Assembly: GCA_049997795.1 (NCBI GenBank)
Contig: JBEKVT010000001.1
Location: 4,085-68,084, forward strand
Source of the DNA: Minisyncoccia bacterium
GTDB taxonomy: Bacteria; Patescibacteriota; Minisyncoccia; Phycocordibacterales; PALSA-1337
DNA: 64,000 nucleotides
Reading direction: 5' to 3'
Shown here: one piece after another, positions 1 through 64,000 of the stretch
Layout: the number at the start of each line of letters is the position of its first letter
Numbering within the stretch: position 1 is the first letter of the stretch
The notes under the pieces: model-generated
The model's database searches: none
Seen by the model: only the letters and a program-made list of their open reading frames with translations
What the model was told of the DNA's origin: nothing
Translations under genes and position numbers: made by a program

Positions 1-1346
1 GCCGGCACCCCGCCTGCCGACCAGCTTCCAATCGATAATCTTGATCACTCCCGAGGAATTGCTTTTGAAGCCGTCAAAACTCGCGCCTTGCTTCACGACT
101 TCCACATCCGCCGCCGAAGTAAGCAGATATGAAGGGAGATCCTTCATGCAATTCTTGCCGCTTATGCTTACAGGGACGTAATCTACAGGCAAGCCGTATT
201 GCCACGAAACATCCGCTATAGTTTCTGTTTTTTCCGTAGTCAGGCGATAGTATTTGAAATCGCCCTCGTGCGCTATCTCCGGGAATCGGAGGTCCTGAAC
301 AGTGGCGATGACGGCATAGTCGTTCGGGCCGATCGTCAGGCCGCTGTAACGATCGCGATACTCCGTCGTAGAGTCGAACGGCGAGAGAAAAACGATGATG
401 ACAACGGCCGATACCGCCACCGCGGCGGCCGAAAGCCGTCTTGATCCCCGCCAGAGATAAGAGGTAAAGCCCAGAGCATAGACAGCCATCGTCAAGACGA
501 AGAACAATGATGTTTCTTTAAAGATGATTCCATAGTAAGGATGTCCCATAAAATATCCTTCGAGGCAGTAAAAGGCTAGAGAGAAACAGAAAGCCGTCGG
601 GATGGCGGCGAGCGCCCCAACGACGAGCTTCTTCATCTCTATCCTGCCGAGTTCGGCGGCGATGAGCCAGACGACGAAAGAGAGCAGGAATTCTTTTCCG
701 AACATGCCGCCGTCGACGACGTTCTTGAGGACTATGAACGAGCTCAAAAGATATATGAAGTCGAAGCCGAAGTCCCGGTTCCCTTCGCGTCGCCGGCTCT
801 CCTTGAGCCAGAAGAAGACGAGGCCGAGGCCGAGGAGGACGACGAGCGCGGCGCCGAGATAATATGGCCAGTGAGGCATGACGAGGTAGGTCGAGAAGCC
901 GTTGTCGTAGTTTTCCTTCGGCTCACCCTGGCCTATGAGTCCACCCAAGACCACCATCACCGGCTTGAATATGTGGCTGTGGTCGGGCTGATTGCCGGAG
1001 AAATTGACGTCGTGCCCCGTAAAAGTCTGCTGCCAGAAATCGAAGCCGTATTCGTGAAGGTAATACAGGTGGAGAGAGAAGCCGAAAAGCACCAGAAAGA
1101 TTATAAGACAGACGACCCAGCTCTTTCTGATCGGGAATGACGGGCGAACCTTCAGGGCTCGGAGCATGAAAGCGACGAAAAAGAAAATCAGCAAGGCATA
1201 TAGCTTCACGTCGGAAACGCCGACAGCCAAGAAATCCGTGATCGACTTCAAGGAATATTGGACGTAGGAAGAAAGGCTGACGAGGATTATGAGGATCGCC
1301 GGGATGATGGCCGCCAGCCAGTCTTTATTCATTTTTCGCCAGAAGT
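1..1346 (-). CDS. Integral membrane protein, 3'-truncated by the window edge (N-terminus at 1346; at least 448 aa; multiple TM helices followed by a soluble C-terminal region)
   Basis: I translated the minus strand by hand from 1346 down to 1 and found one continuous stop-free frame. It begins MVVNFWRKMNKDWLAAIIPAILIILVSL and contains several hydrophobic helices. It is absent from the ORF track, presumably because no stop codon lies inside the window. It is the opposite strand of the short RRRR-rich plus-strand ORFs listed there. Confidence 0.55.
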
Positions 1347-1856
1347 TCACCACCATGTTTCTTTTATCTTCAGCTTATAGGAAATGATATTGACCAGAAG
1401 AACCAAGACCACGCTCATGGCCAGGACAGCGGCGATCATCGATATCGACGGCTGCAGCCAAAAATAAGTGAGGGCTATCGCTCCAAGTGGCGAATCGATC
1501 TGATCAAGGATCGGCAGAGGGCCATGTTCGCCGATCTTGAGCCTCCTTTTCAGGAAGCTCTCGACAGCGTCGCCCAGGACGCTGCCAGCGCCCATGAACA
1601 GCCCGACAAGATACGGGCGCCCCTGCAGGAAGACGACGATCAGAGCCGTCAATATGCCGATCAATAAGCCCCCGATCTTCTTGTGGGGCCCTATGAGCGG
1701 AGTCTTGTCCATGCCGACGGTCAGATGGAAATCGAGAGGGACGCCGTATATGCCTCCGCAATCCTTGCATACCACCCTGTCGAAGAAGACCACGGCCATG
1801 TTGGCGCAGTATGCCGGAAGGATGAAGTAAAAAGCCGATAGGAAGAGGCCGCTCAT
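1347..1856 (-). CDS. CDP-alcohol/CTP-transferase family membrane protein (CdsA/CarS-like, DUF46-type)
   Basis: 169 aa with about 5 TM helices. The C-terminal SFLKRRLKIGEHGPLPILDQIDS resembles the CdsA/CarS cytidylyltransferase signature (K-R...G..LP...LD.ID-S). It lies immediately upstream of, and abuts, the membrane protein at 1-1346. Confidence 0.45.
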   Translation of the reverse strand: MSGLFLSAFYFILPAYCANMAVVFFDRVVCKDCGGIYGVPLDFHLTVGMDKTPLIGPHKKIGGLLIGILTALIVVFLQGRPYLVGLFMGAGSVLGDAVESFLKRRLKIGEHGPLPILDQIDSPLGAIALTYFWLQPSISMIAAVLAMSVVLVLLVNIISYKLKIKETWW

Positions 1857-1940
1857 CGCCGGATTATATCACGGCAGACGCATCCAAGCGGCCGCTCGCG
1901 TCGTGTGGCTAAGCGGCCTGGAGTATATTAGAATGTCCCC

Positions 1941-3254
1941 ATGCCAGATAAGCCGAAAAAATTCTCTACTGATCCGTACAAGGGCGTCAGGGACTTCTTC
2001 CCGGAAGACATGGCCGCGGAGAAGGAGATTTTCGGCATCTGGCGCGGCGTTTGCGAGAAATACGGCTATGAAGAATATAACGCGTCTGTCTTGGAGCCGG
2101 CCGATCTGTATAGAGCCAAATCGGGCGAAGAGCTCGTGAACGAGCAGACCTACACCTTCATCGACAGAGGCGAGCGCGAGGTGACTCTCCGGCCCGAGAT
2201 GACGCCGACCGTCGCCCGCATGGTCGCCTCGAAGAAGCGCGAGCTCGTCTTCCCTCTCCGCTGGTATTCCATACCTAATCTTTTCCGGTATGAACAGCCC
2301 CAGCGCGGCCGGTTGCGCGAGCATTGGCAGCTGAACGTCGATCTTTTCGGCGTCGAGTCCATGAATGCGGAGATAGAGGTCATCAATATGGCCTACGACA
2401 TCACCCGTGCTTACGGCTTGAAAGACACCGACTTCGAGATCCGCCTGAACGATCGCAAGGTAATGAATTACGTGACGCGCGAGGTCTTCGGCCTGGGCGA
2501 GGAGGCGGCGTCGAAGATCGCCAGGCTCGTGGATAAGAAAGACAGGTTGAAGCAAGGAGCTTTCGAGGCGGCCGTCGTGGAGATCTTCATGGCCGACCCG
2601 AAGCTCCAGGGCAAGGACGAGGAGTTCCTGACGCTCTTAAATTCGAAGAATTTCGAGGAGTTCGCCTCGCGCTTGCCGCAAACCAAGGAAGAGCATGTCG
2701 GCATGAAGGAGATACGCGAAGTCGTGAAGGGCCTGGAGAGGCTCGGGGTGACGAACGTTCGCTTCGACCAGACCTTGATGCGCGGCTTCGACTATTATAC
2801 CGGCATCGTCTTCGAGGTCTACGACCTGAATCCAGCCAATCGCCGTTCGGTCTTCGGCGGCGGCCGGTACGACGACCTTCTGGCTCTCTTCGGCAACGAC
2901 AAGGTGCCGGCCGTCGGCTTCGGCGCTGGCGACGTCATCGCCCGCGACCTCATGGAGACATACGGGAGATCGGTGAAAAAGAAAGCTCCGGCGGATATCG
3001 CCATCGCTGTGGTCGGCGAGCAGAACGTACCCTATGCTATGGATCTGGCTCAATCACTGCGAGAAAGAGGCATCTGCGCCGCCGTCGATCTTTCCGGCAA
3101 GAAGGTCGGCGACCAGATCGCGAACGCCGCGAGGCGCGGCATCCCCAGGGCGGTTTGCGTCGGAGACGAGGAGGTCAAGACCGGCAAGCTCCGCGTGAAG
3201 ACTTTGGCGACCGGAGAGGAGGCCGTTACGACGGAAGCGGAGATAAAACCGTAA
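1941..3254 (+). CDS. hisS: Histidine--tRNA ligase
   Basis: 437 aa class II aaRS. Motifs RPEMTP, ...FRYEQPQRGRLREHWQ and GGGRYD are present, with an anticodon-binding C-terminal domain. Confidence 0.9.
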   Translation: MPDKPKKFSTDPYKGVRDFFPEDMAAEKEIFGIWRGVCEKYGYEEYNASVLEPADLYRAKSGEELVNEQTYTFIDRGEREVTLRPEMTPTVARMVASKKRELVFPLRWYSIPNLFRYEQPQRGRLREHWQLNVDLFGVESMNAEIEVINMAYDITRAYGLKDTDFEIRLNDRKVMNYVTREVFGLGEEAASKIARLVDKKDRLKQGAFEAAVVEIFMADPKLQGKDEEFLTLLNSKNFEEFASRLPQTKEEHVGMKEIREVVKGLERLGVTNVRFDQTLMRGFDYYTGIVFEVYDLNPANRRSVFGGGRYDDLLALFGNDKVPAVGFGAGDVIARDLMETYGRSVKKKAPADIAIAVVGEQNVPYAMDLAQSLRERGICAAVDLSGKKVGDQIANAARRGIPRAVCVGDEEVKTGKLRVKTLATGEEAVTTEAEIKP

Positions 3255-3260
3255 TATCCC

Positions 3261-3836
3261 ATGCGCCGCATCACTTTCGACCTGGAGACGAAGAACATGT
3301 TCGACGACGTCGGTTCGAACGACCCGGCGATGCTCGATATCTCCGTCGTCTGCATCCACGACTCGGCGGACGACAAGTACAAGAGCTTCCTGGAGAACGA
3401 CCTGCGCGACCTCTGGCCTATCCTCGAGCAGGCGGATGTCCTGGTGACCTGGAACGGCGACCATTTCGACATCCCGCTCCTGAACAAATATTATCCGGGC
3501 GATCTCGCCAAGATGAAGAGCGTGGACCTGATGAAGGCGGTGCAGGACGTCCTCGGGCGGCGCCTGAAGCTCGACACGGTGGCCGCGGCCACTCTCGGAG
3601 TCGGCAAGAGCGGCAACGGCCTCGACGCCATCGAATGGTGGAAGAACGGCGAGGTGGACAAGGTCATCAAGTATTGCATCGAAGACGTGCGCATCACCAA
3701 GGAGCTGTATGAATACGCTTTGGACAAGGGGCACTTGAAATACCGCGATGGTGGTGAGATCCGCGAGGTCAAGCTCGACACCTCGCGCTGGGAGACGCCG
3801 GCCGGCAGCGCCCTGACTTTCACTCTGCCTTTCTAG
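3261..3836 (+). CDS. RNase H-like 3'-5' exonuclease (PolB-exonuclease-related, DEDD-type)
   Basis: 191 aa. FDLETKN, ...TWNGDHFDIPLL and ...YCIEDVRIT carry exo I/II/III-like acidic motifs. It begins 7 bp after the hisS stop. Confidence 0.65.
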   Translation: MRRITFDLETKNMFDDVGSNDPAMLDISVVCIHDSADDKYKSFLENDLRDLWPILEQADVLVTWNGDHFDIPLLNKYYPGDLAKMKSVDLMKAVQDVLGRRLKLDTVAAATLGVGKSGNGLDAIEWWKNGEVDKVIKYCIEDVRITKELYEYALDKGHLKYRDGGEIREVKLDTSRWETPAGSALTFTLPF

Positions 3837-3839
3837 AAC

Positions 3840-4628
3840 ATGACCAACCACGCCGATCAGAGGCCAGCTTCGTCATTCATGACCTTGCCGGGGGCGATCA
3901 TCGTCGCCGGGGCTCTTGTCGCCATGGCTCTGATCTGGATAAGCAGGCCGGCCGCCGCGCCGGCATCCGTCCGGGGGAGCGGCGCCCCGTCAGCCGCTTC
4001 TTCCATGGCTCCAATCACAGCCGCGGATCATATCCTCGGCAATCCGAACGCCTCCATAAAACTGGTCGAGTATTCCGACCCGTCGTGCCCTTACTGCAAG
4101 ACGTTCAATCCGACCATGGAAGCGATCATGGCCGGATACGGGCCGGGCGGCAGGGTCGCCTGGGTCTACAGGCAGTTCCCGCTCGACAGGCCGGACGAGA
4201 ACGGCGACATCCTCCATCCCAATTCCGGCAAGGAAGCGGCGGCTTTCGAATGCGCCGGAGCCTTGGGCGGCACCACCGTCTTCTTCGCCTACGAGAAGCG
4301 CTGGTTCGATGTCTTCCCTTCCGACGGCGCCAGCCGTAGCGCAAGCGACGACGAAGCCCAGATCGCCCAAACAGCCAAGGACGTCGGCCTGGACCCTGTC
4401 TCTTTCAATGAATGTCTTTCGAGCGGCCGTTTCAACGATAAATTGGACAAGAGCTATGCCGACGGCCTGAATGCCGGCATCACCGGCACGCCTTACACGG
4501 TGATCATCACCCCCTCCGGGACAGACATCCCGCTTTCCGGCGCCATCTCATACACCACGCTCAAAACGGCGATCGACACTCTGATCTCGTCGATCCCCGC
4601 TTCGTCGGCCACCACCACGGCGCAGTAA
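3840..4628 (+). CDS. DsbA-family thiol:disulfide oxidoreductase, membrane-anchored or secreted
   Basis: N-terminal TM segment and the CPYC thioredoxin active site (DPSCPYCKTF). Confidence 0.8.
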   Translation: MTNHADQRPASSFMTLPGAIIVAGALVAMALIWISRPAAAPASVRGSGAPSAASSMAPITAADHILGNPNASIKLVEYSDPSCPYCKTFNPTMEAIMAGYGPGGRVAWVYRQFPLDRPDENGDILHPNSGKEAAAFECAGALGGTTVFFAYEKRWFDVFPSDGASRSASDDEAQIAQTAKDVGLDPVSFNECLSSGRFNDKLDKSYADGLNAGITGTPYTVIITPSGTDIPLSGAISYTTLKTAIDTLISSIPASSATTTAQ

Positions 4629-4751
4629 AAACGATCCGATGATCCTCCGGCCCGTTCGCACGGATCCAGTATTGACATATGCGCACGGATGCGTAATGTT
4701 TCAATCGAAAGTACGTAGTTCATCCCATCAACCCATAGTCAGGAGATACAC

Positions 4752-5228
4752 ATGAGCCTAGTCTTATCGATCGGCTTGAGCATGGCGGCTTTTATGGTGA
4801 TCTTCGCCTCAGCGGCCGTGATCTGGCTGTACTATCCGCCGAATTTGGAGTACAGAGCAGCGAGAGAGCCCATCCTGCTCTGCGCTTTCATGGCGATCAG
4901 CCTGGCGGTATTCTATGTCTTGCATTCTTCGCCCCGCGGCTGGACATTCTGGTCAGCGATCGGCCTGGCGCTTTTCTTGTCCGGAGTCATGTCGAACAAC
5001 ATGGCCAGGATCGCTTACCGCCACGAGTTCGGCATCTGCGCCGCGCTTGGAGTGGGCATAGCGTTCGTGACCACCTCTCTCGTCGGAGCAAGGACACCGT
5101 CCGGCATCCTCTGCGTTTGCGTCGGTGCTGCCCTGTTGTACATGGCGCTGCTCGTCAAGTACAGCAAGAAGTGGTTTTCTTCCGATAAGCCGCCGGCTAT
5201 TGCGCCGGCGCCGGAACACCGGGCTTAA
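4752..5228 (+). CDS. Hypothetical polytopic membrane protein
   Basis: 158 aa with four hydrophobic segments. I recognise no conserved motif. Confidence 0.45.
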   Translation: MSLVLSIGLSMAAFMVIFASAAVIWLYYPPNLEYRAAREPILLCAFMAISLAVFYVLHSSPRGWTFWSAIGLALFLSGVMSNNMARIAYRHEFGICAALGVGIAFVTTSLVGARTPSGILCVCVGAALLYMALLVKYSKKWFSSDKPPAIAPAPEHRA

Positions 5229-5313
5229 GACCGAATTTCGACCGAACGTCGCACGCTCCCTCCCGGGAGCGTTTTTATATGAGATGACAGTGCAGACTGT
5301 CTAAGGGCTCGGC

Positions 5314-6543
5314 TCAATAATTCTTCAGCCTGTTCGCCTGCTCGTGCTGGCGGATCTTCTCGTGGGCCTTGGCTTCGATCTGGCGGATGCGCTCGCGGGT
5401 CACGCCGAATTCGCGGCCGACTTCCTCAAGGGTGTGGGTGATGCCGTCGAGGAGGCCATGGCGCATTTCCAGGATCCGGCGCTCTTTCTCCGACAGATCG
5501 CCTAGGATCATGTTGACTTGGTCGCGTAAGATGCGGCGGGACGATTCCTGGTCGGGCGAGAGGATCTTGTCATCGGGCACGAAGTCTTGCAGGGTCGACT
5601 TCGAGTCCTCGGAGTCGTCGCCAACGGGGCTCTCGAGCGAGACGACGTCTTGCTCGATCTTCTCGATCTGGTAGATCTTCTCCACGTCCATGCCCATCTC
5701 CGTGGCAATCTCTTCCGGCAGGGGCTCGCGGCCGAGGTCTTGCATCAGGCGGCGGACGACTTGCTTGTATTTGGCGATGGTCTCGACCATGTGGACAGGC
5801 ACCCGGATGGTCCGCGACTGGTCGGCCAGAGCCCTGGTGATGGCTTGCCTTATCCACCAGGTAGCGTAGGTCGAGAACTTATAGCCCTTGGTCCAGTCGA
5901 ACTTGTCGACGGCCCGGAAGAGCCCGAGGTTGCCTTCCTGGATGAGGTCGAGGAGGGTCAAGTCCGGCGAGCGGCCGACGTATTTCTTGGCTATCGAGAC
6001 AACCAGGCGGAGATTGGCTTTGGCCAGGAGGTTCTTGGCTTCGATGTCCTCGTTCTGGATGCGCCTGGCAAGATTCTTCTCTTCCGCGGCGTTAATCAAA
6101 GGATATTGGCCGATCTCTTTCAGATACATCTGGATGGAGTCGTAGGCCGAATCGGAGCCGGTCCGCGAGAGATGCGGCGGCTGTTTCTTCTCTTTCTCCT
6201 TGAGCTCCTCGATCTCGAGGAGGCCGCCGCCCTCGAGGACGTCGACGTTGGCGCCGGAGAGCCGGCTGTAGAGGTCATCCAGGAAGCTGATGTCGTTCTC
6301 GATCTGAGGAAATTCTTTGAGGATCTCATCGTAGGTCACGAAGCCGCGGTTTCTGCCCTTCTGGATGAGGGCGGCGGCCTTGGCTTCGAAATCCTTGCCG
6401 CCGGGATGGGCCTTGACGGCCGAACGTCCGGCTTTCGGCTTCGGCACGGCCCGGCGGACCGGCCTTTTCTTAACGGCTTTGGGGCGCCGCGCGGGACGGC
6501 GGGAGTGCTTGGCCGGACGGGCCTTTTGTCTGCGTTTGCTCAT
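5314..6543 (-). CDS. rpoD: RNA polymerase sigma factor RpoD (sigma-70, short form with a basic N-terminal tail)
   Basis: Region 2 ([18 protein letters not shown]), region 3 and region 4.2 ([24 protein letters not shown]) are all present. Confidence 0.9.
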
Positions 6544-6577
6544 GGGGTTATAAGGTCAAAGCGATGATGATTTTACT

Positions 6578-8344
6578 CTATTTCTTCCGTTTCCGCACTT
6601 CGGCCTTCCTTATCGAAAGGTCTTGGCACTTCCGGGCAAGCTCGGCCACGCGCTCCTGGTCGCCTGCACGCTCGGCTGCCCGCAATTCGTTCATGGCCTG
6701 GATGAGCCCGCCGTTCAGGAGGTCCTCTTCGAAATTGGCGATGAGCTCGTCCATGTGGATGTCCCAGCGCTCCGGCTCGGCGCCGTAGAAGGCCTCGGCC
6801 TCGAAAGAAAAATCCGGAAGGAGCGGCTTGATCCGCTCGAGCCTCGCGGCGTAGGAATCGCCGGCGGCCTTCATGATCCTGTCCCTGTAGGCGGCCGCGG
6901 CAGCCGCTTGGGCTTTTTCCATGAGGTCGAGGAGGCCGAACATCCGGCGCTCGACGAGGTCGATGCGGGATATCGGTTCATTGTCAGATCCAACCTCCGG
7001 TTCATTTTTTGCCGTGTCCTTCGACTCTAACGATCTCTTTAATTTATTCAGTTCATCCCATATAAGGACCTCATTGGTGATTTTGAACTCTTCACGGACA
7101 ATCCGTACAAAACGTTGTTTGTCTGTGTCTTTTTCAAGATAAACGATCAATGGGTAAACGCGTTCTCTAACGGCCTTTAGTCTCTTACGTTCATCGGAGA
7201 ATTCTCTTAATATATTGTTTATTTCGAACTCGATCACTTGCTTGGCGGCGCGCAGGACCTTCTTCCAGTCCTCCGGGTCGTGGAAGACCAGATCGGCCGG
7301 GTCTTTGCCGCCCTGGATGTCGGCGATCTTCACGTCCATGCCGAGGGAAAGGGCTATGCCGGCCGCTCTCATGGCGGCTTTCCGGCCGGCCGCATCGGAA
7401 TCGAAAGCGATGATGACGTTGCCAGACAAGCGCCGCAAGAGGCCGAGGTTATTCACGGCCCCTTCTTTATTGGATTCGGCATCGGAGAGAGCGGTCCCTG
7501 AGGCGGCCACGGCATTCTTGACTCCCGCCTGGTGCGACATGATGAGGTCCATCTGGCCTTCGACCAGGATGGAATAATCGAGCCGGCGGATGAAGCTCTT
7601 GGCTTTGTCGAGGCCGTAAAGGACGGATGATTTGTCGAACAAGGGAGTGTCTGGGCTATTCAGATATTTGCCGGTATTGCCGTCGTCGAGCTGCGGCAGG
7701 ATACGCCCGGAAAAGGCGATGACCCGGCCGCTTGAATCATTCAAGGGGAACATCACCCGGCCGCGGAAGCGGTCGTAATAGTTGCCCGTGCCGTCTTCCG
7801 CCTTCTTGGCCAGGCCGGCCTTCTCGATGAGCTCGTTCGGCCAATCCTTGCCTCTCAAATAGGCATAGAGGTTCCGCCAACCCTCTGGCGCGAAGCCGAT
7901 TCTGAACTCGGCGCTCGTCTTTTCGGAGACGCCGCGCTTTTTGACGTACGCCGCGGCTTCTTTCGAGCCGACGAATTGTTCTTCGAAATACTTCGCCGCT
8001 TCCTCCGTTATCTGGAAAAGTTTGTCTTTCTCGCTGTCGGCCTTCTGGTCGAAGACGAGCGGCACGCCGGCCCGCTCGGCCAGGATTTTGAGAGCGCCTT
8101 TGAAGTCCAGGCCCTCGAACTGTTCCACGAAAGAGAAGATGTCGCCTTTGGCCCCGCAGCCGAAGCAGTAGTAGCCACCGCGCTCCGGCGAGACGAAAAA
8201 CGACGGCGTCTTCTCGTTGTGGAACGGGCATCTGGCTTTCAAGGATTTGCCGGCCCTCTCGAGCTTCATGTACGAGCCGATGACCTCCTCGATCGGCAGG
8301 CGGGCTTTGATCTCCTCGACGGTGGTGCGGTTCATGCTCCGCAT
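6578..8344 (-). CDS. dnaG: DNA primase
   Basis: 588 aa with a zinc-binding N-terminus (CPFHNEKTPSF...YYCFGCG) and a TOPRIM core (EGQMD). The dnaG-rpoD adjacency is the classic arrangement. Confidence 0.9.
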   Translation of the reverse strand: MRSMNRTTVEEIKARLPIEEVIGSYMKLERAGKSLKARCPFHNEKTPSFFVSPERGGYYCFGCGAKGDIFSFVEQFEGLDFKGALKILAERAGVPLVFDQKADSEKDKLFQITEEAAKYFEEQFVGSKEAAAYVKKRGVSEKTSAEFRIGFAPEGWRNLYAYLRGKDWPNELIEKAGLAKKAEDGTGNYYDRFRGRVMFPLNDSSGRVIAFSGRILPQLDDGNTGKYLNSPDTPLFDKSSVLYGLDKAKSFIRRLDYSILVEGQMDLIMSHQAGVKNAVAASGTALSDAESNKEGAVNNLGLLRRLSGNVIIAFDSDAAGRKAAMRAAGIALSLGMDVKIADIQGGKDPADLVFHDPEDWKKVLRAAKQVIEFEINNILREFSDERKRLKAVRERVYPLIVYLEKDTDKQRFVRIVREEFKITNEVLIWDELNKLKRSLESKDTAKNEPEVGSDNEPISRIDLVERRMFGLLDLMEKAQAAAAAAYRDRIMKAAGDSYAARLERIKPLLPDFSFEAEAFYGAEPERWDIHMDELIANFEEDLLNGGLIQAMNELRAAERAGDQERVAELARKCQDLSIRKAEVRKRKK

Positions 8345-8387
8345 TATAGCTCAAAAATCATTCGGTCCTTATTTCTTTTCCGGCGCT

Positions 8388-12083
<3,696 letters not shown>

Positions 12084-12103
12084 ATAGTTGGTATTCAAAA
12101 GGC

Positions 12104-15100
12104 TTATTCCTCTAGAGCCGCCCGCCTGGGTTTGTTGACGAGCTCGACGTTCAGGGCCAGGCCGCGCAAAGTCTTCAAAAGGACGTTGAACGAGGCCGGC
12201 AGATTCGGCTCCCGCAGGGGCTCGCCCTTGACGATGGCGTCGAAAGTCTGGGAGCGGCCGATGATGTCGTCCGATTTGACCGTCAGGATCTCGCGGAGAG
12301 TATGGGCGGCCCCGTGACCGAGAAGCGCCCAGACCTCCATTTCGCCGAAGCGCTGGCCGCCGCCTTGAGCCTTGCCTCCCAGAGGCTGCTGGGTGATGAG
12401 CGAATAGGGCCCTATCGAGCGCATGTGGATCTTGTCTTCCACCATATGGTGCAGCTTCAATATGTACATGTAGCCGACGGCAACGGCCTGGTTGAAATGC
12501 TCGCCGGTCCGGCCGTCGCGCAATTTCATCTTGCCAGAAGGGTCGAAGCCGGCCTTTTTGAGCTCTTCCTTGATCTCGGCGTCGGTCGCTCCGGCGAAGG
12601 GCGGCACGATGGCCTGATAGCCGAGGGAGTTGGCGGCAAGCCCGAGGTGCAATTCGAGGATCTGGCCCAGGTTCATGCGGGACGGGACACCTAAGGGAGT
12701 CAGGATGACGTCGATCGGCGTGCCGTCTTCCATGTACGGCATATCCTCTTCCGGCATGATCTTGGAGATGACGCCCTTGTTGCCGTGGCGGCCGGCCAGC
12801 TTGTCGCCGACCGAGACGTTCCTGACCTCGGCCACTTCTATGTAGATCTTCTTGATGATGCCGGATTCCAGCTTGTCGCCGCGCTCGCGCGAGAAGGTCT
12901 TGACGGAGATGACCCGGCCGCGCTTGCCGTTCTCCATCCGCTTCGAGGTGTCCTTCACGTCGCGGGCCTTCTCGCCGAAGATCGACCTCAAGAGGCGCTC
13001 TTCGGGAGTGAGCTGGGTCTCGCCTTTGGGGCTGATCTTCCCGACCAGGATGTCGCCCGGCCGGACTTCTGCCCCGATCCTGACGATGCCTTCCTCGGTC
13101 AAGTTCTTGAGCCGGGCTTCGCCGACGTTGGGGATGTCGTAGGTCGTGACTTCGGGCCCCAACTTGGTGTCGCGGACATTCACCACGAACTCTTCGATGT
13201 GGATCGAGCTCCACTTGGAATTTTTGACGACGCGCTCGGATAGGATGATGGCGTCTTCGTAGTTGTTGCCGGCCCAGGACATGAAGGCGACCAGAGCGTT
13301 GTGGCCCAGAGCGATCTGGCCGCGGTCTGAGGTCGAGGTATCGGCCAGGACGTCTCCTTTCTTGACCTTATCGCCGGGAGAGACGATGGGGCGCTGGTGG
13401 AAAGCCGTGAAGCCGTTGGTGCGCTGGAAGAGGACCAGGGGATATTCCCGCTTCTTGCCGCTCTTCTTGCCGGAAAAGACGATCTTCCTGGCGTCGACGT
13501 GGGTGATCTCGCCGTCTTCCGAAGCGACGACGACGCGGCCGGTGTCGAGCACGGCCTTCTCTTCGATGCCCGTGGCGACGAGCGGCGCCTCGGGCACGAG
13601 GCAAGGCGTGGCCTGTTTCTGCATGTTCGAGCCCATCAGGGCCCGGTTGGCGTCGTCATGATTCAGGAACGGGATGAGCGAGGTGGCGATGGAGAAGGCT
13701 TGATTGGTGGAGACGTCGATGTAATCGACTTCTTTCCTGTCGGCCATGGCCGGCTTGCCGTTCTGGCGCACTTCCACGTCCTCGACCGAGATGGCGCCGG
13801 AGGAGTCGCGCGGCGTGGCGGCGTGGGCGATCCTGTAATTCTCCTCCTCGAGAGCGTTCATGTAGACGATCTCCTTGGTGATCGCGCCGTCCTTGACTTT
13901 GGCATACGGCGTCTCGATCATGCCGAAATCATTGATGCGGGCGTAGGTGGTGAGCCGGAGGACCAGGCCGATGTTCGGCCCTTCAGGCGTGTGGATCGGA
14001 CAGAGACGGCCGTAGTGGGACGGATGGACGTCGCGCACTTCGAAGCCGGCCCGCTCGCGGGACAAGCCGCCGGGGCCGAGGGCCGTCAGGGTGCGCAGAT
14101 GCTCGAGCTCGGCCAGGACGTTCTCCTGGGCCATGAATTGCGAGAGCTGGTTGGTGGTGAAGAACTCCTTGATGCGAGCCTGGAGGGGGCGCGGATATAT
14201 GAAAGAGACCGGCAAGGTCACGTCCGGCTCGATGGTGGACATCTTATCCTGGATGTTCCTCTTCATCTGCGACAAGCCCAGGCGGACGCGTTGCTCCAGG
14301 AGTTCGCCGACATAGCGGACGCGGCGCGAGCCCAGGTGGTCGATGTCGTCGCCTTGCATGTCCGGCGTGGTGTTCAGGGTGATGATGTGAGCGACGGCCA
14401 CGGCCACGTCGTCGAGGGAGAGCGTCCTCTTCTCCAGGGATTTCTCGTCCATGGGTTTGCCGAAGCGCTTGTTGAAGCGGAAACGACCAACCCTGGAGAG
14501 GTCGTAGCGGTCTTCTCTCAAGAGAGCCTGGATGAAGGAGCGGGCGTTATCGGCGGTAGCCAGATCGCCGTCGCGCAGGCGCTTGTGGATCTCGATGTAG
14601 GCCTCGTCCGGGGTCTTGGCATGGTCCTTGGCCAGAGTCAGCTCGATCGCCTTCGAAGCAGAGGGATTGGACTTGAACTGGTCGAGGATCTTCTGGTCGG
14701 TGTCGGCTCCGAGGATCCGAAGGAGCGAGGTCACTGGGAATTTGCGCTTGCGGTCGATGCGGCAGTATATGGTCTGGTCGGCGTCCGTCTCGATCTCCAT
14801 CCAGACGCCTCGGGCCGGGATGATCTTGGCCCCGAAATAATTCTTGCCCTTGACCTCGGAGGCCGTGAAGAAGATGCCGAAAGAACGGGCCAATTGGGGA
14901 GAGATGACGCGTTCCACGCCGTTTATGACGAAGGTGCCGTGGTCGGTCATGAGCGGCAAGTCGGCCAGGAACATCTCCTGCTCCTTGACGACGCCGAGCG
15001 CCTTATTCTTCAAGACAACTTTGATCTTGATCTGGCCCTCGTAGTTCTGTTTGTTCTCCTTGGCGCGATGCTCGTCGTATTGGGGCCGGATGAGCTCGAG

Positions 15101-15298
15101 GCCTCCCATCGACAGCTCGAATTTCTTCTCGGCGTAGTCCTTGACCGGCGAGAATTCCTTGAGGAGGTTCGGCAGGCCCTTCTCGATGAACTCCGTGAAC
15201 GATAGGAGCTGCGACTCGACGAGATGAGGCATCTCGGCGAGCGGTTCCTGATACCGAGAGAAATATCTCTTCGGTCGGATGGCGGCGGTTGTCGGCAT
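12104..15298 (-). CDS. rpoB: DNA-directed RNA polymerase subunit beta
   Basis: 1064 aa. Conserved rpoB blocks are present throughout (GEMEVWAL, ...NMQKQATP... and others). The N-terminus matches the usual R..F.......P.L.E.Q..SF pattern. Confidence 0.93.
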   Translation of the reverse strand: MPTTAAIRPKRYFSRYQEPLAEMPHLVESQLLSFTEFIEKGLPNLLKEFSPVKDYAEKKFELSMGGLELIRPQYDEHRAKENKQNYEGQIKIKVVLKNKALGVVKEQEMFLADLPLMTDHGTFVINGVERVISPQLARSFGIFFTASEVKGKNYFGAKIIPARGVWMEIETDADQTIYCRIDRKRKFPVTSLLRILGADTDQKILDQFKSNPSASKAIELTLAKDHAKTPDEAYIEIHKRLRDGDLATADNARSFIQALLREDRYDLSRVGRFRFNKRFGKPMDEKSLEKRTLSLDDVAVAVAHIITLNTTPDMQGDDIDHLGSRRVRYVGELLEQRVRLGLSQMKRNIQDKMSTIEPDVTLPVSFIYPRPLQARIKEFFTTNQLSQFMAQENVLAELEHLRTLTALGPGGLSRERAGFEVRDVHPSHYGRLCPIHTPEGPNIGLVLRLTTYARINDFGMIETPYAKVKDGAITKEIVYMNALEEENYRIAHAATPRDSSGAISVEDVEVRQNGKPAMADRKEVDYIDVSTNQAFSIATSLIPFLNHDDANRALMGSNMQKQATPCLVPEAPLVATGIEEKAVLDTGRVVVASEDGEITHVDARKIVFSGKKSGKKREYPLVLFQRTNGFTAFHQRPIVSPGDKVKKGDVLADTSTSDRGQIALGHNALVAFMSWAGNNYEDAIILSERVVKNSKWSSIHIEEFVVNVRDTKLGPEVTTYDIPNVGEARLKNLTEEGIVRIGAEVRPGDILVGKISPKGETQLTPEERLLRSIFGEKARDVKDTSKRMENGKRGRVISVKTFSRERGDKLESGIIKKIYIEVAEVRNVSVGDKLAGRHGNKGVISKIMPEEDMPYMEDGTPIDVILTPLGVPSRMNLGQILELHLGLAANSLGYQAIVPPFAGATDAEIKEELKKAGFDPSGKMKLRDGRTGEHFNQAVAVGYMYILKLHHMVEDKIHMRSIGPYSLITQQPLGGKAQGGGQRFGEMEVWALLGHGAAHTLREILTVKSDDIIGRSQTFDAIVKGEPLREPNLPASFNVLLKTLRGLALNVELVNKPRRAALEE

Positions 15299-15357
15299 TA
15301 TTTTGGTGGTGGTGAAAATACGAAACGCCTATCAAATGACCCCTGACGCATCGGAAC

Positions 15358-15396
15358 CGTAAAAACGAAAAAACCGTTTTCGAGCGACGAAAACGG
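15358..15396 (-). terminator. Intrinsic terminator or attenuator in the rpoB leader
   Basis: On the minus strand, a perfect 9-bp stem (CCGTTTTCG/CGAAAACGG, 5-nt loop) is followed immediately by TTTTTTCGTTTTTA. It lies about 60 bp upstream of the rpoB start and downstream of the trmD region. Confidence 0.5.
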
Positions 15397-15612
15397 GACG
15401 GATTTTTGTTTACCGCAAGTTTATATGCACGGGTAGGACCAAATCTCTACCTTTGTAATCCTCCGCCGCAGGCAGGACTCACTCTGCGAAGTTAGAGAGA
15501 GCCTAGCAGAGCCGAGAATAGATGTCAAGTAGATGGCGTGTTTGACAAGATAGGTAAAGTATTTTTAAAAAAGCCGAGCGGTGATGCCCGGCTTGGGAAT
15601 GATGCCCTTTTG

Positions 15613-15906
15613 TCAGTATGTGCCTAGACTCATCTTTCTCAATCGCCCTTGATTTGCTTGGTCCCGGCGGATTTGAGCTTCGACGGATCTTTCGATCCTT
15701 CGGCATTCCCTGGCCCTTTTGGCAGGCGTACCAAAGCATCGATTCAATTCTTCCTGAGTAAGTGGTCGGCCTTCCCTTTCGGCCTGGGTGAATGTTTGCA
15801 GGGCATTAGTGAGCCCGTTTTGCATTGGATCATGGAACATTTGTGCCTCCTGATCAAAGGATACCACAGGAATTGGAAAAGTCACTTCTTCCGTTTCGAT
15901 TTCCAC
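15613..15906 (-). CDS. Hypothetical small protein (97 aa) between trmD and rpoB
   Basis: ORF only. It overlaps the trmD 3' end by about 25 nt. It is not L19 (rplS), which normally follows trmD. Confidence 0.25.
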   Translation of the reverse strand: MEIETEEVTFPIPVVSFDQEAQMFHDPMQNGLTNALQTFTQAEREGRPLTQEELNRCFGTPAKRARECRRIERSVEAQIRRDQANQGRLRKMSLGTY

Positions 15907-16568
15907 TCGTCTATTTTTTTGTGATGTCCTGTTAGTAAGATTCCCGGCACGCGGTACCCCTTTCCTTTGTATTTGAACGACTCCGGCCTGGTATAGACAT
16001 CAGGGCTAGCCACGCGCGATTCTTCGATGGATGAATCGTGACCGAGCGCGCCGGGCAAGCGCCTGGTGATCGCGTCGATCAAAATCATGGCTGGCAATTC
16101 CCCGCCGGTCAGAGTGTACGGGCCGACGGAAATATCGATCATCGGGAATATTTTTTTCACACGGGCATCGATACCCTCATAACGGCCGCAGATCAAGACG
16201 ATGTCCGTGAATCTTTTCAACGAATCGGCCGTCAAATTAGTCATCTGCTTCCCGACCGGGCTGAAGAATATGGTCTTCGTCTTTTTGCGTCCGGCGGCGT
16301 TTTTCAATTTCTTGCCGACAGCTTTCTCAATCGCCTTCACCACAGGCAAGGCTTCGATGACCATACCTGGACCGCCGCCGTACGGCCGGTTGTCGACGCG
16401 CCGGTCGGCATAGGTCGGCTTCTTCCCTCTTCTGGCGACGACAAAATCCCGCGGGTTGTAATACCTTATCGCGATAAGCTTCTCTTTCCTGGCTCGTTTG
16501 ACGATAGAGGCATCGAGATACGACTCTAGGCTTTCCGGGAATAGAGTTATGACATGGAAGGTGATCAT
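15882..16568 (-). CDS. trmD: tRNA (guanine37-N1)-methyltransferase
   Basis: 228 aa SPOUT-fold protein. The start MITFHVITLFPE and later ...GRYEGIDAR, ...GGGPGMV are typical TrmD motifs. Confidence 0.85.
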   Translation of the reverse strand: MITFHVITLFPESLESYLDASIVKRARKEKLIAIRYYNPRDFVVARRGKKPTYADRRVDNRPYGGGPGMVIEALPVVKAIEKAVGKKLKNAAGRKKTKTIFFSPVGKQMTNLTADSLKRFTDIVLICGRYEGIDARVKKIFPMIDISVGPYTLTGGELPAMILIDAITRRLPGALGHDSSIEESRVASPDVYTRPESFKYKGKGYRVPGILLTGHHKKIDEWKSKRKK

Positions 16569-16590
16569 GCTAGCAATCTAGCATAACCGT

Positions 16591-17049
16591 CTAGATTCTT
16601 CGAACCGGCAATCGGATAGCTGGGGCGGAGCTGGGCGGAGCTTTCATGTCCACCTTATTAAGGAAATAACGGTCGAGAGACCAGATGTCCGGACCGGCGA
16701 GAAAGACCGAGAAGGTGGCGATCGAAAGGCCGAGGTCGCGGACGCCCAGAGGCGAGATGCCGATCGTGCCGGCGATGCCGAAAAGGTGGGCGGCCAAAAG
16801 CAATGAGACCGTCCTGACCTGGAAGCCGGCGATGAGCATGAGACCGGCTACGAGCTCGAACCAGGCGTTCAAGAGGACAAGCATCGTCGCATTGCCGCCC
16901 AAAAGACCGGAGACGGATTGAGGCACAAAGCTCGTCCACATCGACGGGTTGCGGAATTGATAGTAGCTGAAACAGACGAAGACAAGTCCCATGCCGAGGC
17001 GGAGTATGACGGCGCCGTATGGCTGGATTTTTGAAAAGAGATTAGTCAT
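16591..17049 (-). CDS. DoxX-family membrane protein
   Basis: About 4 TM helices, from a likely start MTNLFSK. The track ORF is extended upstream to 17112. Confidence 0.55.
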   Translation of the reverse strand: MTNLFSKIQPYGAVILRLGMGLVFVCFSYYQFRNPSMWTSFVPQSVSGLLGGNATMLVLLNAWFELVAGLMLIAGFQVRTVSLLLAAHLFGIAGTIGISPLGVRDLGLSIATFSVFLAGPDIWSLDRYFLNKVDMKAPPSSAPAIRLPVRRI

Positions 17050-17617
17050 CGTTGTAAGCGCGATTCGATCCGGTCCTGCCTGTCGGAACGCTCGGAGCTG
17101 CGGCACTGGCATTGCCGGATGATGAAGCGGATGAAGAAGCGCTCGACAGATCGCCGATATAGAAAGCCGCCAGTTCGTTGGCCGGCCGGGACTGGCCGCC
17201 GTGCTGGTTGTTGAACGCCGCCGAGCCGTCTATGCCGCAGATGCTCAAAATCGCCTGCTGGCCGCCGGGATGCTGGCCGATCCAATTAGTCAGGTCGTAT
17301 ACCTTGCTGTTTATGGCCGTCCAACAGCTTGAAGCGCTATTATGTTTGGCCACGTCAGCCATGGTATAGCCAGATGATTGCGTCTTAGCGTTCGAGCCGG
17401 AGCCTGGACTTGAGTTTAAGCCGGAACTTGAACCAGATTTTGAACCTGACGTTGGGACCGGTGCGGTCTTGCTTGGAGCCGAGGTGGAACTATCCGAACC
17501 CGACGGATTCTGAACGAGCGATTGAGACACCGGCGGCGCATTCTTGGCCGACAAGGCTATGATGGAAGCACCGACCAGAAAGACGGCGCAGATAGCGAGG
17601 GTGATCTTCGTTCTCAT
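17042..17617 (-). CDS. Secreted Ser-rich protein with a C-terminal cytochrome b5-like heme-binding domain
   Basis: N-terminal signal/TM segment, an S/G/T-rich linker, then ...HNSASSCWTAINSKVYDLTNWIGQHPGG... The HPGG motif is the b5 signature. Confidence 0.65.
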   Translation of the reverse strand: MRTKITLAICAVFLVGASIIALSAKNAPPVSQSLVQNPSGSDSSTSAPSKTAPVPTSGSKSGSSSGLNSSPGSGSNAKTQSSGYTMADVAKHNSASSCWTAINSKVYDLTNWIGQHPGGQQAILSICGIDGSAAFNNQHGGQSRPANELAAFYIGDLSSASSSASSSGNASAAAPSVPTGRTGSNRAYNDD

Positions 17618-17720
17618 TTTGGGTAATCAATATACTAGCACGGCCTGTTTGGCGGTGCAGTATGCAAAAGGCCGGACTCTCGTCCAGCCTTTTGTTTTAA
17701 ATGAGATCAGTGGATCGATG

Positions 17721-18077
17721 TTATCCCAGCTTCAGGTCCGCCATGGCCTCATCGACAGTCTTCGAGGCGGAAGAAGCGGATGACGGAGCGGGAGCGGCTT
17801 CGGCAGCCATGTGCTCGGCCGAACGGAGGCCGCCGACCGGCTCATTGATCTTCAGATTGACGCGGGAATTGTTCTTCATGCCGACGACCCGGAGAAGGGT
17901 GCGGATGGATTTGGCGGTATTGCCCTGCCGGCCGATGATCTTGCCCATGTCGGCGGCGGCGATATCGAGAGTGAGCAAGACGCCCATCTCGTCGACGGAA
18001 CGGGTGACCTTGACCTGGTCGGGATTGTCAACCAACGCCTTTATAAGGTACTCGAGGAATTGCTGATCTGCTTGCAT
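17721..18077 (-). CDS. khpA: KH-domain RNA-binding protein (KhpA/YlqC-like)
   Basis: 118 aa with the GKIIGRQGNTAKSIR KH motif. It sits between rpsP and trmD, as in the rpsP-khpA-rimM-trmD operon, although no rimM is present here. Confidence 0.75.
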   Translation of the reverse strand: MQADQQFLEYLIKALVDNPDQVKVTRSVDEMGVLLTLDIAAADMGKIIGRQGNTAKSIRTLLRVVGMKNNSRVNLKINEPVGGLRSAEHMAAEAAPAPSSASSASKTVDEAMADLKLG

Positions 18078-18185
18078 GTTCGCGTAAGGTTAATTCTTAA
18101 GGTCGTACAGAGGAACGACGCTGTACTGCCCGGCATTGTAGCAGATGGGCGCCGACCGTCAATGACGCGGTCTTGGATCGTTGGA

Positions 18186-18593
18186 TTATTTGGCGGTCGG
18201 GGCTTTCGGAACGGCGGGAGCAGCCGGAGCCTCTGGGACAGGAGGAGTAACGGGTGATTCAAGCTTAGCCGGAGAAGCCTCTTCTTTTTTCTTGGCCTCT
18301 TCCTTCTTCTTGACCGGAGACTTCTTCGGCAGGGCATTCCGCTTCTTGCCTTCGATGACCTTCTGGTTGACGAGGAAATTGTGGAGGGTGAGCGATAGCT
18401 TGGCGCCGTGGGACATCCAATGCTTGATCCGCTCGACGTCGAGTTGGTCGACGTCGTTCTTCAGGCGGGTGTCGTACCAGCCGAGGTTCTCGAGGTATTT
18501 GCCGCTCTTCGGCCCATTCTTGGAATCGGTCAAGACGACCCTGAAAGTGGGCTCGTGCTTGCGGCCGACGCGCTGCAATCTGATCATCAACAT
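18186..18593 (-). CDS. rpsP: 30S ribosomal protein S16 with a ~50-aa Lys/Glu/Pro/Ala-rich C-terminal extension
   Basis: Starts MLMIRLQRVGRKHEPTFRVVLTDS at the ATG at 18593; the track ORF is extended upstream. The C-terminal tail is KKSPVKKKEEAKKKEEASPAKLESPVTPPVPEAPAAPAVPKAPTAK. Confidence 0.85.
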   Translation of the reverse strand: MLMIRLQRVGRKHEPTFRVVLTDSKNGPKSGKYLENLGWYDTRLKNDVDQLDVERIKHWMSHGAKLSLTLHNFLVNQKVIEGKKRNALPKKSPVKKKEEAKKKEEASPAKLESPVTPPVPEAPAAPAVPKAPTAK

Positions 18594-18648
18594 GGGTCGC
18601 AATGTACCAGATTGCGGCCCGAAACGCAACTTTGCTATACTTGCGCGC

Positions 18649-19338
18649 ATGAAGATACTCGTCGTCGAAGACGATACGAACACGGCCGAGATGGTCAAGA
18701 ACAGCTTGACCGCCTGTTCGCACACCGTTGACGTCTCCCATGACGGTGCCGACGGCTCTTTTCTTGCGAGGAGCTACGACTACGACGCCGTCATCCTGGA
18801 CTATGCCCTGCCGAAGAAGGATGGTCTGGCCGTCTGTCGGGAAGTGAGAGCCGCCGGCAAGACCACGCCGATCATCTTCCTGTCCGTGACGGACGACCCG
18901 GGGATGAAGGTGGCGGCTCTGAAGCAGGGAGCCGACGACTATGTCACCAAGCCGTTCTCGCTCGACGAGCTTCGGGCGCGCCTAGATGCCGTGGCCAGGC
19001 GGTCGCCGGAAATCAAATCATCGGTGCTTGCGGTGGCCGACCTCGCCCTGGATCCGGACCTGAACGCCGTCCGCCGGGGCAAGAGGCAGATCCATCTGAC
19101 CCGGAAGGAATTCCATATGCTCCAATATCTCATGAGGAACGCCGGGGTAGTGCTGTCTCGCGCCCAGCTCATGGAGCATGTCTGGACGGCCGACGGCAAC
19201 CCGTTCTCCAACACCGTGGAGGCCCACATCCGCAACCTGCGCAAGAAGCTGAACGCCGGCAGGGCGCCGAATCTGATCGCCAATGTGCCCGGCCGGGGAT
19301 ACGTCATAGATACGCCGAAGCGCCTGGCCACTATTTAA
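18649..19338 (+). CDS. OmpR/PhoB-family response regulator (REC + winged-helix)
   Basis: Starts MKILVVEDD at 18649. The phospho-acceptor D is in AVILDYALPKKDG. The C-terminal wHTH reads ...LTRKEFHMLQYLM...GYVI. The track ORF has a spurious 156-aa N-terminal extension. Confidence 0.85.
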   Translation: MKILVVEDDTNTAEMVKNSLTACSHTVDVSHDGADGSFLARSYDYDAVILDYALPKKDGLAVCREVRAAGKTTPIIFLSVTDDPGMKVAALKQGADDYVTKPFSLDELRARLDAVARRSPEIKSSVLAVADLALDPDLNAVRRGKRQIHLTRKEFHMLQYLMRNAGVVLSRAQLMEHVWTADGNPFSNTVEAHIRNLRKKLNAGRAPNLIANVPGRGYVIDTPKRLATI

Positions 19339-19524
19339 TCGGGGACGACGAGCTTTTCGGCCTTTCTTCATCATTCTTTGAACTTTTCTTCATGGGGATT
19401 TGAACGGAAATTCACCGGGATTTTAAGGCTGTTCCGTTAGGCTTGAAGAAGCCATGAGTCGACGTGGCCTTTACTAGCTAACGCGTGGTGATCACGACGC
19501 GGACATCTTCCCGTGTTCCGCGCA

Positions 19525-19580
19525 AGGCAAAAATAGGAAGCCGCCCGCGCCTCGGCAGATGCGCGCGGACGGCAAGCCTA
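19525..19580. terminator. Convergent (bidirectional) GC-rich hairpin terminator between the response regulator and the Cas4-like gene
   Basis: An imperfect GCCGCCCGCGC...GCGCGCGGACGGC stem has a T-rich run on the minus strand (TATTTTTGCC). It lies between two convergent genes. Confidence 0.35.
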
Positions 19581-20345
19581 TTTCTTCCCTTTCCGCTGGA
19601 CGTCCCTGGCGGCCTTGCGATAATCGCAGTAATCGCAGCCGGCGGCGGGTCCCGGCGCAGTATCGCTCATGAGACAAGTCTTGAGTTTGGTCAGGGTTTC
19701 CTCCACCCATGAATCATCGCCGTCGTGCGGGAGAAGATCCACGTCGAATTCAAGCTTGCCGTCGAAGGCCTTTCGATCGGTCTTGCCGTTGCAATAGACG
19801 AAATAGCCGGTCTTCGAGACTTTGAAGCCGTTCCGCCTGAGGAGCCATTGGTAGACTTCCATCTGCCGCTTGTAACCGATCTGCCATTCCTTGTCGAGCG
19901 AGACCTTCTCTTCCTTCGAGGTCGATTTATAATCGACGACGATTAGCTCTCTCTTCTCGTTGACCCAAATGTCGTCGACGGCGCCGGTCACGAGGAGATT
20001 GGTCGGCTCATGCAGGTACTGCACGCCCTTGAAGGTGTCGCGCCAGATGTCGATCTTCTCGTGCTGAAAAGGCACGACGTCTTTCAGGCCGTATGCTTCC
20101 ATGAGCGGGTGAGCCGATCCGGCAGCACGATGGATATCGAATTCCTTCTTCAAGAGAGCGTCAACGGCAGAGTTCAGGGCGAACGGGAAGCCAGGCGGCC
20201 TGGCTACGCCCATCCGGCGGTCCAAGTAGAAGCATAATGAACAATTCAGGAAAAGGTCTATCTTCGAGCGGCTGACTTTGAACGGCTCGGCGCTTTTCGG
20301 GTCGAAGAGGTTCCTGGTACGGCGGGAGTTGTAATAGTCAGACAT
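19578..20345 (-). CDS. PD-(D/E)XK (RecB/Cas4-like) nuclease with a predicted 4-Cys cluster
   Basis: 255 aa. Motifs are ...LIVVDYKST (D-x-K) and RQMEVYQWL (the QxxxY RecB-family motif III). An N-terminal C-x2-C (NCSLCFY) and a C-terminal C-x2-C (CDYCDY) match the Cas4 Fe-S arrangement. No cas genes or CRISPR array are in the window. Confidence 0.55.
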   Translation of the reverse strand: MSDYYNSRRTRNLFDPKSAEPFKVSRSKIDLFLNCSLCFYLDRRMGVARPPGFPFALNSAVDALLKKEFDIHRAAGSAHPLMEAYGLKDVVPFQHEKIDIWRDTFKGVQYLHEPTNLLVTGAVDDIWVNEKRELIVVDYKSTSKEEKVSLDKEWQIGYKRQMEVYQWLLRRNGFKVSKTGYFVYCNGKTDRKAFDGKLEFDVDLLPHDGDDSWVEETLTKLKTCLMSDTAPGPAAGCDYCDYRKAARDVQRKGKK

Positions 20346-20423
20346 GGGCTCATATTACCACACACTACAAAAATAACCCGCGCTACAGGATACGCGGGCG
20401 GCGGATGCGCGGGCGGGGCCGGG

Positions 20424-20672
20424 TCATCGCCTTTCCTCGGCAAGGATCCTCTCTTTTAGTTTCCTGCCCCTATTCCATCCTCCGGCCGTGCCGTCGCTCC
20501 GGATCACCCGGTGGCACGGGATCTTCTGATCATAATTCGCATTCAAGACGTTCCCCACCGCCCTATAGGCTCGCGGCAGGCCGGCTTTTTCGGCGACCTC
20601 TTTATAGGACATGGTCCGGCCCTTGGGGATGCGCCGGACGATCGAGAAGACCTTTTCTTTGAACGGCATCAC
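20424..20672 (-). CDS. MGMT-family protein (methylated-DNA--protein-cysteine methyltransferase DNA-binding domain only)
   Basis: 82 aa with ...YRAVGNVLNANYDQKIPCHRVIRSDG..., which includes the PCHRV active-site motif. Confidence 0.8.
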   Translation of the reverse strand: MMPFKEKVFSIVRRIPKGRTMSYKEVAEKAGLPRAYRAVGNVLNANYDQKIPCHRVIRSDGTAGGWNRGRKLKERILAEERR

Positions 20673-21346
20673 TTGGCGGGAGCTACGGTCACAGATTGCA
20701 TGGTGACCGGCGCAAGCGGCCTGTCATTCGCGTCCACGGCCACGGCGGCGATCGCATTCACGACATCCATGCCGGATATGACCTTGCCGAAGATGGTGTA
20801 GTTATGCTGGAGAGGCGCATTCCCCTGCATGATGAAGAACTGGCTGCCGTTGGTGTTGGGGCCGGAGTTGGCCATGGCGACCGTGCCGGGAACATAGCCG
20901 GCCTGGTATGACGGCGTGTTCGGATCAAGCTCATCGGCGAATTGGTAACCAGGTCCGCCGCTGCCCACCCCCGTCGGGTCGCCGCCCTGGATCATGAAGC
21001 CGTTTATCACCCGGTGGAATACGAGGCCATTATAGAAGCCTTTGTCGGCGAGAGTGATGAAATTCTTGACGGCATTGGGCGCGTCGGCATCATAGGTCTC
21101 GAAGACTATCGTGCCCTTGGAAGTCTGGATGGTGACTGTATGCATGAAATTTTTGACTGATGATTGATTATTAGTGGTAGCGGAAGCCGCTGGGGTCGGA
21201 CCGGACGGCGCCGTAGGAGCCGCCGACGACGGACCCGCCTCCGATGCGAGCGGAGCCTGGGTATAGCGATGGTCCAAGAAGAACCAGGCGATCCCGATGA
21301 CGATGATGGCGGCGATGATTGCGATCCAACGCGATCTTGTGCTCAT
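20669..21346 (-). CDS. Cyclophilin-type peptidyl-prolyl cis-trans isomerase, membrane-anchored
   Basis: N-terminal TM, then FHRVINGFMIQGGDPTGVGSGGPGYQFADE and other cyclophilin core motifs. Confidence 0.85.
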   Translation of the reverse strand: MSTRSRWIAIIAAIIVIGIAWFFLDHRYTQAPLASEAGPSSAAPTAPSGPTPAASATTNNQSSVKNFMHTVTIQTSKGTIVFETYDADAPNAVKNFITLADKGFYNGLVFHRVINGFMIQGGDPTGVGSGGPGYQFADELDPNTPSYQAGYVPGTVAMANSGPNTNGSQFFIMQGNAPLQHNYTIFGKVISGMDVVNAIAAVAVDANDRPLAPVTMQSVTVAPAK

Positions 21347-21349
21347 GGG

Positions 21350-22366
21350 TTAGAGATTATACAGCTCTTTGGCTTTGGCGACCACCAACCTTTTGGCCTC
21401 TTCAAGGGGCATGCTCAAGATGGCGCCCGAGGCGGCCCCGTGTCCTCCGCCACCGAGGGCTGTCGCCAGCTTGGAGACATCATACTTATTCTCGTCGGCC
21501 GAGCGGAAGCTGAACTTGACCTTGTTCGGCTCTATCTCCACCCCGCAACCGGTTATCACCCATTGCGGCACAGTCATAAGAAGGCTCGATATCTCGCTCG
21601 TGAAGATGTCGTCGGCAGTCAGGGCGTTCTCTTTCAGGACAGCGTGGGGAACGAATGTTAAGGCGGCCTTGCCGCCAACTGCTTCGACGCCGCCTAGAGC
21701 CGCTGACGCGAATTTCATGAAGCCCGGGGTGTTCAGGTTTTCCATTTTTCTGATAAGTCTCGGTATGTCGTCAATGAGCCTGGATAATACCGTCATGATC
21801 TCGTACGTATGAGCCGTCACACCTTCATATTTCAGGCCGCCGGTATCGGAGTAGGTCGCGACGAACAGGTCTGCTGCGATGTCCGGAGTGATCTCTATGC
21901 CCCATTCGCCGAACAGGTCGAAAAGCACCTGGCCGGTAGCGGGGTACGACGGCTCTACAAGGTTTATAGAGCCATAGTTCGGATTCGTGGGATGATGGTC
22001 AATATTCACGACCTTCAGCCATTCCGGGAACGCCACTTTCCCGCGCCGCGAGATTAGGCCGAGGTCCGCGCTGTCCAAAGAGATGAAAAGATCGAAGTCT
22101 TTGAGGTCAGCCTCGAAGAAATTCTTCTGCACGATGCCTTCCGCCCCCGGAAAATGCATGAAGGCTTGGGGCATGTTCGAGTCGCCCCTTATGACCGTGG
22201 CCTTCTTGCCGAGCCCTTCCAGGGCGAGCTTCATGGCCAGGGCCGAGCCGACGGAATCCGGATCAGGCGCCGGATGGCAATGCAGGAGGATGGATTTGGC
22301 CTTCTTGATCTCAGCCAAGATGAGCGGGGCTTTTTCCTTTATGATCGGCGAGATTCCTTGCGTCAT
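21350..22366 (-). CDS. DHH-family phosphoesterase (NrnA-like oligoribonuclease/pAp phosphatase)
   Basis: 338 aa with ...LLHCHPAPDPDSVGSALA..., NIDHHPTN (the DHH motif) and a C-terminal DHHA1-like GGGH. Confidence 0.8.
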   Translation of the reverse strand: MTQGISPIIKEKAPLILAEIKKAKSILLHCHPAPDPDSVGSALAMKLALEGLGKKATVIRGDSNMPQAFMHFPGAEGIVQKNFFEADLKDFDLFISLDSADLGLISRRGKVAFPEWLKVVNIDHHPTNPNYGSINLVEPSYPATGQVLFDLFGEWGIEITPDIAADLFVATYSDTGGLKYEGVTAHTYEIMTVLSRLIDDIPRLIRKMENLNTPGFMKFASAALGGVEAVGGKAALTFVPHAVLKENALTADDIFTSEISSLLMTVPQWVITGCGVEIEPNKVKFSFRSADENKYDVSKLATALGGGGHGAASGAILSMPLEEAKRLVVAKAKELYNL

Positions 22367-22448
22367 GCGTTGATATTATCACGAAGACGGAGAAGGCCGC
22401 CAATCTCTGGCGGCCTTCTCTACGACGGATCCTCCTTCTTGGTTCTAG

Positions 22449-22709
22449 CTATTCTCTGATGACCTTGAGCTTCTCCTCGTATTCTTTTTGCTGGATCTCA
22501 CCCTTGACGAACCGCTCTTTCAAGAGCTCCTCGGCCGAGCCTCCGCGCCACGAGCGCCAACCGGAGCCGTGCCTGACGCGCCTCAAGATCCTCACCATGA
22601 TCAAGATGACTATGACGAGGACGAATACGCCGACTATGCTGCCGATCACATGGAACGGCCAGAAGTCTCCGCAGTAGTTCCCGTAGTTGCCGTAATATCC
22701 GTACATCAT
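22449..22709 (-). CDS. SHOCT-domain small membrane protein
   Basis: An N-terminal TM is followed by ...AEELLKERFVKGEIQQKEYEEKLKVI, which matches the SHOCT (short C-terminal) domain. Confidence 0.55.
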   Translation of the reverse strand: MMYGYYGNYGNYCGDFWPFHVIGSIVGVFVLVIVILIMVRILRRVRHGSGWRSWRGGSAEELLKERFVKGEIQQKEYEEKLKVIRE

Positions 22710-22784
22710 GATATTTAGATAGTTAAAGCTAAACGATAATGGCTAATTATATCATACGCCTCAGGTCCTTTTCCCGTTGCGCGC

Positions 22785-23315
22785 CTAGTGGAAAGTCACG
22801 GCCATCTCTATCGATGCGTCTTTGGAGGCCATGCCGGAAGGATTGTCTTTCTTCAGGATGAGCACCCCCATGCTGCCGGACTTCTGGCGCGGGAATGAAA
22901 GGTGGGCTAGGAATGGCACGAAGCTGGTCGTCTCCCAATCGCTCATGGCTTCCGCCGGAACCTGCGCCAGGATCTTGCCGCTCCAATCGGTCAGGATGAC
23001 CGGGAAGCTGGCCTCGAAATACCATGTGCCGACGGCCGTGCCGCTTATCGTGAGCGGCGAATCGATATCAGTGTGGACTTGGGGAGTGTTGACCTTGATG
23101 AGAGAGGCCGTGGTGGAAGCCGGAGAGTAATAGACGACAGGACCGTTGGTTTCGAGGTGGGTCTTATAATAACCGGCTGTGGTTCCGAAAACGCCACCGG
23201 TCGGAGTGCCGGCCGGGGCTTGATTCCCTGCTGGCTGCCTGCTTCCGTATATGAGAACGGCGACGATGACTAGGATGACCGCAACTGCCGCGTACGCGTA
23301 ATATTTAGTTTTCAT
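22785..23315 (-). CDS. Secreted hypothetical protein (signal peptide/TM anchor; possibly an Ig-like fold)
   Basis: 176 aa. The N-terminus MKTKYYAYAAVAVILVIVAVLIYG is hydrophobic. I recognise no enzymatic motif. Confidence 0.45.
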   Translation of the reverse strand: MKTKYYAYAAVAVILVIVAVLIYGSRQPAGNQAPAGTPTGGVFGTTAGYYKTHLETNGPVVYYSPASTTASLIKVNTPQVHTDIDSPLTISGTAVGTWYFEASFPVILTDWSGKILAQVPAEAMSDWETTSFVPFLAHLSFPRQKSGSMGVLILKKDNPSGMASKDASIEMAVTFH

Positions 23316-23382
23316 GGAGGACTGTCGATTAATCTAGATAAGGGACCTGCACATAGTACCACGAATGTGGTATATTTTCGTC

Positions 23383-24783
23383 ATGAACCGCGCTTATATC
23401 AAGGATCTTAAGGCCGCAGTCGGCAAGGAGGCCTCCATTTCCGGCTGGGTGGATGTGCGGCGCGATCACGGCAAGCTCATCTTCATCGACTTGCGGGACA
23501 TGACCGGAAGAGTGCAGACAGTGGCCATGCCCCAGAACAAGGAGGCTCACGCGACGGCGGACAAAGTCAGGTCAGAATGGGTGGTGAGAGCGACGGGCGT
23601 AGTGAATAAGCGGCCGGAGAAGATGGTAGCCAAAGACGAAGAGAACGGCGACATCGAGATCGAATTGAAGAAGCTTGAGGTCCTGAACGAGGCGAATACG
23701 CCTCCTTTCGATGTCCGCGATGACGGGCACAAAATCAATGAAGACATGCGCTTAAAATATCGTTACCTCGATCTCAGGCGGCCGCGGATGCAGAGGAATA
23801 TCCGACAGCGCGACAAAATCATCACTTTTTTCCGGGACTACATGCATAAAAATGATTTCGTGGAAATCGAGACGCCGATCCTCATGAGGGGCACGCCGGA
23901 AGGGTCCCGCGAGTACGTCGTGCCGTCGCGCCTGGAGAACGGCAAATTCTACGTCCTTCCCCAGTCTCCCCAGCAATTCAAGCAGCTTTGCATGGTGGCC
24001 GGCTTCGAGAAGTATTTCCAGATCGCTCGATGTTTCCGAGATGAGGACACCCGCGGCGATCGTCAGCCGGAATTCACCCAGCTGGACTTCGAGATGTCGT
24101 TCGTCACGCAAGAAGACGTTATGAGGTATACCGAGACAATGTTCATTGAACTCGTAAAGGTCTTGTATCCGAACAAGAAAATATCGCAAACGCCGTTCAC
24201 CCGCCTGACGTACGCCGAGACTATGAAGAAATACGGCAATGACAAGCCGGACTTGCGGAAAGACAAGAACGACCCGAATGAGCTGGCATTCGTCTGGATC
24301 TTCGACTTCCCTATGTTCGAGAAAGATGAGGAAGGAAAAATTCAGGCTACTCATCACCCGTTCTGCTCCATCAAAGACGAGGACATAGACAAATTCATGT
24401 CCGGCAAAGACTTGATGTCCATCCGTGCCAATTCATACGATCTGGTCTTGAACGGCTACGAATTGAGTTCCGGTTCGATCCGCATCCACAAGGCCGAGAT
24501 GCAGCAGAAAGTCTTCGAATATCTCGACATCTCACCGGAAGAACAGCAGAAGAGGTTCGGCCACATGCTCGAGGCCTTCAGATTCGGCACGCCTCCCCAC
24601 GGCGGCTTCGCTCCAGGCATCGACCGCATCGTCATGATCCTCGAGAACGAGCCGAACATCCGCGAGGTCATCGCTTTCGCCAAGACCGGCGAGGGCAAGG
24701 ACCTCATGATGGGCGCGCCGAGCGAGATCACGGAGAGACAATTCAGGGAATTAGGGATCGAATTGAGAAAGAAAAAGAAATAG
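23383..24783 (+). CDS. aspS: Aspartate--tRNA ligase (compact, ~466 aa form)
   Basis: N-terminal OB fold, then class II motifs ...FRDEDTRGDRQPEFTQLDFEMSF and ...GGFAPGIDRIVMIL. The likely start is MNRAYI; the track ORF starts 6 codons earlier. Confidence 0.85.
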   Translation: MNRAYIKDLKAAVGKEASISGWVDVRRDHGKLIFIDLRDMTGRVQTVAMPQNKEAHATADKVRSEWVVRATGVVNKRPEKMVAKDEENGDIEIELKKLEVLNEANTPPFDVRDDGHKINEDMRLKYRYLDLRRPRMQRNIRQRDKIITFFRDYMHKNDFVEIETPILMRGTPEGSREYVVPSRLENGKFYVLPQSPQQFKQLCMVAGFEKYFQIARCFRDEDTRGDRQPEFTQLDFEMSFVTQEDVMRYTETMFIELVKVLYPNKKISQTPFTRLTYAETMKKYGNDKPDLRKDKNDPNELAFVWIFDFPMFEKDEEGKIQATHHPFCSIKDEDIDKFMSGKDLMSIRANSYDLVLNGYELSSGSIRIHKAEMQQKVFEYLDISPEEQQKRFGHMLEAFRFGTPPHGGFAPGIDRIVMILENEPNIREVIAFAKTGEGKDLMMGAPSEITERQFRELGIELRKKKK

Positions 24784-24953
24784 ACTATTGACGTACGCGG
24801 CATCCCGAGATATTTTAAGGACTGGCCTGGAAACAGCTCGGCCGGTTCGGGCCGTGGGTTAAATCTCAAGCTGGCCGGGAGATAACTCCCGCAGGGGAGC
24901 GAACCGCGTCGCGATCGACTAAAGGACTCTTTCAAACGGTTTTAGGCCTCTGG

Positions 24954-24989
24954 GCCGGCTATTCATTTAGCCGGCTCTTAATTTTTTGG
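24954..24989 (+). terminator. Intrinsic terminator about 170 bp downstream of aspS, abutting the convergent TspO gene
   Basis: Stem GCCGGCT/AGCCGGC with loop ATTCATTT, followed by TCTTAATTTTTTGG. Confidence 0.5.
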
Positions 24990-25388
24990 TCATCCGTTCA
25001 ACCACGTCACGGCAAGCTGCAGCACCGTGGCGAACGACACCCAGGCGAGGTATGGGATTTGCCAGTACGCCAATTTGCGGGAATAAGGCCAGATGGCGGC
25101 CATGGCCCAGATCAAGGTGCCGAGAACGAACAAGATGTCTGCCGCCGCCAGGTAATTGTCTTGCAGCTGGAATTGGAGCGGCGAGAACGCGAGGTTGAAG
25201 AAGAGATTCAGGATGAACGGTATCGCGACATTCCTGGGGATAGTTTCTTTGGACGCCAAATAGAAGACGCGGATGAATGTGACGGCGATGATCGCATACA
25301 GAACGCTCCAGACCGGAGCGAACAGCCAGGCCGGCGGAGCGAACGGCGGCTTGACGAGGGACATGTACCAAACGGCAGTTTGGCTCAT
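24990..25388 (-). CDS. tspO: TspO/MBR-family tryptophan-rich sensory protein
   Basis: 132 aa, about 4-5 TM, Trp-rich (WYMSL..PPFAPPAWLFAPVWSVLY...). Confidence 0.8.
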   Translation of the reverse strand: MSQTAVWYMSLVKPPFAPPAWLFAPVWSVLYAIIAVTFIRVFYLASKETIPRNVAIPFILNLFFNLAFSPLQFQLQDNYLAAADILFVLGTLIWAMAAIWPYSRKLAYWQIPYLAWVSFATVLQLAVTWLNG

Positions 25389-25403
25389 GGAGATCTGGTG
25401 CGA

Positions 25404-25823
25404 TTACTCTCGGCGGCGCAGGCTGAGGACAGATACGACGAAAATGGCTATGTAGAAGACGAGCCCGTAAGCGCAGCTCGGCAGGCCGAGAGTGTACGGA
25501 ATGATGTGGCCAAGACCGATCCAGGACGATACTTCCTGGACGACGAAGCTGCCGGCGAAGATGATGCCGAGGAATGAGACGGTGGCGATCGTGGTTAGCG
25601 GGTTCCTGGCGCGCTCCGCCGGCACGGCAAGAGCCCAGATAGCCGCGACAGTCATGATGAGATACATGGCGAACCCGTACAGGCAGGCCGGATATCCGAG
25701 GAAGTAGGGACAGGATTCGCCGAGAGCGCAGCTATTAGTCATTAGCTTGACGCCGCTCAGATAGCCGGAGAATAAAAGACCGGCGATCGAAAGCCCGAGG
25801 AGCCAATAGAGACGATTTTTCAT
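25404..25823 (-). CDS. Four-TM membrane protein with 4 conserved Cys (possible DsbB/VKOR-like thiol-disulfide membrane oxidoreductase)
   Basis: 139 aa. Loop Cys residues occur in NSCALGESCPYFLGYPAC and LPSCAYG. It lies between tspO and msrB in an oxidative-stress cluster. The family assignment is tentative. Confidence 0.45.
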   Translation of the reverse strand: MKNRLYWLLGLSIAGLLFSGYLSGVKLMTNSCALGESCPYFLGYPACLYGFAMYLIMTVAAIWALAVPAERARNPLTTIATVSFLGIIFAGSFVVQEVSSWIGLGHIIPYTLGLPSCAYGLVFYIAIFVVSVLSLRRRE

Positions 25824-25831
25824 AATATTTA

Positions 25832-26203
25832 TTATTGTTTAAATTGTAAGCACACCGAATTCATGCAATAGCGCTTACCGGTCTTGGTCGGGCCGTCATC
25901 GAATATGTGGCCCAGATGAGAGCCGCAGTTGGCACAGACGACCTCGGTGCGGGTCCCGCCGAGGCTCGTGTCGGCCTGGAACTTGACCGCGCCCGGCAGA
26001 GCCTGATCGAAAGAAGGCCAGCCGGTGCCGGAATCGAATTTCGCCGTCGAGGGGAAGAGCGGCGCGCCGCAGGCCTTGCAAACATAAGTGCCATCGCGCT
26101 TCTCCTTGAGGAGTTCGCCGGAAAAGGGCGCTTCCGTCCCCTTCTCGCGAAGGACTTTGTATTCCTCCGGGGTCAATCTCTTCTTGAAATCATCCTCGGT
26201 CAT
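25832..26203 (-). CDS. msrB: Peptide-methionine (R)-S-oxide reductase
   Basis: 123 aa with CKACGAPLF...GWPSF...CANCGSHLGHIFDDGP (the zinc CxxC pairs and the catalytic Cys). Confidence 0.9.
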   Translation of the reverse strand: MTEDDFKKRLTPEEYKVLREKGTEAPFSGELLKEKRDGTYVCKACGAPLFPSTAKFDSGTGWPSFDQALPGAVKFQADTSLGGTRTEVVCANCGSHLGHIFDDGPTKTGKRYCMNSVCLQFKQ

Positions 26204-26345
26204 GGAATTATTGTATCACGAATACAGCAAGACATGCCTCGGAGAAACATTCCCAGCGGGAGCCGGCCGAGCGCGTGATACTTTAGCCTTGAACCTTTCA
26301 AAAGTGGAGTTTCTCCGAGGCATGTCTTGCTGTATTCGGACTTGA

Positions 26346-26894
26346 TCACTTCAACAATTCATTGAAACGCTTTTGCAGCCTCTCCAATTTCGGGGCGATG
26401 ACCAATTGGCAATAAGGCTCGCTCGGATTGTGCCTGTAATATCCGCGATGATAATCCTCGGCTGGATAGAATTCGCGGAGCGGCCTCACGTCGGTCACGA
26501 CCGGGAGATCGTAGGCATGCGGATCGCTGAGCTCCTTCACCATGGACTCGGCCGCTCGTTTCTGGTCGTCGTCGGAGTAGAAGATCGCCGAATGATACTG
26601 GGGACCGACGTCAGTCCCCTGCCGGTCCAACGAGGTCGGGTCGTGGGTATTGAAGAAGACCGTCAGAAGGTCGTCGTATGATATGACGGCCGGGTCGAAT
26701 TCTATCTTTATGGATTCGATGTGGCCCGTATTCCCTGCCGATACCCGTTCATAGGTCGGATCCTTGGTGAAGCCTCCGGTGTAGCCGGGCATGACGGACT
26801 TGACTCCTTTGAGAGAAGCGAAGACGGCTTCCGTGCACCAGAAGCACCCTCCGCCGAAGACTGCAATAGCCATGGATCCATTGTATAATGGCAC
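26346..26894 (-). CDS. msrA: Peptide-methionine (S)-S-oxide reductase
   Basis: 182 aa with the GCFWC active site (AVFGGGCFWCTEAVF). Confidence 0.9.
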   Translation of the reverse strand: MPLYNGSMAIAVFGGGCFWCTEAVFASLKGVKSVMPGYTGGFTKDPTYERVSAGNTGHIESIKIEFDPAVISYDDLLTVFFNTHDPTSLDRQGTDVGPQYHSAIFYSDDDQKRAAESMVKELSDPHAYDLPVVTDVRPLREFYPAEDYHRGYYRHNPSEPYCQLVIAPKLERLQKRFNELLK

Positions 26895-26897
26895 TCA

Positions 26898-27067
26898 ATG
26901 AACGCCAAATCTCTCATCTGGATCGGCGTCTTCGTGGGCGGCACAGTCGGCAGCTATATCCCCGTTCTCTTCGGCGCCGACGTCTTCTCGTTCTCATCGA
27001 TCATCCTCGGCATGTTCGGCGGCCTATTCGGCATCTGGGCCGGATTCAAGCTGTCGCAGATGATATA
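26898..27067 (+). CDS. Small GlsB/YeaQ/YmgE-like Gly-zipper membrane protein (56 aa), probably leaderless
   Basis: MNAKSLIWIGVFVGGTVGSYIPVLFGADVFSFSSIILGMFGGLFGIWAGFKLSQMI. It is not in the ORF track because it is under 60 aa. A TGTATAAT -10 element at 26882-26889 ends about 8 bp before the ATG, and there is no SD. Confidence 0.45.
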
Positions 27068-27106
27068 AACCAGCCATGCCGGGGCGGCATGGTAGTATGG
27101 ATACCC

Positions 27107-27682
27107 ATGGATCATCAAAACGCGACCGATGAGGAGCTCGTCGAAGCCTGCAAGAAGCGCGATGATGCGGCTTTCCAGGAATTGATGCGCCGGCACATCC
27201 GGCCCATATTCAATTTCGTGAGACAGTACGTGAAGGCCGACGAAGACGTCGAGGATGTCGTCCAAGACGCCTTCTTCAAGGCCTGGAAACATGTCCGCCG
27301 TTTCAAGGCCGGCAAGACGTTCCGGCCATGGCTGTATGCCATTGCCCGGAACACCGCCCTCGACCATCTGAAGAAACGGCGGGCTACGGCCTTCTCCGAG
27401 CTGGATAACGACGAGACCGACCAGAGCTTCGCCGACACCCTAGAGGATGCGGAGCCGCTCGCCTCAGAGCTCTTCGAGCGCGCCGAATCTGCCGTCATGC
27501 TCGAGCCGTATCTCGACGCCCTGCACCCCGATCACCGCGCCGTGCTCGTCATGCGCTACCAAGAGGAGCTCTCGTTCGGCGAGATAGCGGACATCATGGA
27601 TAAGCCCATGAACACGGTAAAAAGCTGGCATTGGCGGGCCCTCGTCAAGCTCCGCCGGGATATGTCGCACCGAAAACCTTGA
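27107..27682 (+). CDS. ECF-type RNA polymerase sigma factor (sigma-70 family, regions 2 and 4)
   Basis: Starts MDHQNATDEELVEACKKRDD. Region 2.x is FQELMRRHIRPIFNFVRQYV...VQDAFFKAW. Region 4 is ...ELSFGEIADIMDKPMNTVKSWHWRALVKLR. The track ORF start at 26888 is over-extended. Confidence 0.8.
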   Translation: MDHQNATDEELVEACKKRDDAAFQELMRRHIRPIFNFVRQYVKADEDVEDVVQDAFFKAWKHVRRFKAGKTFRPWLYAIARNTALDHLKKRRATAFSELDNDETDQSFADTLEDAEPLASELFERAESAVMLEPYLDALHPDHRAVLVMRYQEELSFGEIADIMDKPMNTVKSWHWRALVKLRRDMSHRKP

Positions 27683-27734
27683 AATGCTCGTATTAGCAGG
27701 GTGATATAATAGGGCGTCGTCCCATCAAGAAAAA

Positions 27735-28124
27735 ATGAAGCAGATCTCACATATAGGTGACCCGCGCTCGGAAGAGAGGGTGCGTCTCGCCGTAATGAAG
27801 CGCATCGCGAGGCGGCGCCTTATGACGGCGCGAGCGTGGGCGGCCTGGCATGGCCTCCTTATCTTCGTGGCCGCCGTAGCCTTCGTGCCGGCCCTTCAAT
27901 ACACTCTGGCCCGCTCGGCATCGTCCGGCTTCAATTATTATGCGTCGCTATTCGCCTCTGACGGAGCGCATCTCGCCGGATCATGGAATTCACTCGCCTT
28001 GTCGCTCGCCGAATCGGCGCCGGTCTTGGACAGCATCTTCGTGCTCGCGGCCTTTTTCGTCTTCGCGTACTCGGCGCGTAAGATGGCCGGGGATCTTAGC
28101 CGTTTGCATTACTCATTATCATGA
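27735..28124 (+). CDS. Putative membrane anti-sigma factor
   Basis: 129 aa with a single TM after a short cytoplasmic N-terminus. It is immediately downstream of the ECF sigma. Confidence 0.45.
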   Translation: MKQISHIGDPRSEERVRLAVMKRIARRRLMTARAWAAWHGLLIFVAAVAFVPALQYTLARSASSGFNYYASLFASDGAHLAGSWNSLALSLAESAPVLDSIFVLAAFFVFAYSARKMAGDLSRLHYSLS

Positions 28125-28612
28125 AAGATTTCTTACAATCGCCCGGCTATTCAAGGATGATCTCCATCCTGGGTATCCTTCTTGCGGCTCTCGTCATATT
28201 CTGGGCCGGCACGGCCGTCGGATACCGGCAGGCGGAGTTCTCGTATCGCTGGAGCAACCACTACGCCGAAGTCTTCGGCGGCAGTTCGCCGTTCTCATTC
28301 AGGCCGGACACGGACGATCTCTCCGCTCCGAACGGCGCCGCCGGGATGATCGTGGCTGTGCATCTGCCGGAAGTCACGGTGAAGGATCCGGATCAGGCAG
28401 AAAAAGTCATCCTGATAAGCTCGAACACGGTCATCCGCCGGTTCCACGGCATCGCCACCACTTCCGACATCAGGACGGGCGATGTCTTGACCGCCATAGG
28501 CGAGCCTGACTCGGAAGGCAGGATCGTGGCGACATTCGTCCGTCTGGTGCCCCCGCCTCCTTCGAACGCTTCTGGAACGTTGGGAAGACAGCCGATGCCG
28601 GCGAACCCTTGA
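28121..28612 (+). CDS. Hypothetical membrane-anchored extracytoplasmic protein (same operon as the sigma/anti-sigma pair)
   Basis: 163 aa with an N-terminal TM. It overlaps the upstream gene's stop (ATGA). Confidence 0.45.
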   Translation: MKDFLQSPGYSRMISILGILLAALVIFWAGTAVGYRQAEFSYRWSNHYAEVFGGSSPFSFRPDTDDLSAPNGAAGMIVAVHLPEVTVKDPDQAEKVILISSNTVIRRFHGIATTSDIRTGDVLTAIGEPDSEGRIVATFVRLVPPPPSNASGTLGRQPMPANP

Positions 28613-28647
28613 TCGCCATAGCAAAGACCTTTAACGCATAATAACAG

Positions 28648-30498
28648 ATGAAAAACGCCCTTAATGCTTTCCGCGCCTTCGCAAAGGCGCATAAGATCCT
28701 GGTCTCCGTCATAGCCGTCACCTGCGTAGTCGGCGGCTATGAGATGTACGTCTCGGCCAAGAACGGGAGCGCCGTGCCGCAATACGTCGTCGCGCCGGCC
28801 ATGATCGGCAACATCGTCCAGACGGTCTCCGGCACCGGTCAGGTGACGGCGGCTAACCAGATAGACATCGCGAGCCAGGTCTCCGGCGCCATTACTTCCA
28901 TAGACAAGGCCGTTGGGGACCACGTTTACGCCGGCGACCTGATCTCCACCATCGACCCGACCGACGCTGCGACTAGCCTTGCTAGCGCCCGGTTGTCGCT
29001 CGCCCAGCTCACCGAGCCAGCCAAGCCCGGGGACATAGCGAACGCCGAGAATAGCCTGGAGAAGGCTTACAGCGACGGGTTCAATGCCGTGAGCAACGCC
29101 TTCATCGACCTGCACACGGTCATGCCGGGACTGAATAACATGTTCTATGAGCAGGGCGGCTTCCTCTCCGTCCAGAATTCAGCCTCCCTGGACAGCACAG
29201 GACAGGCCTACCGCTCGCAAGCCGGCTCGTCTTACGATAAAGCCAGCGCGGAATATCAAACGGTGCTCGCCGAGTACGCGGGGACGACGCGCAACAGCGC
29301 TACTTCGAGCATAGACAGGCTGATCTCCGATTCATACAGCCTGGAGAAGGACGTATCCAGCGCCGTCGGCGACGCCCAGAGCGCCATCACCTATATCACT
29401 GTGAACGAGCCCGACTATCAATCGAGGGGATCTTCGGCTGCAGAGAGCAGCGTCTCCTCATGGGGCAATCTCGCGAGTTCCGACGTCTCAGCCTTGGGCG
29501 GAGCGAGCAACACGATCGCGAGCGATGCGAATACTTTGAACAATCTCATAACCGGCGCCGATCCATTGGCCATCCAGGCGTCGGAGCTTTCGGTAGCCCA
29601 GGCTCAAAAGACATACGAAAAATATTTCATCCGGGCGCCGTTCGACGGAGTGATCGGCCGCATCCCCGTTTCCCTGTACAATCAAGCCAGCAATGGCACG
29701 GTCATCGCCACCGTGATAGGCAGCCAGAAGATCGCCAATATCTCCCTCGACGAAGTGGACGCCGCCAATGTCAAGGTCGGCCAGCCGGTCACCATAACTT
29801 TCGACGCCATAAGCGGCTTCACGGCGACCGGCACAGTCTCCGAAGTCGACCTGGTCGGGTCCGTCTCCGCTGGCGTAGTCTCCTATGGCGTCAAGATAGC
29901 CGTCAATACTCCCGACCCGCGCATCCTGCCTGGCATGAGCTTGAACGTCTCGATCGTCACGAACGAGATCGACGGCGTCCTCATCGTGCCGACGGCCGCA
30001 GTGAAGACCCAGGGCAATCGGAGCTATGTCCAGACATTCGACCAAGCCGTTGTCGGGTCTTATATACAGAGCCAGGCCGCGGCAAGCGGCAGGATGACCT
30101 CAGCCTCGAGCACCCGCAGCTTCGGGAACAGCGGGACCGGAAGCTTCGCCTCAAGCACCTACGCCTCGAGCACGGGAAGAACAGCCAACGGTTACGCCTC
30201 CAGCACTCGCGCCTTTTCGGGAAGCGGGACGGCTTCCGGACGGACCATATCCGTGACCATGCCCTCGGTCACGCCTCCGACCAGTACAGTCGTGACTATC
30301 GGACAATCTGATACCACCAATACGCAGATCTTAAGCGGCCTCACCGCCGGAGAATGGGTGGTCACCCGCACCGTCGCTGCGAGCGCCGCTTCGAGCGCGA
30401 GCGCTCCGAGCCTTCTGAGCAGCTTGGGTGCGAGAGCCGGCGGCGGGGCTGCCGGCGGCGCAGCCCGGGCGGCAGGCGGCGCGGCGGCAGGCAGGTAA
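28648..30498 (+). CDS. Efflux periplasmic adaptor (HlyD/MacA family) with a ~170-aa low-complexity S/T/A/G-rich C-terminal tail
   Basis: N-terminal TM, then coiled-coil and beta-barrel adaptor segments (...IAPFDGVIGRIPVSLYNQAS...). The tail ends ...AGGGAAGGAARAAGGAAAGR. Confidence 0.7.
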   Translation: MKNALNAFRAFAKAHKILVSVIAVTCVVGGYEMYVSAKNGSAVPQYVVAPAMIGNIVQTVSGTGQVTAANQIDIASQVSGAITSIDKAVGDHVYAGDLISTIDPTDAATSLASARLSLAQLTEPAKPGDIANAENSLEKAYSDGFNAVSNAFIDLHTVMPGLNNMFYEQGGFLSVQNSASLDSTGQAYRSQAGSSYDKASAEYQTVLAEYAGTTRNSATSSIDRLISDSYSLEKDVSSAVGDAQSAITYITVNEPDYQSRGSSAAESSVSSWGNLASSDVSALGGASNTIASDANTLNNLITGADPLAIQASELSVAQAQKTYEKYFIRAPFDGVIGRIPVSLYNQASNGTVIATVIGSQKIANISLDEVDAANVKVGQPVTITFDAISGFTATGTVSEVDLVGSVSAGVVSYGVKIAVNTPDPRILPGMSLNVSIVTNEIDGVLIVPTAAVKTQGNRSYVQTFDQAVVGSYIQSQAAASGRMTSASSTRSFGNSGTGSFASSTYASSTGRTANGYASSTRAFSGSGTASGRTISVTMPSVTPPTSTVVTIGQSDTTNTQILSGLTAGEWVVTRTVAASAASSASAPSLLSSLGARAGGGAAGGAARAAGGAAAGR

Positions 30499-30506
30499 AG
30501 GCGCTA

Positions 30507-31226
30507 ATGATAGAAGTCAAAGACATCGTCAAGACTTACATGAACGGCGACTTGGCTACCCATGCCTTGCGCGGCGTCTCTTTCAAGATTGACGATGGCG
30601 AATTTGTGGCTATCATGGGGCCTTCCGGCTCCGGAAAATCGACCTTGATGCATATCCTGGGGGCCTTGGACACGGCGACATCCGGGACATACCTTCTGGA
30701 CGGACAGGACGTATCCAAACTATCCGATGACGAGCTGGCGGAGATCCGCCGTAACAGGATCGGTTTCGTTTTCCAGTCTTTCAATCTCCTGCCGCGCGCC
30801 ACGGCGCTCCGCAACGTCACCCTGCCCTTGATCTATGCCGAGATCCCTGAGGATGAGCGCCTGAAACGGGCATATGCCTCGCTCCGGAGCGCCGGCTTCG
30901 ATGAAGACCATTACAATCATATGTCGAACCAGCTCTCGGGCGGCCAGATCCAGAGAGTCGCCATAGCCAGAGCGCTCGTCAACGACCCGGCGCTCATCTT
31001 GGCTGACGAACCGACCGGGAACTTGGATTCGGCGACCGGAGACATCGTCCTCGGGACTTTCCAAAAGCTGAATAAGGAGCTCCGCCGCACGGTGATCCTC
31101 ATCACCCACGAACGGGAAGTCGCCGAGCACGCCGATCGCATTGTCTACATAAGAGACGGCCTGATCGTCGAGGACGGCACCTCGCACGAGAAACGCTTGA
31201 TCGACCACGCCAAAAAGAAAACATGA
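30507..31226 (+). CDS. ABC transporter ATP-binding protein (MacB/LolD-type)
   Basis: Walker A GPSGSGKST, signature LSGGQIQRVAIARAL and Walker B LILADEPTGNLD. The start MIEVKDIVKTY is at 30507; the track ORF is over-extended upstream. Confidence 0.9.
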   Translation: MIEVKDIVKTYMNGDLATHALRGVSFKIDDGEFVAIMGPSGSGKSTLMHILGALDTATSGTYLLDGQDVSKLSDDELAEIRRNRIGFVFQSFNLLPRATALRNVTLPLIYAEIPEDERLKRAYASLRSAGFDEDHYNHMSNQLSGGQIQRVAIARALVNDPALILADEPTGNLDSATGDIVLGTFQKLNKELRRTVILITHEREVAEHADRIVYIRDGLIVEDGTSHEKRLIDHAKKKT

Positions 31227-32452
31227 CCAGCCGAGACATCTTGCACGAGACTTTTTCCGCCCTGACCGCCAATAAAGTGCGGACGACCTTGACTATGCTC
31301 GGCATCGTGATCGGCATCAGTTCGGTCATCAGCATGGTGGCGATCGGACAAGGCGCTCAAGGCTCGATCCAGGCTTCTATCCAAAGCCTCGGCTCTAACC
31401 TGCTCATTGTCTATCCTGGCGCTCAGCGGTCTTTCGGCTATGGCGCTTCGGCCGGCCGCGGCGCGGCTCAGACGCTCACTCCGGGCGACGAGAGTGCCAT
31501 CTCATCGCAAGTGGCGAACGTGACTGCCGTGGCGCCGGAAGTGGATGGGCGATATCAAGTCACCGCCCCGGGCACCAATACCAACACCTCGGTCACGGGC
31601 ACAGTCCCGGCATATACGGCGATCCGCAACGTCCAGATCGCCGACGGCAATTTCTTCAGCGATACCGACGTGACGAATCGCTCGAAGGTGGCCGTCATCG
31701 GGCCCACGGTCGTGAACGATCTCTTCGCGAGCGGCACCGAAGCGGTCGGGCAGATCATACGCATCAAAGGCCTCCAATTCACGGTCATCGGCGTGACGGT
31801 GTCCAAGGGCTCGAGCGGCGGCCCGGGCAATCAGGACGACGTCATATATGTGCCCTTGTCGGCGGCCCAGCTCTTCCTGTCCGGCAATACCACGTACTAC
31901 AGCACGATCGACGTCTCGGCGGCTGGGGAGAGCGACATGACCCAGGTCCAGAACGATATCACTGCTCTCCTTCTTTCCCGCCACAACATCGCAGATCCTA
32001 CTCTGGCCGATTTCAACGTATTGAACCAGGCCTCGATCGTCTCGGCCGCGTCGAGCGTCACTGGCACGTTCACTCTCCTCCTCGGCGCCGTGGCCGGCAT
32101 ATCGCTTCTGGTCGGCGGCATCGGCATCATGAACATGATGCTCACGACCGTGACCGAGCGCACTAAAGAGATCGGTCTCCGGAAAGCCATAGGCGCTAAG
32201 CGCCACGACATCAACGTGCAATTCCTCTCCGAGGCGGTAGCGCTCACGGTCTTGGGCGGCGCTGTCGGCGTCGCTCTGGGCTGGGCCGTCTGCGCGGTCT
32301 TGACCAACCTCGGCATCCTGGAGACGCAACTGTCTATGTCCTCGGTCCTCCTCGCCTTCGGCGTCTCGGCCGCGATCGGCATCATCTTCGGCTACTATCC
32401 GGCCAGACGGGCGTCGCGCCTGAATCCGATCGAAGCATTACGATACGAATAG
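31223..32452 (+). CDS. ABC transporter permease (MacB-like, FtsX/MacB periplasmic domain family)
   Basis: 409 aa with an N-terminal TM, a large periplasmic domain and 3 C-terminal TM helices. Its start overlaps the ATPase stop (ATGA). Confidence 0.85.
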   Translation: MTSRDILHETFSALTANKVRTTLTMLGIVIGISSVISMVAIGQGAQGSIQASIQSLGSNLLIVYPGAQRSFGYGASAGRGAAQTLTPGDESAISSQVANVTAVAPEVDGRYQVTAPGTNTNTSVTGTVPAYTAIRNVQIADGNFFSDTDVTNRSKVAVIGPTVVNDLFASGTEAVGQIIRIKGLQFTVIGVTVSKGSSGGPGNQDDVIYVPLSAAQLFLSGNTTYYSTIDVSAAGESDMTQVQNDITALLLSRHNIADPTLADFNVLNQASIVSAASSVTGTFTLLLGAVAGISLLVGGIGIMNMMLTTVTERTKEIGLRKAIGAKRHDINVQFLSEAVALTVLGGAVGVALGWAVCAVLTNLGILETQLSMSSVLLAFGVSAAIGIIFGYYPARRASRLNPIEALRYE

Positions 32453-32478
32453 CAGGCAACCCGCGCCCGGCGCGCCGA

Positions 32479-34137
32479 TCACGGCGTCCTCACGATGTGG
32501 GCCATGGCGTACTCCAGGGTGCCGCCGACTTTCTTGCCGGGGTTGAATATGCTTTTCGGGTCCCAGATCTTCTTGGTCTCTTCGAAGAGCCTGACGACTT
32601 CCTCTCCGTATTGCATCTTCACGAACGGCGTCCTGATGATGCCGTCGTTGTGCTCGCCGGTTATCGAGCCTCTGAACGCATGGACGAGCTCGTATACCTT
32701 GATCGACAGCTCTTCTATGATATGGTGCGACTTCCCGAGGTCGAGATCCATGAGAGGGATGATGTGAAAATTGCCGTCGCCGACGTGGCCGGCGATGGTG
32801 TAGGTCAGGTCTTTCTTGTACGGGTCGAGGATAGCATAGAGCTTCGGCAGGAATTCGGGCAGAGCCGCGGGCGGTACCACGAAATCGTCGATGAACGGGG
32901 CGGTGCGCAGGCCGTGGACGTGCTGGCGGAGCATGTTGAAGCTCTCGCGGCGGATGACCCAATATTTGGCGAGGTCCTTGGCGGTCTTGGTGACCTTGGT
33001 CTTTTGATGCAAGCTCTCGAGAGCGGCCTGCGCGTTCAATGCCTTTTCCAGGGCCTCTCTATCCGTGTCGGCCGTGAACTCGGCGAGAAGCACGAGCTTC
33101 GGCACGCCGCCGTCGAGGACGGCGATCATCTCCGGCAAGAATTCAAGGCCCAAGGTGATGATATTCCCTTTCATCTGCCTTATGAGCTGCGGCAGGAATT
33201 TTATGGCGACTTTAAACGTCTGGTCGTCGTACGACTCGAAGCTGTCTGGCTTGTGCCGGAGGATGCTCGAGGCCGTCTCGCCAAGATGGTCCAAGCTCTT
33301 CAGGAAGACGACCAGAAGATGCGAATATGGCTTGGGCCGGACCAGGGCGAATTCTATCTCGGTCAAAAGGCCTAGGGTGCCCTGCGAACCGGTGATGAGC
33401 CTGGTCAAATCGAACGTGCCCTTGCCTCTGTCGTAAACGTTCCACAGAGAGTAGCCGCAGGAATTCTTCGGGACTATCGGCCGGGCACTCTCGATCAGTT
33501 CTCGGTTCGAATCGATGAGGGCTTGGGTCTTCCGGTAGATCTGGCCTTCGAAGCTCTCAAGCTTTTTCTTCTCCTCGAGCTCTGCCGGCTTAAGCGGCTT
33601 GAATTCATATTCCTCGCCGTCGGCGCAGACCATCTTGAGCCGGCGGACGTATCTCTCCGTCTTGCCGTATGTCAGGGTCTTCTCGCCGCCGGCGTCATTG
33701 GCCACCATGCCGCCCACGGTGCAGAGCTCGCGCGAGGCCGGGTAGCTCGGCATGATCTGGCCGCCCTTATCCAGAGTGGCTTTTTCGAAATCGCGATAAT
33801 AGACGCCCGGCTCGGTCACGGCGTAACCGTCGACCACCTTTTTGATGCGATCGAAATGCTCAAGGAACGAGACGACTATAGATTCGGTGAGAGGCCCGCC
33901 CGACATGTCCGTACCAGCCGCGCGGGCAGTTAAATTAACGTCGCCGTGATCGGCGGCATAGCGGACCAGCTTTTTCAGGTCTTCGGCGTCTTTGGGATGG
34001 ACTACCGCCCTCGGCCTGACCTCGAATATGCTGGCGTCGCGGGATGCGGCGGCAAGCGCTTCGTCGGAGGTCTCGACTTCGCCGGAGATAAGATCCTTCA
34101 ATTCACTGATGTCTATCATAGGAGAAACATTATACAA
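32479..34137 (-). CDS. FAD-linked oxidase (GlcD/D-lactate dehydrogenase-like, FAD_binding_4 + C-terminal oxidase domain)
   Basis: 552 aa with ...VRPRAVVHPKDAEDLKKLVRYAADHG...RAAGTDMSGG... and a C-terminal ...HVGDGNFH.... Confidence 0.75.
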   Translation of the reverse strand: MYNVSPMIDISELKDLISGEVETSDEALAAASRDASIFEVRPRAVVHPKDAEDLKKLVRYAADHGDVNLTARAAGTDMSGGPLTESIVVSFLEHFDRIKKVVDGYAVTEPGVYYRDFEKATLDKGGQIMPSYPASRELCTVGGMVANDAGGEKTLTYGKTERYVRRLKMVCADGEEYEFKPLKPAELEEKKKLESFEGQIYRKTQALIDSNRELIESARPIVPKNSCGYSLWNVYDRGKGTFDLTRLITGSQGTLGLLTEIEFALVRPKPYSHLLVVFLKSLDHLGETASSILRHKPDSFESYDDQTFKVAIKFLPQLIRQMKGNIITLGLEFLPEMIAVLDGGVPKLVLLAEFTADTDREALEKALNAQAALESLHQKTKVTKTAKDLAKYWVIRRESFNMLRQHVHGLRTAPFIDDFVVPPAALPEFLPKLYAILDPYKKDLTYTIAGHVGDGNFHIIPLMDLDLGKSHHIIEELSIKVYELVHAFRGSITGEHNDGIIRTPFVKMQYGEEVVRLFEETKKIWDPKSIFNPGKKVGGTLEYAMAHIVRTP

Positions 34138-34269
34138 GAAACGAGGCCTTAAAATAAGGAGTTTAGCTTGATTGACAAATTAATATAATTTGTGCTATAA
34201 TTAAAAAGAATTTCAGATAGTCCTTCACCTCTTACCTTAACGTCAGTAAACAAGAAAGGACCGTGTCCT

Positions 34270-34830
34270 TTGAAAATCTTAATCCTCTACGCGATCAACG
34301 TGATGTCGATCGCTTTCCCTCTGGCTATATTGGAAATATGGCTGGAGCAGTTTAAGGTCGGCAAATGGGGCGCCACTGAATTCCAACACCCCTTTTGGGG
34401 CAAAAAGATCCAGATCGGCCTCTTAGATCGGATCACGGAGAAGTCCTACGTCACGCCGTATCATCTCATGATGTTCGGCGCGATCATCCCCGCGGTCACT
34501 ATCTTGAACTTCCTGCTGTTCTGGCATCTCTCGGGCCATTCATGGCTCGTCATGGATGTCGGCGGCGCGAAAATCGTCCCGATCATATTCCTGCCGACAG
34601 TCTGGCTCGGGAATATGGTCACTGAGGATTTCCTCTGGTTCGCAATCCAGTCCGTCACCGGGTGGCGCGAACCGAAGGCCCTTGAAAGGCTTCTTGCAGG
34701 AGATTTCGTGTGGCATACCGAGTTTGTCGAATTGTCCCGCTCGATCATGCTGCCGAGATTTTACATCGTCATCCCTCTTTGGGTGGCGATACTTCTGGTC
34801 ACGCAGAGCCTCATCGTCCAGTTCGCCTGA
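34270..34830 (+). CDS. Hypothetical polytopic membrane protein
   Basis: 186 aa, about 5 TM. No recognised motif. Confidence 0.4.
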   Translation: MKILILYAINVMSIAFPLAILEIWLEQFKVGKWGATEFQHPFWGKKIQIGLLDRITEKSYVTPYHLMMFGAIIPAVTILNFLLFWHLSGHSWLVMDVGGAKIVPIIFLPTVWLGNMVTEDFLWFAIQSVTGWREPKALERLLAGDFVWHTEFVELSRSIMLPRFYIVIPLWVAILLVTQSLIVQFA

Positions 34831-34925
34831 ATCAGGCGAACGATCAACCCACCAACGGGAAAAAGCCCGCTCGGTGGGCTTTTCTTTTGTGGTAAGGTCT
34901 TTTGAATGGATAACGGGCCTACATT

Positions 34926-35264
34926 TCAGGCTTCTCTGACCCACGGGCGCGCGTATCTGAGATTATGGACTATATCGAACAAGAGCCACAGGCCGGCGGC
35001 GATGGCTAGGGTGATGACCGCTTCGACGGTGAACGAAGTGTGAATGAAGGCGGACAAGAGATAAGAGACGTCATCGGCGACGCCGGACAGCCTAGACATG
35101 TTCTGGATGACGTGCGGTATCGAGACGAGATAGACCATGGCGACAGCACAGGCGGCGAAGACCAGCCCTTTGAGCGCCTCCGGGTCGAAGGCCCGGCGCA
35201 GGAGATATACCGCCCGCACCCGGGTCATCACGTCTCTTTTGAGTTGTCCGTCGCGTTGATTCAT
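34926..35264 (-). CDS. Putative anti-sigma factor (membrane)
   Basis: 112 aa. It overlaps the upstream ECF sigma stop by 4 nt, which suggests coupling. The C-terminal half is hydrophobic. Confidence 0.45.
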   Translation of the reverse strand: MNQRDGQLKRDVMTRVRAVYLLRRAFDPEALKGLVFAACAVAMVYLVSIPHVIQNMSRLSGVADDVSYLLSAFIHTSFTVEAVITLAIAAGLWLLFDIVHNLRYARPWVREA

Positions 35265-35848
35265 TTGATTTGCGAGGTGACATAAGCTAATTCTAAGTGA
35301 GCCTCTCGCATCTTCTGCTTGGCCCGGTGGATGCGCTGGCGGATCGTGCCGTGCGAGACGCCTTCCTTTTCGGCGATCTCTTTCTGCGGCATGCCGTCTA
35401 TGAAATGTTGCTCCACGGTCCGGCGCAGGAGGACCGGCAGCTTGGACAGCATTCTCATGGCTTGATCGGCCGCGTATCGGCGCTCCATGAGGTCGGCGGA
35501 GACGGGATCAGGGACAGTCTCCGCGAATTCAGGGACAGCCTCGAGCGAAACGGTCTCTTTGCGGCGCCTCTTGCGGTACGCCGTGTAGCATTGATTTACG
35601 AGGACGGTATAGGCCCAAGAGGAGAACGAGGCGCCTTCCCTTTCCTCGAATCTCTTGCCAGCCACATATATCCGGACGAACGTCTCCTGGACAACGTCAT
35701 AGGCGTCGTCTTCATCGTGGAGGATGGACATGGCCTTGCGCACGAAAGCCCGCTGGTACCGATTCACGATCTCTTCGAACACGGCCGGACGAGCCGCAGA
35801 ATCCCGTAGCAGTTCGACGTCGGACGATGGTTTATCCATGTCTTCCAT
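35261..35848 (-). CDS. ECF RNA polymerase sigma factor (sigma-24 type)
   Basis: Region 2 is ...YDVVQETFVRIY..., region 4 is ...LPVLLRRTVEQHFIDGMPQKEIAEKEGVSHGTIRQRIHRAKQKMRE. Confidence 0.8.
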   Translation of the reverse strand: MEDMDKPSSDVELLRDSAARPAVFEEIVNRYQRAFVRKAMSILHDEDDAYDVVQETFVRIYVAGKRFEEREGASFSSWAYTVLVNQCYTAYRKRRRKETVSLEAVPEFAETVPDPVSADLMERRYAADQAMRMLSKLPVLLRRTVEQHFIDGMPQKEIAEKEGVSHGTIRQRIHRAKQKMREAHLELAYVTSQIK

Positions 35849-35887
35849 TATAACCCGGATGGAGGCGGGAATGTCACAAGGAAGGAG

Positions 35888-36286
35888 CTACCAGCCTAGC
35901 GAATACGCCCAAGGGAGCGGGATAGCCAGCATAGCGAGCAGGGCGCCGAGAAGAGCCATGTTCTTCCAGAAATTGATGCGATCGCCCATCTTGGCCATCG
36001 GATCGGCCTCTTTCCAATACGGATGCATCTTGAAGGACACTCCGACAAGGAAGATGGCCAGACAAGCGATGCCGAGTTCCGGCCCGTATCCGGCGAGGAT
36101 CGAAAGACCGCCGACAAGAGCCAGGATACCGGTGCCTATGACGGCGAACTTGGCCCCGGCCGCCGACTTCACGCCCTTGGACTGAGCGTAGCCGACCATG
36201 CCGGAAGCTTTGAAGATGTGGCCGTACGCCGCGTGGAGCCAATAAAGCCCGAGAATGACGCGACCGGCGAGAAATGCGTATATCAT
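35888..36286 (-). CDS. DoxX-family membrane protein
   Basis: 132 aa, 4 TM. It is paralogous in topology to the DoxX protein at 16591. Confidence 0.65.
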   Translation of the reverse strand: MIYAFLAGRVILGLYWLHAAYGHIFKASGMVGYAQSKGVKSAAGAKFAVIGTGILALVGGLSILAGYGPELGIACLAIFLVGVSFKMHPYWKEADPMAKMGDRINFWKNMALLGALLAMLAIPLPWAYSLGW

Positions 36287-36376
36287 AGCTTGATTTCCTA
36301 TAGATTAAAGTTATATCAACCCCTGGTAATGCCGGGGCATTATACCAGAGGCGTTTTAGAGAAGACCAGGGCTGAA

Positions 36377-36817
36377 ATGTGGTATAGTTGTGGAGACTTG
36401 AAGCCTGCCTCCATGTCCAATGCCGTCGCACAAGTCGGGCCCGTCGAATCGAGTTTTTTGGGCAAACCTCTGGTGCATGCCGTCCTGGGCGGCACTTTCA
36501 GCGTTGGAGAACTGCCCTTGATCAAGGCCTGGGCGGAGGGGCTAGGCAAGACCATCAAAGACGCTTCCGGCGGCAAGAACAGGTCGGTTTGCGTCATCAT
36601 AGACTTCAGCTCCCTCGAATCTTACGAAGACCCGAAAGTGATCGAGATGTTGGTCGGTCTGATGGAAAATGACTTACCGTACATCTATCGGACCGCCACT
36701 TGGGGTGCCAATCTCCGAACTCAAATGGCCGAGCAGGTGGTCCGAGTGATGGCCAAGCGCGACAACATCAAGGATTTCAAAACGAAAGAGGAGGCCCTGG
36801 CCTGGCTTCGAGAATGA
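36377..36817 (+). CDS. Hypothetical protein (possibly STAS-like fold); start uncertain (candidate ATGs at 36329, 36377 and 36413)
   Basis: The ORF continues from upstream, but the region before 36286 is the antisense of the DoxX gene. The C-terminus reads ...VCVIIDFSSLESYEDPKVIEMLVGLMEN.... Confidence 0.35.
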   Translation: MWYSCGDLKPASMSNAVAQVGPVESSFLGKPLVHAVLGGTFSVGELPLIKAWAEGLGKTIKDASGGKNRSVCVIIDFSSLESYEDPKVIEMLVGLMENDLPYIYRTATWGANLRTQMAEQVVRVMAKRDNIKDFKTKEEALAWLRE

Positions 36818-38797
36818 TCATTTCCTCCCCGCCCTTAAGGCGTTGCCTATCGGAAGGAAGTCGGTCAGGAAGTTGAAGGCGGCGGCGCCCGAGGGGCCAA
36901 GGACACCGAGGCCGGGGATGCCGACGATCACCCATAGAAGGCCGACAGCGTTGGTCATGAACCAGATAGCGAAACACTGCCACATGATGTGCCGGATGAC
37001 CTGGGCCGTGCGCATGACCTGCGGCAGGCGGTCCAAGCGGTCTTTCATGATGGCGATGTCGGCGGCCTCGATGGCGGCGTCGGCCCCGATGCCGCCCATG
37101 GCGATAGAGACGTCGGCAAGCGCCATCGAGGCGGCGTCATTCACCCCGTCGCCGATGTAGCCGACTACCTCCGGCTCTTTCTCTCGCTCGAATTTGTGCA
37201 CGAACTCGACCTTGCTCTCCGGCGTCATGTTGGCGTGGAAGTGCCGGAGCCCGAGCTCCCCGGCCACGGCCGCGGCGGCATGCTCGTTGTCGCCAGTCAG
37301 GATGTGCCACTCGCGCACGCCGTATTTCCTCGTTTCGGCGATGATCTCTTTGACGCGCGGCCGAAGCTCGTCACCGTAAGAGATGAGGCCGGCCGTCTTG
37401 CCATTCACAGAGAGGACCGCCACGCCGCGGCCGGCGTCTTTTTCGAGAGTGAGGTCGCGCTTGGCTTCCTCGGGCACCGCCGTTCCGTCATGTGCCATGA
37501 ATGAGGGACGGCCGAGGAGCATCCGGTCTATGCCGTGGCGGAACCTGACGCCCTGGCCGGGCGCTTCTTCCAGTTCCTGCGGGGCATGGATGGTCATGCC
37601 CTTCCCTTTGCCGTAGTCGATGATGGCGCGGGAGACAGCGTGCTTCGATTCCGAAGCGCCCATCATGGCGAGTTCGAGGACTTTATGGGCGGAGAACGGC
37701 TTGTAGGCGCGGATGTCCACGACCTTCGGCTTCCCGCGGGTCAGAGTGCCGGTCTTGTCGGTGAGCAAGAACTTCATCTTCGAGAGCTGTTCAAGAGCGG
37801 CCGAGCCTTTGACGATTACACCGTCCTTGGCGGCTCGAGCGATGCCGGCGGTGAAAGCGAGCGGCACGGCTACGGCCACGTCATCGGCACAGACGACCAG
37901 TAAGACGGCCAGGATCTCCCCGGGCGACAGGCCGTACCACCACATGAAGCCGGAAGCGAGGAGCGAGATGAATATGTACCACTGGGTGAAGCGGTCAGCC
38001 ATGCGCTCGGCCTGGCTCTTGTCGCGGCCGGCTTCCTCGACGAGCTTGATGATCTTGGCAAGGGTCGTATCGGCGCCGACCCGTTCGGTCTTGACGACGA
38101 GCGATCCCGATTCGTTCATTGTGGCGGTGAAGACCTTGTCGCCGGGCTTCTTCGGCACGAGCTCGCTCTCGCCGGTAAGGGATGACTCGTCGACGTCGGC
38201 GGCTCCGGACATGACTACGCCGTCTACCGGCATCCTGTCTCCGGAGTCAACCACGACCATGTCACCGGGCCTTACCTCGCTTATGTGGACATCCTTGACC
38301 GTCTCGCCGACCTGGAGACGCACCCGCTCGACGTGGTATTTCATCAGGCTCTGGATGACTCTCTTGACCCGCGCCGAGGTGACGTATTCGAAGATGCGGG
38401 CGAAGGCGAGCATCAGGGTGATGAGAGCCGCCGAGACCCATTCTTTATCGATCAGCGAGAAGCCTAGGGCGATAGAGGCCAAAAGGTCCACCGATAGGCG
38501 TCGCTTGATGAGCGATTTAATGGCCGACCACAGGACCGGGATGAGGCCCAGGAACGAGAGGGCCGCCAGGATCGCATCCGCCTGCGGCATCTTGAACAAG
38601 ACGCCGATGAGAACCGCCGAGGTCAGGGTGACGAGGACCAGGTCGAAGACGAAAAAGGCTCTCTCTTCGCGGTCGGTAGCGGGCTTCATGCCTGTATTAT
38701 AACAGGAGTCGAGCATCAGTTGGTTGTGCGAGGCAAGAACCGTGGCTTTATTAAGGACGCAATAAAAAAGCCACGCGAGGGGACGCGTGGCCTTCAT
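36818..38797 (-). CDS. Cation-transporting P-type ATPase (P1B-like topology; no canonical CPC motif seen)
   Basis: 659 aa with DKTGTLT phosphorylation, GDGVNDAASMALADVSIAMG hinge and TGES-like ...LTGESELV. Confidence 0.8.
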   Translation of the reverse strand: MKATRPLAWLFYCVLNKATVLASHNQLMLDSCYNTGMKPATDREERAFFVFDLVLVTLTSAVLIGVLFKMPQADAILAALSFLGLIPVLWSAIKSLIKRRLSVDLLASIALGFSLIDKEWVSAALITLMLAFARIFEYVTSARVKRVIQSLMKYHVERVRLQVGETVKDVHISEVRPGDMVVVDSGDRMPVDGVVMSGAADVDESSLTGESELVPKKPGDKVFTATMNESGSLVVKTERVGADTTLAKIIKLVEEAGRDKSQAERMADRFTQWYIFISLLASGFMWWYGLSPGEILAVLLVVCADDVAVAVPLAFTAGIARAAKDGVIVKGSAALEQLSKMKFLLTDKTGTLTRGKPKVVDIRAYKPFSAHKVLELAMMGASESKHAVSRAIIDYGKGKGMTIHAPQELEEAPGQGVRFRHGIDRMLLGRPSFMAHDGTAVPEEAKRDLTLEKDAGRGVAVLSVNGKTAGLISYGDELRPRVKEIIAETRKYGVREWHILTGDNEHAAAAVAGELGLRHFHANMTPESKVEFVHKFEREKEPEVVGYIGDGVNDAASMALADVSIAMGGIGADAAIEAADIAIMKDRLDRLPQVMRTAQVIRHIMWQCFAIWFMTNAVGLLWVIVGIPGLGVLGPSGAAAFNFLTDFLPIGNALRAGRK

Positions 38798-38812
38798 GAA
38801 CGAATCGGTCCT

Positions 38813-39586
38813 TTAGAATTGGTAGCCGAGGCCGCCGAAGACGACCTTGTCGAAGGAAGGACGGCTGTCATGCACGGTGACCGGCACGTAGTAGTTCACC
38901 TGCGGCATGACCATCGTCAGACGCTTCGAGAGCTTCCAGTCCAATTCGACGCTCCCCCGGAAGAGGAGGCCGCTATCGAGGCCGAAGCCGCCGGTGTCAT
39001 AGACGAGCGAGAGCGAGACGCTGGCGCTCGTCAGATCCTTGAAGAAGGACGCGCTGTTGCTGGCTCCAGCGCTGAACAGGCTTCCGCCCCGGTAAGGGCT
39101 GCGGGGCATGGCGACGTAATTCTCGTAACAGCCGTTGATCGTCGTCCACTTGAACGCTTTGGACAGCTTCACGTGGCTGTAGATGATGTCCTGGGCGCCG
39201 AGAACGGACAGGCTCGGCTCGTCGAAATACGTGACGCCGATGTCGAGGGTCGTGTCCGATGGCTGGCTTTTCAGGCCGAGCGCCGACAAGGGGCCGGACC
39301 AGCCGACGCCGAAGTCCTGTTCGGTGCCGAAGTTGTGGTTGTATCCCCTGAAAGGGGCTGAATGCCACAGATCGAGGTAGAGGCCGTCGTGAAAGCTCAG
39401 GAACAAGTCGGATTGGATCGCCGGCTTGTCATAGAGCATGCCGCCGCTGCCGAAAGCCAGATATTTGCTGGCCACGACCGAGCGGAACGTGACTTGCGGG
39501 TCATGATTCTGGTCGGTACCGTCATCGGCCAAGGCCGATAACGAGAGCCCGAAAAGGACGCTTAAGCTGACAAGGAGCGTTTTCAT
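38813..39586 (-). CDS. Secreted beta-rich protein with a C-terminal aromatic residue (outer-membrane beta-barrel-like)
   Basis: Signal peptide MKTLLVSLSVLFGLSLSALA, alternating amphipathic segments and a C-terminal ...GGLGYQF. Confidence 0.4.
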   Translation of the reverse strand: MKTLLVSLSVLFGLSLSALADDGTDQNHDPQVTFRSVVASKYLAFGSGGMLYDKPAIQSDLFLSFHDGLYLDLWHSAPFRGYNHNFGTEQDFGVGWSGPLSALGLKSQPSDTTLDIGVTYFDEPSLSVLGAQDIIYSHVKLSKAFKWTTINGCYENYVAMPRSPYRGGSLFSAGASNSASFFKDLTSASVSLSLVYDTGGFGLDSGLLFRGSVELDWKLSKRLTMVMPQVNYYVPVTVHDSRPSFDKVVFGGLGYQF

Positions 39587-39679
39587 GGGTCGATCTTTCT
39601 GCTAAAGGTTCGTTGTCGTTCTGAGGTTTGTTTAGACTTTAGCAGGTGATTGACTTATTGTCAAGTATATGACGATTAT

Positions 39680-40648
39680 TTATGGCCGCACTACCTTTTT
39701 AAGCTCTCCGATCAGGACGTCCAGATCATGCGCCAGCGTGCCGTCTTCGGCGATCTCCGCGAAAGGGGCGTATCGTATCCGCCGGTCGGCCTTGTTCTTC
39801 TTCGTCTTCTTGAACTCGACCTTATCCTCCAAGGCGTAATCGATGAGCGCCTTCGGCGGGATCTTCTTGTCATTGCAGAGGATGACGTCCGCGCGCCTTC
39901 CCACATATCCTTCGATCTTGGATACGAAGTCGTCGGCAGCGTAATTCTGAGTCTCCCCTTTCTTGTTGACGATATTGAGGATGATCGCGATCCTGGCTTT
40001 CGATCGGGCGATGGCTCCTTTGATCCCGCCCGGAAGGAGGCTCGGGACGATGCTCGAGTAGAAATCGCCGGGAGTGACGATGAGCCAGTCCGCCTCGACG
40101 ATGGATTTGACAGCTTCTTTTGACGCCCTGGCTTCCGGCTTCAGGTAGACACTCTTTATCGCGTGCGCATCTGGATGCCAGAGAGGATTTTTTGCAAGCT
40201 GGTCGATGTTGGCTTCGCTGACGACCGTATTGCCTATCTTCAAGGCAGCGCACAGCTCGGTCCTTTCCTCTGTGACCGGCAATACACGATGGATCCCCAG
40301 GCTGCACAGGCTCCAGAATTCCTCAAGAGCCTTGCCGGTGCCTGCCGTCTTTTCCAGAGCGACAAAAAGCACGTTCTTCACCGAGTGCCCTTTCAACGTC
40401 CCCTTTCCATAACGATATAAAAGGGCCCGGGACAGTATCGGGTCGGGACAGAGAGCCGCTATGCACCATGTCAGATCGCCCAGATAGCCCTTCGCGCCAT
40501 AATCCTCCTTAAGGCTTCCAGTGGATCCGCCGGAATCAGTGCTGGGACAGATGCCGGTTATCTTCAGGCCCGGCATGGCCCTGAGGGCTTTCAGCACCTT
40601 GGCTTGGCCGCCCGCGCCGCCTATGGTAACGACATCGATCGTTTTCAT
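39680..40648 (-). CDS. YvcK/CofD-family protein (gluconeogenesis factor / UPF0052)
   Basis: 322 aa with VVTIGGAGGQAKVLKAL...CPSTDSGGSTGSLK...LGDLTWC family motifs. Confidence 0.75.
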   Translation of the reverse strand: MKTIDVVTIGGAGGQAKVLKALRAMPGLKITGICPSTDSGGSTGSLKEDYGAKGYLGDLTWCIAALCPDPILSRALLYRYGKGTLKGHSVKNVLFVALEKTAGTGKALEEFWSLCSLGIHRVLPVTEERTELCAALKIGNTVVSEANIDQLAKNPLWHPDAHAIKSVYLKPEARASKEAVKSIVEADWLIVTPGDFYSSIVPSLLPGGIKGAIARSKARIAIILNIVNKKGETQNYAADDFVSKIEGYVGRRADVILCNDKKIPPKALIDYALEDKVEFKKTKKNKADRRIRYAPFAEIAEDGTLAHDLDVLIGELKKVVRP

Positions 40649-40753
40649 GCCGAGACGCCGCTTATTTCAGACAAAATTACAGCACGACATCTAAGGCGTG
40701 CCGTGCTTGACCATTACAACCGCCGCGACGGACGGGATGTTACACTGCTTCGG

Positions 40754-42043
40754 TCACGATAATTTCGTGATATCCCGCGGGAAGAAGAGCTCGAGGGCCC
40801 ATTCGAAGGCGATCCTGATGCGCTTTCTCCAAGAAGCGAATTTGGATAGATAGACCGTGCGCCAGAGCCACCAAGTCAGGCGGCCTGAAATTTTCTTTGA
40901 GAAGAGCTCACCGATGGCGAACCACTGCCCTACCGAGACCATGCCGCCCTTGGAACGATAACGGAAGGGACGAAGAGGCTCGCCGACAGCGATGGCGATA
41001 AGGTTGCGGGCAACGGTTTTCGCTTCTTTTTCCGCCACTTGGGCGAGCATCGGGAGCGGTTTGACGTTCCCGGCGTCTATGTAAGCAGCGGCATCGCCTA
41101 GAGCGAAGATGTGGTCGGAGCTTGGGAGGCGGAAGAAGCTATCGACCGATAGCCGGCCGCCGGTTAAGGCTGGGGCCCTGCCTTTGAATTTCGGTATAAC
41201 TGCCTTGACGCCGGCTGTCCAGATGACAGTTGAGGCCGGGATAGCCGGATTGTCGGCTACGTAGAGGCTGGCTGACGAGATTCCGGTTACGGTCATTCCC
41301 GTATGAACGGCCACGCCGACTTCCTTCAAGCGTTTGGCCGCCGCTTGGCGCAAGTTTGGCGAAAATTGTTCCAGGATCTCCTTGCCGGCGTGAACAAGAG
41401 AGACAGTCGCCTCTTCCGGTTGACATTGCTGTGGCTCTTCCGGATGACTATGGTCGCTGCTGTAATAGCGTTTGGCTATGCCGCGGGTGAATTCGGCGAG
41501 CTCTGCGGCAAGCTCAACGCCGGTCGGACCGCCGCCTACCACGGCAAACGACAGGAGTTTGGCGCGTTCGGCCCGATCCGGAGAGAGCGCGGCCTTCTCG
41601 AAAGCGTCGATGACGCGGTTGCGGATCGTGGCCGCGTCAGCGAGAGTCTTGAGCGGCAGGGCATATTCGGCCGCGTCCCGGATGCCGTAATAGTTAGTCT
41701 CAGCGCCGGTTCCGATGACGAGATAATCGTAGCGGATGTTGATCGGGGGGGCTGAATCGCCCTTCACTTCTACCGTGCGAGCCTCGGCGTCAACGGTTTC
41801 GGCCGTCCCTTGGATGAAATGCACGCCAGTCCCCACAAAAATCTCGCGCAAGGGTTCTGCCACGCTCGAAAGAGACAGGGCGCCTGTCGCCGCTTCATGG
41901 AGGAGCGGCGTGAAAAGGAAATAATTGTTACGTCCGACCAGAGTCACGTCGATCTTGCCCTCTCTGGCGTGCTCTGCGAGCCTCTTTGCGACATATACGC
42001 CGCCGAAGCCGGTGCCGAGGATGACGATGTGAGGGCGTAGCAT
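40754..42043 (-). CDS. ndh: Type II NADH dehydrogenase (NDH-2) / FAD-dependent pyridine nucleotide-disulfide oxidoreductase
   Basis: 429 aa. GTGFGG (FAD) and ...VVGGGPTGVELAAEL (NAD) Rossmann motifs. The C-terminal hydrophobic tail is typical of NDH-2. Confidence 0.8.
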   Translation of the reverse strand: MLRPHIVILGTGFGGVYVAKRLAEHAREGKIDVTLVGRNNYFLFTPLLHEAATGALSLSSVAEPLREIFVGTGVHFIQGTAETVDAEARTVEVKGDSAPPINIRYDYLVIGTGAETNYYGIRDAAEYALPLKTLADAATIRNRVIDAFEKAALSPDRAERAKLLSFAVVGGGPTGVELAAELAEFTRGIAKRYYSSDHSHPEEPQQCQPEEATVSLVHAGKEILEQFSPNLRQAAAKRLKEVGVAVHTGMTVTGISSASLYVADNPAIPASTVIWTAGVKAVIPKFKGRAPALTGGRLSVDSFFRLPSSDHIFALGDAAAYIDAGNVKPLPMLAQVAEKEAKTVARNLIAIAVGEPLRPFRYRSKGGMVSVGQWFAIGELFSKKISGRLTWWLWRTVYLSKFASWRKRIRIAFEWALELFFPRDITKLS

Positions 42044-42194
42044 GATGGTCAGTTTAACATATATAGATACGAGTGAACCGTAAGTACTGGCTCTTCAGGA
42101 CACGCCGTCCGGCCGTGCTCGGCCGGCGGCTCATTCTCGGCCGCCTTCGCGGCCTCCGAAAGGTCCTTCAGAACCAGTACTTACGGTTCATCAG

Positions 42195-42940
42195 TCAGAT
42201 ATTCGCCAAACGGATGACGATATAAAGAATGCCGGCCCCGAGAAGCGTCATGGCCGTGGTCAGGAACTTCGGGTGGGCGTGATGGCTCTCCGGGATGAGG
42301 TCGGTGGCGCCGATGTACAGGAAAAAGCCGGCGAAGACAGCCAGGATGATGGAAAGAGCGTTCTCAGGCAGGGTGAAGAATAGGGTCGAAGCCGCGCCAA
42401 TGACAGGCGCCGCGGCATCGACGACAAGCCAGCGCATGGCATGCGCGCCCTCTCCTTTGTTCTTCAGGATGAGGTTGACCGTGTTGATGCCGTCGGAAAA
42501 ATCATGGGCGAGGACGGCTACAGCCACCACCGCTCCGATCGCAGCTGAGACCTGGAAGGCCAGGCCGATGGCTACGCCGTCGAGGAAGCTGTGGAAAGAG
42601 AGGCTCGAGGCGCCCAGGATACCGCGGCGGATATGGCGGGTCTCGGCCGGCGACAATTCGCATTCATGGCCCTCTTCATGGACGTGGGCATGCAGAAAGA
42701 TCAGACGATCAAGGACGAGATAGACGAGGAAGCCGAGGGCCATGACAGCCGTGATCGTCGCGCTGGAATAATACTTAGCGCCAAGCTGGAGAGCCTCCGG
42801 CAAGAGATCGAAGAAGGCCACGGCCACGACCGCTCCGGCCGAGAAGCCGAGGATGAGGTGCAATCTGTCCTTGAAGCGCAAGGCGGAGAGGCCGCCCAAG
42901 AGAGTCGAGACGAAAGCGGCGAAAGCGATCAGGATGATCA
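42195..42940 (-). CDS. ZIP-family divalent metal transporter
   Basis: Starts MIILIAFAAFVSTLLGG at 42940. It has His-rich loops and the ...HSFLDGVAIG... ZIP signature. The track ORF is over-extended to 43058. Confidence 0.8.
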
Positions 42941-43447
42941 TCTTTTCTTGGTGTTGAGAGGCCTTTTGTTGATCTCGCTCTCCGCCTGGCGGGCCAATCC
43001 GAGCAGGACATCGAGCTCTTTCATCGACATGGCGTGCGGCTTGGTGTCCTTGGCGCACAGGACGCCGATCGGCTGGCCGGTCTGGTTGTCGGACAGGACG
43101 ACCCCGGCATAGAAACGGATATACGGCGGGCCGACGACCATCGGATTATCGGCGAAGCGCTGGTCTTTCGAGGTGTCTTCGACTACGAAGACGTTCTTGG
43201 CCAGGAGAGCGTGGGCGCAGAACGAGATGCTCCTGTCGGCTTCGGTCCCGGAGAGGCCCTGGCAGGATTTATACCATTCCCGATTCTTGTCGATGATGGA
43301 GATGGTCGAGATCGGCACACGGAGCTTCTCCGTCACTTCTTTAGTGATCCTGTCGAAGCGCTCTTCCCTCGGCGTGTCGAGGATGCCGAGCCGCGCCAGG
43401 GCTTCGAGCCTTTTGTCTTCATCCGGAGGAATAGGAGCCTGTTGCAT
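42938..43447 (-). CDS. Stand-alone GAF-domain protein
   Basis: 169 aa with ...ISIIDKNREWYKS...FCAHALLAKNVFVVEDTSKDQRFADNP...FYAGVVL.... It overlaps the ZIP start codon. Confidence 0.75.
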   Translation of the reverse strand: MQQAPIPPDEDKRLEALARLGILDTPREERFDRITKEVTEKLRVPISTISIIDKNREWYKSCQGLSGTEADRSISFCAHALLAKNVFVVEDTSKDQRFADNPMVVGPPYIRFYAGVVLSDNQTGQPIGVLCAKDTKPHAMSMKELDVLLGLARQAESEINKRPLNTKKR

Positions 43448-43495
43448 GTTATCTATGGATCAGATTCGAGAGCCTTCGTGCATCGGATTATATCA

Positions 43496-45211
43496 TCAAA
43501 ACTCTATTTTCTGGAGCGACTTGTGCGGAATATATAGGAAGAAGGCTATTATAGCCACGGAAACAGCGACGAATAGCCACAAGAGGGATGTTCCTTGTCC
43601 GAGAAAGAGGCGGTATATCGAGATAGTGCCGAGCGCTCCGTAAGCGAGCGACGAGAAGACGAAGGCGAGGCCCGGAAGCGAGGTGGTGATGACTTCCGGA
43701 TCGTCGGTCTCGAAGTTCGGGAAGAGCGCCCCGAGACCGAGGGCGAAGACGGTCAGAGTGCTTATCGCCAGGATGAGGAGCAAGACGAGGAATAGGCTGA
43801 GAGGTAGGATGCTGCCGATGATGGCCACATTCAACCCGGCGAAGACGATCCCAAGGGCCACGCCGAACGGCACGAAGAAAAGGAGCTTGGTGAGAAAGAC
43901 CTTGCCGAGATCGACCGGCGCGCTCCCGACGAGCCATGCAGTCTTCTTTTCGATGCTCAAGGAAGGAAAGACGAAACGGAGGATGAACATATCGACGAAG
44001 TATATGGCGATGGCGAACTGGAGAGCGCCTATTGCGATCGGGATCACGTTCGGGTCTATCCCGCCGCGGCCTACTTGATGGCGCAAGACCACGTTAAGGG
44101 AGCTCTGGACGAGCCATATGGCTAAGAGGAAGCATGACCAGGCCAAGCCGCGGCCGTTCCTAAAGAAGGCGATCGCTTCTTTGGCGAAGATGGCGCCGGT
44201 CGGGCTCCTGGCTTTCAACATGAGGCCGGTACCGGGCGACTTGCGCCTAGACTGCTTGCTGTCCGCTTGAAAATTCCCCTCCTGGAGGATCTGCCAGAAC
44301 CGAAGATGCCTCTTGCTGAATATATACATGAGGATGAAGCCGGCGACCGAAAGAACCAAGAGATAAAAGGTCGAGGCGAGCGCCCCGGCGGTATCGCCCT
44401 TGCCGGCGTCAAAGAGCTCCATGGCGGCCGGGTGAGAAGGAAAGACCGAGAATCTGTCGGCGACTGACGTTATGCTTGCCGAGGCGCTGTCGAGGCTGGT
44501 CGCCTCGAAAAAGCTCCCGAAATCTATGCCCCGGAGCCGCACAAAGCCGAATGCGAGCGCGACGAGGAAGACAGCGGCTATGGAAAGGAGGAGATTCTTC
44601 ATCGAAAGCAGGGGGCACCCTCCTGCTTTCCGCATGGCATCGAGGAGCCACGATATGCCGAGGACGAGCGCCATAGCGAAGATAACCGCCATGGCTAGGA
44701 ACAGAGCCAGGGAAACAAGCGATAGGAGAAAGGCACCAGCCGCGAGACCCGTCGTATTTCTCACGGCGAGAAGGGCAGGAAAGGCCAAGACTATGAAAGG
44801 CCACAAAGAGGCCAGGAAGGACTTGACGAAGACGAGAGATGGCACGGTCCCGAATCTGGGCGAAGCCATGAGGATATCCTGGTCGCTCTTATTGAAAAGG
44901 GCGAAGACGCTCACGATGAGGGCGCTCGTGAAGGCCAGCATGAAGACGATCAGGAGGAAGAGCTCGTAGATGTAGAGAGTGACGGCATCCCTGAAGAATG
45001 GATAGCCGGCGATGAAGCTGAACCCGGCCTTGAAGAAGAAGTATATGCCAGTAGCGAGACCAACGACGAGGAGCAGGAAGAAGAAGGCCGTTATGAGCTT
45101 GGCGGTCCTGTTGCGTTCGAAGTATCTTTCGGCGCGGCGAAGGGACAGACAGAAGAAGGCGGTGATCATGCTAGACATTGATCGCGGCGTAAAGCTCCTC
45201 GAGCGGGGCAT
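43496..45211 (-). CDS. Large polytopic membrane protein, probable ABC exporter permease partner of the upstream ATPase
   Basis: 571 aa with more than 12 hydrophobic segments. It overlaps the 3' end of the ABC ATPase gene. Confidence 0.5.
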   Translation of the reverse strand: MPRSRSFTPRSMSSMITAFFCLSLRRAERYFERNRTAKLITAFFFLLLVVGLATGIYFFFKAGFSFIAGYPFFRDAVTLYIYELFLLIVFMLAFTSALIVSVFALFNKSDQDILMASPRFGTVPSLVFVKSFLASLWPFIVLAFPALLAVRNTTGLAAGAFLLSLVSLALFLAMAVIFAMALVLGISWLLDAMRKAGGCPLLSMKNLLLSIAAVFLVALAFGFVRLRGIDFGSFFEATSLDSASASITSVADRFSVFPSHPAAMELFDAGKGDTAGALASTFYLLVLSVAGFILMYIFSKRHLRFWQILQEGNFQADSKQSRRKSPGTGLMLKARSPTGAIFAKEAIAFFRNGRGLAWSCFLLAIWLVQSSLNVVLRHQVGRGGIDPNVIPIAIGALQFAIAIYFVDMFILRFVFPSLSIEKKTAWLVGSAPVDLGKVFLTKLLFFVPFGVALGIVFAGLNVAIIGSILPLSLFLVLLLILAISTLTVFALGLGALFPNFETDDPEVITTSLPGLAFVFSSLAYGALGTISIYRLFLGQGTSLLWLFVAVSVAIIAFFLYIPHKSLQKIEF

Positions 45212-45893
45212 CGGCGCCCCTGCGCGTCTTGTCTCGGAGCTCGGCTATGGTGCCAGCGAAGACGAGCTCGCCTTTTTTCAAGACGCCGATCCGGCTGGAG
45301 ATCTCCTCCGCGAGGCTGAGGGTGTGGGTCACGAGGAATATCGTTCCGCCGCCGCGGACGAAATCTCTGAAGATCTTCTTGGTCGTCGTGGCGCTCTCCG
45401 GATCGAGGCCGACCATTGGCTCATCCACGAGAAGAAGCCGGGGCTCGTGCAAAAGGGCGGCCAGGATGACGAATTTCTGCTTGTTGCCGCGCGAATAGTC
45501 CTCGAAGTATTCCCTCTCGACGCCGTCGAACTTGAACAAAGGGAGAAGCTCGGCGATCCTCCTCTTGCGGGCGTCTTCCGGCATGCCGTAGAGGGCGCCG
45601 ACGAAATGAAGGAACTCCAGGCCGGTCATGCCGGTCCAGGCCGTCGGCTCATCGGGGACGTATCCGATCATCTTCTTGGCGGCGATCGGGTCGGCGACCG
45701 GGTCCGTTCCCCCGACGGATATGGCCCCAGCGTCGAGGCGCAATAATCCGGCGACGAGCTTAACGATGGTCGTCTTGCCGGAGCCGTTCGGGCCGATCAG
45801 TGAGAAGATCTCGCCGGCTCCGATACTGAATGAGACGCCTTTGACGGCGGTCTTGGCTCCGAAACTCTTCTTTATCTGTTTCACCTCGAGCAT
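45171..45893 (-). CDS. ABC transporter ATP-binding protein
   Basis: Walker A GPNGSGKTT, signature ...YSRGNKQKFVILAALL and Walker B LLLVDEPMVGLD. Confidence 0.9.
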   Translation of the reverse strand: MLEVKQIKKSFGAKTAVKGVSFSIGAGEIFSLIGPNGSGKTTIVKLVAGLLRLDAGAISVGGTDPVADPIAAKKMIGYVPDEPTAWTGMTGLEFLHFVGALYGMPEDARKRRIAELLPLFKFDGVEREYFEDYSRGNKQKFVILAALLHEPRLLLVDEPMVGLDPESATTTKKIFRDFVRGGGTIFLVTHTLSLAEEISSRIGVLKKGELVFAGTIAELRDKTRRGADAPLEELYAAINV

Positions 45894-45995
45894 GGCGTCA
45901 TTATACTACATCCGAATGCCCGTCATTATTGACATCTCAGCAGAATCTGGTTAATATTTGTGCAGGAAACTGAACAAAGTTGAAAAAGGCATAAA

Positions 45996-46370
45996 ATGAC
46001 CAAACAATGGTTGAAACGGGCTTCTCATCGTGCGAGTCTTCTTGAACACTTTAGGGACGGGCTCGAAGGGTTCGAGCATATGAACGGGAATCCTGCGATG
46101 TTGGACCTCTTGAGGGTGCTCATAGATGACCTGCGGGGCGCCGAGGTCATCCTGGTTCCGGGGAATCCGGTCGACGATTTTTTCAAGCATACCCTGTTGG
46201 AGACCATCGGCTCTTTCACCAAGTCCGTGAAAGAGCGGCGCGTGCTCCTCGCCGGGATCCTGGTGATGGCAGCAAGGTCGATCAGCCGGAGTTTCGACAG
46301 AGAACTGGAGCTGATCGAGCTCGGCCAGGAGAAAGAACCTGCCGAACCCTCTCCGGCGCCAGCCGGTTGA
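45996..46370 (+). CDS. Hypothetical protein (124 aa)
   Basis: ORF with plausible codon usage. No motif recognised. Confidence 0.35.
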   Translation: MTKQWLKRASHRASLLEHFRDGLEGFEHMNGNPAMLDLLRVLIDDLRGAEVILVPGNPVDDFFKHTLLETIGSFTKSVKERRVLLAGILVMAARSISRSFDRELELIELGQEKEPAEPSPAPAG

Positions 46371-46486
46371 CATATGCGATCGATCTCTTTCGGCCGCGGG
46401 GCATCCCGCGGCTTTTTATTCCATGATGAGACCTCATATCTGAATGTTAGGAGACTTTTGAGCCGATCCGGCTTAAAATAATAGCG

Positions 46487-46984
46487 ATGAACAGATACTT
46501 GCGCCTTGCCTCGGTCGCCGCCGTCTGCGCTTATTTCTGGTACTACGCCAAGACCTACACGGAATGGCATTTCATCGACAACGCGAATCTAGTCTTCCAT
46601 GAGGCCGGGCATGCTATTTTCTTCTTCCTCGGCATGTTCGTGAAGATTGCGGCCGGCAGCGGCTTCCAGGTCGCCCTTCCCCTCTTCATATCGCTCTATT
46701 TCTTCGTGAGGGGCCAGAAGATATCCGGGGCGCTCTGCCTCTTGTGGGTCGGCCAGAACTTGTTGAATGTCTCCGTCTATGCCGGAGACGCCGTGAATAT
46801 GCAGCTCAACCTCCTCGGCGGTGACGCCGTCATCCATGACTGGAATTATCTCTTGAGCGCACTCGGAGTCCTGCGCTACACATCCGAGATCGCTTCAACG
46901 ATCTACATGACGGGGCTCGCGACAATATTCCTCGGGACTGTCTTGTCTTTGTATTATTCGTGGGTGGAAGAATCTCGATCATAA
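46487..46984 (+). CDS. Small polytopic membrane protein with an HExxH motif (putative intramembrane Zn-metalloprotease, S2P/M50-like minimal form)
   Basis: 165 aa. HEAGHA lies inside a predicted TM helix (LVFHEAGHAIFFFLGMF). A later ...NLLGGDAV... recalls the M50 LDG motif. It is convergent with the peptide gene. Confidence 0.45.
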   Translation: MNRYLRLASVAAVCAYFWYYAKTYTEWHFIDNANLVFHEAGHAIFFFLGMFVKIAAGSGFQVALPLFISLYFFVRGQKISGALCLLWVGQNLLNVSVYAGDAVNMQLNLLGGDAVIHDWNYLLSALGVLRYTSEIASTIYMTGLATIFLGTVLSLYYSWVEESRS

Positions 46985-46992
46985 AATAAAAA

Positions 46993-47016
46993 GGCCATCT
47001 GCTCTCGCAGACGGCC
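46993..47016. terminator. Bidirectional intrinsic terminator hairpin between convergent genes
   Basis: GGCCATCTGC-TCTCG-GCAGACGGCC (10-bp stem, 1 mismatch). On the minus strand it is followed by TTTTTATTTTAT (plus-strand 46981-46992). Confidence 0.55.
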
Positions 47017-47031
47017 CTAGAATGTGGCCGG

Positions 47032-47166
47032 TCAGCTGACTTTCGGATCAAGCTTCACGGCGGCGCATTTCGTGCAGGTGTTCTGCCTGCACTGACACAT
47101 GCTGTGAGACAGGCCCGTGAATCTCGTCAGCTTGCGGACCTTCGATCTGACGCTGAGTTTCTTCAT
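47032..47166 (-). CDS. 44-aa Cys-containing peptide, candidate RiPP precursor
   Basis: MKKLSVRSKVRKLTRFTGLSHSMCQCRQNTCTKCAAVKLDPKVS. A perfect SD (AGGAGG) sits 9 nt upstream of the ATG. The ATG is 4 nt after the rSAM stop. A terminator follows within about 15 nt. The track shows only an over-extended 86-aa frame. Confidence 0.55.
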   Translation of the reverse strand: MKKLSVRSKVRKLTRFTGLSHSMCQCRQNTCTKCAAVKLDPKVS

Positions 47167-47170
47167 GGTG

Positions 47171-48508
47171 TTATACCTCCTGTTTTGCTCCGAAACTGGT
47201 GAGCGTATGATATATGAAGGAACGGATATATTGGCAGAAATTCGGGTTAGGCCGTCCAAAATCATTGCGATTATAACGGCAACCCCCGCCACATGTTCCC
47301 ATGAAAGGACAGGATCTGCAAGACGCGATCTCCAGAGTCGTCTCCCTAGAGAAGCTCGACCATAGAGGATTGTCCTGGATATTCATCTCGCTATCAATCG
47401 GGATCCAGAAGTCCGTGTTGTGCAGGAAGGCTTGGCATGGGCCGATAAGGCCGTCGGCGCTCACGACCATCTGGCCGCGATATCCGGCGTCGCATTCCGC
47501 TATGACAAACCTGCTTTCCGCGATCCCTCTCAGATATCTCAGCCCCCTCGGTTCAAGAATCCCCCGGGCGAGGAGCCTCCGGTATTGAGCCGACATCTTG
47601 CGACCGAGATCGTCCCAAAACGACAGCTCTTCCTCAATGGATTCGCCGGCCTGTCTTATGCTGAGGTTGAACCCTATGCCCCGGATGTCTTCCCTGACGA
47701 AGAAATCCGTGATTTGTTCCAGGTGCGGCGCGCTCTCGCGAGTGACCGTGCAAAGAGCGGCATATTCCACTCCTGCCCTGCGGCATTCGTTTATAAGGCC
47801 AAACGACTGCTTAAAGACGTCAATGTTGGGCTTCCTCGGAACACGAGCGGCGTTGGTTATCTCAGAAGGGCCGTCGATAGAGACTCCGATGGTGATGCCG
47901 TTTTCTTTGCAGAACTCGATCAATCCGGCCGGGCGCAGAGTCCCATTCGTGGTTATCTGTATGCTGATCTTTCTTTTTCCATATCTGTCGCGTATGTATC
48001 GGACGCACCGCGTTATCTTATCCCATTCGATGAGCGGCTCGCCGCCATAGAAGAAGATTGATTTTTCTCCTCCATCCAGGGCCATGAAATAATCGACGGC
48101 TTCTAGCATCTTGGACAGGTCCAAAGACCGTCGCTTCGAGAATCTCAGGAGATTCTCGAAGCAATATCCGCAACAGAGATTGCAGAGATCGGTCATCACC
48201 AAGATGAGCGTCGAGACCTTGGCTTTTTTGAGATGCCGCTGTACCTTTGCAGAGACTTCGTCAAAAAGACGCTCGTCGTCTCCGGTTTCAACCATCAAAC
48301 GACTATCTTGGAGATTCCGTATTTCCTTCGTTGTGGGCTGATTTACTAGTATCCGATTCGTCGTTTCTTCGTCACACACAATTACTGTAGAAGTCAGAGA
48401 ATGCAATAGGATGCTCCAATCGGAATAACGCAACATAAACGCAAACTCCGACCAGCTGTTACCCAAGCATTCACGAAGCGAAATGATTTCCTTACCTAAA
48501 GTGATCAT
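47171..48508 (-). CDS. Radical SAM / SPASM-domain enzyme (peptide-modifying maturase-like)
   Basis: 445 aa. CNLCCGYC is a CxxxCxxC motif; then GGEPL. The C-terminal SPASM reads ...CRSCPFMGTCGGGCRYN...NFCQ. An N-terminal extension of about 100 aa could be an RRE. Confidence 0.85.
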   Translation of the reverse strand: MITLGKEIISLRECLGNSWSEFAFMLRYSDWSILLHSLTSTVIVCDEETTNRILVNQPTTKEIRNLQDSRLMVETGDDERLFDEVSAKVQRHLKKAKVSTLILVMTDLCNLCCGYCFENLLRFSKRRSLDLSKMLEAVDYFMALDGGEKSIFFYGGEPLIEWDKITRCVRYIRDRYGKRKISIQITTNGTLRPAGLIEFCKENGITIGVSIDGPSEITNAARVPRKPNIDVFKQSFGLINECRRAGVEYAALCTVTRESAPHLEQITDFFVREDIRGIGFNLSIRQAGESIEEELSFWDDLGRKMSAQYRRLLARGILEPRGLRYLRGIAESRFVIAECDAGYRGQMVVSADGLIGPCQAFLHNTDFWIPIDSEMNIQDNPLWSSFSRETTLEIASCRSCPFMGTCGGGCRYNRNDFGRPNPNFCQYIRSFIYHTLTSFGAKQEV

Positions 48509-48648
48509 TATTGTCCCCTCTTTTTGTTTTTTAAAAGAACCTGACGTTCAGTTTTTACCTTACTACTTCGTTCTGGTTTGTCAATCAAAACCGCCACGCG
48601 GATCCGGTGGCTGCGAGCGGTACGGCACAAGATCAAAGTTTATTTCGC

Positions 48649-49854
48649 CTATCCAGAACCGCCCGTCGAAGTCGCCACTTGATACAAGCCGCGCACTCCC
48701 CACCAGGCGGTGAAATAGAGCTTGTCCGCTTCGGGAGAATACAATATCTCGTTAAGCTCGGGAGTCTGGTTTTTGATGTCGAGAAGGGCAGCGTTGTCCA
48801 ACAACTGATATCGCCGCAGGTCTCTCAGGTCTTGTCCGGGAAAGACGTCGATGGTACCGTCTTCCGCCGCGTTGTAAAGATCGGCGCCGTAGACGAAGAG
48901 CCCGAGAGAGGCCCCAGGCAGGGAGAATCGTTCGAACGACATATCGCCGGTCTTGACCCTTATCCCGTAAGGGACCGACTCACAACCGATGTAGACATAT
49001 CCGGACGACGTAGCGGTCTTCACGAAAGGCATGTCGTTGCTTATGTCGCACGGCTCGACCTTCATGGAGGAGATGGGGGCGAGCGTAATCGCATCGGCTT
49101 TCTCGAAGCCGTTCGACGTGCCGCCGCCGAAATAGAGCTCGGTCGAGCTCGCGTATACGCCGATCGCTGCGGAGTGGCCGTAAGGGATATGTCCCACGGA
49201 GTTAAGGGCGAGCCTGCCGTCGCTTATCCTGACGCGGAAGACGCTGGACGGGTAGGTGTTGGTGATCCCGTATATGTAGGCGCCGTCGGTCACGATGGCC
49301 GGTCTGCGGCCGGCATCGACGGAGCTCGTGCTTATGACGGTCGAGACCGCATAAGTATGCGGATCCAAGCTATAGATATCGAGCGAGCCGTTGCTCGAAA
49401 GATCGAGATACACCTTGTCGTTCAGCGGATCATAGACCATGGTCCCGATATCCCCCGCAACCGGGAGTCCGACCAGGATCGGACGGAAGATATCCGCGGC
49501 GTCGAAGACCACCACCTCATTCGTAGGGAAAGGATTGCTGCCGAATCCCAGCATGCCGATAAAGATCCTGCCGTCGGCGACGGCCGTTCCGTGGGCATAG
49601 GCGAGAATATTCGGGGATCTGGCCGAGACTCTGGCGGTGCCAAAAGCCGTTCTAGGCTGGATAGCGGAAAGGACAGTGCGATCGATATGATGGCTCAAGA
49701 TCGCCAGTGGAGCGGTTCTGTGCGGGGAAACGAACGGCTCTATCCAGGCCGGTCCGGCAGCGATGCGGGTCTCGCGCCAACAATACGCAAAAAAGACGAG
49801 GGACAAGAGAGCGAACAGGGCCGCAATGATGGTGGAGGGCTTCTTCATGTCCAA
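48649..49854 (-). CDS. Secreted beta-propeller repeat protein (YVTN/PQQ-like repeats)
   Basis: 401 aa with an N-terminal signal/TM. Repeated beta-strand blades contain recurring ...DG..Y.G.. motifs. Confidence 0.5.
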   Translation of the reverse strand: MDMKKPSTIIAALFALLSLVFFAYCWRETRIAAGPAWIEPFVSPHRTAPLAILSHHIDRTVLSAIQPRTAFGTARVSARSPNILAYAHGTAVADGRIFIGMLGFGSNPFPTNEVVVFDAADIFRPILVGLPVAGDIGTMVYDPLNDKVYLDLSSNGSLDIYSLDPHTYAVSTVISTSSVDAGRRPAIVTDGAYIYGITNTYPSSVFRVRISDGRLALNSVGHIPYGHSAAIGVYASSTELYFGGGTSNGFEKADAITLAPISSMKVEPCDISNDMPFVKTATSSGYVYIGCESVPYGIRVKTGDMSFERFSLPGASLGLFVYGADLYNAAEDGTIDVFPGQDLRDLRRYQLLDNAALLDIKNQTPELNEILYSPEADKLYFTAWWGVRGLYQVATSTGGSG

Positions 49855-49884
49855 GGCGCGGCCATATCCAAGCGATCAGCCTTT

Positions 49885-50643
49885 CTAAACCTCAATCCTC
49901 GAGAACAGCCACGCTCCGATGGCGAGGAACACAAGGGCAACGGCGGCAAGGACGCCGGCGTCGGTCCAGAGACTGAGACTGGACAAACCGGAGAGGGCAC
50001 CGCGCAAACCGTCGACGCCGTAGAAGAGCGGGTTCCCGTAGAGGACGGTCCGCAGGGCGGCCGGAGCTTGGTCGAGCGGAAAGAGCGCGCCGGAGAGGAA
50101 GAAGACTGGCATTACGACGAAGTTCATGATGAGCTGGAAGCCTTGCATGTCGTTCAGGGTGGAAGCGATGGCCGTGCCGAGAGCCGTGAAGACCAGAGCT
50201 ATGAGCAACATGAATGCGAGAGCCGGCAGAAGAAGCGTCAATTCCGGCCGGAAGCCGGCTATAAGCGCGATAAGGAAGACCACGACGCCCTGGAATGAGG
50301 CCACGGTCGCCCCGCCCAGGCTCCTGCCGAACATGATGGTGAAGCGGGAGACCGGCGCCACCATGGTCTCCTTGAGGAAGCCGAACTGCCTGTCCCAGAT
50401 GATCTCGATCCCCGAGAAGATGGCCGTGAAGAGGATGCTCATGGCGATGATGCCCGGCGCCAGAAATTGCAGGTAGTTTCCTTCGCCGGCCTTGGCGAAG
50501 ACGGGACCGAGGCCGTAGCCCAGAGCGACCAGGAAGAGGAGCGGCTGGCCCAGGGAACCTATGAGGCGCGAGCGCGAGCGGAAATAGCGCTTGATTTGCC
50601 TGAGCCAGAGGATGTATATGGTGTAAAAAAGATTCGGTTTCAT
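49885..50643 (-). CDS. ABC-2 type transporter permease
   Basis: 252 aa, 6 TM, with a typical ABC-2 layout. Confidence 0.8.
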   Translation of the reverse strand: MKPNLFYTIYILWLRQIKRYFRSRSRLIGSLGQPLLFLVALGYGLGPVFAKAGEGNYLQFLAPGIIAMSILFTAIFSGIEIIWDRQFGFLKETMVAPVSRFTIMFGRSLGGATVASFQGVVVFLIALIAGFRPELTLLLPALAFMLLIALVFTALGTAIASTLNDMQGFQLIMNFVVMPVFFLSGALFPLDQAPAALRTVLYGNPLFYGVDGLRGALSGLSSLSLWTDAGVLAAVALVFLAIGAWLFSRIEV

Positions 50644-50653
50644 GGCGGTTCAT

Positions 50654-51463
50654 TTAACGGCGTCCCCACGCTCTGGTTCTCTGGCGGAGATGCTCGACCG
50701 GCCCCGCATCCTCGTCGCGGATGGCATGCCCGGTCAGCTTGATGAAGGCGTCTTCCAGGGTCGGCGTTCCGGCCTTCTTCTTGATCTCTTCGACGGTGCC
50801 CATGGCCACGAGCTTGCCGTGATCGATGATGGCCACGCGGTCGGCCACGCGCTCGACTTCATCCATGTAATGCGTGGTGAAGAAGATCGTCAGGCCGCGT
50901 TCCTTGTTCAGCTTCTTCAAGTATTCCCAGATGTGATTCCTGGTCTGCGGATCCAGGCCGACCGTCGGTTCATCAAGGAAAAGGATGGCCGGCGTGTGGA
51001 GGAGGCCGCGGGCGATCTCAAGGCGCCGCTTCATGCCGCCGGAGAAGGTCTTGACCAGATGGTCCTTGCGGTCCCAGAGCTCGACGAAATGCAAGAGCTC
51101 CTTGATGCGGCCCGGCGTCTCGGAGCGCGGCACGCCGTAAAGGCCGGCGTGCAGGAACATGTTCTCGTAGGCCGTGAGCTCGTCGTCCAAGGACGGATCT
51201 TGGAAGACGATGCCGAAAGAATGCCTGACCAGGTCAGCGTCCTTCGTCGGATCGAAGCCGGCGACGGAAAGGGTGCCGCTCGTCGGGCGGATAAGAGTGG
51301 TCAGCACTTTGATGGTCGAGGTCTTACCGGCCCCGTTAGGCCCCAGGAAAGCGAAGACCGAGCCTGTGGGTACGTCGAAAGATATATCGGAAACGGCCGC
51401 GATAGGGCCGTATTTTTTCACCAAGTTCTTTACGGATATGGATGATCCTGCGGTCTCTTGCAT
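50654..51463 (-). CDS. ABC transporter ATP-binding protein (ABC-2 exporter ATPase)
   Basis: Walker A GPNGAGKTS, signature FSGGMKRRLEIARGLL and Walker B ILFLDEPTVGLD. The start is probably MQETAGSS; the track ORF begins a few codons earlier at 51484. Confidence 0.9.
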   Translation of the reverse strand: MQETAGSSISVKNLVKKYGPIAAVSDISFDVPTGSVFAFLGPNGAGKTSTIKVLTTLIRPTSGTLSVAGFDPTKDADLVRHSFGIVFQDPSLDDELTAYENMFLHAGLYGVPRSETPGRIKELLHFVELWDRKDHLVKTFSGGMKRRLEIARGLLHTPAILFLDEPTVGLDPQTRNHIWEYLKKLNKERGLTIFFTTHYMDEVERVADRVAIIDHGKLVAMGTVEEIKKKAGTPTLEDAFIKLTGHAIRDEDAGPVEHLRQRTRAWGRR

Positions 51464-51579
51464 GTCTACTTCTTGTTCCTCCAAGCGTGCTTCTTGGCGA
51501 GGCGCTTGGCGGTCTTCCTGGAACGCGACGTCTTCCTCCTGGTGTTTATCCTTTTGGCCATGTTATGGGATTGTGCGAT

Positions 51580-52014
51580 TCACTGTAGCAGCTCCCTGAC
51601 TTCCTGCACTATCTGGTCAAGCGAGGTCACGGCCTTCAATATGAACTTCTGTGCTCCCAGCCTGTATGCCTTCTCGATGTCTCCCTTGCCGCTCAAGTTC
51701 GACAAGATTACGATCGGAACGGCCTTCAGGCGATCGTCCTGGCGGATCTTCTCCAAGACCTCGAATCCGTCCATGCCCGGCAAGACCAAGTCGATGAGGA
51801 TGGCGTCAGGGACCAGGCCCTCTAGGATCTTTAGGGCTTCTTCGCCGTTCGTCGTGTGGACGAGGTTGAACTTCGAAGAGATGAATTTCTCGCTCAGGAT
51901 CGTGCTTATCAGGCTGTCGTCTTCGATCCAAAGCAGCTTCTTCTGCTCACCAGCCGGAACAGCCGGCGCTTTCGCGTCATCATTCCGGTCTGTCGGGTGG
52001 GCTTTCTGGCTCAT
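51580..52014 (-). CDS. Stand-alone receiver (CheY-like REC) domain response regulator
   Basis: ...KKLLWIEDDS...ILIDLVLPGMDG...; the phospho-acceptor Asp is in LIDLVLPG. There is no output domain. The likely start is MSQKAHP. Confidence 0.75.
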   Translation of the reverse strand: MSQKAHPTDRNDDAKAPAVPAGEQKKLLWIEDDSLISTILSEKFISSKFNLVHTTNGEEALKILEGLVPDAILIDLVLPGMDGFEVLEKIRQDDRLKAVPIVILSNLSGKGDIEKAYRLGAQKFILKAVTSLDQIVQEVRELLQ

Positions 52015-52796
52015 TGGACCATTATACCATGTCCCGCCATCCCGAGCAGCTTCTCTTTCCACCCCCGCCCTCCCGGGCCATCGAGAAACAGCCCGGACGG
52101 GCATGTGGTCTTATGATTGATCTCGCAATGCCCGAATATCCTCTCTTTCGGGATGCTCGGATATCTCTCGCAGATGAGCCGGGCTAGCGCCTCCAGCACT
52201 TCCTTGCCCGGCGCCGAATGCTCGTAATCATTATCGAGACAGATGGCGACGCTCCTCCGGTTCATGTCCCAATCCCCCGCCTGCCACCCTATCTCATCGT
52301 CATTGAGCAGACGCTCGCACGTCCCGTCCATGCGCACCAGCCAGTGATACGGCCAGAAGACCTGCCTGCCGTTCCTGAAATGCCCGGAGTAGACAGGAGC
52401 GCCCTTGATCTCCTTGTTCGCCTCATACGTCGGTCCTTTCCCGGCATACTGCGGAGCATAGAGACGGACGAGCTCGATCGCCGAAAGGCGCTCTTTGGTC
52501 ATCCAGGGAGGGTTGCTCGTATGGTGGATGACGATGGCGTCGATCGGCTTGCGCTCCCGATCGAAATCCTTGCCGGCCGTCCCCAATGAGACGTTCCCGA
52601 GGCGCAATTGTTCTTCGACGAAGCTATATATCCTTTCTTTTTCCCGCTCATACGCCGGCTGGTCGGCATCACGCAGCTTGCCGAGGTCCTCCATGGCTTG
52701 GGAGACCCTCATATACCAAAGAGGGTCCTTCATGCTGCCATAGCCTCCCGCCTTGCCGTTCCCGAAAAAGTAGGCGTGCTTCGTTCCCTTCTTCAT
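52011..52796 (-). CDS. N-acetylmuramoyl-L-alanine amidase (Amidase_2 / PGRP-AmpD family)
   Basis: 261 aa with ...AIVIHHTS... and a Zn ligand set in ...GHCEINHKTTCPSG. Confidence 0.7.
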   Translation of the reverse strand: MKKGTKHAYFFGNGKAGGYGSMKDPLWYMRVSQAMEDLGKLRDADQPAYEREKERIYSFVEEQLRLGNVSLGTAGKDFDRERKPIDAIVIHHTSNPPWMTKERLSAIELVRLYAPQYAGKGPTYEANKEIKGAPVYSGHFRNGRQVFWPYHWLVRMDGTCERLLNDDEIGWQAGDWDMNRRSVAICLDNDYEHSAPGKEVLEALARLICERYPSIPKERIFGHCEINHKTTCPSGLFLDGPGGRGWKEKLLGMAGHGIMVQ

Positions 52797-52957
52797 GATG
52801 ATCTCTATAAAAGATTATGATAAGCGACACTTACTTTAACAAAAAACGCCGCGGGCGCAAACTCTCCGGCGGAACGGCTTGACTTGCCGCGGTCCGCTGA
52901 TTAGACTCCCCATAGCACAACAACCCATCGCAAATTGAAATCCCGGAGAACCATACA

Positions 52958-53419
52958 GTGAATATCAACGAATTCTACGCCGTAACCTTGACCTCTGTGT
53001 ATCATGTCAGGGCGCTCGGGAATTACCGGGCGTCCGCCGTCAAGATCGCCCTGAAAGGCAATAGCCAGGTGCAGGTCGGCCACGATATCGCGGAAGGCGG
53101 CATGATCGCGATCTGCAGGGACTTGCAGGGATATGTCCCTGAAAAATACGGTTTCAGCCACCCGATGACCGGCTTTGAGCGCAGGCTCGAACTGGTCAAC
53201 GGCCAGTGGTGGAGAGGGGGGACATCGCCGATCGTCGCTCTCTTCAAGACCGAGGAGGAGGCGACCGCATGCCTTAACAGCAAAAATCTGCGGCCCCGCG
53301 ACCCCCGTTGGATCGATTCGACGAGACGGGTGATGGAAGAGATCGGCGACGCGCACCCGTCATTCTACGTCTGCCACTACAGGGGGATGGAGCTTCTGGA
53401 GGCCGCCGCGGCGGCATGA
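52958..53419 (+). CDS. Hypothetical protein (153 aa)
   Basis: ORF only. Confidence 0.35.
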   Translation: MNINEFYAVTLTSVYHVRALGNYRASAVKIALKGNSQVQVGHDIAEGGMIAICRDLQGYVPEKYGFSHPMTGFERRLELVNGQWWRGGTSPIVALFKTEEEATACLNSKNLRPRDPRWIDSTRRVMEEIGDAHPSFYVCHYRGMELLEAAAAA

Positions 53420-53519
53420 ATGACCTCGTCTCTTCCAAGCCGGTGCTAGCACCGGCTTTTTTGATCGCCGGCTGGCCTATTGACTGGGCTCCGTTTAGGC
53501 CTAAAGTTATGGATAATCC

Positions 53520-54446
53520 ATGGACACGGCGATCGCTCCAAAAACCGTCATCGATTGTTATTCCTTCCTCGACGCCTTCGCGTCGTGCGGCGTATACGAC
53601 TACACCGAGGGCAAATACAATGGCGATCCTGCCGTATCTTATGAACAGGCGCAAGCGAACCAGGCCGAGTATCTGCTCGACCAGGCGGGCTGCGGCCAGG
53701 GATCCAAGCTCCTCGACATCGGCTGCGGCAATGGCCGGATCCTCGAGGCCGCCAAGGGGCGCGGCGCCTCCGCCATCGGCATAACCATCTCGCCCGAACA
53801 GGCAATGAAGAACAACGCTAAAGGATTGGAGACCGTCCTCCTCAATTACAAGGACATCCCTGAGTCATGGGACGGGCGATTCGATTGCATCATAGCCAAC
53901 GGATCGATCGAGCATTTCGTCCAGATTGAAGACGTCCTGGCTGGCCGGCAGAGCAAGATCTATTCGGAGATGTTCGCCGTCATGGACAGGATATTGAAGC
54001 CGAACGGCAGGGCCGTCACCACGGTCATCCACCTCCGGCTCTCCGTCGATCCGCGCGAGGTGGCGAGAGGCCCCGGCGCTTTCAGGCGCGGCACTGCCCT
54101 TTTCCACAGCGCCCAGCTCACGCGGGACCTCGGCGGCTGGTATCCAGCGAAGGACGAGCTCATCGGATGCGTCCGCCCTTATTTCCGCCTGGTGCGGCGC
54201 GAAGACGGGACGGACGATTATCGGCGGACTTCGGAGGATTGGATGAGGGCCTGGAAAAGGATCATCCTGACGAACCCCCGATCATGGATCATCTTCGCGG
54301 GCAAGCTCATCCGGCATCCGAGGCACACGATCGGATTCCTCGACGACCTGCTCGTCTCCAAGTCCTGGGCGACCCAGTTCTGGGATTGGCAGGGCCAAGG
54401 GACGCCGACCTATCTGTTCAGGGATACGTGGGAGAAGCTCTCTTGA
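53520..54446 (+). CDS. Class I SAM-dependent methyltransferase (cyclopropane-fatty-acyl-phospholipid synthase / mycolic-acid MT-like)
   Basis: 308 aa. LLDIGCGNGRILEAA is SAM-binding motif I. The overall length and layout match the CFA-synthase family. Confidence 0.7.
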   Translation: MDTAIAPKTVIDCYSFLDAFASCGVYDYTEGKYNGDPAVSYEQAQANQAEYLLDQAGCGQGSKLLDIGCGNGRILEAAKGRGASAIGITISPEQAMKNNAKGLETVLLNYKDIPESWDGRFDCIIANGSIEHFVQIEDVLAGRQSKIYSEMFAVMDRILKPNGRAVTTVIHLRLSVDPREVARGPGAFRRGTALFHSAQLTRDLGGWYPAKDELIGCVRPYFRLVRREDGTDDYRRTSEDWMRAWKRIILTNPRSWIIFAGKLIRHPRHTIGFLDDLLVSKSWATQFWDWQGQGTPTYLFRDTWEKLS

Positions 54447-54552
54447 ACCCGGCCATCGTCGTATAGGGAGTCAGACATCAGGGCCCGTCGCGTCCGGTAT
54501 GGGACCGGAAACATCATTGACATACCCGCCGACATAATATATAACGATAATC

Positions 54553-55650
54553 ATGAATATCGTAGCCCGGAACAGGCCGACAATCTCGCTGGGGACGCTG
54601 GGCATCGCAGGCGCCTGCGCTGTCCTCGCTATAGCCCTTTTTGCCGTTACCGCTCCGAAAGTCCATGCTTTTGGCCATAATTTCGGCGGGGATAGTTATA
54701 ACAACAATAGCGGCAGCCACAACGGCAATGGGGGCGGTTTTCCAAACAGTGGAGGCAATAACAATGGGAGCGGAAATAATTGGGGCAGTAACAATGGCGG
54801 TAACGGCAACGGTCGGAATAACAATAATAATGGCGGCGGCCAAAACAACAACACCGGCGGGCCCGATTCACATTGGCTGGACCATCGGATCACCCAGCCC
54901 CCTTTTCAGAATTATCATTACCCCGTTCCGTCTTTTCCACATTTTGACCATCCTCATTACCAGCCGCCCGTGATCCAACCAGTCACATATTATCAGCCGA
55001 CCCAATATATCTATCAGTCGGTTCCGACTTATTCCTATCAAAGCTATCCAGACTATTATCAGTATCCCACTAGCTACAGTTACCCGACTACGTACTATCA
55101 GCAACCGACTCAGATATACGCATATCAGACGCCTTCATACCCCTACTACACGAATAACCAATATACCGTCACCGGCCAATCCAATAATTCGAATGAACTG
55201 AACATCAGCTGCTCCGCCGAACCTTCCGCGTCAGCCGTCGGCCAGCCCGTCACGTGGACCGCCACGGTCACCGGCGGCGCGGCGCCTTACACGTACTCGT
55301 GGTCCGGATCCGACGGGATCTCCGGCTCGCAGGGCTCGGTCACGAAGTATTACGATTCCGCCGGCGAGAAAACCGCCATAGTCATGGTGACTTCCGCAAA
55401 CGGCCTGACCAGCACACATCCTTGCGACAACACGTTGACGGTGCAGGGCGGCGGCCAGGGAGCCTATCTCCCGCAGACCGGCGCTGCCGCTCCCTCGCAG
55501 ACACCGGTCGAGAACGGCAACCCGAATGCGGCCGCGGCCGCGCTCTCCAACGTCCCTTGGGGATGGCTAGCGTCCCTCATCATCCTGGTGCTTCTTGGGA
55601 CGATGGCGTATCTTCTGTTCGAGCGCCAAAAGGTAAAGATCAGTCCTTGA
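54553..55650 (+). CDS. LPXTG-anchored cell-surface protein with Gly/Asn-rich and Tyr/Gln/Pro-rich low-complexity regions and an Ig-like domain
   Basis: Signal peptide, a GGNNNG... tract and a YQ(Q)P/T repeat tract. The C-terminus has LPQTG, then the hydrophobic WLASLIILVLLGTMAYLLF, then the charged ERQKVK: a sortase sorting signal. Confidence 0.7.
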   Translation: MNIVARNRPTISLGTLGIAGACAVLAIALFAVTAPKVHAFGHNFGGDSYNNNSGSHNGNGGGFPNSGGNNNGSGNNWGSNNGGNGNGRNNNNNGGGQNNNTGGPDSHWLDHRITQPPFQNYHYPVPSFPHFDHPHYQPPVIQPVTYYQPTQYIYQSVPTYSYQSYPDYYQYPTSYSYPTTYYQQPTQIYAYQTPSYPYYTNNQYTVTGQSNNSNELNISCSAEPSASAVGQPVTWTATVTGGAAPYTYSWSGSDGISGSQGSVTKYYDSAGEKTAIVMVTSANGLTSTHPCDNTLTVQGGGQGAYLPQTGAAAPSQTPVENGNPNAAAAALSNVPWGWLASLIILVLLGTMAYLLFERQKVKISP

Positions 55651-56062
55651 ATAGCTCTCTATACTTCTCCCATTCCCCTTCTTCGATGTCACGGAAGATC
55701 TCCTTCTCGTGGATCTGTGATTTTTGATAAAGCTCGTCGTCCAGCTCTCTGGGACGAAGGTGGAAGTGAAGGTGGCTCACCTTAAGCTTGCTGTCAGGTA
55801 TGAAGGGCCGAAAATTTTGACAGATGTCACAACCCTTAGCGAAGCTGTTGAGGATTTTTTCTTGTACGTTCACCACTTCCTCAAGGAGGCCGTCCCTTTC
55901 TTCTTTTGTAAGCTCGCTTAATCTTTCTACATGACGCTTTGGTATGACCAGTAGATGTCCGGGCATTAATCGTGGATTGCTCAAGACGGTAAGAGCGTAT
56001 TTTGTGTCATGGATTATCTGCTCGCCATCATGGGCGATGATCTTGCAGAATCGGCATTCCAT
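55640..56062 (-). CDS. HIT-family hydrolase
   Basis: 140 aa with the histidine triad HLHFHL. Its GC is lower (~47%) than the surrounding chromosome. Confidence 0.8.
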   Translation of the reverse strand: MECRFCKIIAHDGEQIIHDTKYALTVLSNPRLMPGHLLVIPKRHVERLSELTKEERDGLLEEVVNVQEKILNSFAKGCDICQNFRPFIPDSKLKVSHLHFHLRPRELDDELYQKSQIHEKEIFRDIEEGEWEKYRELFKD

Positions 56063-56096
56063 TCATCTATTATAGCAGAAGTCCCGTCTCAAAACG

Positions 56097-56138
56097 TCGG
56101 TCGGCTGCATGGCACGATGTTGGAACCATTGTGCAACG
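56097..56138 (+). repeat. Cassette-associated conserved element, copy 1 (divergent: ...CGGCTGCATGGCACGATGTTGGAACCATTGTGCAACG)
   Basis: Read directly; 22/26 identity to the core consensus. Confidence 0.7.
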
Positions 56139-56248
56139 GGAGGTGGAGGAGTATCTATGGCAAGACTCCTGCCAACCCTGACTAGCAACCTCTATAACCA
56201 CACATCCTTATTTTATCTTCTTCCGTATATATCCTCCGCAACCTAAAT

Positions 56249-56443
56249 TTATTTCTTTCCTTTTATATTAATCAGGACCAGGCAGATGATTATAAAAATT
56301 ATTGAAACACAAAACATGATCCAAGAGTATGAAATCGCATGCTGATTTTGAGTAATCTTCCAAACATTTATTATGCTCATCAGACCGATCCCTATCCAAA
56401 AACTGATAGCCCACTCCAATTGTCTTTTGCTTTTATTTATCAT
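56249..56443 (-). CDS. Tiny two-TM membrane protein (64 aa), very AT-rich; paralogue of the next gene
   Basis: MINKSKRQLEWAISFWIGIGLMSIINVW.... GC is about 30% against roughly 62% for the chromosome. Confidence 0.4.
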   Translation of the reverse strand: MINKSKRQLEWAISFWIGIGLMSIINVWKITQNQHAISYSWIMFCVSIIFIIICLVLINIKGKK

Positions 56444-56628
56444 TTTTTAACTCTTTTTAGCAATATGATATTCAATAATAATCCCATGACTGCAACCCCG
56501 ATTATCCCATAGTTATAAAGCAATATATTGCCCTGCGGAGTATGTCGATAATTCATAATGAGATTTATAAGACTATAAACACCTCCTCCAATCCAGAATC
56601 CTATCCCATATTTATATATTTCATTCAT
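56440..56628 (-). CDS. Tiny two-TM membrane protein (62 aa), very AT-rich; tandem paralogue
   Basis: MNEIYKYGIGFWIGGGVYSLINLIMNY.... It overlaps the downstream gene by 4 nt. Confidence 0.4.
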   Translation of the reverse strand: MNEIYKYGIGFWIGGGVYSLINLIMNYRHTPQGNILLYNYGIIGVAVMGLLLNIILLKRVKK

Positions 56629-56684
56629 TATATAATCTTATCCTCCTTATGATCATTATCCCTTGATTTCCATGATTGGCTGGC

Positions 56685-56717
56685 AGTGTGGTACAACGTT
56701 GGAACCATTATGCAACG
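56685..56717 (+). repeat. Cassette-associated conserved element, copy 2 (TGGCTGGCAGTGTGGTACAACGTTGGAACCATTATGCAACG)
   Basis: Read directly. Confidence 0.8.
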
Positions 56718-56733
56718 AGAATTGAAATGATGT

Positions 56734-56967
56734 CTATCGCGGGGCCGGCAAGCCGGCGCTCTTGTAGCACACATTCTCGCATGATTGTTCCTGCTTCGCC
56801 GCCGCATCCCTGCCCGATGAGTCAAAAACGCCCTGGCACAGAACGACACAGTCGCCTACCGCGGTCGTCGCTTCTTGGTCTTGGTTATGGCTATGTATCC
56901 CGATCTCTATGCCGATCAAGATAAGGATGACGACGATTATCAAGATCAACGCCTGCGTTTTTGTCAT
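56734..56967 (-). CDS. Small secreted/membrane 4-Cys protein (77 aa)
   Basis: A hydrophobic N-terminus, then ...GDCVVLCQG...SCENVCY. Confidence 0.35.
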   Translation of the reverse strand: MTKTQALILIIVVILILIGIEIGIHSHNQDQEATTAVGDCVVLCQGVFDSSGRDAAAKQEQSCENVCYKSAGLPAPR

Positions 56968-56996
56968 GTTTTTTCTTTATCTATCCCTATTCTTCC

Positions 56997-58028
56997 TCAC
57001 TGGACCGCCGAGGACGCGCCGACTGAAAACGTCGCCGTGTCGCCGCTTATCTCTGTGAGTTTGATGCCGTAGTTCGGAGTGCTATATGTTTGGCCGACGG
57101 AAAGAGTCTGCGGCGTGATCGGAACGACGGCGATCATGCAGCGGATCCGGGGCGGCTTGTCCGACGGGAATGAGTTCCAGCATCCGACCGGCGTGATCTC
57201 TATGGTCGCCGAAGACGGGGATAGGTCTTGCAAAGTGAAGTAAAAGCTCTCGTTTCTAACCTCCGCGATGCCGCCCTGCCGTAACGACACGCTTCCGGGC
57301 ACATCGAGCTCCTTGATGGCGGAAGGAACATCAAGGTCTCCCTGCGGCTCAGTGCTCGCGTAGGCATCCGCCTCCGCTTGTAGCGCGGCGGACAGGACCG
57401 AGGGATCAACGGAGGCTCCCGCAAGCGAGACGGTCTTCGCGAGGACGCCGGCGTTGCTCCCTCCCCCGTCGCCGACGACGAGAAAGTCCGTCGTGCTCAA
57501 GGGAATGATGCTCGTATCGAAGCGGCGGCCGCTCGGTAACATGATGAGGCCAGACATCGTGGCGTTCGAGATGTCCGCCGTGGTGGTCGCGCCCGAAGTC
57601 CCCGAGCTTGTCCCCTCCGGATATGCGACCATCCATTGCCCTGATGCGGGACTATAGAAATATTTCGTCTGAGCGATCGGGCTCGCGTGGCCGTTTTGCT
57701 CGTCGGTTATCGTTTGGGCCGCTGAATCGACGACGTAGATCATTACGCCTCCCGGAGAACCGACTTGGAGCGTTTTTACCAGGGTACCTCCGGGAAACAA
57801 CGCCGTATCCTTCGTGGTTGTCGAGAGGATTTGCCAGGAGCTCGGGTACCAAAAAGCGAAGCCGAGATCCGGATCGGTGTATCGGATCATGCCGTAGGTA
57901 TCGGCCGTGGGAGCGCCTGTCGGAGAAGATGTTCGCGGGCGAATGAGGAAATACGCTCCACCGCCGACTATGAGCAGCGCGAGCACGACGAGCGCCCACG
58001 TCTCGACCTTGCCGAGTTGATTCTTCAT
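56997..58028 (-). CDS. Secreted hypothetical protein (343 aa, GC-rich)
   Basis: N-terminal signal/TM segment MKNQLGKVETWALVVLALLIVGGGAYFLI. No catalytic motif recognised. Confidence 0.45.
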   Translation of the reverse strand: MKNQLGKVETWALVVLALLIVGGGAYFLIRPRTSSPTGAPTADTYGMIRYTDPDLGFAFWYPSSWQILSTTTKDTALFPGGTLVKTLQVGSPGGVMIYVVDSAAQTITDEQNGHASPIAQTKYFYSPASGQWMVAYPEGTSSGTSGATTTADISNATMSGLIMLPSGRRFDTSIIPLSTTDFLVVGDGGGSNAGVLAKTVSLAGASVDPSVLSAALQAEADAYASTEPQGDLDVPSAIKELDVPGSVSLRQGGIAEVRNESFYFTLQDLSPSSATIEITPVGCWNSFPSDKPPRIRCMIAVVPITPQTLSVGQTYSTPNYGIKLTEISGDTATFSVGASSAVQ

Positions 58029-58046
58029 ATCTTCAATTGTAGCATT

Positions 58047-58073
58047 CTAGCTGCGTGGTGCTATGTTGGAACC
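58047..58073 (+). repeat. Cassette-associated conserved element, copy 3 (TAGCTGCGTGGTGCTATGTTGGAACC)
   Basis: Read directly. ACG is replaced by GCT in the core. It ends 4 bp before the stop codon of the 680-aa gene. Confidence 0.8.
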
Positions 58074-58076
58074 TTT

Positions 58077-60119
58077 TTAACGTTTTGTCACCCCGATCTT
58101 TATGTTCCCGTCGGCAAAATTACCAGCCCGATCAAAAGCTCGTACGGTGATGACATGCGTCCCTATGGGAAGCGAGACGGAGAGCGGCGATGCGGCGGGC
58201 AAGAAAACGCCGTCGTCAAATCGGACGTAATAATTTCCTTGCAAACCGCTTGAATTATCTTGGCTTTCGAATGCCAGCCGTATCACCTCGCCCTCGGATA
58301 CCGCGGTTTTGCTCGCTTTGATGACGGGTTGCAATGGCGGCGTCGTGTCTATCATCACCTTATAATTGGAGACTGCGCCGCTCGTCCCGTTTTTTACCGG
58401 CGCGATATGGAAGTAATAGATGCCATCGGTAAGGCCGGAAAAAGAAACCGAGTCCGCGGATGTCGTGCTTGCTCCAACGAGAGAAGAAGCCGTAGGTATG
58501 TTGTCAAGTGAATAAAGATAGTGATAGCCGTTAGAGGTTATCCACGTAAAGAGGCCGTCCGGCTCGTTGTACCATCGCGCGCTATTGGGATATGTTGGAG
58601 AAAAGACCGGGATCGAGGAAGTGCTATTGTATATCGTCGATTTATCGACAATGCGATAACTGCCATCGGTGGCAAGGCGGAGGACGTCTGTGCCTAATTC
58701 ATCATTCGCCAATATCCGCGTACTTGTACTGAAATGCAACGTCACCTCTCCTTCCTTAAGAGGCTGTAGGACGAGCGTGAACACGTTCCCGTTTAGTCCG
58801 GAAAAGCCCGGGGTCAGAAGGCCGCAAGTCACTCGCACCTCGCCGCGTTTATTATCAATGCTTTTTTCCAGAAACATCGTCGGCGCGCAAAAAGAGTCCG
58901 CGGTGATGATATCTACCACCCGGATCCTTGCCGAATCATAAGTCAAATCGACCTGGGCAACATTAATGGCTTCTCCGCCCGTCAATACATCTATCGCTAC
59001 CTGTTGTTCGGATGATCTGCTCCAGGCGGCGAAGCTCGGGTCGAGCGTCAGAGTAGAATTATAAATCGTGTAAGGCGGTCTTCGGATGGAAAGCGAATGG
59101 TTGTAAAGCAGCGAGCTGTCGACAGAAAAGGCCGCGACCAAGACGATGGAAGAACAAATGATCAAGATGATACGCTCTATCGCGTGGCGCTTTTTTGTCG
59201 CCCCGCGAGTATGGAAAAAAAAGACAATGAGGACGAAGATGAGGGCGACGATCGAGGAAAAGATCGCGGCCTGCACGGTATAGCCAGCTGGATAAAGGAT
59301 GAGCATCCCTCCAGGACTTTCATAAAGGCCGTGGAAGACGAGATTTTTTATGAAATACGCCCTCCCTTCTACGATCGCCTCACGGTCAGATTGCCCTTTT
59401 TGGACCCAATCGGAGCCCGTGTTGAAATACGCCGCAAGCAGGAGCTTGGTGTTCGGATCCCCGAAGGTCGTTCCGACCACGCCGTCCTGTTTCGAATAGA
59501 AGATGAGATTCTCTCCGTCAGTCAAATATCTGCTCTTAAAGGCGCCGGCATAGGCGTCGTCAACCGAGTAGCCGCCGAACACGGCTCCTATCGTCCGGCC
59601 ATTGTCGATCACTGGGTAGCCGGCGATAACCAAGAGCGAGACTGAGCTGCCGCGCTCTATAGAGATCACGGGTTTCCCTTCCGCCACCCTGCGCCCATAG
59701 CTTGTCGCCTGAAATATATAATCTCCGCTACGAGAGGAAGCCGGGGTTTGTGACAGGACTATCCCTCTGTCATCCGTAACAATGATGGTGTCGAGGCGGT
59801 GAATGGTTTGCTCGCTCTGTAGCGTTGAGGCGAGATGCGAGATGTCTCTCGTCTCAATGAGCTTCGCAAGACTGGAAGAGGTGGCGATCTCTCCCGCTTG
59901 TTGAAACACGTATCGTGAATCGGCATCAAGACCGCGCTGTATTTGCCCGACTGCGCTGTCGAAGAATCTCACTTCGAACCAGTGCGTGACCTGATATGAA
60001 AAAAGCGACACTATCGAAAACGCGACGACCGTCGCCGCCATCACGATAAGGATGAATCTTTCTTGTCGTGCGAATTTTATGATCCGGACAAACATCTCGC
60101 TTATATGAAGGCCTTGCAA
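58077..60119 (-). CDS. Large membrane-anchored extracytoplasmic protein (680 aa), hypothetical
   Basis: N-terminal TM plus a second TM cluster mid-protein, with beta-rich extracellular regions. Confidence 0.45.
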   Translation of the reverse strand: MQGLHISEMFVRIIKFARQERFILIVMAATVVAFSIVSLFSYQVTHWFEVRFFDSAVGQIQRGLDADSRYVFQQAGEIATSSSLAKLIETRDISHLASTLQSEQTIHRLDTIIVTDDRGIVLSQTPASSRSGDYIFQATSYGRRVAEGKPVISIERGSSVSLLVIAGYPVIDNGRTIGAVFGGYSVDDAYAGAFKSRYLTDGENLIFYSKQDGVVGTTFGDPNTKLLLAAYFNTGSDWVQKGQSDREAIVEGRAYFIKNLVFHGLYESPGGMLILYPAGYTVQAAIFSSIVALIFVLIVFFFHTRGATKKRHAIERIILIICSSIVLVAAFSVDSSLLYNHSLSIRRPPYTIYNSTLTLDPSFAAWSRSSEQQVAIDVLTGGEAINVAQVDLTYDSARIRVVDIITADSFCAPTMFLEKSIDNKRGEVRVTCGLLTPGFSGLNGNVFTLVLQPLKEGEVTLHFSTSTRILANDELGTDVLRLATDGSYRIVDKSTIYNSTSSIPVFSPTYPNSARWYNEPDGLFTWITSNGYHYLYSLDNIPTASSLVGASTTSADSVSFSGLTDGIYYFHIAPVKNGTSGAVSNYKVMIDTTPPLQPVIKASKTAVSEGEVIRLAFESQDNSSGLQGNYYVRFDDGVFLPAASPLSVSLPIGTHVITVRAFDRAGNFADGNIKIGVTKR

Positions 60120-60270
60120 TATGCTTTTATAGTATCACAGTATTCGAAATGAGGATTCACTCGGAATCGGTCCAGATTTCGCCCAGTGACTTCTATTCCT
60201 CGGGCTCGAACAAACCCCCGTGGCGTGGCTCAAAATATGGTGGTGCTTCGGTCTCCGATACTAAATTTAT

Positions 60271-60300
60271 TTGGCTGGCCGTGTGGTACGAAGTTGGAAC
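60271..60300 (+). repeat. Cassette-associated conserved element, copy 4 (TGGCTGGCCGTGTGGTACGAAGTTGGAACT)
   Basis: Read directly. The stop codon of the SRPBCC gene starts 1-3 bp after the element. Confidence 0.8.
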
Positions 60301-60302
60301 TT

Positions 60303-60749
60303 TTATTTCTTAAGCATCTTCCTCAATTTGTCGATAACAGCCTTCTCCCAATACTTCATCGAGTACCATCTTATTAATGGTCTTGCGACGATACGCAGCC
60401 AAGGCCTATGGATAGAGACCTGATACGTATAGTCAATGATGGTTCCCTCTGGGTTCTCGGAAAGCAAGAGTTCTTCATGCCCGGAAGTCCCGAACTTGGG
60501 GTTTTCGTTGTCTGAACTGAATCCTCTTCCGGGGATGATCCGAGTCATCATCCTTACTGGGAATAGCCGCCCGAACGACTTCACTCCGGCTTCCATCTCC
60601 AGATAATTCTCTTCGCGTTTCGTGACTTTGATCGATTCGGCGACCTTCGGGAAATATAATGGGAACTTCTCAAAATCGGTTATTATCTTGAAGACTTGTT
60701 CTCTAGGTGCTTTGACAAGCCATCGGCCGTGGAGAGTGATTTCTTTCAT
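60303..60749 (-). CDS. SRPBCC-superfamily protein (polyketide cyclase/dehydrase-like)
   Basis: 148 aa with a Polyketide_cyc2-like pattern (...WLVKAPREQVFKIITDFEKFPLYFP...). Confidence 0.6.
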   Translation of the reverse strand: MKEITLHGRWLVKAPREQVFKIITDFEKFPLYFPKVAESIKVTKREENYLEMEAGVKSFGRLFPVRMMTRIIPGRGFSSDNENPKFGTSGHEELLLSENPEGTIIDYTYQVSIHRPWLRIVARPLIRWYSMKYWEKAVIDKLRKMLKK

Positions 60750-60776
60750 GATTCAAGTATATCAAAAAAATTTGTT

Positions 60777-60801
60777 AGCTGCGTGGTACGATGTTGGAAC
60801 C
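60777..60801 (+). repeat. Cassette-associated conserved element, copy 5 (TAGCTGCGTGGTACGATGTTGGAACC)
   Basis: Read directly. It lies about 40 bp upstream (plus-strand coordinates) of the MTase gene's stop codon. Confidence 0.8.
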
Positions 60802-60841
60802 ATTATGCCCGATACTCAATCAAAACAGATCTCGTATGGTT

Positions 60842-61564
60842 TTAGCTGACTTTTGTTGCGATAACTCCTATATATCTTTTATATAATGAATCGGGAAGAA
60901 GCGACAATAATAGACTGAATAGATTAATGACTTTCGATATACACCGACGCGTGACACCTTGTTTGGTCACGAACCGAAAATAAAATCTTCCGACATATCC
61001 AGAGTAATCGATCCTGCAACCTTTTGCGATCATCACAGATGTGATTGCCTTTAGGTTCATAGATGACAGAACATGGTTCTTAAGGACATCCGGTTCAAAT
61101 AACTTGTACAAGAAGTAATAGATCGGGGAATTGAGGTTGGGCACATCGATGATTATCTTTCCTCCGGGCTTTAGAAGTTCCAAATGCTTATCCAAGACCT
61201 CCTCCAAATCATTGAAGTGCTCGATAAATCCGAACGAGCATACCAGATCGTACTTGATCTGTGATTTAAAATCGAAGATATCTGCTTCATAGAAATGATT
61301 ATATCTGTATCCCCTGCTCTTGAACCAACCAGATAAAGAATCCGTGCCGTGAAATGAATCGACTCCGTTTAATTCATATCCTTTTTCGCCAAAAACAGCT
61401 AAAAATTTTCCTGGGTAGCAACCGATCTCCATGCAATTGGCAGTAATCGTGTCGGGTATTTCTTTCTCGATCCATAGGCGAATCGGGTGATTACGCGGCG
61501 CGATCTCGAAAACCGTTTCTTTCCAATGATTACTCCAGTATTCTTCTGTCGAGACTGATTGCAT
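60842..61564 (-). CDS. Class I SAM-dependent methyltransferase
   Basis: CMEIGCYPGKFLAVFGEKGYELNGVD is motif I. The likely start is MQSVSTEEYW. The track's 15-codon N-terminal extension runs through repeat copy 6. Confidence 0.65.
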   Translation of the reverse strand: MQSVSTEEYWSNHWKETVFEIAPRNHPIRLWIEKEIPDTITANCMEIGCYPGKFLAVFGEKGYELNGVDSFHGTDSLSGWFKSRGYRYNHFYEADIFDFKSQIKYDLVCSFGFIEHFNDLEEVLDKHLELLKPGGKIIIDVPNLNSPIYYFLYKLFEPDVLKNHVLSSMNLKAITSVMIAKGCRIDYSGYVGRFYFRFVTKQGVTRRCISKVINLFSLLLSLLPDSLYKRYIGVIATKVS

Positions 61565-61570
61565 TCTATT

Positions 61571-61599
61571 GGCTGGCCGTGTGGTACGATGTTGGAACC
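61571..61599 (+). repeat. Cassette-associated conserved element, copy 6 (GGCTGGCCGTGTGGTACGATGTTGGAACC)
   Basis: Read directly. It ends 36 bp before the SET-domain gene's stop. Confidence 0.85.
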
Positions 61600-61635
61600 T
61601 TTTTAACAAATCTGGGCTCTTAAATGCGATAATTT

Positions 61636-62022
61636 CTACTCAATCCTTAAAAAATAACCCTTGCAATTAGGACTCTTGCAATTACATAGAACCCGGACTC
61701 CGCCCTTCTCAGTCTGGTTATAATCACAGGTGATTTCTTCACCTAGCATTATGTCCCTTACAGATTTCAGGTGCGGTTGAACCATTGAAATATCTAAAAC
61801 TGTATTGGGGTCACAGGAATGATTAATCCAATTGAGTACAGCATTATCGTCTACATACAAACCCTTCCCAATGTGGGCAAATCTTGGAGTGGGAACGTTT
61901 ACAACAGTATCTACAGGAACTATATAAAATACTTCTCCTTTATTGATTGGCCGTTCGGTAAAAATACCCATATTATCTATGGGACTTTTTCTTTTTTTGA
62001 GAAATGGGTGATTATTCGGCAT
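61636..62022 (-). CDS. SET-domain protein (putative protein-lysine methyltransferase)
   Basis: 128 aa with NHSCDPN and GEEITCDY, the SET signatures. A post-SET-like CNCKSPNC follows. Confidence 0.65.
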   Translation of the reverse strand: MPNNHPFLKKRKSPIDNMGIFTERPINKGEVFYIVPVDTVVNVPTPRFAHIGKGLYVDDNAVLNWINHSCDPNTVLDISMVQPHLKSVRDIMLGEEITCDYNQTEKGGVRVLCNCKSPNCKGYFLRIE

Positions 62023-62683
62023 ATTCTCTTAGCACAGCATCGACAAGAACATTCATTGGATCTATCTTATTGATTGGCAACTCTTTTGACATTAAAGCTA
62101 CTTCGGAACACCCAAGAATGATGGACTCCGATACTTTTGAGTATTTTCGAGCAAGGTTCTGTGTGAATGTCTCCTGCTTCTTCTTATCAATTCCGAGGTT
62201 GTAATTCGATATTGCTCGAGACAAATCTTTTACTTCCGATTCTAATAATTCATTGCATTTAATACCGCTAAACTTATATAAGCCGCTTGCCAATGTATAA
62301 GGAGTGCCAAAGACTGTGACAGATTTAACCTGAAGATTATGTAAACATTTTTCAACTTCTGCCCGAAGATTAATTATAGGTACTTTTGTTGCCCGCTGCA
62401 GGGTATCGAGGTATACATAAGCAGTGTTGCAAATAATTGCAATGATATCTGAACCACTTTTCTCCAATTGCTTTAAACCATCAACATAAGGAGAGAGAAT
62501 CTCGTGTGTACCATTATTAAAAATAAGTTCAGGAGCAGAAATGCTGTTTATTATCACATGGGGGTATTCACTATTATCCTTAGGCTTATTTTTCTCAATA
62601 AATTTTCTTATCAATTCTAAGTAGAAAAAACCAGTAGACTCAGGCCCTATTCCCCCTAGTAGCCCTATAGTCTTCTTTTTCAT
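62012..62683 (-). CDS. Asp/Glu/hydantoin racemase-family protein (aspartate racemase-like)
   Basis: 223 aa with two Cys-containing active-site blocks (...IIAIICNTAYVYLD... and ...IILGCSEVALM...). It overlaps the SET gene start by 11 nt. Confidence 0.65.
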   Translation of the reverse strand: MKKKTIGLLGGIGPESTGFFYLELIRKFIEKNKPKDNSEYPHVIINSISAPELIFNNGTHEILSPYVDGLKQLEKSGSDIIAIICNTAYVYLDTLQRATKVPIINLRAEVEKCLHNLQVKSVTVFGTPYTLASGLYKFSGIKCNELLESEVKDLSRAISNYNLGIDKKKQETFTQNLARKYSKVSESIILGCSEVALMSKELPINKIDPMNVLVDAVLREYAE

Positions 62684-62723
62684 ACAAAAACTCTACTACA
62701 TAAACGCGGGTTCGGGAAGTAGT

Positions 62724-62751
62724 GCTGGCTGCGTGGTACGATGTTGGAACC
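62724..62751 (+). repeat. Cassette-associated conserved element, copy 7 (GCTGGCTGCGTGGTACGATGTTGGAACC)
   Basis: Read directly. It lies in the divergent intergenic region between the racemase (-) and the SGNH hydrolase (+). Confidence 0.85.
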
Positions 62752-62915
62752 ATAATAACGCAAAAATTGGAATAAACAAAAAGCCGCCCGAATTAGCCGG
62801 CTGCGCGGCAAGAAGTGGATGTGTCTTTCGCTCAGTCCTTTTTGTCCTATCCGGACTAGTATAGCCGGGCGAGCGGCTTCTATTTATCGATGATGGATTT
62901 CCTGCTAAAATCACC

Positions 62916-63740
62916 TTGAGAGACAAAGATCAGCGAGGCCTTATGGGAACTAAAAAGATCATCGTCCTATACGCGATCGTCGCCGTCGGCTCGGCATTGG
63001 CAGTCGGCTGGATCTTCTCATATGTCGGACGCGGCGCGCCCGGACCGAAGGGCCTCACCACGAGCGTCCTGTTCATCGGCAACAGCCTGACTTATGTCAA
63101 CGATCTGCCGCAGACTCTCTCCGATATCGCCCGATCGCTCGGCGACACGGCCGAGACCGATATGTACGCTCCGGGTGGTTATACGCTCAAGCAGGACGCA
63201 CAAGACCCGACGGCTCTGGACAAGATAGCGTCCAGGCCTTGGGATTTCGTAGTCTTGCAAGAGCAGAGCGAGCTGCCCGCTCTTCAAGACTCCCAGGTGG
63301 ACGACGAGGTGACGCCTTATGCATTGGAGCTCGCGAGCGATGTCCGTCAGGCTGGGCCTGACACCAAGGTCGTATTCTTCGAGACATGGGCTTACAAGGG
63401 CGGCGATCCACAGTATTGTGCTTCGACTCCGACCTTGTGCGATTTCGAATCCATGCAAGACCAGCTGTCGAGATCGTACGGCCTCTTGGCGCAAAGGTCC
63501 GGCGGGTTGCTGGCCCCGGTCGGCGAAGCGTGGCGATCGGCGCGGGATGCCTATCCTGAGATCGAGCTCTATCAGAGCGACGGCAGGCATCCGTCGGCGG
63601 AAGGCACCTACCTCGCGGCCGCTGTGTTCTACATGGTCTTGTTCAAGAAGGACGTCGCCGGCGCGGCATCTTTAGGCATCGACCCGGCACAAGCGAAGAT
63701 CCTGCAACAGGTCGCGAGACAGGTGGTCTTCAGACAGTGA
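62916..63740 (+). CDS. SGNH/GDSL-type hydrolase (DUF4886-like), secreted
   Basis: N-terminal TM/signal, then ...VLFIGNSLTYVNDLPQ (GNSL in place of GDSL) and a C-terminal ...SDGRHPSAEG (catalytic D-x-x-H). Confidence 0.6.
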   Translation: MRDKDQRGLMGTKKIIVLYAIVAVGSALAVGWIFSYVGRGAPGPKGLTTSVLFIGNSLTYVNDLPQTLSDIARSLGDTAETDMYAPGGYTLKQDAQDPTALDKIASRPWDFVVLQEQSELPALQDSQVDDEVTPYALELASDVRQAGPDTKVVFFETWAYKGGDPQYCASTPTLCDFESMQDQLSRSYGLLAQRSGGLLAPVGEAWRSARDAYPEIELYQSDGRHPSAEGTYLAAAVFYMVLFKKDVAGAASLGIDPAQAKILQQVARQVVFRQ

Positions 63741-63761
63741 TGGCGCCGATGATCTTTTGTT

Positions 63762-63790
63762 GGCTGGCTGCGTGGGACGAAGTTGGAACC
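63762..63790 (+). repeat. Cassette-associated conserved element, copy 8 (GGCTGGCTGCGTGGGACGAAGTTGGAACC)
   Basis: Read directly. A double stop (TAA TAA) of a minus-strand gene begins 2-5 bp after it. Confidence 0.85.
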
Positions 63791-63794
63791 TTTA

Positions 63795-64000
63795 TTAAAG
63801 GATTTTAAAGCCTAAGACGATAAATTCGTCCTGTGAATGAATTTGTCTGGAATAATATTTCTCGAACGTTTTCGTCTTTTCCTCTTCTGATCTATAAACC
63901 TCATGTCCGACCCTATTCAGTGGTAATTTTCCAAAAGTCATCCTAGACTTCTCGATAATCGTTGCGGTGGCAACATTCTTTCCATCGTTCTCAGCCAGAA
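63795..64000 (-). CDS. 3' end of an unknown gene running off the window edge (at least 68 aa seen)
   Basis: The minus-strand frame ...LAENDGKNVATATIIEKSRMTFGKLPLNRVGHEVYRSEEEKTKTFEKYYSRQIHSQDEFIVLGFKIL** is stop-free up to the edge. Confidence 0.4.
   Translation of the reverse strand, partial: LAENDGKNVATATIIEKSRMTFGKLPLNRVGHEVYRSEEEKTKTFEKYYSRQIHSQDEFIVLGFKIL

Follow-up and report, generated by a model that had tools for sequence, protein, structure and literature searches.

The closest described counterparts of the gene pair reported here are the SCIFF systems, a ranthipeptide family (ScfA/ScfB; CteA/CteB of Clostridium thermocellum; Tte1186a/Tte1186) in which a precursor of ~45 aa, basic in its leader and rich in Cys in its C-terminal core, is matched with a maturase that combines an RRE domain, a radical SAM core and a SPASM domain in a 3+7 Cys scheme. 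In 2011, Haft and Basu reportedly described SCIFF as an essentially two-gene system that comes without a dedicated protease or exporter, and we know of no biological role for this arrangement. The radical SAM/SPASM enzymes also include the anaerobic sulfatase maturases (anSME), which act on sulfatase proteins, lack an RRE domain and have both auxiliary clusters fully ligated by Cys. In CteB, the RS cluster is held by C104/C108/C111, auxiliary cluster 1 (AC1) by C344/C362/C413 and auxiliary cluster 2 (AC2) by C400/C403/C409/C432 (PMC10177961). CteB, PapB and Tte1186 have in common an AC1 with three Cys ligands and an open site, and selenium spectroscopy has shown the cross-linking residue bound at this open site (PMC10177961). 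PapB and its precursor PapA make freyrasin, a ranthipeptide with thioethers from Cys-S to Asp C-beta; PapA carries six CX3D repeats (PMC10177961).

Within the window analysed here, a 64,000-nt stretch of a Minisyncoccia (Patescibacteria/CPR) metagenome-assembled genome, we found a cassette of much the same layout on the minus strand: a radical SAM/SPASM enzyme with its own RRE-type domain and 3+7 Cys scheme, followed directly by the gene of a 44-aa peptide whose basic leader gives way to a Cys-rich core at the C-terminus. By analogy with the systems above, we consider it fairly probable that these two genes form a minimal RiPP cassette, whose maturase would introduce Cys thioethers into the peptide in a SCIFF- or ranthipeptide-like manner. 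The cassette departs from SCIFF in its core, which has six Cys in the SCIFF precursor (TIGR03973) and two to five Cys plus an invariant Asp-Pro in the window family; in its gene order, with the precursor downstream of the maturase instead of upstream; and in its hosts, which are CPR bacteria rather than Clostridia.

The maturase gene (47171..48508, minus strand; 445 aa in the ORF listing) is closed by a TAA at 47171-47173. An earlier note on this DNA had read from it a 445-aa radical SAM enzyme with a CxxxCxxC motif, and both are indeed present: the motif (C109-x3-C113-x2-C116; 48161..48184, minus strand), the predicted site of the SAM-binding 4Fe-4S cluster, is invariant in alignments of 12 and of 65 sequences, and a score of 62.8 bits against PF04055 (cut-off 29.5) places the protein in the radical SAM superfamily. 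The C-terminal SPASM domain claimed in the same note holds for the Cys motif, the fold and the NCBIfam similarity, but not for Pfam, a scan of which recognised the radical SAM core alone, with no PF13186 match on the C-terminal 109 aa even at E<=10. Seven Cys in this region (47234..47494, minus strand), again invariant in both alignments, follow the pattern C339-x13-G353-x4-C358, C397-x2-C400-x5-C406-x3-C410, C425, which conforms to the SPASM signature for binding two auxiliary 4Fe-4S clusters, CX9-15GX4C...CX2CX5CX3C...C, and the fold is like that of CteB and anSME. By its Cys motif, by full-length NCBIfam matches to SPASM maturases and by its fold, the maturase is a SPASM enzyme. Its ten Cys (3+7; C109/C113/C116 and the C-terminal seven) are invariant among 65 homologues and map one-to-one onto the CteB ligands (PMC10177961). 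Judged from sequence, the maturase has the cluster scheme of CteB, PapB and Tte1186, with three protein Cys ligands at AC1.

The NCBI model of this protein starts at Met72 and yields 374 aa. Since eleven orthologues can be aligned from residue 1, giving a full-length 12-sequence alignment, the 445-aa form is the correct one; the NCBI model cuts off the RRE domain, which is an annotation problem. The G+C content of the gene is 0.51, compared to 0.565 for its surroundings in the window. A promoter-like match at 48535..48507 was rejected, as its -10 hexamer overlaps the maturase start codon and the region yields about as many promoter hits as expected from shuffled sequence.

Comparison with TIGRFAM and Pfam subfamilies, proposed in the earlier note as a check, brought up peptide maturases as the nearest relatives throughout, all of them below cut-off. 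FibroRumin (TIGR04136) came first with 141 bits against a cut-off of 400, matching residues 54-414, and PapB (NF047865; 125 bits, cut-off 340) second, followed by HxsB (108 bits), CcpM (103 bits), QhpD (94 bits), SCIFF (TIGR03974; 92 bits, cut-off 425) and the anaerobic sulfatase maturases (TIGR03942; 91 bits, cut-off 349). The similarity to radical SAM/SPASM peptide maturases is full-length or nearly so for many of these. FibroRumin is also the top curated model for all 12 orthologues (best E-value, 5e-43), and the window maturase and all 12 orthologues stay far below the curated NCBIfam cut-offs. The window cassette is thereby placed outside the SCIFF, PapB, FibroRumin and anaerobic sulfatase maturase families; for FibroRumin, this is so despite the top score.

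The AlphaFold2 model of the maturase, built from the 65-sequence alignment, has a pLDDT of 95. A Foldseek search of the PDB with this model returned CteB (5wgg) first, over the whole length (E 9e-22, 462 columns), and then anaerobic sulfatase maturase (core only), TigE, SuiB and ChlB; CteB was also first in a sequence-profile search of the PDB (E 1.6e-33). Sulfatase maturase is the second-best PDB match of the catalytic core by fold as well as by sequence, and the anSME structures (PDB 4k36-4k39) share with the model a radical SAM core and a twin-cluster SPASM fold, at a TM of 0.77-0.80 normalised to the target (Foldseek). Identity to CteB is ~21%, and because no NCBIfam cut-off is reached either, function cannot be transferred to the maturase with confidence.

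What solved sulfatase maturases do not cover is the N-terminal domain. The earlier suggestion that the first ~100 aa might be an RRE gains support at the level of fold: residues 1-97 (48218..48508, minus strand), the presumed docking site of the leader, are modelled as three strands followed by three helices. With the PqqD Pfam model there was no match on this domain even at E<=10, and a search of the PDB with its sequence profile found nothing; a Foldseek search with the isolated domain model ranked RRE proteins first, at scores that are not significant. On its predicted PqqD-like winged-helix fold, the maturase belongs with the RRE-containing RiPP maturases.

The precursor peptide gene (47032..47166, minus strand) encodes 44 aa, MKKLSVRSKVRKLTRFTGLSHSMCQCRQNTCTKCAAVKLDPKVS. 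As the earlier note had it, the gene starts 4 nt past the maturase stop (TAA at 47171-47173, CACC, ATG at 47166) and is preceded, at a distance of 9 nt, by an AGGAGG ribosome-binding site (47176..47181, minus strand), which lies within the last maturase codons. The intrinsic terminator claimed for it is likewise present and is a strong one, closing the two-gene unit at 46981..47018 (minus strand) with a 12-bp stem of which 7 pairs are G-C, a 4-nt loop and a T-rich tail (TTTTTATTTT). The note was mistaken in calling the gene unannotated: NCBI has it as hypothetical protein ABSF56_00270 (MGC9605187.1) of the same metagenome-assembled genome. The peptide consists of a basic leader (approximately residues 1-22), with seven Lys/Arg and zero acidic residues, and a Cys-rich core with C24, C26, C31, C34 and D40-P41. 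Leader and four-Cys core had thus been recognised correctly, while the spacing is C24-x-C26-x4-C31-x2-C34, with x4 in place of the x5 given before.

By itself, a 44-codon ORF is not beyond chance, since dozens of ORFs of this size are listed for the window, whose GC content is 56%. It is the recurrence of a peptide of the same type downstream of the maturase in every orthologous locus that makes this ORF more than chance. We fetched the contigs of maturase orthologues 37-68% identical to the window enzyme and read the DNA downstream of each, which gave a set of 12 distinct loci (window, L167, L001, L009, L004, L168, L090, L171, L169, L005, L172 and L092). All 12 have a gene for a peptide of 41-49 aa directly downstream of the maturase and on the same strand, at an intergenic distance of -4 to +47 nt and with a GGAGG-type site 5-9 nt ahead of its start. 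Inspection by eye, as distinct from a terminator scan, further showed a hairpin and then a T-run after the peptide gene in most of these loci. A regular expression for the core had no match in any frame of ~150 non-orthologous, more distant loci, and is confined to the orthologous ones. Between the peptide genes of the window and L167, 28 codons differ, 19 synonymously and 9 non-synonymously, which indicates that the gene is under purifying selection. Absence of the peptide ORF beside orthologous radical SAM genes, which the earlier note had named as a finding that would refute its proposal, is therefore not what we see.

Homologues of the peptide had to come from DNA because protein searches found almost nothing. 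With the window peptide as query, neither a word-indexed search nor a full phmmer scan against 1.84 billion representatives retrieved anything but the peptide itself, and a profile of the 12 peptides matched three orthologous peptides, only those that gene callers had called. In a collection of 5.8 billion protein clusters, 4 of the 12 peptides are present; most of the peptide genes have been missed by gene callers.

Six-frame BLAST of the flanks revealed no other conserved neighbour common to the orthologous loci, neither a protease nor an exporter, so the evolutionary unit is exactly two genes, which parallels SCIFF; around it, the gene neighbourhoods of the loci have nothing in common. Upstream on the same strand of the window are the genes of an ABC-2 exporter pair (49885..51484) and of an unassigned 401-aa protein; they were rejected as members of the cassette, being absent from all orthologous loci.

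Alignment of the 12 peptides shows K9, C26, D40 and P41 to be invariant and C24 nearly so. The leader features a recurring [LMFI]-[TI]-x-G motif (L13-T14-x-G in the window peptide), individual peptides have between 2 and 5 Cys, and the core contains no conserved aromatic residue. Whether the Cys spacing co-varies with the enzyme had been posed as a question in the earlier note, and the core subtype does track the maturase clade: subtype 1, C-x-C-x4-C-x2-C-x5-D-P-[KR], goes with maturases 58-68% identical to that of the window, and subtype 2, C-[IV]-C-R-G-x-C-[IV]-C-x5-D-P-[KV], with maturases 37-46% identical. In 10 of the 12 peptides, the stretch between the last Cys and the invariant Asp is exactly five residues long; L005 and L172 have an extra 'AC' inserted and yet keep this spacing. 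The outlier is L168, with two Cys only and nine residues between the last Cys and the Asp. No peptide of the family matches an NCBIfam precursor model. Beyond the orthologue set, a maturase 30% identical to the window enzyme (L095) is accompanied by a peptide with CICRGRCVC...TEPK that is encoded upstream of the enzyme, which argues that the association of maturase and core, including an acidic residue before Pro-Lys, predates the gene order.

How might such a cassette operate? The two genes would be co-transcribed, and the peptide would serve as the substrate of the maturase. Its basic leader (K9, L13-T14-x-G) is predicted to dock on the N-terminal RRE domain, after which the Cys-rich core would be threaded into the radical SAM/SPASM active site. 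There, a core Cys thiolate may occupy the vacant iron position of AC1 while the 5'-deoxyadenosyl radical takes a hydrogen from an acceptor residue, and a thioether from Cys-S to carbon, of the sacti- or ranthipeptide type, would form as in CteB, Tte1186 and PapB. In sactipeptides such thioethers run from the Cys sulfur to an alpha-carbon, in ranthipeptides to a beta- or gamma-carbon. We infer thioether chemistry because the maturase shares the three-Cys AC1 scheme with these enzymes. As a conserved cross-link, the foremost candidate joins C34, the last Cys of the core, with the invariant Asp40 in a Cys-x5-Asp ring. This speculative link is proposed on account of the constant five-residue spacing and the Cys-Asp precedent of PapB (PMC10177961). 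An acidic acceptor near Cys in PapA would parallel the conserved Cys-x5-Asp, with the difference that one invariant Asp, at a five-residue spacing, takes the place of the CX3D repeats in the window peptide. A fixed Cys-x5-Asp ring cannot be universal in the family, given the two Cys and nine-residue spacing of L168. The remaining core Cys could engage in further thioethers, disulfides or a metal site.

That the same enzyme-substrate pair performs a different chemistry, such as epimerisation, C-C or C-N cross-linking, Cys oxidation or cofactor processing, is in our estimation a real if unlikely alternative. SPASM enzymes sharing the same Cys pattern catalyse other reactions too, and the maturase reaches no curated family cut-off. 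One could imagine the Asp-Pro-Lys region giving rise to a small cofactor like PQQ or mycofactocin, with the Cys acting as metal or cluster ligands. A chemistry other than thioether formation would be in line with a core in which C26, D40 and P41 are the only invariant residues, with the retention of just two Cys in L168, and with the absence of a conserved exporter or protease, which fits an intracellular product. Cofactor pathways, however, require further conserved enzymes, none of which occur in the flanks of the orthologous loci, and the nearest relatives by sequence and fold that have the three-Cys AC1 scheme are thioether synthases. Cyclophane or Lys-Trp cross-links were rejected, the core being without a conserved aromatic residue.

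We find it very improbable that the small protein is not a substrate at all but a Cys-rich metal-binding partner of the enzyme, an electron donor or chaperone in the form of, for example, a zinc-ribbon-like or iron-binding mini-protein, with the maturase acting on another molecule. Its C-x-C...C-x2-C arrangement does resemble metal-binding knuckles, and the pair comes without a protease or an exporter, which RiPP clusters typically include. A Cys number that ranges from 2 to 5 with one invariant position is nonetheless ill-suited to a structural metal site; in its N-terminal half, the small protein resembles a conserved leader more than a folded domain; and the predicted RRE of the maturase is a module dedicated to binding peptide leaders. 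Least credible, to the point of being negligible, is a chance ORF beside a SPASM enzyme with no part in RiPP biosynthesis, such as an anaerobic sulfatase maturase. The window has many short ORFs, and sulfatase maturase is second-best to CteB for the catalytic core in the PDB comparisons; the peptide gene in all 12 loci, with its Shine-Dalgarno site and its synonymous excess, effectively refutes this explanation. As for the enzyme, the confident grouping with AnSME that the earlier note had listed as a second refuting outcome did not materialise: the TIGR03942 score is far from its cut-off, an extra N-terminal domain of RRE type is present, there are 7 auxiliary Cys instead of 8, and the conserved neighbour of the maturase gene is a peptide gene rather than a sulfatase gene. 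The proposal of a RiPP precursor-maturase pair is thus supported by the conservation of all 12 loci, the affinities of the maturase and its RRE-type fold, and the general hallmarks of a RiPP cassette are in place, with a small precursor beside its modifying enzyme at every locus and a conserved leader and core organisation.

Thioether formation remains our preferred reading of this pair. On sequence comparison, the cassette is a new family, outside every curated one, in a well-known class of modified-peptide systems; it would work like a SCIFF or ranthipeptide system, yet is no member of a curated family. The word novel in the earlier note is therefore apt for the family and too strong for the kind of system, which is familiar: the cassette leaves knowledge of the enzyme class unchanged, and it would come as no surprise to a specialist. 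In the literature, we found no description of the cassette family, leaving aside the supplementary list of a compendium of 15,000 RRE-radical SAM members (PMC10288494), which possibly includes the orthologue KKQ53569.1, and no RiPP from Patescibacteria/CPR that had been characterised experimentally. The family also has uncatalogued company: radical SAM cassettes in Patescibacteria and DPANN with maturases 24-30% identical and of the same architecture, accompanied by small Cys-rich precursors, illustrative examples of which are KCGTCACKCACRYN, GRCGMCSGRCGK and CICRGRCVC...EPK. Their precursor gene precedes the enzyme gene, and the leader and C-terminal motifs are unlike those of the window family; these precursors have no match to NCBIfam models either.

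A further and rather unlikely possibility is that the modified peptide made by the cassette stays inside the cell and serves genome-reduced CPR bacteria in a dedicated cellular role, as opposed to being a secreted, antibiotic-type RiPP. It could, to name examples, be redox-active, bind metal or give rise to a cofactor, and its modification could be centred on Cys26 and Asp40-Pro41, with a cross-link type that may be undescribed. If true, the candidate phyla radiation would gain its first characterised RiPP, one that stands for a wider set of uncatalogued radical SAM cassettes with Cys-rich peptides in Patescibacteria and DPANN. CPR bacteria live as episymbionts and get by on very small genomes, so a two-gene cassette for peptide modification that is conserved and apparently mobile offers a sensible clue to their interactions with hosts or neighbours. 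The system is compact, with two genes in ~1.5 kb, and should be an easy target for heterologous co-expression; its natural variants, which differ in Cys number (2-5) and have either Asp or Glu ahead of Pro-Lys, amount to a ready mutational series for cross-link topology. The cassette offers a compact and testable entry point to RiPP chemistry in CPR bacteria.

The start of the radical SAM/SPASM enzyme, our candidate peptide maturase, differs between gene models. The NCBI model, MGC9605188.1, comprises 374 aa and begins at Met72, omitting residues 1-71 (window positions 48296..48508, minus strand) and thereby most of the RRE domain. A length of 445 aa is called by both JGI and Logan, and the alignment of 11 orthologues of the enzyme begins at residue 1. 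Cys45 (48374..48376, minus strand), which belongs to the third strand of this domain, is kept by all 12 orthologues but varies across the broader alignment of 65 sequences.

Between the rSAM gene and an ABC-2 exporter pair (permease, 49885..50643; ATPase, 50654..51484), all on the minus strand, lies the gene of a 401-aa protein with a hydrophobic N-terminus (48649..49854), which had no match in Pfam or NCBIfam and is not conserved across the orthologous loci. On the opposite side of the cassette from the exporter pair, a second minus-strand ABC system (43496..45893) encodes an ATPase (45171..45893) and a 571-aa membrane protein assigned to PF16949 (43496..45211), so that two transporters flank the peptide cassette, in the window genome only. 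The G+C content of the rSAM gene (47171..48508) is 0.51 versus 0.565 for the window, a difference that, combined with the unrelated surroundings in which the orthologues sit, suggests horizontal movement of the two-gene cassette. Elsewhere in the window, a 365-aa protein with Gly/Asn-rich and Tyr/Pro/Gln-rich low-complexity regions (54553..55650, plus strand) may be a surface protein; it also shows a sub-threshold PKD match, an LPQTG sequence and, at its C-terminus, a hydrophobic segment.

More distant radical SAM relatives from Patescibacteria and DPANN (24-30% identity) have Cys-rich precursors encoded upstream of the enzyme, examples of which are AHASKCGTCACKCACRYN, GRCGMCSGRCGK and CICRGRCVC..EPK. 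Such precursors precede the rSAM match at loci L020, L024, L027, L029 and L122, and were likewise seen in further relatives (L031, L036 and L016); the Cys-rich precursor of L095 lies at positions 1152-1358 of that locus. No NCBIfam family was reached by any of the five precursor peptides scanned from these relatives or by the L095 enzyme, the sole enzyme scanned among them. Since L036 and the orthologous locus L001 come from one and the same genome, that genome carries two such systems.

Among the orthologues, the peptide of locus L168 (positions 2097-2239) has two Cys only (..RQCATHNCAFPSYRLKLDPRVK), and its enzyme, P0006, appears intact. This natural two-Cys variant narrows the choice of essential Cys residues.

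Follow-up and report, generated by a model that had tools for sequence, protein, structure and literature searches.

A tRNA-Gln-anchored array of gene cassettes delimited by a 35-nt direct repeat in CPR bacteria, and its putative link to large serine recombinases

At 55.6-64 kb of the window, by which we mean the whole 64,000-nt stretch of Minisyncoccia DNA that was analysed, small genes of unlike composition and function stand side by side. A preliminary description took them for independently acquired cassettes of an integron. Are these genes indeed separate acquisitions, what marks their boundaries, and which kind of recombinase might have brought them in?

Composition and layout of the block

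The 42 background ORFs of the window have a GC content of 0.578 (sd 0.028, range 0.509-0.622) and a GC3 of 0.739 (sd 0.059). Compared with these, the mosaic GC content of the block is real: per-gene GC runs from 0.31 to 0.60 and switches at fixed points. The two membrane ORFs of 64 and 62 aa are lowest (0.318 and 0.312; z about -9.4), followed by the genes for the racemase (0.363), the SET protein (0.382), an ASCH protein truncated by the window end (0.387), the methyltransferase (0.405), SRPBCC (0.461), HIT (0.466; z -4.0), the 680-aa protein (0.519), the DUF4886/SGNH-like protein (0.596) and the 343-aa protein (0.603). The values given previously are correct overall, but the SET and racemase genes lie nearer the low extreme than the "intermediate" class in which they had been placed. 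The upstream region had been called uniformly GC-rich; its 1-kb GC profile indeed lacks any block-like alternation, but it dips to about 0.50 at 15-16, 34-35 and 48-49 kb. The sequence TTTTATATTAATCAGG (56261-56276), quoted as a flank of the tiny membrane genes, is coding sequence from the 3' end of the 64-aa ORF. Among the proposed gene identities, Pfam backs HIT, Polyketide_cyc (SRPBCC), Methyltransf_23, SET and Asp_Glu_race; the "SGNH hydrolase" matches DUF4886.

The composition change-points within the block coincide with eight co-oriented copies of a 35-nt direct repeat, EL (Table 1). They belong to a longer array of 13 ELs, which on the parent contig lies between tRNA-Gln and the HIT gene, five more cassettes following after the window end. 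The tRNA-Gln gene is found at 5501-5572 of contig L001, corresponding to window positions 67112-67183 (window = 72684 - L001), 3.1 kb past the window end; L001 was matched to the window by a 100-nt anchor, the racemase protein and eight position-matched repeats. The neighbours of the array are pyrG and tRNA-Gln at one end and HIT at the other end. The HIT gene, whose stop overlaps a convergent 365-aa gene, had been counted as cassette cargo. It lies outside the last repeat, and on present evidence its status as a cassette is unsupported; it either belonged downstream of tRNA-Gln from the start or is an old cassette whose site has been lost. Comparison of array order on 22 contigs gave no cassette movement within the window's species: the order was the same in all six places listed (six samples) and similar in 13 others.

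Table 1. Repeats and cassettes of the array in window coordinates (profile, element profile score)
Feature	Position	Strand	Description
HIT-family gene	55640..56062	-	Pfam HIT 5e-12; GC 0.466; no EL after it
EL13	56098..56132	-	ACAATGGTTCCAACATCGTGCCATGCAGCCGACCG; most tRNA-distal, most degenerate copy; profile 24 bits
Cassette 13	56133..56676	-	Two paralogous tiny membrane ORFs (64 aa, 56249-56443; 62 aa, 56440-56628), no Pfam match; segment GC 0.344
EL12	56677..56711	-	Profile 40 bits
Cassette 12	56712..58043	-	343-aa secreted or anchored protein (56997-58028) and 77-aa ORF (56734-56967); GC 0.580
EL11	58044..58078	-	Profile 17 bits; abuts stop codon of 680-aa gene
Cassette 11	58079..60271	-	654-680-aa membrane protein, sCache_3_2 and weak cohesin-like domain; GC 0.515
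EL10	60272..60306	-	Profile 43 bits; overlaps SRPBCC stop codon
Cassette 10	60307..60771	-	SRPBCC/Polyketide_cyc gene (60303-60749); GC 0.452
EL9	60772..60806	-	Profile 32 bits
Cassette 9	60807..61569	-	Class I SAM methyltransferase (60842-61564); GC 0.405
EL8	61570..61604	-	Profile 48 bits
Cassette 8	61605..62721	-	Overlapping Asp/Glu racemase (62012-62683) and SET-domain (61636-62022) genes; GC 0.371
EL7	62722..62756	-	Profile 39 bits
Cassette 7	62757..63760	-	DUF4886/SGNH-like gene (62916-63740) on + strand, inverted relative to array; GC 0.576
EL6	63761..63795	-	Profile 42 bits
Cassette 6, 3' part	63796..64000	-	ASCH-domain gene cut by window end; GC 0.385

The EL repeat and cassette turnover in CPR genomes

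The consensus of EL is rAAAr-GTTCCAAC-wTCGTmCCAyrC-n-GCCAGC-AA; this unit of about 35 nt is conserved and its flanks are not. The remaining 56 kb of the window hold no copy. A search with a 24-nt consensus at up to three mismatches returned six matches, with none expected from shuffles, and a position-weight scan of the 64 kb returned eight sites at 49-61 bits, the next best score being 9.6. EL lies directly at a stop codon or no more than about 35 nt from it. Across loci, GGTTC and CAGC delimit 28 nt in EL but 23 nt in tRNA-Gln: EL looks like a tRNA T-arm and acceptor end that is longer by five bases, located between GGTTC and the acceptor-like part.

In GTDB species representatives the EL pattern occurs at 80 loci at least, as compared to about 17 expected by chance (our own estimate). 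About 75 of the 80 loci listed are from Patescibacteria, and co-oriented arrays are present in dozens of CPR genomes. By the element profile, none of the 45 loci with two or more ELs showed mixed orientation, and the spacing of ELs has a median of 693 nt (IQR 481-965). About 20 of the fetched loci have a tRNA-Gln gene on the strand of the array, 120-2,750 nt upstream of the first EL that the profile detects; no other EL was detected in that interval. ELs match the tail of the local tRNA-Gln over only about 4-6 nt. Identity of ELs is 85.4% within arrays and 78.1% between arrays, a value reached in none of 2000 permutations.

Comparison of related loci revealed that flanks are conserved and cassettes differ. 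Two loci (L008 and L027) share a 4.2-kb flank at 77% nucleotide identity, and past the tRNA only the ELs match. Locus L167 is homologous to L001 over prfB-ftsEX-pyrG-tRNA, breaking exactly at the tRNA 3' end; there follow a first cassette unrelated to that of L001 and then an EL. Moreover, single cassettes recur up to their ELs. A HAD cassette is found in two genomes with 78.6% identity over 765 nt, from EL to EL, between unrelated flanks. Cassette 10 resembles an EL-bounded cassette of a Saccharibacteria MAG from the start codon to the EL end (70% nucleotide, 66% amino acid identity), whereas pyrG is just 56-58% identical. A racemase/SET pair homologous to cassette 8 occurs without EL at three further loci (L171-L173), where homology stops at the SET stop codon. 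Taken together, these data support the view that the block consists of independently acquired cassettes delimited by a common recombination-type repeat, as the preliminary description had proposed for its genes.

Linkage of EL to large serine recombinase elements

EL also marks the far end of mobile elements which insert into tRNA genes and code for a large serine recombinase (LSR). At five loci of the first scan and at about 20 of 80 metagenomic LSR loci, EL lies on the strand opposite the LSR, without exception in orientation; where both ends are on the contig, EL and the LSR start are about 2-5.5 kb apart. In about 60 of the 80 loci a tRNA, most commonly tRNA-Gln, directly adjoins the LSR 3' end, and the physical order seen is tRNA, LSR and, at the far end, EL. 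Among the LSR loci with sufficient flank, about half yielded no EL, mostly those with recombinases of less than 43% identity. The LSRs combine the domains Resolvase, Recombinase and Zn_ribbon_recom, and their elements also encode a G2P/Phage_CRI rolling-circle Rep. This family is abundant in metagenomes, and the few members with a source name are from CPR bacteria. Full-size LSR elements fill the tRNA-proximal slot in several arrays (L042, L059, L170). L170, a relative with 77% pyrG identity whose LSR locus is among those with no EL detected, carries its element in the orthologous pyrG-linked tRNA-Gln.

The tail of EL covaries with the target tRNA: GCCAGC for Gln, CTCTCCGC or GCCCGC for Ser, CGCCCAC for Val and GGGCGGAC for Lys. 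At one locus (L120) 18 nt of EL are identical to the tRNA end. Breakpoints put the crossover within a few nucleotides of the tRNA 3' end; in Ser-, Val- and Lys-type sites the blocks of identity are 8-18 nt long, allowing other crossover positions. A 4,475-nt contig without tRNA (L131) carries an EL-like P-arm that passes without a gap into the LSR-side arm, the junction falling within the 3' end of the LSR ORF (...TTTCTAATATCGTCCCAGACGGCCAGC/ATTGTTGAAAAATCA...). Its P-arm has about three mismatches in the 8-mer and falls below the EL profile threshold. We read this P-arm/P' junction, the single clear example, as what appears to be the intact attP of an unintegrated element. In another locus (L092) the P-arm is the tRNA arm with 5 nt inserted. 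In serine integrases, the motif of the zinc-ribbon domain lies 5 bp further inward in attB than in attP (PMC3783163), a geometry which, at the level of sequence, the offset of 28 versus 23 nt between EL and tRNA matches.

A recombinase was also sought at the window's own locus. Pfam detected no Phage_integrase or recombinase domain in 41 window ORFs (of about 55 ORFs of at least 100 aa). Genes called on the 8.7 kb beyond the window (L001; Pfam marks plus five scanned cassette ORFs) included neither a recombinase nor a tyrosine integrase, so that no LSR or other recombinase was found in 72.7 kb of this genome. The 657-kb parent contig is not represented among the best 120 of at least 2,465 LSR family members.

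Origin of the array and comparison with known systems

We consider it rather probable that the segment at 56.1-64 kb represents the distal eight of 13 units of an LSR-based, functionally integron-like cassette array at tRNA-Gln. Such an array would have grown through site-specific recombination at the tRNA-Gln 3' end, a unit comprising a short leader, one or two ORFs and the 35-nt EL. The tRNA end would play the role of attI and EL that of attC. From the linkage described above we infer that the LSR acts on EL, which would be the P-type (element-side) half of the attachment site for an LSR family inserting small rolling-circle-replicon elements into tRNA genes. New units would enter beside the tRNA and displace older ones outward, and GC would jump at every EL because each unit comes from a different donor. 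Cassettes are presumably mobile, the integrase-less mini-cassettes being moved in trans, possibly by hitch-hiking: an LSR-bearing element at the tRNA would excise with a more distal EL as attR and, in the new host, re-excise with its own EL. Several observations speak against the LSR-based reading, namely the lack of a recombinase in the window and the 8.7 kb beyond, the short match between ELs and the local tRNA-Gln tail, the LSR loci with no EL detected, the unchanged array order across samples of the species, and the small cassettes, which have no conserved P'-type arm at their start. Moreover, canonical serine integrases recombine attP with attB only and are inactive on attL and attR without a directionality factor (PMC3783163). 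A wider proposal, which we put forward tentatively and with slightly less than even confidence, is that CPR/Patescibacteria carry a serine-recombinase-based analogue of integrons. Its single-gene cassettes would end in a conserved 35-bp P-type half-site that mimics a tRNA T-arm and acceptor. Capture would take place at the 3' end of tRNA-Gln or, less often, of tRNA-Ser and other tRNAs, and lead to arrays that can reach at least 13 cassettes; cassettes would also pass between classes of the radiation, and small rolling-circle elements using the same site would provide the recombinase in trans.

Tandem accretion and decay would leave a similar picture: each EL would be the attR scar of a full-size LSR element at tRNA-Gln whose recombinase and replication genes were later deleted, and the mini-cassettes would be immobile relics. 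The full-size LSR elements in tRNA-proximal slots fit this explanation, and tycheposons provide a documented case of tRNA-adjacent islands that consist of successive integrations together with degraded elements (bioRxiv 10.1101/2020.12.28.424599). We regard it as unlikely, since a tblastn search of the whole array for remnants of LSR, Rep and DUF559 gave none, units are compact and tightly spaced, a single-gene unit recurs across genomes with identical EL-to-EL boundaries, and EL tails mismatch the local tRNA, unlike true local scars. Less probable still is that EL and the tRNA end are the substrates of another recombinase, for instance a tyrosine recombinase encoded elsewhere in the chromosome, and that LSR elements do no more than share the tRNA hotspot. 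In favour of this, no LSR is seen near the window's array, and EL is conserved on one side alone, unusually for a serine-integrase site. Against it, the position and orientation of EL relative to the LSR are strictly fixed in about 20 independent loci, L131 has its junction next to an LSR gene, the 5-nt offset agrees with LSR geometry, and the neighbours of 75 EL arrays include no recurrent tyrosine recombinase. EL could further serve the regulation of an accessory gene cluster, as an operator, an element upstream of promoters or a site of RNA processing, with no role in recombination, since EL most often precedes a co-oriented gene and a -10-like TAnAAT box often lies 6-25 nt downstream, followed by the start codon. 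This we think very improbable: homology between genomes breaks at ELs, EL tails track the adjacent tRNA species, LSR elements are bounded by EL, one gene between two ELs, the SGNH-like one, points the opposite way, EL is absent from 56 kb of ordinary genes, and no Rfam family and no conserved fold match it.

Likeness to integrons, including sedentary chromosomal integrons and integrase-less attC clusters (CALINs), is considerable: one fixed capture point, co-oriented, mostly single-gene cassettes of about 0.5-1 kb with their own 3' site, mosaic GC, a cargo of small enzymes and uncharacterised small membrane or secreted proteins, repeats more alike within than between arrays, and a platform kept in related genomes with differing cassettes. 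Nevertheless, membership in this class, as previously implied, is hardly credible. Integron attC sites are imperfect inverted repeats of 57-141 nt (R''-L''...L'-R') folding as single strands, whereas EL is a 35-nt site without inverted-repeat arms; single-stranded folds of the eight junctions, on both strands, were no better than shuffles (z about -1.2 to +1.7), with no shared hairpin. No IntI-type tyrosine recombinase was found among the window ORFs scanned or the genes called beyond the window, the array starts at the 3' end of a tRNA gene instead of attI/intI, and the candidate enzyme is an LSR on a separate mobile element. Many EL cassettes also seem to bring their own -10-like box.

SCC/SCCmec islands at rlmH resemble EL arrays in that the 3' end of a conserved gene serves as insertion site for CcrAB LSRs, short direct repeats (about 15-18 bp) separate the elements of tandem arrays, and recombinase-less elements in the array are thought to be mobilised in trans. 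SCC units measure 10-60 kb as compared to 0.4-2.2 kb in the EL array, and their target is a protein-coding gene of staphylococci, whereas EL arrays belong to CPR. With phage-type serine integrases (A118/LI, Bxb1, phiC31; PMC3783163) the EL-associated LSRs share the domain set of Resolvase, Recombinase and zinc ribbon, a P-type arm whose distal motif lies 5 bp further out than in the B-type, and an attP beside the recombinase gene. Those integrases make one insertion with strict attP x attB specificity, whereas in EL arrays the P-type arm is repeated up to 13 times, integrase-less cargo lies between the copies and the right-hand half-site is not visibly conserved. Tycheposon islands of Prochlorococcus are likewise integrated at tRNA genes of small streamlined genomes, with older elements pushed inward and partial tRNA repeats (bioRxiv 10.1101/2020.12.28.424599). 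Tycheposons are defined by a lineage-specific tyrosine recombinase, shared replication hallmark genes and multi-gene elements, a minority of tycheposon-type elements using large serine recombinases (bioRxiv 10.1101/2020.12.28.424599). In contrast, EL-associated elements carry a serine recombinase and the G2P/Phage_CRI Rep, and where tycheposon islands hold one or two elements plus debris, the EL array has up to 13 tidy single-gene units. EL shares with the tycheposon repeats a tRNA-like tail; its conserved part, finally, is a tRNA mimic with a 5-nt insertion and no plain tRNA copy.

Composition of the block and a repeat at its borders

GC content in 1-kb steps lies between 0.50 and 0.64 up to about 55 kb of the window and alternates beyond it (0.41, 0.61, 0.51, 0.53, 0.44, 0.40, 0.40, 0.56), with transitions that are sharp at 200-nt resolution. 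The 42 ordinary ORFs of the window, taken as background, have a GC content of 0.578±0.028 and a GC3 of 0.739±0.059, whereas the genes of the block (55640-64000) range in GC from 0.312 (z -9.5) to 0.603. The gene-by-gene discontinuities claimed in the preliminary description were thus recovered by per-gene GC as well as in the profiles at 1 kb and 200 nt, alternation being limited to the part past about 55 kb. Its functional assignments were confirmed by Pfam, namely HIT, SRPBCC (Polyketide_cyc), class I methyltransferase, SET, Asp/Glu racemase and an SGNH-like protein (DUF4886); the Pfam scan further revealed a 680-aa sCache protein and a 77-aa ORF. The supposed flank sequence it cited is itself coding and forms the 3' end of the 64-aa ORF. 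Dips in 1-kb GC content to about 0.50 are found at three places of the 'housekeeping' part (Table), none of which contains the repeat described below. Cumulative GC skew has its maximum near 52 kb of the window and declines after it, which could reflect a replication terminus or be a mere effect of the minus-strand foreign genes.

Each compositional switch coincides with one copy of a 35-nt repeat, here named EL, all eight copies having the same orientation (Table). The minus-strand consensus is AwAAwGGTTCCAACATCGTACCACrCrGCCAGCmA. Allowing up to three mismatches, a 24-nt consensus matched 6 sites as compared to 0 in 100 shuffles, and with a weight matrix the eight ELs scored 49-61 bits and all else in the 64 kb at most 9.6 bits. 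The inter-EL segments have GC contents of 0.344, 0.580, 0.515, 0.452, 0.405, 0.371, 0.576 and 0.385. Minus-strand genes make up seven of the eight units, the stop codon coinciding with EL or lying no more than about 35 nt from it; in the remaining unit the SGNH-like gene runs the other way between two ELs. Conservation is limited to the approximately 35 nt of EL. Inspected by eye, the consensus reveals neither a dyad, as the palindromic core of a Dif/Xer-like site would, nor a hexamer spacing fitting a sigma-70 or ECF promoter. A DNA uptake sequence was likewise rejected, all copies being confined to 8 kb of the 64 kb.

Coordinates of repeats, genes and other features in the window and in loci fetched from the parent contig (L001) and from other genomes or metagenomes (other L numbers)
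Sequence	Position	Strand	Feature
Window	56098-56132	-	EL
Window	56677-56711	-	EL
Window	58044-58078	-	EL
Window	60272-60306	-	EL
Window	60772-60806	-	EL
Window	61570-61604	-	EL
Window	62722-62756	-	EL
Window	63761-63795	-	EL
Window	15000-16000		GC dip
Window	34000-35000		GC dip
Window	48000-49000		GC dip
Window	54553-55650	+	365-aa secreted protein
Window	61636-62683		racemase-SET pair
L001	5501-5572		tRNA-Gln(CTG)
L001	7528-7888		slot between two good ELs
L005	1-35		contig end at or beside EL
L006	1-35		contig end at or beside EL
L044	38		contig end at or beside EL
L046	27		contig end at or beside EL
L074	67		contig end at or beside EL
L167	12396-12555		contig end at or beside EL
L012	2662-3200 (locus)		divergent tRNA-Ser pair
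L025	2754-3026		divergent tRNA-Ser pair
L099	5852-6111		divergent tRNA-Ser pair
L042	2571-4061		recombinase ORF crossing its attachment site
L088-L100			recombinase ORF crossing its attachment site
L131	2146-3708		recombinase ORF crossing its attachment site
L059	1694-1802	+	LOOT RNA
L042	about 3385-3470	flipped	near-identical LOOT RNA sequence

The complete array and its counterparts in Patescibacteria

Exact look-up of the racemase protein recovered the parent and sibling contigs (L001-L006) from six samples; gene order is identical in these six places and, according to a summary only, similar in 13 further ones. L001, a piece of a 657-kb JGI contig (Ga0427927_000007), runs 8.7 kb past the window end and brings the number of ELs to 13. 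The array is flanked by pyrG and the HIT gene, with a tRNA-Gln(CTG) directly after pyrG; no tRNA or tmRNA was found within the 64-kb window, outside which this anchor tRNA is located. Between tRNA-Gln and the first foreign gene, encoding a 197-aa membrane protein (segment GC 0.417), there is no EL, which argues that a unit consists of one or more genes followed by EL and that the tRNA end is the entry point. Counted in this way, the array has 13 units, with HIT outside, beyond the last EL. One slot of 360 nt (GC 0.51) without called ORF may be an empty or non-coding cassette. Since the racemase is labelled 'Minisyncoccia bacterium' at NCBI and the closest pyrG relatives (75-79% identity) are Patescibacteria (CPR), Paceibacterota or Parcubacteria, the host is a CPR bacterium. 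A 6.7-kb contig (JBEKOM010000035.1), assigned to a 'Candidatus Bathyarchaeia' MAG of SPRUCE peat, contains the same repeat run as part of the window array with identical spacing and flanking bases, and is almost certainly a mis-binned CPR contig, a misplacement that the repeat would explain.

An exact-pattern scan with GTTCCAACNNNGTNCCAYRCNGCC over one genome per GTDB species yielded at least 80 loci, with about 17 chance matches expected by estimate. Among those listed, about 75 are in Patescibacteria MAGs (Paceibacterota, Parcubacteria, Saccharibacteria, Microgenomates, Nomurabacteria, Adlerbacteria) and about 5, in other phyla, look like chance matches. The flanks are unrelated, hence only EL is conserved: A at -6 is near-invariant, the 5' edge is A-rich and the 3' edge reads GCCAGC-AA. 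A profile built from these hits picks up further, weaker copies. Two or more ELs are present in 45 loci, in none of them in mixed orientation, with a median spacing of 693 nt (IQR 481-965), which corresponds to one gene. The ORFs in between are small (NUDIX, HAD, methyltransferases, GNAT, HIT, DUF559, tiny membrane proteins and many unknowns) and vary in GC from gene to gene. ELs are 85.4% identical within arrays versus 78.1% between arrays, 0 of 2000 permutations attaining what was observed. In about 20 loci a tRNA-Gln, often following dnaX (10 loci) or pyrG (5 loci), lies on the EL strand 120-2,750 nt upstream of the first profile-detected EL. The arrays have the structure tRNA-(cassette-EL)n. 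Many public contigs begin or terminate at an EL or right beside one (Table), either because assemblies break at the repeat or because such junctions vary within populations. Elsewhere, divergent tRNA-Ser pairs about 100-400 nt apart, one tRNA being called with the odd anticodon ACT, open EL arrays with GCCCGC- or CTCTCCGC-type tails; in each pair, one tRNA may have arisen by integration as a hybrid.

Comparison of related genomes agrees with the independent acquisition put forward in the preliminary description, flanks being kept and cassettes differing. Two loci, L008 and L027, have dus-dnaX-tRNA-Gln in common (77% nucleotide identity over 4.2 kb), and past the tRNA only ELs match. Similarly, in a relative of the window organism (L167, pyrG 78% amino acid identity) prfB-ftsE-ftsX-pyrG align with L001 at 72-77% nucleotide identity and the tRNA at 93.5%; the alignment stops exactly at the tRNA 3' end, where L167 continues with an unrelated 154-aa gene and an EL. 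Single cassettes are also found again at other loci, bounded by ELs. A HAD cassette of L008 and L045 is 78.6% identical over 765 nt amid unrelated neighbours, and both downstream ELs have private variants in common; a NUDIX cassette (L010, L065) is 66.6% identical. The window SRPBCC cassette matches a Saccharibacteria MAG from start codon to EL end (70% nucleotide, 66% amino acid identity). Because pyrG is only 56-58% identical between these lineages, the sequence comparison points to transfer of this cassette between classes. Relatives of the racemase-SET pair in three contigs (66-71% nucleotide identity, contig GC 0.38-0.46) are without EL, with homology ending at the SET stop codon, and provide no second case of a shared cassette; such a context would be expected of a donor-type state, before the gene pair became a cassette. 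The racemase-SET family is very small, a search of 5.8 billion proteins giving 31 at E ≤ 1e-20, and in three listed members (P0127, P0135, P0142) both domains are fused in one protein.

Serine recombinases and a model of array growth

Neighbour clustering of all arrays revealed a roughly 500-aa large serine recombinase (LSR) in five loci and no recurrent tyrosine recombinase. The layout is constant: tRNA, LSR (leftward), rolling-circle Rep, Xre-type repressor, then DUF559 and cargo (rightward), EL and further cassettes. The LSR has Resolvase, Recombinase and Zn_ribbon_recom domains, Rep matches Phage_CRI / REP_ORF2-G2P. The LSR family comprises at least 2,465 clusters at E ≤ 1e-40, its few named members being Paceibacterota or Komeilibacteria. 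A metagenome scan with the alignment of array LSRs gave at least 80 loci; in about 60 of those listed the LSR 3' end overlaps or abuts an opposite-strand tRNA, which is tRNA-Gln in about 35 and otherwise Ser, Lys, Tyr, Trp, Val, Arg, Asn, Glu, Pro or Leu. All EL matches at LSR loci (about 30 in roughly 20 loci) are on the strand opposite to LSR, upstream of its start, the nearest about 2-5.5 kb away and more ELs continuing outward. EL accompanies 11 of the 13 LSRs with at least 43% identity to the query and at least 6 kb of flank, and was not detected at the more distant ones.

The last 8-18 nt of EL track the target tRNA: GCCAGC for Gln, CTCTCCGC or GCCCGC for Ser, CGCCCAC for Val and GGGCGGAC for Lys; in one locus (L120) 18 EL nucleotides are identical to the adjacent tRNA-Ser end. 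The 5' two-thirds are the same for every tRNA, and EL thus combines a conserved arm from the element side with a tail resembling the tRNA. The stretch from GGTTC to CAGC measures 28 nt in EL versus 23 nt in tRNA-Gln, and the arm of another locus (L092) equals a tRNA T-arm/acceptor with TAGTG inserted. Serine integrases bind attB with its zinc-ribbon motif 5 bp nearer the centre than in attP (PMC3783163). We propose that EL is the P-type arm (element side, attP) and tRNA-Gln the B-type arm (tRNA side, attB) of the attachment site of this LSR family, the link between LSR and EL being positional. On a 4.5-kb contig (L131) an EL-resembling P-arm is fused to an LSR-side arm without tRNA, inside the LSR ORF 3' end, as would be expected of an intact attP. 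A relative with 77% pyrG identity (L170) contains an LSR element in the orthologous pyrG-linked tRNA-Gln; at its far end EL is undetectable even at E = 200. A search for the crossover gave no one exact position.

At several loci the recombinase ORF crosses its own attachment site (Table). In integrated copies its final 10-20 codons are complementary to the tRNA gene, and in the attP form the ORF continues across the P-arm, so that integration exchanges the C-terminus of the recombinase. A LOOT RNA (Rfam RF03000, 66 bits versus a gathering score of 46) is located inside a serine-recombinase element just upstream of the DUF559 gene (L059).

No LSR, Rep or DUF559 was detected in the 72.7 kb of window and L001 (tblastn with four LSRs, one Rep and one DUF559), and the 657-kb parent contig contributes no LSR to the best 120 of the at least 2,465 family members. 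By Pfam there is no recombinase, tyrosine recombinases included, in 41 window ORFs (all but a dozen or so of the shorter ones) nor among the called genes of the extension (Pfam marks; five cassette ORFs scanned). We infer that units enter at the tRNA end, the newest being proximal, and that integrase-less units would be moved in trans. One route, with attL x attR chemistry alone, would be excision of a tRNA-resident LSR element via a distal EL instead of its own, carrying the intervening cassettes along; in a new host the element would integrate, leave via its own EL and deposit the cassettes. This route fits the absence of a P'-type arm (the LSR-side half of attP) at cassette starts, where column frequencies reveal only A-richness. 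Against the model stand the invariance of the array across sampled populations and EL tails that differ from the local tRNA-Gln tail; moreover, canonical serine integrases are strict about site pairs (PMC3783163).

The main rival, successive full-size insertions that later decayed, would account for the array without movement of single units, but appears unlikely to us: remains of a recombinase or Rep are absent from the array, its units are compact and uniform in size, and units with identical boundaries are common to different genomes. A plain duplication of the tRNA 3' end was rejected, since matches to the local tRNA-Gln are confined to GGTTC and the last 4-6 nt and EL has 5 nt more. As to the integron-type cargo of the preliminary description, the co-oriented cassette array stands, but neither IntI, among the ORFs scanned, nor attC was found. 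Single-stranded folds of about 130 nt at the eight junctions gave z-scores of -1.15 to +1.65 on both strands and no common hairpin of the attC type, and Rfam gave no credible match at the repeats at E up to 10. With no junction folding, conservation of only about 35 nt, no tyrosine recombinase found and no Rfam match, the window array is not an integron.

Relation to known systems and a gene beside the array

CPR bacteria, with genomes of about 1 Mb, are host-dependent and are thought to swap genes mainly among themselves. To our knowledge, a platform dedicated to gene capture has not been described in this group. The arrays would represent a second, mechanistically independent way of stockpiling small adaptive genes at one locus, and the 35-nt marker would allow listing the accessory gene pool of the whole radiation from metagenomes, as attC does for integrons. 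Serine recombinases with a universal tRNA feature as attB and a short, well-defined attP arm would be of interest for genome engineering.

A sedentary chromosomal integron is built likewise but differs in both defining features tested, IntI and attC. Serine-integrase systems are closest in chemistry, and SCC composite islands are among the closest in outcome. So are the tycheposon islands beside tRNA genes (bioRxiv 10.1101/2020.12.28.424599). In contrast to all three, the array described here has single-gene units and a reiterated tRNA-mimic P-arm. The literature searched contains no description of EL arrays, and a 2025 paper on Patescibacteria genomic islands mentions neither tRNA, recombinase nor cassette.

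Next to the HIT gene, whose stop overlaps with its own by 11 nt, lies the gene for a secreted protein of 365 aa, which has long low-complexity stretches rich in N/G/Y/Q and a weak PKD-like domain below Pfam's cut-off. Its C-terminus has an LPQTG motif followed by a hydrophobic anchor, which predicts a sortase-type substrate in a CPR genome.

Follow-up and report, generated by a model that had tools for sequence, protein, structure and literature searches.

A row of foreign-looking genes beside a tRNA-Gln gene in this Patescibacteria (Minisyncoccia) genome looks like an integron-like gene-collecting site without a nearby recombinase. The genes are separated by co-oriented copies of a short element, here called E, and on balance we favor the view that these copies are att-type sites bounding small, integrase-less cassettes that accreted in tandem immediately downstream of tRNA-Gln. 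The initial annotation of the window (the whole 64,000-nucleotide stretch analyzed) had described E as a repeat that it did not recognize. New here are the likeness of E to the 3' end of tRNA-Gln, a tRNA-Gln anchor just outside the window, and the conservation of E throughout the radiation. Together these observations shift the interpretation from an unrecognized repeat toward an att-type site belonging to a cassette system that targets a tRNA.

Element E and the layout of the array

A search with GTGGTACGATGTTGGAACC, allowing up to 3 mismatches, gave eight matches, all on the plus strand and with 0 to 2 mismatches each (match starts at 56109, 56688, 58055, 60283, 60783, 61581, 62733, and 63772); the chance expectation from shuffles is 0.01. 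This confirms the eight plus-strand copies described initially, which lie at 56098–63790. The three left-arm sub-variants described with them are also real, and left-arm and right-flank variants combine independently within the array. Including its flanks, the conserved block of E measures ~33 to 36 nt, TTGGCTGGCYGYG TGGTACGATGTTGGAAC C WTTWT, with no further conservation outside it. It holds direct hexamer repeats, TGGGAC-N5-TGGAAC, with an 11-bp period. The array extends past base 64000 on the same contig to a total of 13 co-oriented copies over 10 kb; the eight in the window and those beyond it make 12 on the contig, the 13th being a gapped copy. Copies E9 to E13 lie at window-equivalent positions 64142, 64770, 65170, 65862, and ~66450. 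Scanning with a position weight matrix derived from 95 copies found in other genomes gave 0 matches in window positions 1–55000 on both strands, even at 10 bits, in line with the reported absence of the element from the first 56 kb. A faint 16-mer echo of E at 55750–55765, within a HIT gene, is not significant (nhmmer E value, 0.21).

The copies and cassettes alternate as follows, with every copy on the plus strand. E1 (56098–56127; 27.4 bits; CGGTCGGCTGCA TGGCACGATGTTGGAAC C), the copy farthest from the tRNA, is followed by a conserved extension of ~35 nt (CATTGTGCAACGGGAGG...) common to E1, E2, and E10. Cassette 1 (56128–56676, minus strand; GC 0.34) has two small ORFs, at 56249–56443 and 56440–56628, and is bounded by E2 (56677–56706; 40.1 bits). 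Cassette 2 (56707–58043, minus strand; GC 0.58) has ORFs of 77 and 343 amino acids, neither with a Pfam match, the longer encoding a protein with a signal-peptide-like N terminus. E3 (58044–58073; 21.8 bits) is the most diverged copy, with the stop codon of a 680-amino-acid gene 3 nt to the right; the cassette concerned, cassette 3 (58074–60271, minus strand; GC 0.51), encodes one protein of 654 to 680 amino acids with a Cache-like sensor domain. E4 (60272–60301; 49.8 bits) has the stop codon of an SRPBCC gene 1 nt to its right, and cassette 4 (60302–60771, minus strand; GC 0.45) encodes one 148-amino-acid SRPBCC/polyketide-cyclase-like protein. Beyond E5 (60772–60801; 38.6 bits), cassette 5 (60802–61569, minus strand; GC 0.40) encodes one SAM-dependent methyltransferase. 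E6 (61570–61599; 53.5 bits) is closest to the cross-genome consensus and precedes cassette 6 (61600–62721, minus strand; GC 0.37), whose Asp/Glu racemase gene and SET-domain gene form a pair with homologues in other genomes without E. After E7 (62722–62751; 43.3 bits), cassette 7 (62752–63760, plus strand; GC 0.57) contains one DUF4886/SGNH-like hydrolase gene (62943–63740), the sole cassette gene sharing the strand of E as written. E8 (63761–63790) is the final copy within the window, and the start of cassette 8 (63791–64000, minus strand) contains an ASCH-domain gene cut by the window edge.

Each interval holds one or two unrelated genes, as stated initially: the ORFs belong to unrelated Pfam families. 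The cargo consists of mutually unrelated accessory genes, and these look foreign; cassette GC ranges from 0.34 to 0.58, compared to 0.57 to 0.58 in the flanks. The description of copy 1 as the most diverged holds only approximately, since E3 scores below E1; these two copies are the lowest, and the others score 38 to 54 bits.

No dyad symmetry was found in E (best arm complementarity, ≤50% in the 95-copy profile), and DNA folding of 111-nt windows around the eight copies on both strands revealed no shared hairpin (z of −1.4 to +2.6). Rfam 15 covariance models gave 0 matches in window positions 55000–64000 at E values up to 1. The initial view that E is not a CRISPR repeat holds, as the spacings of 140 to 2228 bp (median, 562 bp) contain genes and are not short non-coding spacers. 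Identity as a REP, BIME, or MITE sequence is ruled out by the lack of a palindrome and of inverted orientation and by the clustering of the copies, and identity as attC by the lack of both an imperfect inverted repeat and a hairpin; the missing dyad symmetry and the absence of excess folding on either strand bear out what had been said of both classes. The arrangement is array-like and not dispersed, with no copy in the remaining 56 kb of the window and with the copies clustered on one strand in all 60 related loci. Neither genome-wide scatter nor correspondence to a known regulatory motif emerged.

Expression signals around E

Stop codons lie 0 to 5 nt from E in 30 of 101 cases, and the median distance from E to the next co-oriented gene downstream is 61 nt. 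The cassettes are compact and unrelated in function, ~70% of them co-oriented and ~30% inverted, and many have their own sigma-70-type promoters (canonical TTGACA-N17-TAnAAT) and terminators, the latter sometimes before and sometimes after E. Because stop codons abut E, the cassettes bring promoters and terminators of their own, and the latter are found on either side of it, we conclude that E acts as a DNA site and not as RNA.

The tRNA-Gln anchor and its resemblance to E

A tRNA-Gln(ctg) gene lies outside the window on the same contig, at window-equivalent positions 67112–67183 on the strand opposite to that of E as written. It is located 0.6 kb past the 13th copy and points its 3' end toward the array, and its 72 nt are near-identical between lineages. 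On the reading strand of tRNA-Gln and of most cassette genes, E is AAAGGTTCCAACATCGTMCCA..GCCAGC; so read, it is similar to the terminal 23 nt of tRNA-Gln and stops at the same base. Aligned to the tRNA-Gln 3' end GGTTCGATCCCTAGTCTGCCAGC, E agrees at 18 of 23 positions once a 5-nt insertion is allowed for; the last 8 nt are identical, and the final CTGCCAGC is shared. The alignment requires this 5-nt gap, and an alternative alignment also exists. Against 66 tRNA-Gln 3' ends, E had a mean Smith-Waterman score of 16.7, about 4.8 standard deviations above that of shuffled E (10.9 ± 1.2; maximum of 15.4 in 300 shuffles). Scores against Thr, Met, and Asp tRNAs, types with at least 10 genes, were 11.8 to 13.2, and those against the remaining types were 9 to 14, except for tRNA-Ser with 16.4 (n = 5). 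Judging from these alignments, E appears to be derived from, or to mimic, the 3' end of tRNA-Gln. In no genome examined is E a copy of the resident tRNA-Gln end.

Occurrence in other Patescibacteria

E was found in nearly identical form in at least 60 Patescibacteria loci with 1 to 10 copies each, 140 to 2228 bp apart, spanning Saccharibacteria, Paceibacterota, and the Nomura-, Kaiser-, Adler-, and Lloyd- groups, as well as the Moranii-, Magasaniki-, Berkel-, Levyi-, and WWE3 groups; these 60 related loci and L001 make up the 61 E-bearing loci. The 17-nt core is identical between Saccharibacteria and Paceibacterota. At each of the 60 loci the copies occupy a single strand, 34 loci have 2 to 10 copies, and some intervals of 140 to 240 bp are empty. 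The arrays are usually downstream of tRNA-Gln or a fragment of it: a complete tRNA-Gln gene, at the same array end and in the same orientation, is present in 22 of the ~40 loci with enough flank, and a 23-nt partial tRNA-Gln 3' end is found at that array end in 6 further loci. Nearly all tRNA-Gln genes near E (23 of 24) are co-oriented with it.

The presence of E is sporadic. Among 80 pyrG-anchored syntenic loci of relatives, 4 have E and ~45 keep tRNA-Gln downstream of pyrG. Two arrays, L057 and L061, come from a single MAG. In L176, a GIY-YIG gene is separated from tRNA-Gln by a cassette and E, unlike in L205 and L210, where that gene directly follows the tRNA; this single occupied-versus-empty comparison involves distant relatives whose exact junctions are not alignable. 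Flanking genes across the 60 loci do not converge on the E site. Copies closer to the tRNA match the consensus better (Spearman 0.27, p = 0.01), a weak proximal-to-distal decay that is seen in 11 of the 19 arrays with at least 3 copies. Partial tRNA-Gln duplications of the classical kind adjoin tRNA-Gln in L191, L043, and L179, indicating that ordinary integrases do use this tRNA.

Recombinases, donors, and signs of movement

No Phage_integrase-type gene is present in the Pfam lists for 18 to 64 kb of the window and for 10 kb beyond it. Searches by phmmer with XerD and lambda Int gave no match in the whole window or among the 530 ORFs of the 61 E-bearing loci (positive control, 1e-41), and no integrase fragments were seen in these loci. 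Large serine recombinase ORFs occur 2 to 5 kb from E in three single-copy loci. Since 2.9 million viral contigs contained no match to E, no attP-bearing donor element is known. No direct sign of mobility emerged: all contigs of this strain from different samples are at least 99.98% identical and have the same cassette order and no indels. No clearly homologous case of the same cassette in two different arrays was found.

A candidate gene-capture system

If E is an att-type site, each cassette unit would comprise one or two genes together with a short leader or promoter, and would be closed by a single E at its far end. Because E would imitate the tRNA-Gln 3' end and share its terminal base (...CAGC), a circle with one E could recombine at two kinds of target, the tRNA-Gln 3' end, which would serve as primary site, or an E already in place. 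The crossover would fall inside the common terminal CTGCCAGC/CGCAGC segment, leaving the tRNA intact. Newcomers would be inserted beside the tRNA, and older cassettes would be displaced outwards while their sites decay; the recombinase would be supplied in trans by a gene elsewhere. Cassette movement by recombination at E, the crossover position, and the kind of enzyme are what we infer here. Counted against the att-type reading were the empty recombinase search, the absence of movement signs and of viral donors, the gapped E–tRNA alignment, and the weak decay trend, and also the fact that E is without the inverted-repeat core typical of simple tyrosine-recombinase sites.

More tentatively, Patescibacteria may possess an active gene-capture platform with a function equivalent to that of integrons and a distinct mechanism, in which a trans-acting recombinase would insert single-gene cassettes with a conserved, unstructured, ~33-bp tRNA-Gln-mimicking site at the tRNA-Gln 3' end and shuffle them, drawing on a pool common to the whole radiation. 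If true, this would be a second, independently evolved solution of the integron type, with a linear tRNA-mimicking site as opposed to the folded attC. Patescibacteria (CPR) account for a large share of bacterial diversity and have tiny genomes; to our knowledge, few mobile elements have been recognized in them, and their route of accessory-gene acquisition is largely obscure. E, of which the 17-nt core alone retrieves the loci, would provide a searchable marker of the flexible gene pool of Patescibacteria. Phylogenetic profiling of E-positive versus E-negative genomes could point to the responsible recombinase, and the E site could offer a landing pad for genetic tools in those few Saccharibacteria that can be cultured.

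Alternative explanations

The same arrays might be fossil scars, with E as inactive attR remnants of successive larger integrase-bearing elements at tRNA-Gln, of which only the distal cargo gene is left, and with no movement at E now. We consider this unlikely, even though it would suit the tRNA-anchored array and tRNA-like E, the classical partial tRNA-Gln duplications, the greater decay of copies far from the tRNA, and the identical array in all contigs of the strain; tycheposon islands are built likewise, with partial tRNAs between remnants (bioRxiv 10.1101/2020.12.28.424599). However, the conservation of the 17-nt core across Saccharibacteria and Paceibacterota is too high for neutral scars, and the same 5-nt insertion separates E from every resident tRNA-Gln 3' end, so E is not a displaced host tRNA end. 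Integrase fragments are absent from the 61 loci, and the units are tiny (median, 562 bp), each closing tightly at another gene's stop codon. A rather improbable alternative is that E and tRNA-Gln are portable short homology arms by which competent Patescibacteria swap cassettes through RecA-dependent recombination with no dedicated recombinase. Natural competence is established in Patescibacteria and counts in its favor, as do the lack of any array with a recombinase close by, the near identity of E (~33 bp) and tRNA-Gln (72 nt) across lineages, and the independent assortment of left-arm and right-flank variants. Yet ~33 bp is near the lower limit of efficient homologous recombination, and homology arms leave unexplained the mimicry of the tRNA 3' end with its exact stop at the last base, the strict single orientation, and the arrival of the first E at a naive tRNA-Gln locus.

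We see very little prospect that E is a regulatory or insulating site, i.e., an operator, promoter, or terminator-like signal within one regulon, such as a response regulator site on TGGGAC-N5-TGGAAC or an alternative sigma site on GGAAC. The direct hexamer repeats with their 11-bp period, the two ECF-type sigma factors and OmpR-type regulators encoded in the window, and the median of 61 nt to the next co-oriented gene downstream would agree with such a role, but all 33 bp are conserved, spacer included, with neither a −24/−12 nor a −35/−10 pattern, no conserved −10 element downstream, and, as read from the sequence, a spacing other than the sigma-54 GG-N10-GC. Moreover, the cassettes have TTGACA-N17-TAnAAT promoters themselves, terminators lie on varying sides of E, E also borders opposite-orientation genes and the empty 140- to 240-bp intervals, and its copies are limited to tRNA-linked arrays instead of being regulon-wide. 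The notion of E as dif, the chromosome dimer-resolution site, with stacked IMEX elements is largely refuted and highly improbable. It would account for direct repeats, an absent integrase, and a ~30-bp site conserved phylum-wide, and cumulative GC skew along the window reaches its maximum close to the array; the right half of E, ATGTTGGAAC, is also faintly like TTATGTTAAAT, which we take to be the XerD arm. However, two inverted 11-bp Xer arms around a 6-bp spacer are missing, GC skew tracks gene strand and not replication, flanking genes at the 60 loci do not converge on E, two arrays occur within one MAG, and E is linked to a tRNA and missing from most syntenic loci (present in 4 of 80). Least credible of all is a selfish dispersed repeat of the REP/MITE kind, dense here by chance: E is indeed a short intergenic repeat in many genomes, but it lacks a palindrome or hairpin, is never seen in inverted orientation, is missing from the remaining 56 kb of the window, and always forms tRNA-anchored clusters.

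Comparison with known systems

The cis-mobilizable elements (CIMEs) of streptococcal ICEs are integrase-less, att-flanked units that accrete at tRNA genes. The tycheposons of Prochlorococcus form tRNA-seeded islands with partial-tRNA repeats (bioRxiv 10.1101/2020.12.28.424599). Like these accretion islands, the E array begins at a tRNA 3' end and consists of units that are separated by co-oriented direct repeats akin to that end, are unrelated in cargo and varied in composition, and in many cases lack an integrase; older units are apparently displaced outwards. It differs from them in several respects: rather than duplicating the resident tRNA end, E is a distinct, radiation-wide sequence with a 5-nt insertion; most units consist of a single gene (median, 562 bp), with up to 13 in a row; an integrase-bearing master element was seen in 0 of the 61 E loci; and the host group is the Patescibacteria.

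The layout is integron-like, and the type of site differs from that of integrons. As in integrons and CALINs, there is a row of mostly co-oriented one-gene cassettes with unrelated accessory functions, some of them non-coding, in which a repeat resembling a recombination site abuts the stop codon at each cassette end. A primary site is located at one end of the array, and site quality hints at proximal insertion. Whereas attC is an imperfect palindrome that folds, E shows neither property, and what is conserved in it is the sequence and not the structure; IntI is absent from the E arrays, a tRNA 3' end takes the place of attI as primary site, and the cassettes have their own promoters and terminators, with ~30% inverted. 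The integrase-less modules, the ~30-bp sites, and the host recombinase that would act on them in trans are reminiscent of dif/IMEX elements and of the pdif modules of Acinetobacter. Unlike dif/IMEX sites, E has no XerC/XerD-type inverted arms and is not at the replication terminus, and unlike pdif modules, which alternate in orientation, it occurs only as tRNA-linked direct repeats.

Organization of the repeat array

The core of the ~33-bp element resembling the end of tRNA-Gln (E), GTGGTACGATGTTGGAACC, has eight matches in the window at two or fewer mismatches, at positions 56109, 56688, 58055, 60283, 60783, 61581, 62733, and 63772, every one on the plus strand; shuffled sequences predict 0.01. 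When aligned with 60-nt flanks, the eight copies show a single conserved block of ~33 to 36 nt, with the consensus TTGGCTGGCYGYG TGGTACGATGTTGGAAC C WTTWT and no conservation outside it. They score 22 to 54 bits against a weight matrix derived from 95 copies in other genomes, and the same matrix, applied down to 10 bits, revealed no further copy on either strand of positions 1 to 55000.

The array extends past the window on the same contig, which was found in public metagenomes (e.g., JGI Ga0427927_000007, 657 kb). Four more ungapped copies follow there and then a 13th with a 1-nt insertion, beyond which are a gene for a 197-aa membrane protein and tRNA-Gln(ctg). The tRNA gene and the written element are on opposite strands; 21 nt separate the 3' end of the tRNA from the membrane-protein gene downstream of it. 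Along the tRNA strand, prfB-ftsE-ftsX-pyrG are followed by tRNA-Gln, a gene, E13, an HD_4 gene, E12, and so on to E2, small ORFs, E1, and a HIT gene. A 99-bp inverted repeat of 96% identity flanks ftsE on both sides (17018-17116 and 17846-17944 of L001, the window's own locus, and L002; window-equivalent 69960-70886, outside the window).

The HIT gene (55640-56062, minus strand) is the first gene past the last E copy. It contains an echo of the E core, TGGGACGAAGGTGGAA, at 55744-55765, which agrees at 14 of 17 core positions and codes for the histidine-triad motif HFHLRPR; this likeness is probably due to chance, since its nhmmer E value is 0.21. A second conserved module of ~35 nt, CATTRTGMAACGRGARNTGRA...TCTAT, lies directly 3' of E1, E2, and E10 (window 56128-56165 and 56707-56745; L001 11846-11880). 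Seven E copies from Parcubacteria and Saccharibacteria loci are followed by a related module, TTATGCAAT-N10-GGTTCTGTCYAGA, which in each case precedes a different same-strand ORF. Such a module adjoins E in only 10 of 145 copies examined; it may act as a promoter or operator, or else represent an extended version of the site.

Distribution among Patescibacteria

When one genome per species was scanned for the exact pattern, at least 118 loci were obtained, of which 60 were left after removal of chance and coding matches, almost all of them labelled as Patescibacteria lineages, with a few records labelled otherwise. The consensus across these 60 loci is TTGCTGGCAGTC TGGGACGATGTTGGAAC CTTTWT. 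All 60 carry their E copies on one strand, and 34 have 2 to 10 copies, spaced 140 to 2228 bp apart (median, 562). About 70% of the coding sequence, in the flanks and the array interiors alike, runs opposite to the written E, and in 30 of 101 cases the stop codon of the opposite-strand gene lies 0 to 5 nt from GGAAC.

A full tRNA-Gln on the opposite strand was found past the last E in 22 of the ~40 loci with enough flank. Six further loci have a 23-nt partial tRNA-Gln 3' end in its place, including L057, where it sits beside tRNA-Pro. Farther out than tRNA-Gln are pyrG-ftsX-ftsE-prfB or dnaX-dus-ftsQ. Two arrays, L057 and L061, are in a single MAG (Parcubacteria C7867-008). Among 80 pyrG-anchored loci of relatives, E is present in only 4, and tRNA-Gln is kept downstream of pyrG in ~45.

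Many relatives have a conserved gene for a small GIY-YIG nuclease (YhbQ-like, ~78 aa) just downstream of tRNA-Gln (L176 15406-15641; also L193, L166, L172, L180, L205, and L210). In L176 a cassette and an E copy are situated between tRNA-Gln and this gene, and in L205 and L210 the gene comes directly after the tRNA, so that the former locus can be compared as occupied with the latter two as empty. The conserved block of ~235 nt after E in L176, considered as a candidate RNA gene, is this protein gene. The 17-nt core of E also occurs inside a conserved phage or prophage protein-coding gene of Rhodobacterales and Myxococcus (...VWDDVGTFDGRPWRG...; L017, L022, L030, L034, L045, and ~68 IMG/VR contigs, L218 and L229 among them). 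The flanks that these matches have in common are coding sequence; the matches are unrelated to E and a trap for pattern searches.

Resemblance to the tRNA-Gln 3' end

On the strand of the tRNA, the sequence of E is AAAGGTTCCAACATCGTCCCAGACTGCCAGC|AA, and that of the partial tRNA-Gln ends at the array heads is GGTTCGATCCCTAGTCTGCCAGC. Alignment of the two gives 18 matches in 23 positions and requires a single 5-nt insertion in E. They share the terminal CTGCCAGC, and the conservation of E ends at the exact base of the tRNA end. The mean Smith-Waterman score of E against 66 tRNA-Gln 3' ends was 16.7, compared to 10.9 ± 1.2 (maximum, 15.4) for 300 shuffles of E and 11.8 to 13.2 for tRNA-Thr, tRNA-Met, and tRNA-Asp (at least 10 genes each); tRNA-Ser, represented by five genes, gave 16.4. 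A literal partial copy of the tRNA was rejected as the identity of E. The element does not co-vary with the acceptor stem of the resident tRNA-Gln, which leaves resemblance alone, and E is therefore a distinct, conserved mimic of the tRNA-Gln end rather than a displaced host copy.

Cassette contents

The intervals between E copies in the window hold one or two ORFs each. Their contents are two small ORFs; a 77-aa and a 343-aa ORF, both without a Pfam match; a Cache-domain protein; an SRPBCC protein; a methyltransferase; a SET-domain gene with an Asp/Glu racemase gene; a DUF4886/SGNH hydrolase; and an ASCH protein. The GC content of the cassettes ranges from 0.34 to 0.58, compared to 0.57 to 0.58 for the flanks, and accessory functions among cassettes include Fic, LexA-like, and ClpP-like proteins, hydrolases, methyltransferases, and glyoxalase. 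The racemase and SET-domain genes are a conserved pair (window 61636-62683; P0007, P0015, P0022, and P0030; L214 and L216), fused into one protein in some organisms and followed elsewhere by a serine hydrolase gene.

Some short intervals of 140 to 240 bp have no ORF, only promoter-like sequence and a strong opposite-strand terminator (with the element on plus: L024 2554-2709, L120 2140-2301, L061 1754-1908, and L088 546-756). These may be small-RNA cassettes; Rfam gave no match for them. The L024 and L120 examples have in common only E and a terminator stem.

A site probably acting on DNA rather than RNA

Several known kinds of element were compared with E. The spacing and gene content of the intervals rule out a CRISPR array. 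The string TGGCAC-N5-TTGG is similar to a sigma-54 promoter, but the -24/-12 GG...GC spacing is off by one and most genes are oppositely oriented; an ECF promoter, prompted by the GGAAC motif, was rejected for want of a conserved -10 element. Nor is a downstream -10 element conserved that would make E the promoter of the cassettes, and cassettes on the element strand have their own TTGACA-N17-TAnAAT promoters just after E. The GTTGGAAC segment is like the R' box of attC (GTTRRRY), but it comes without an R'' partner, hairpin, or IntI. No palindrome was found in E, the best arm complementarity being at most 50%, and single-strand folding of the eight copies on both strands was no better than that of shuffles (z, -1.4 to +2.6), so that E is neither attC-like nor REP-like. 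Rfam showed no match to E as a structured RNA. Terminator-like hairpins are more frequent next to E (30 of 145) than at random positions (28 of 730). Some lie between E and the gene, others past E; because their side varies, E is uncoupled from the ends of transcripts, an indication that it functions on DNA.

A cumulative-skew maximum near 52 to 56 kb, together with an ATGTTG motif, prompted a comparison with dif/Ter sites. That identity was rejected on four grounds: the skew goes with gene strand and not replication, the flanks do not converge on E, one MAG has two arrays, and so few of the syntenic pyrG-anchored loci (4/80) have E. Throughout the window GC skew tracks gene orientation, the coding strand being G-poor; stretches with every gene on minus have values of, e.g., +0.06 to +0.07, and those with every gene on plus, -0.06 to -0.07. 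Cumulative skew in this genome is therefore not readable as a replication signal.

Proposed accretion at tRNA-Gln

The arrays fit a series of cassettes with one att-type site each, which would have inserted one after another, each into the 3' end of tRNA-Gln or into a resident E, with a crossover predicted to fall inside CTGCCAGC/CGCAGC. This reading draws on the layout (tRNA, cassette, E, cassette, E) with E in the tRNA orientation, on the abutment of each E to the end of a different gene, and on the heterogeneous GC content, accessory functions, and sporadic presence among relatives. The fit of copies to the consensus improves slightly toward the tRNA (Spearman 0.27, P = 0.01; Wilcoxon P = 0.036), as would agree with insertion at the tRNA-proximal end. 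Inactive scars and anchors for homologous recombination are both live alternatives.

No recombinase gene was found between 18 and 64 kb of the window or over the 10 kb beyond its edge, and phmmer with XerD and lambda Int gave no match in the window or among the 530 ORFs of 61 E-bearing loci (L001 and the 60 related ones), with the control found at 1e-41. A loose core pattern, searched in IMG/VR for a phage attP, matched only Rhodobacterales phage coding sequence, and two stricter E patterns had no match there, so no donor element was found in that collection. The strain is present in peat metagenomes (JGI 3300038416, 3300018015, and 3300038425, ENA ERZ27250022, and SRR13021904). Its contigs agree between samples at 99.98% identity or more; their cassettes follow one order, and neither insertions nor deletions were seen. 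All-versus-all blastn and blastp of the 61 loci uncovered no cassette common to two arrays, essentially only flank synteny, tRNAs, and E. Against a link of the cassette genes to E, the racemase-SET cassette has homologues (56 to 71% identity) in four other contigs, all without E. For these reasons, mobility at E is deduced from anatomy and not observed. Large serine recombinase ORFs lie 2 to 5 kb from single E copies in three loci (L066 6818-7999, L116 3972-4928, and L119 6967-7998); they are too distant and too rare to be linked to E, but they do show that other mobile DNA is nearby. DUF2726-like ORFs recur in five loci.

Two known situations are closest. One is tandem accretion at tRNA genes, with its partial-tRNA repeats and integrase-less units. 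CIMEs, integrase-less units that accrete in tandem at tRNA genes, are one example. Tycheposon islands also show tandem accretion at tRNA genes and partial-tRNA repeats (bioRxiv 10.1101/2020.12.28.424599). In anatomy the E arrays share the features of tRNA islands save an integrase and literal tRNA copies. The other situation, close in layout, is the integron cassette array, whose defining attC structure and IntI were sought in the E arrays and not found. Our literature search found no paper with the E sequence, or with such arrays, a dif site, integrons, or a tRNA-Gln island in Patescibacteria. The E arrays would appear to be tRNA-anchored, att-bounded accretion with an integron-like layout, for which we found no earlier description; that they are an active capture system not described before is possible, if on balance doubtful.

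Classical partial duplications of tRNA-Gln, running from the anticodon arm to the 3' end or covering the last 23 nt, were seen just downstream of the full tRNA-Gln (L191 ~4700-4745, L043 6285-6307, and L179) and, in L057, next to tRNA-Pro (4875-4897). In these bacteria, tRNA-Gln is therefore a hotspot for ordinary integrative elements as well.
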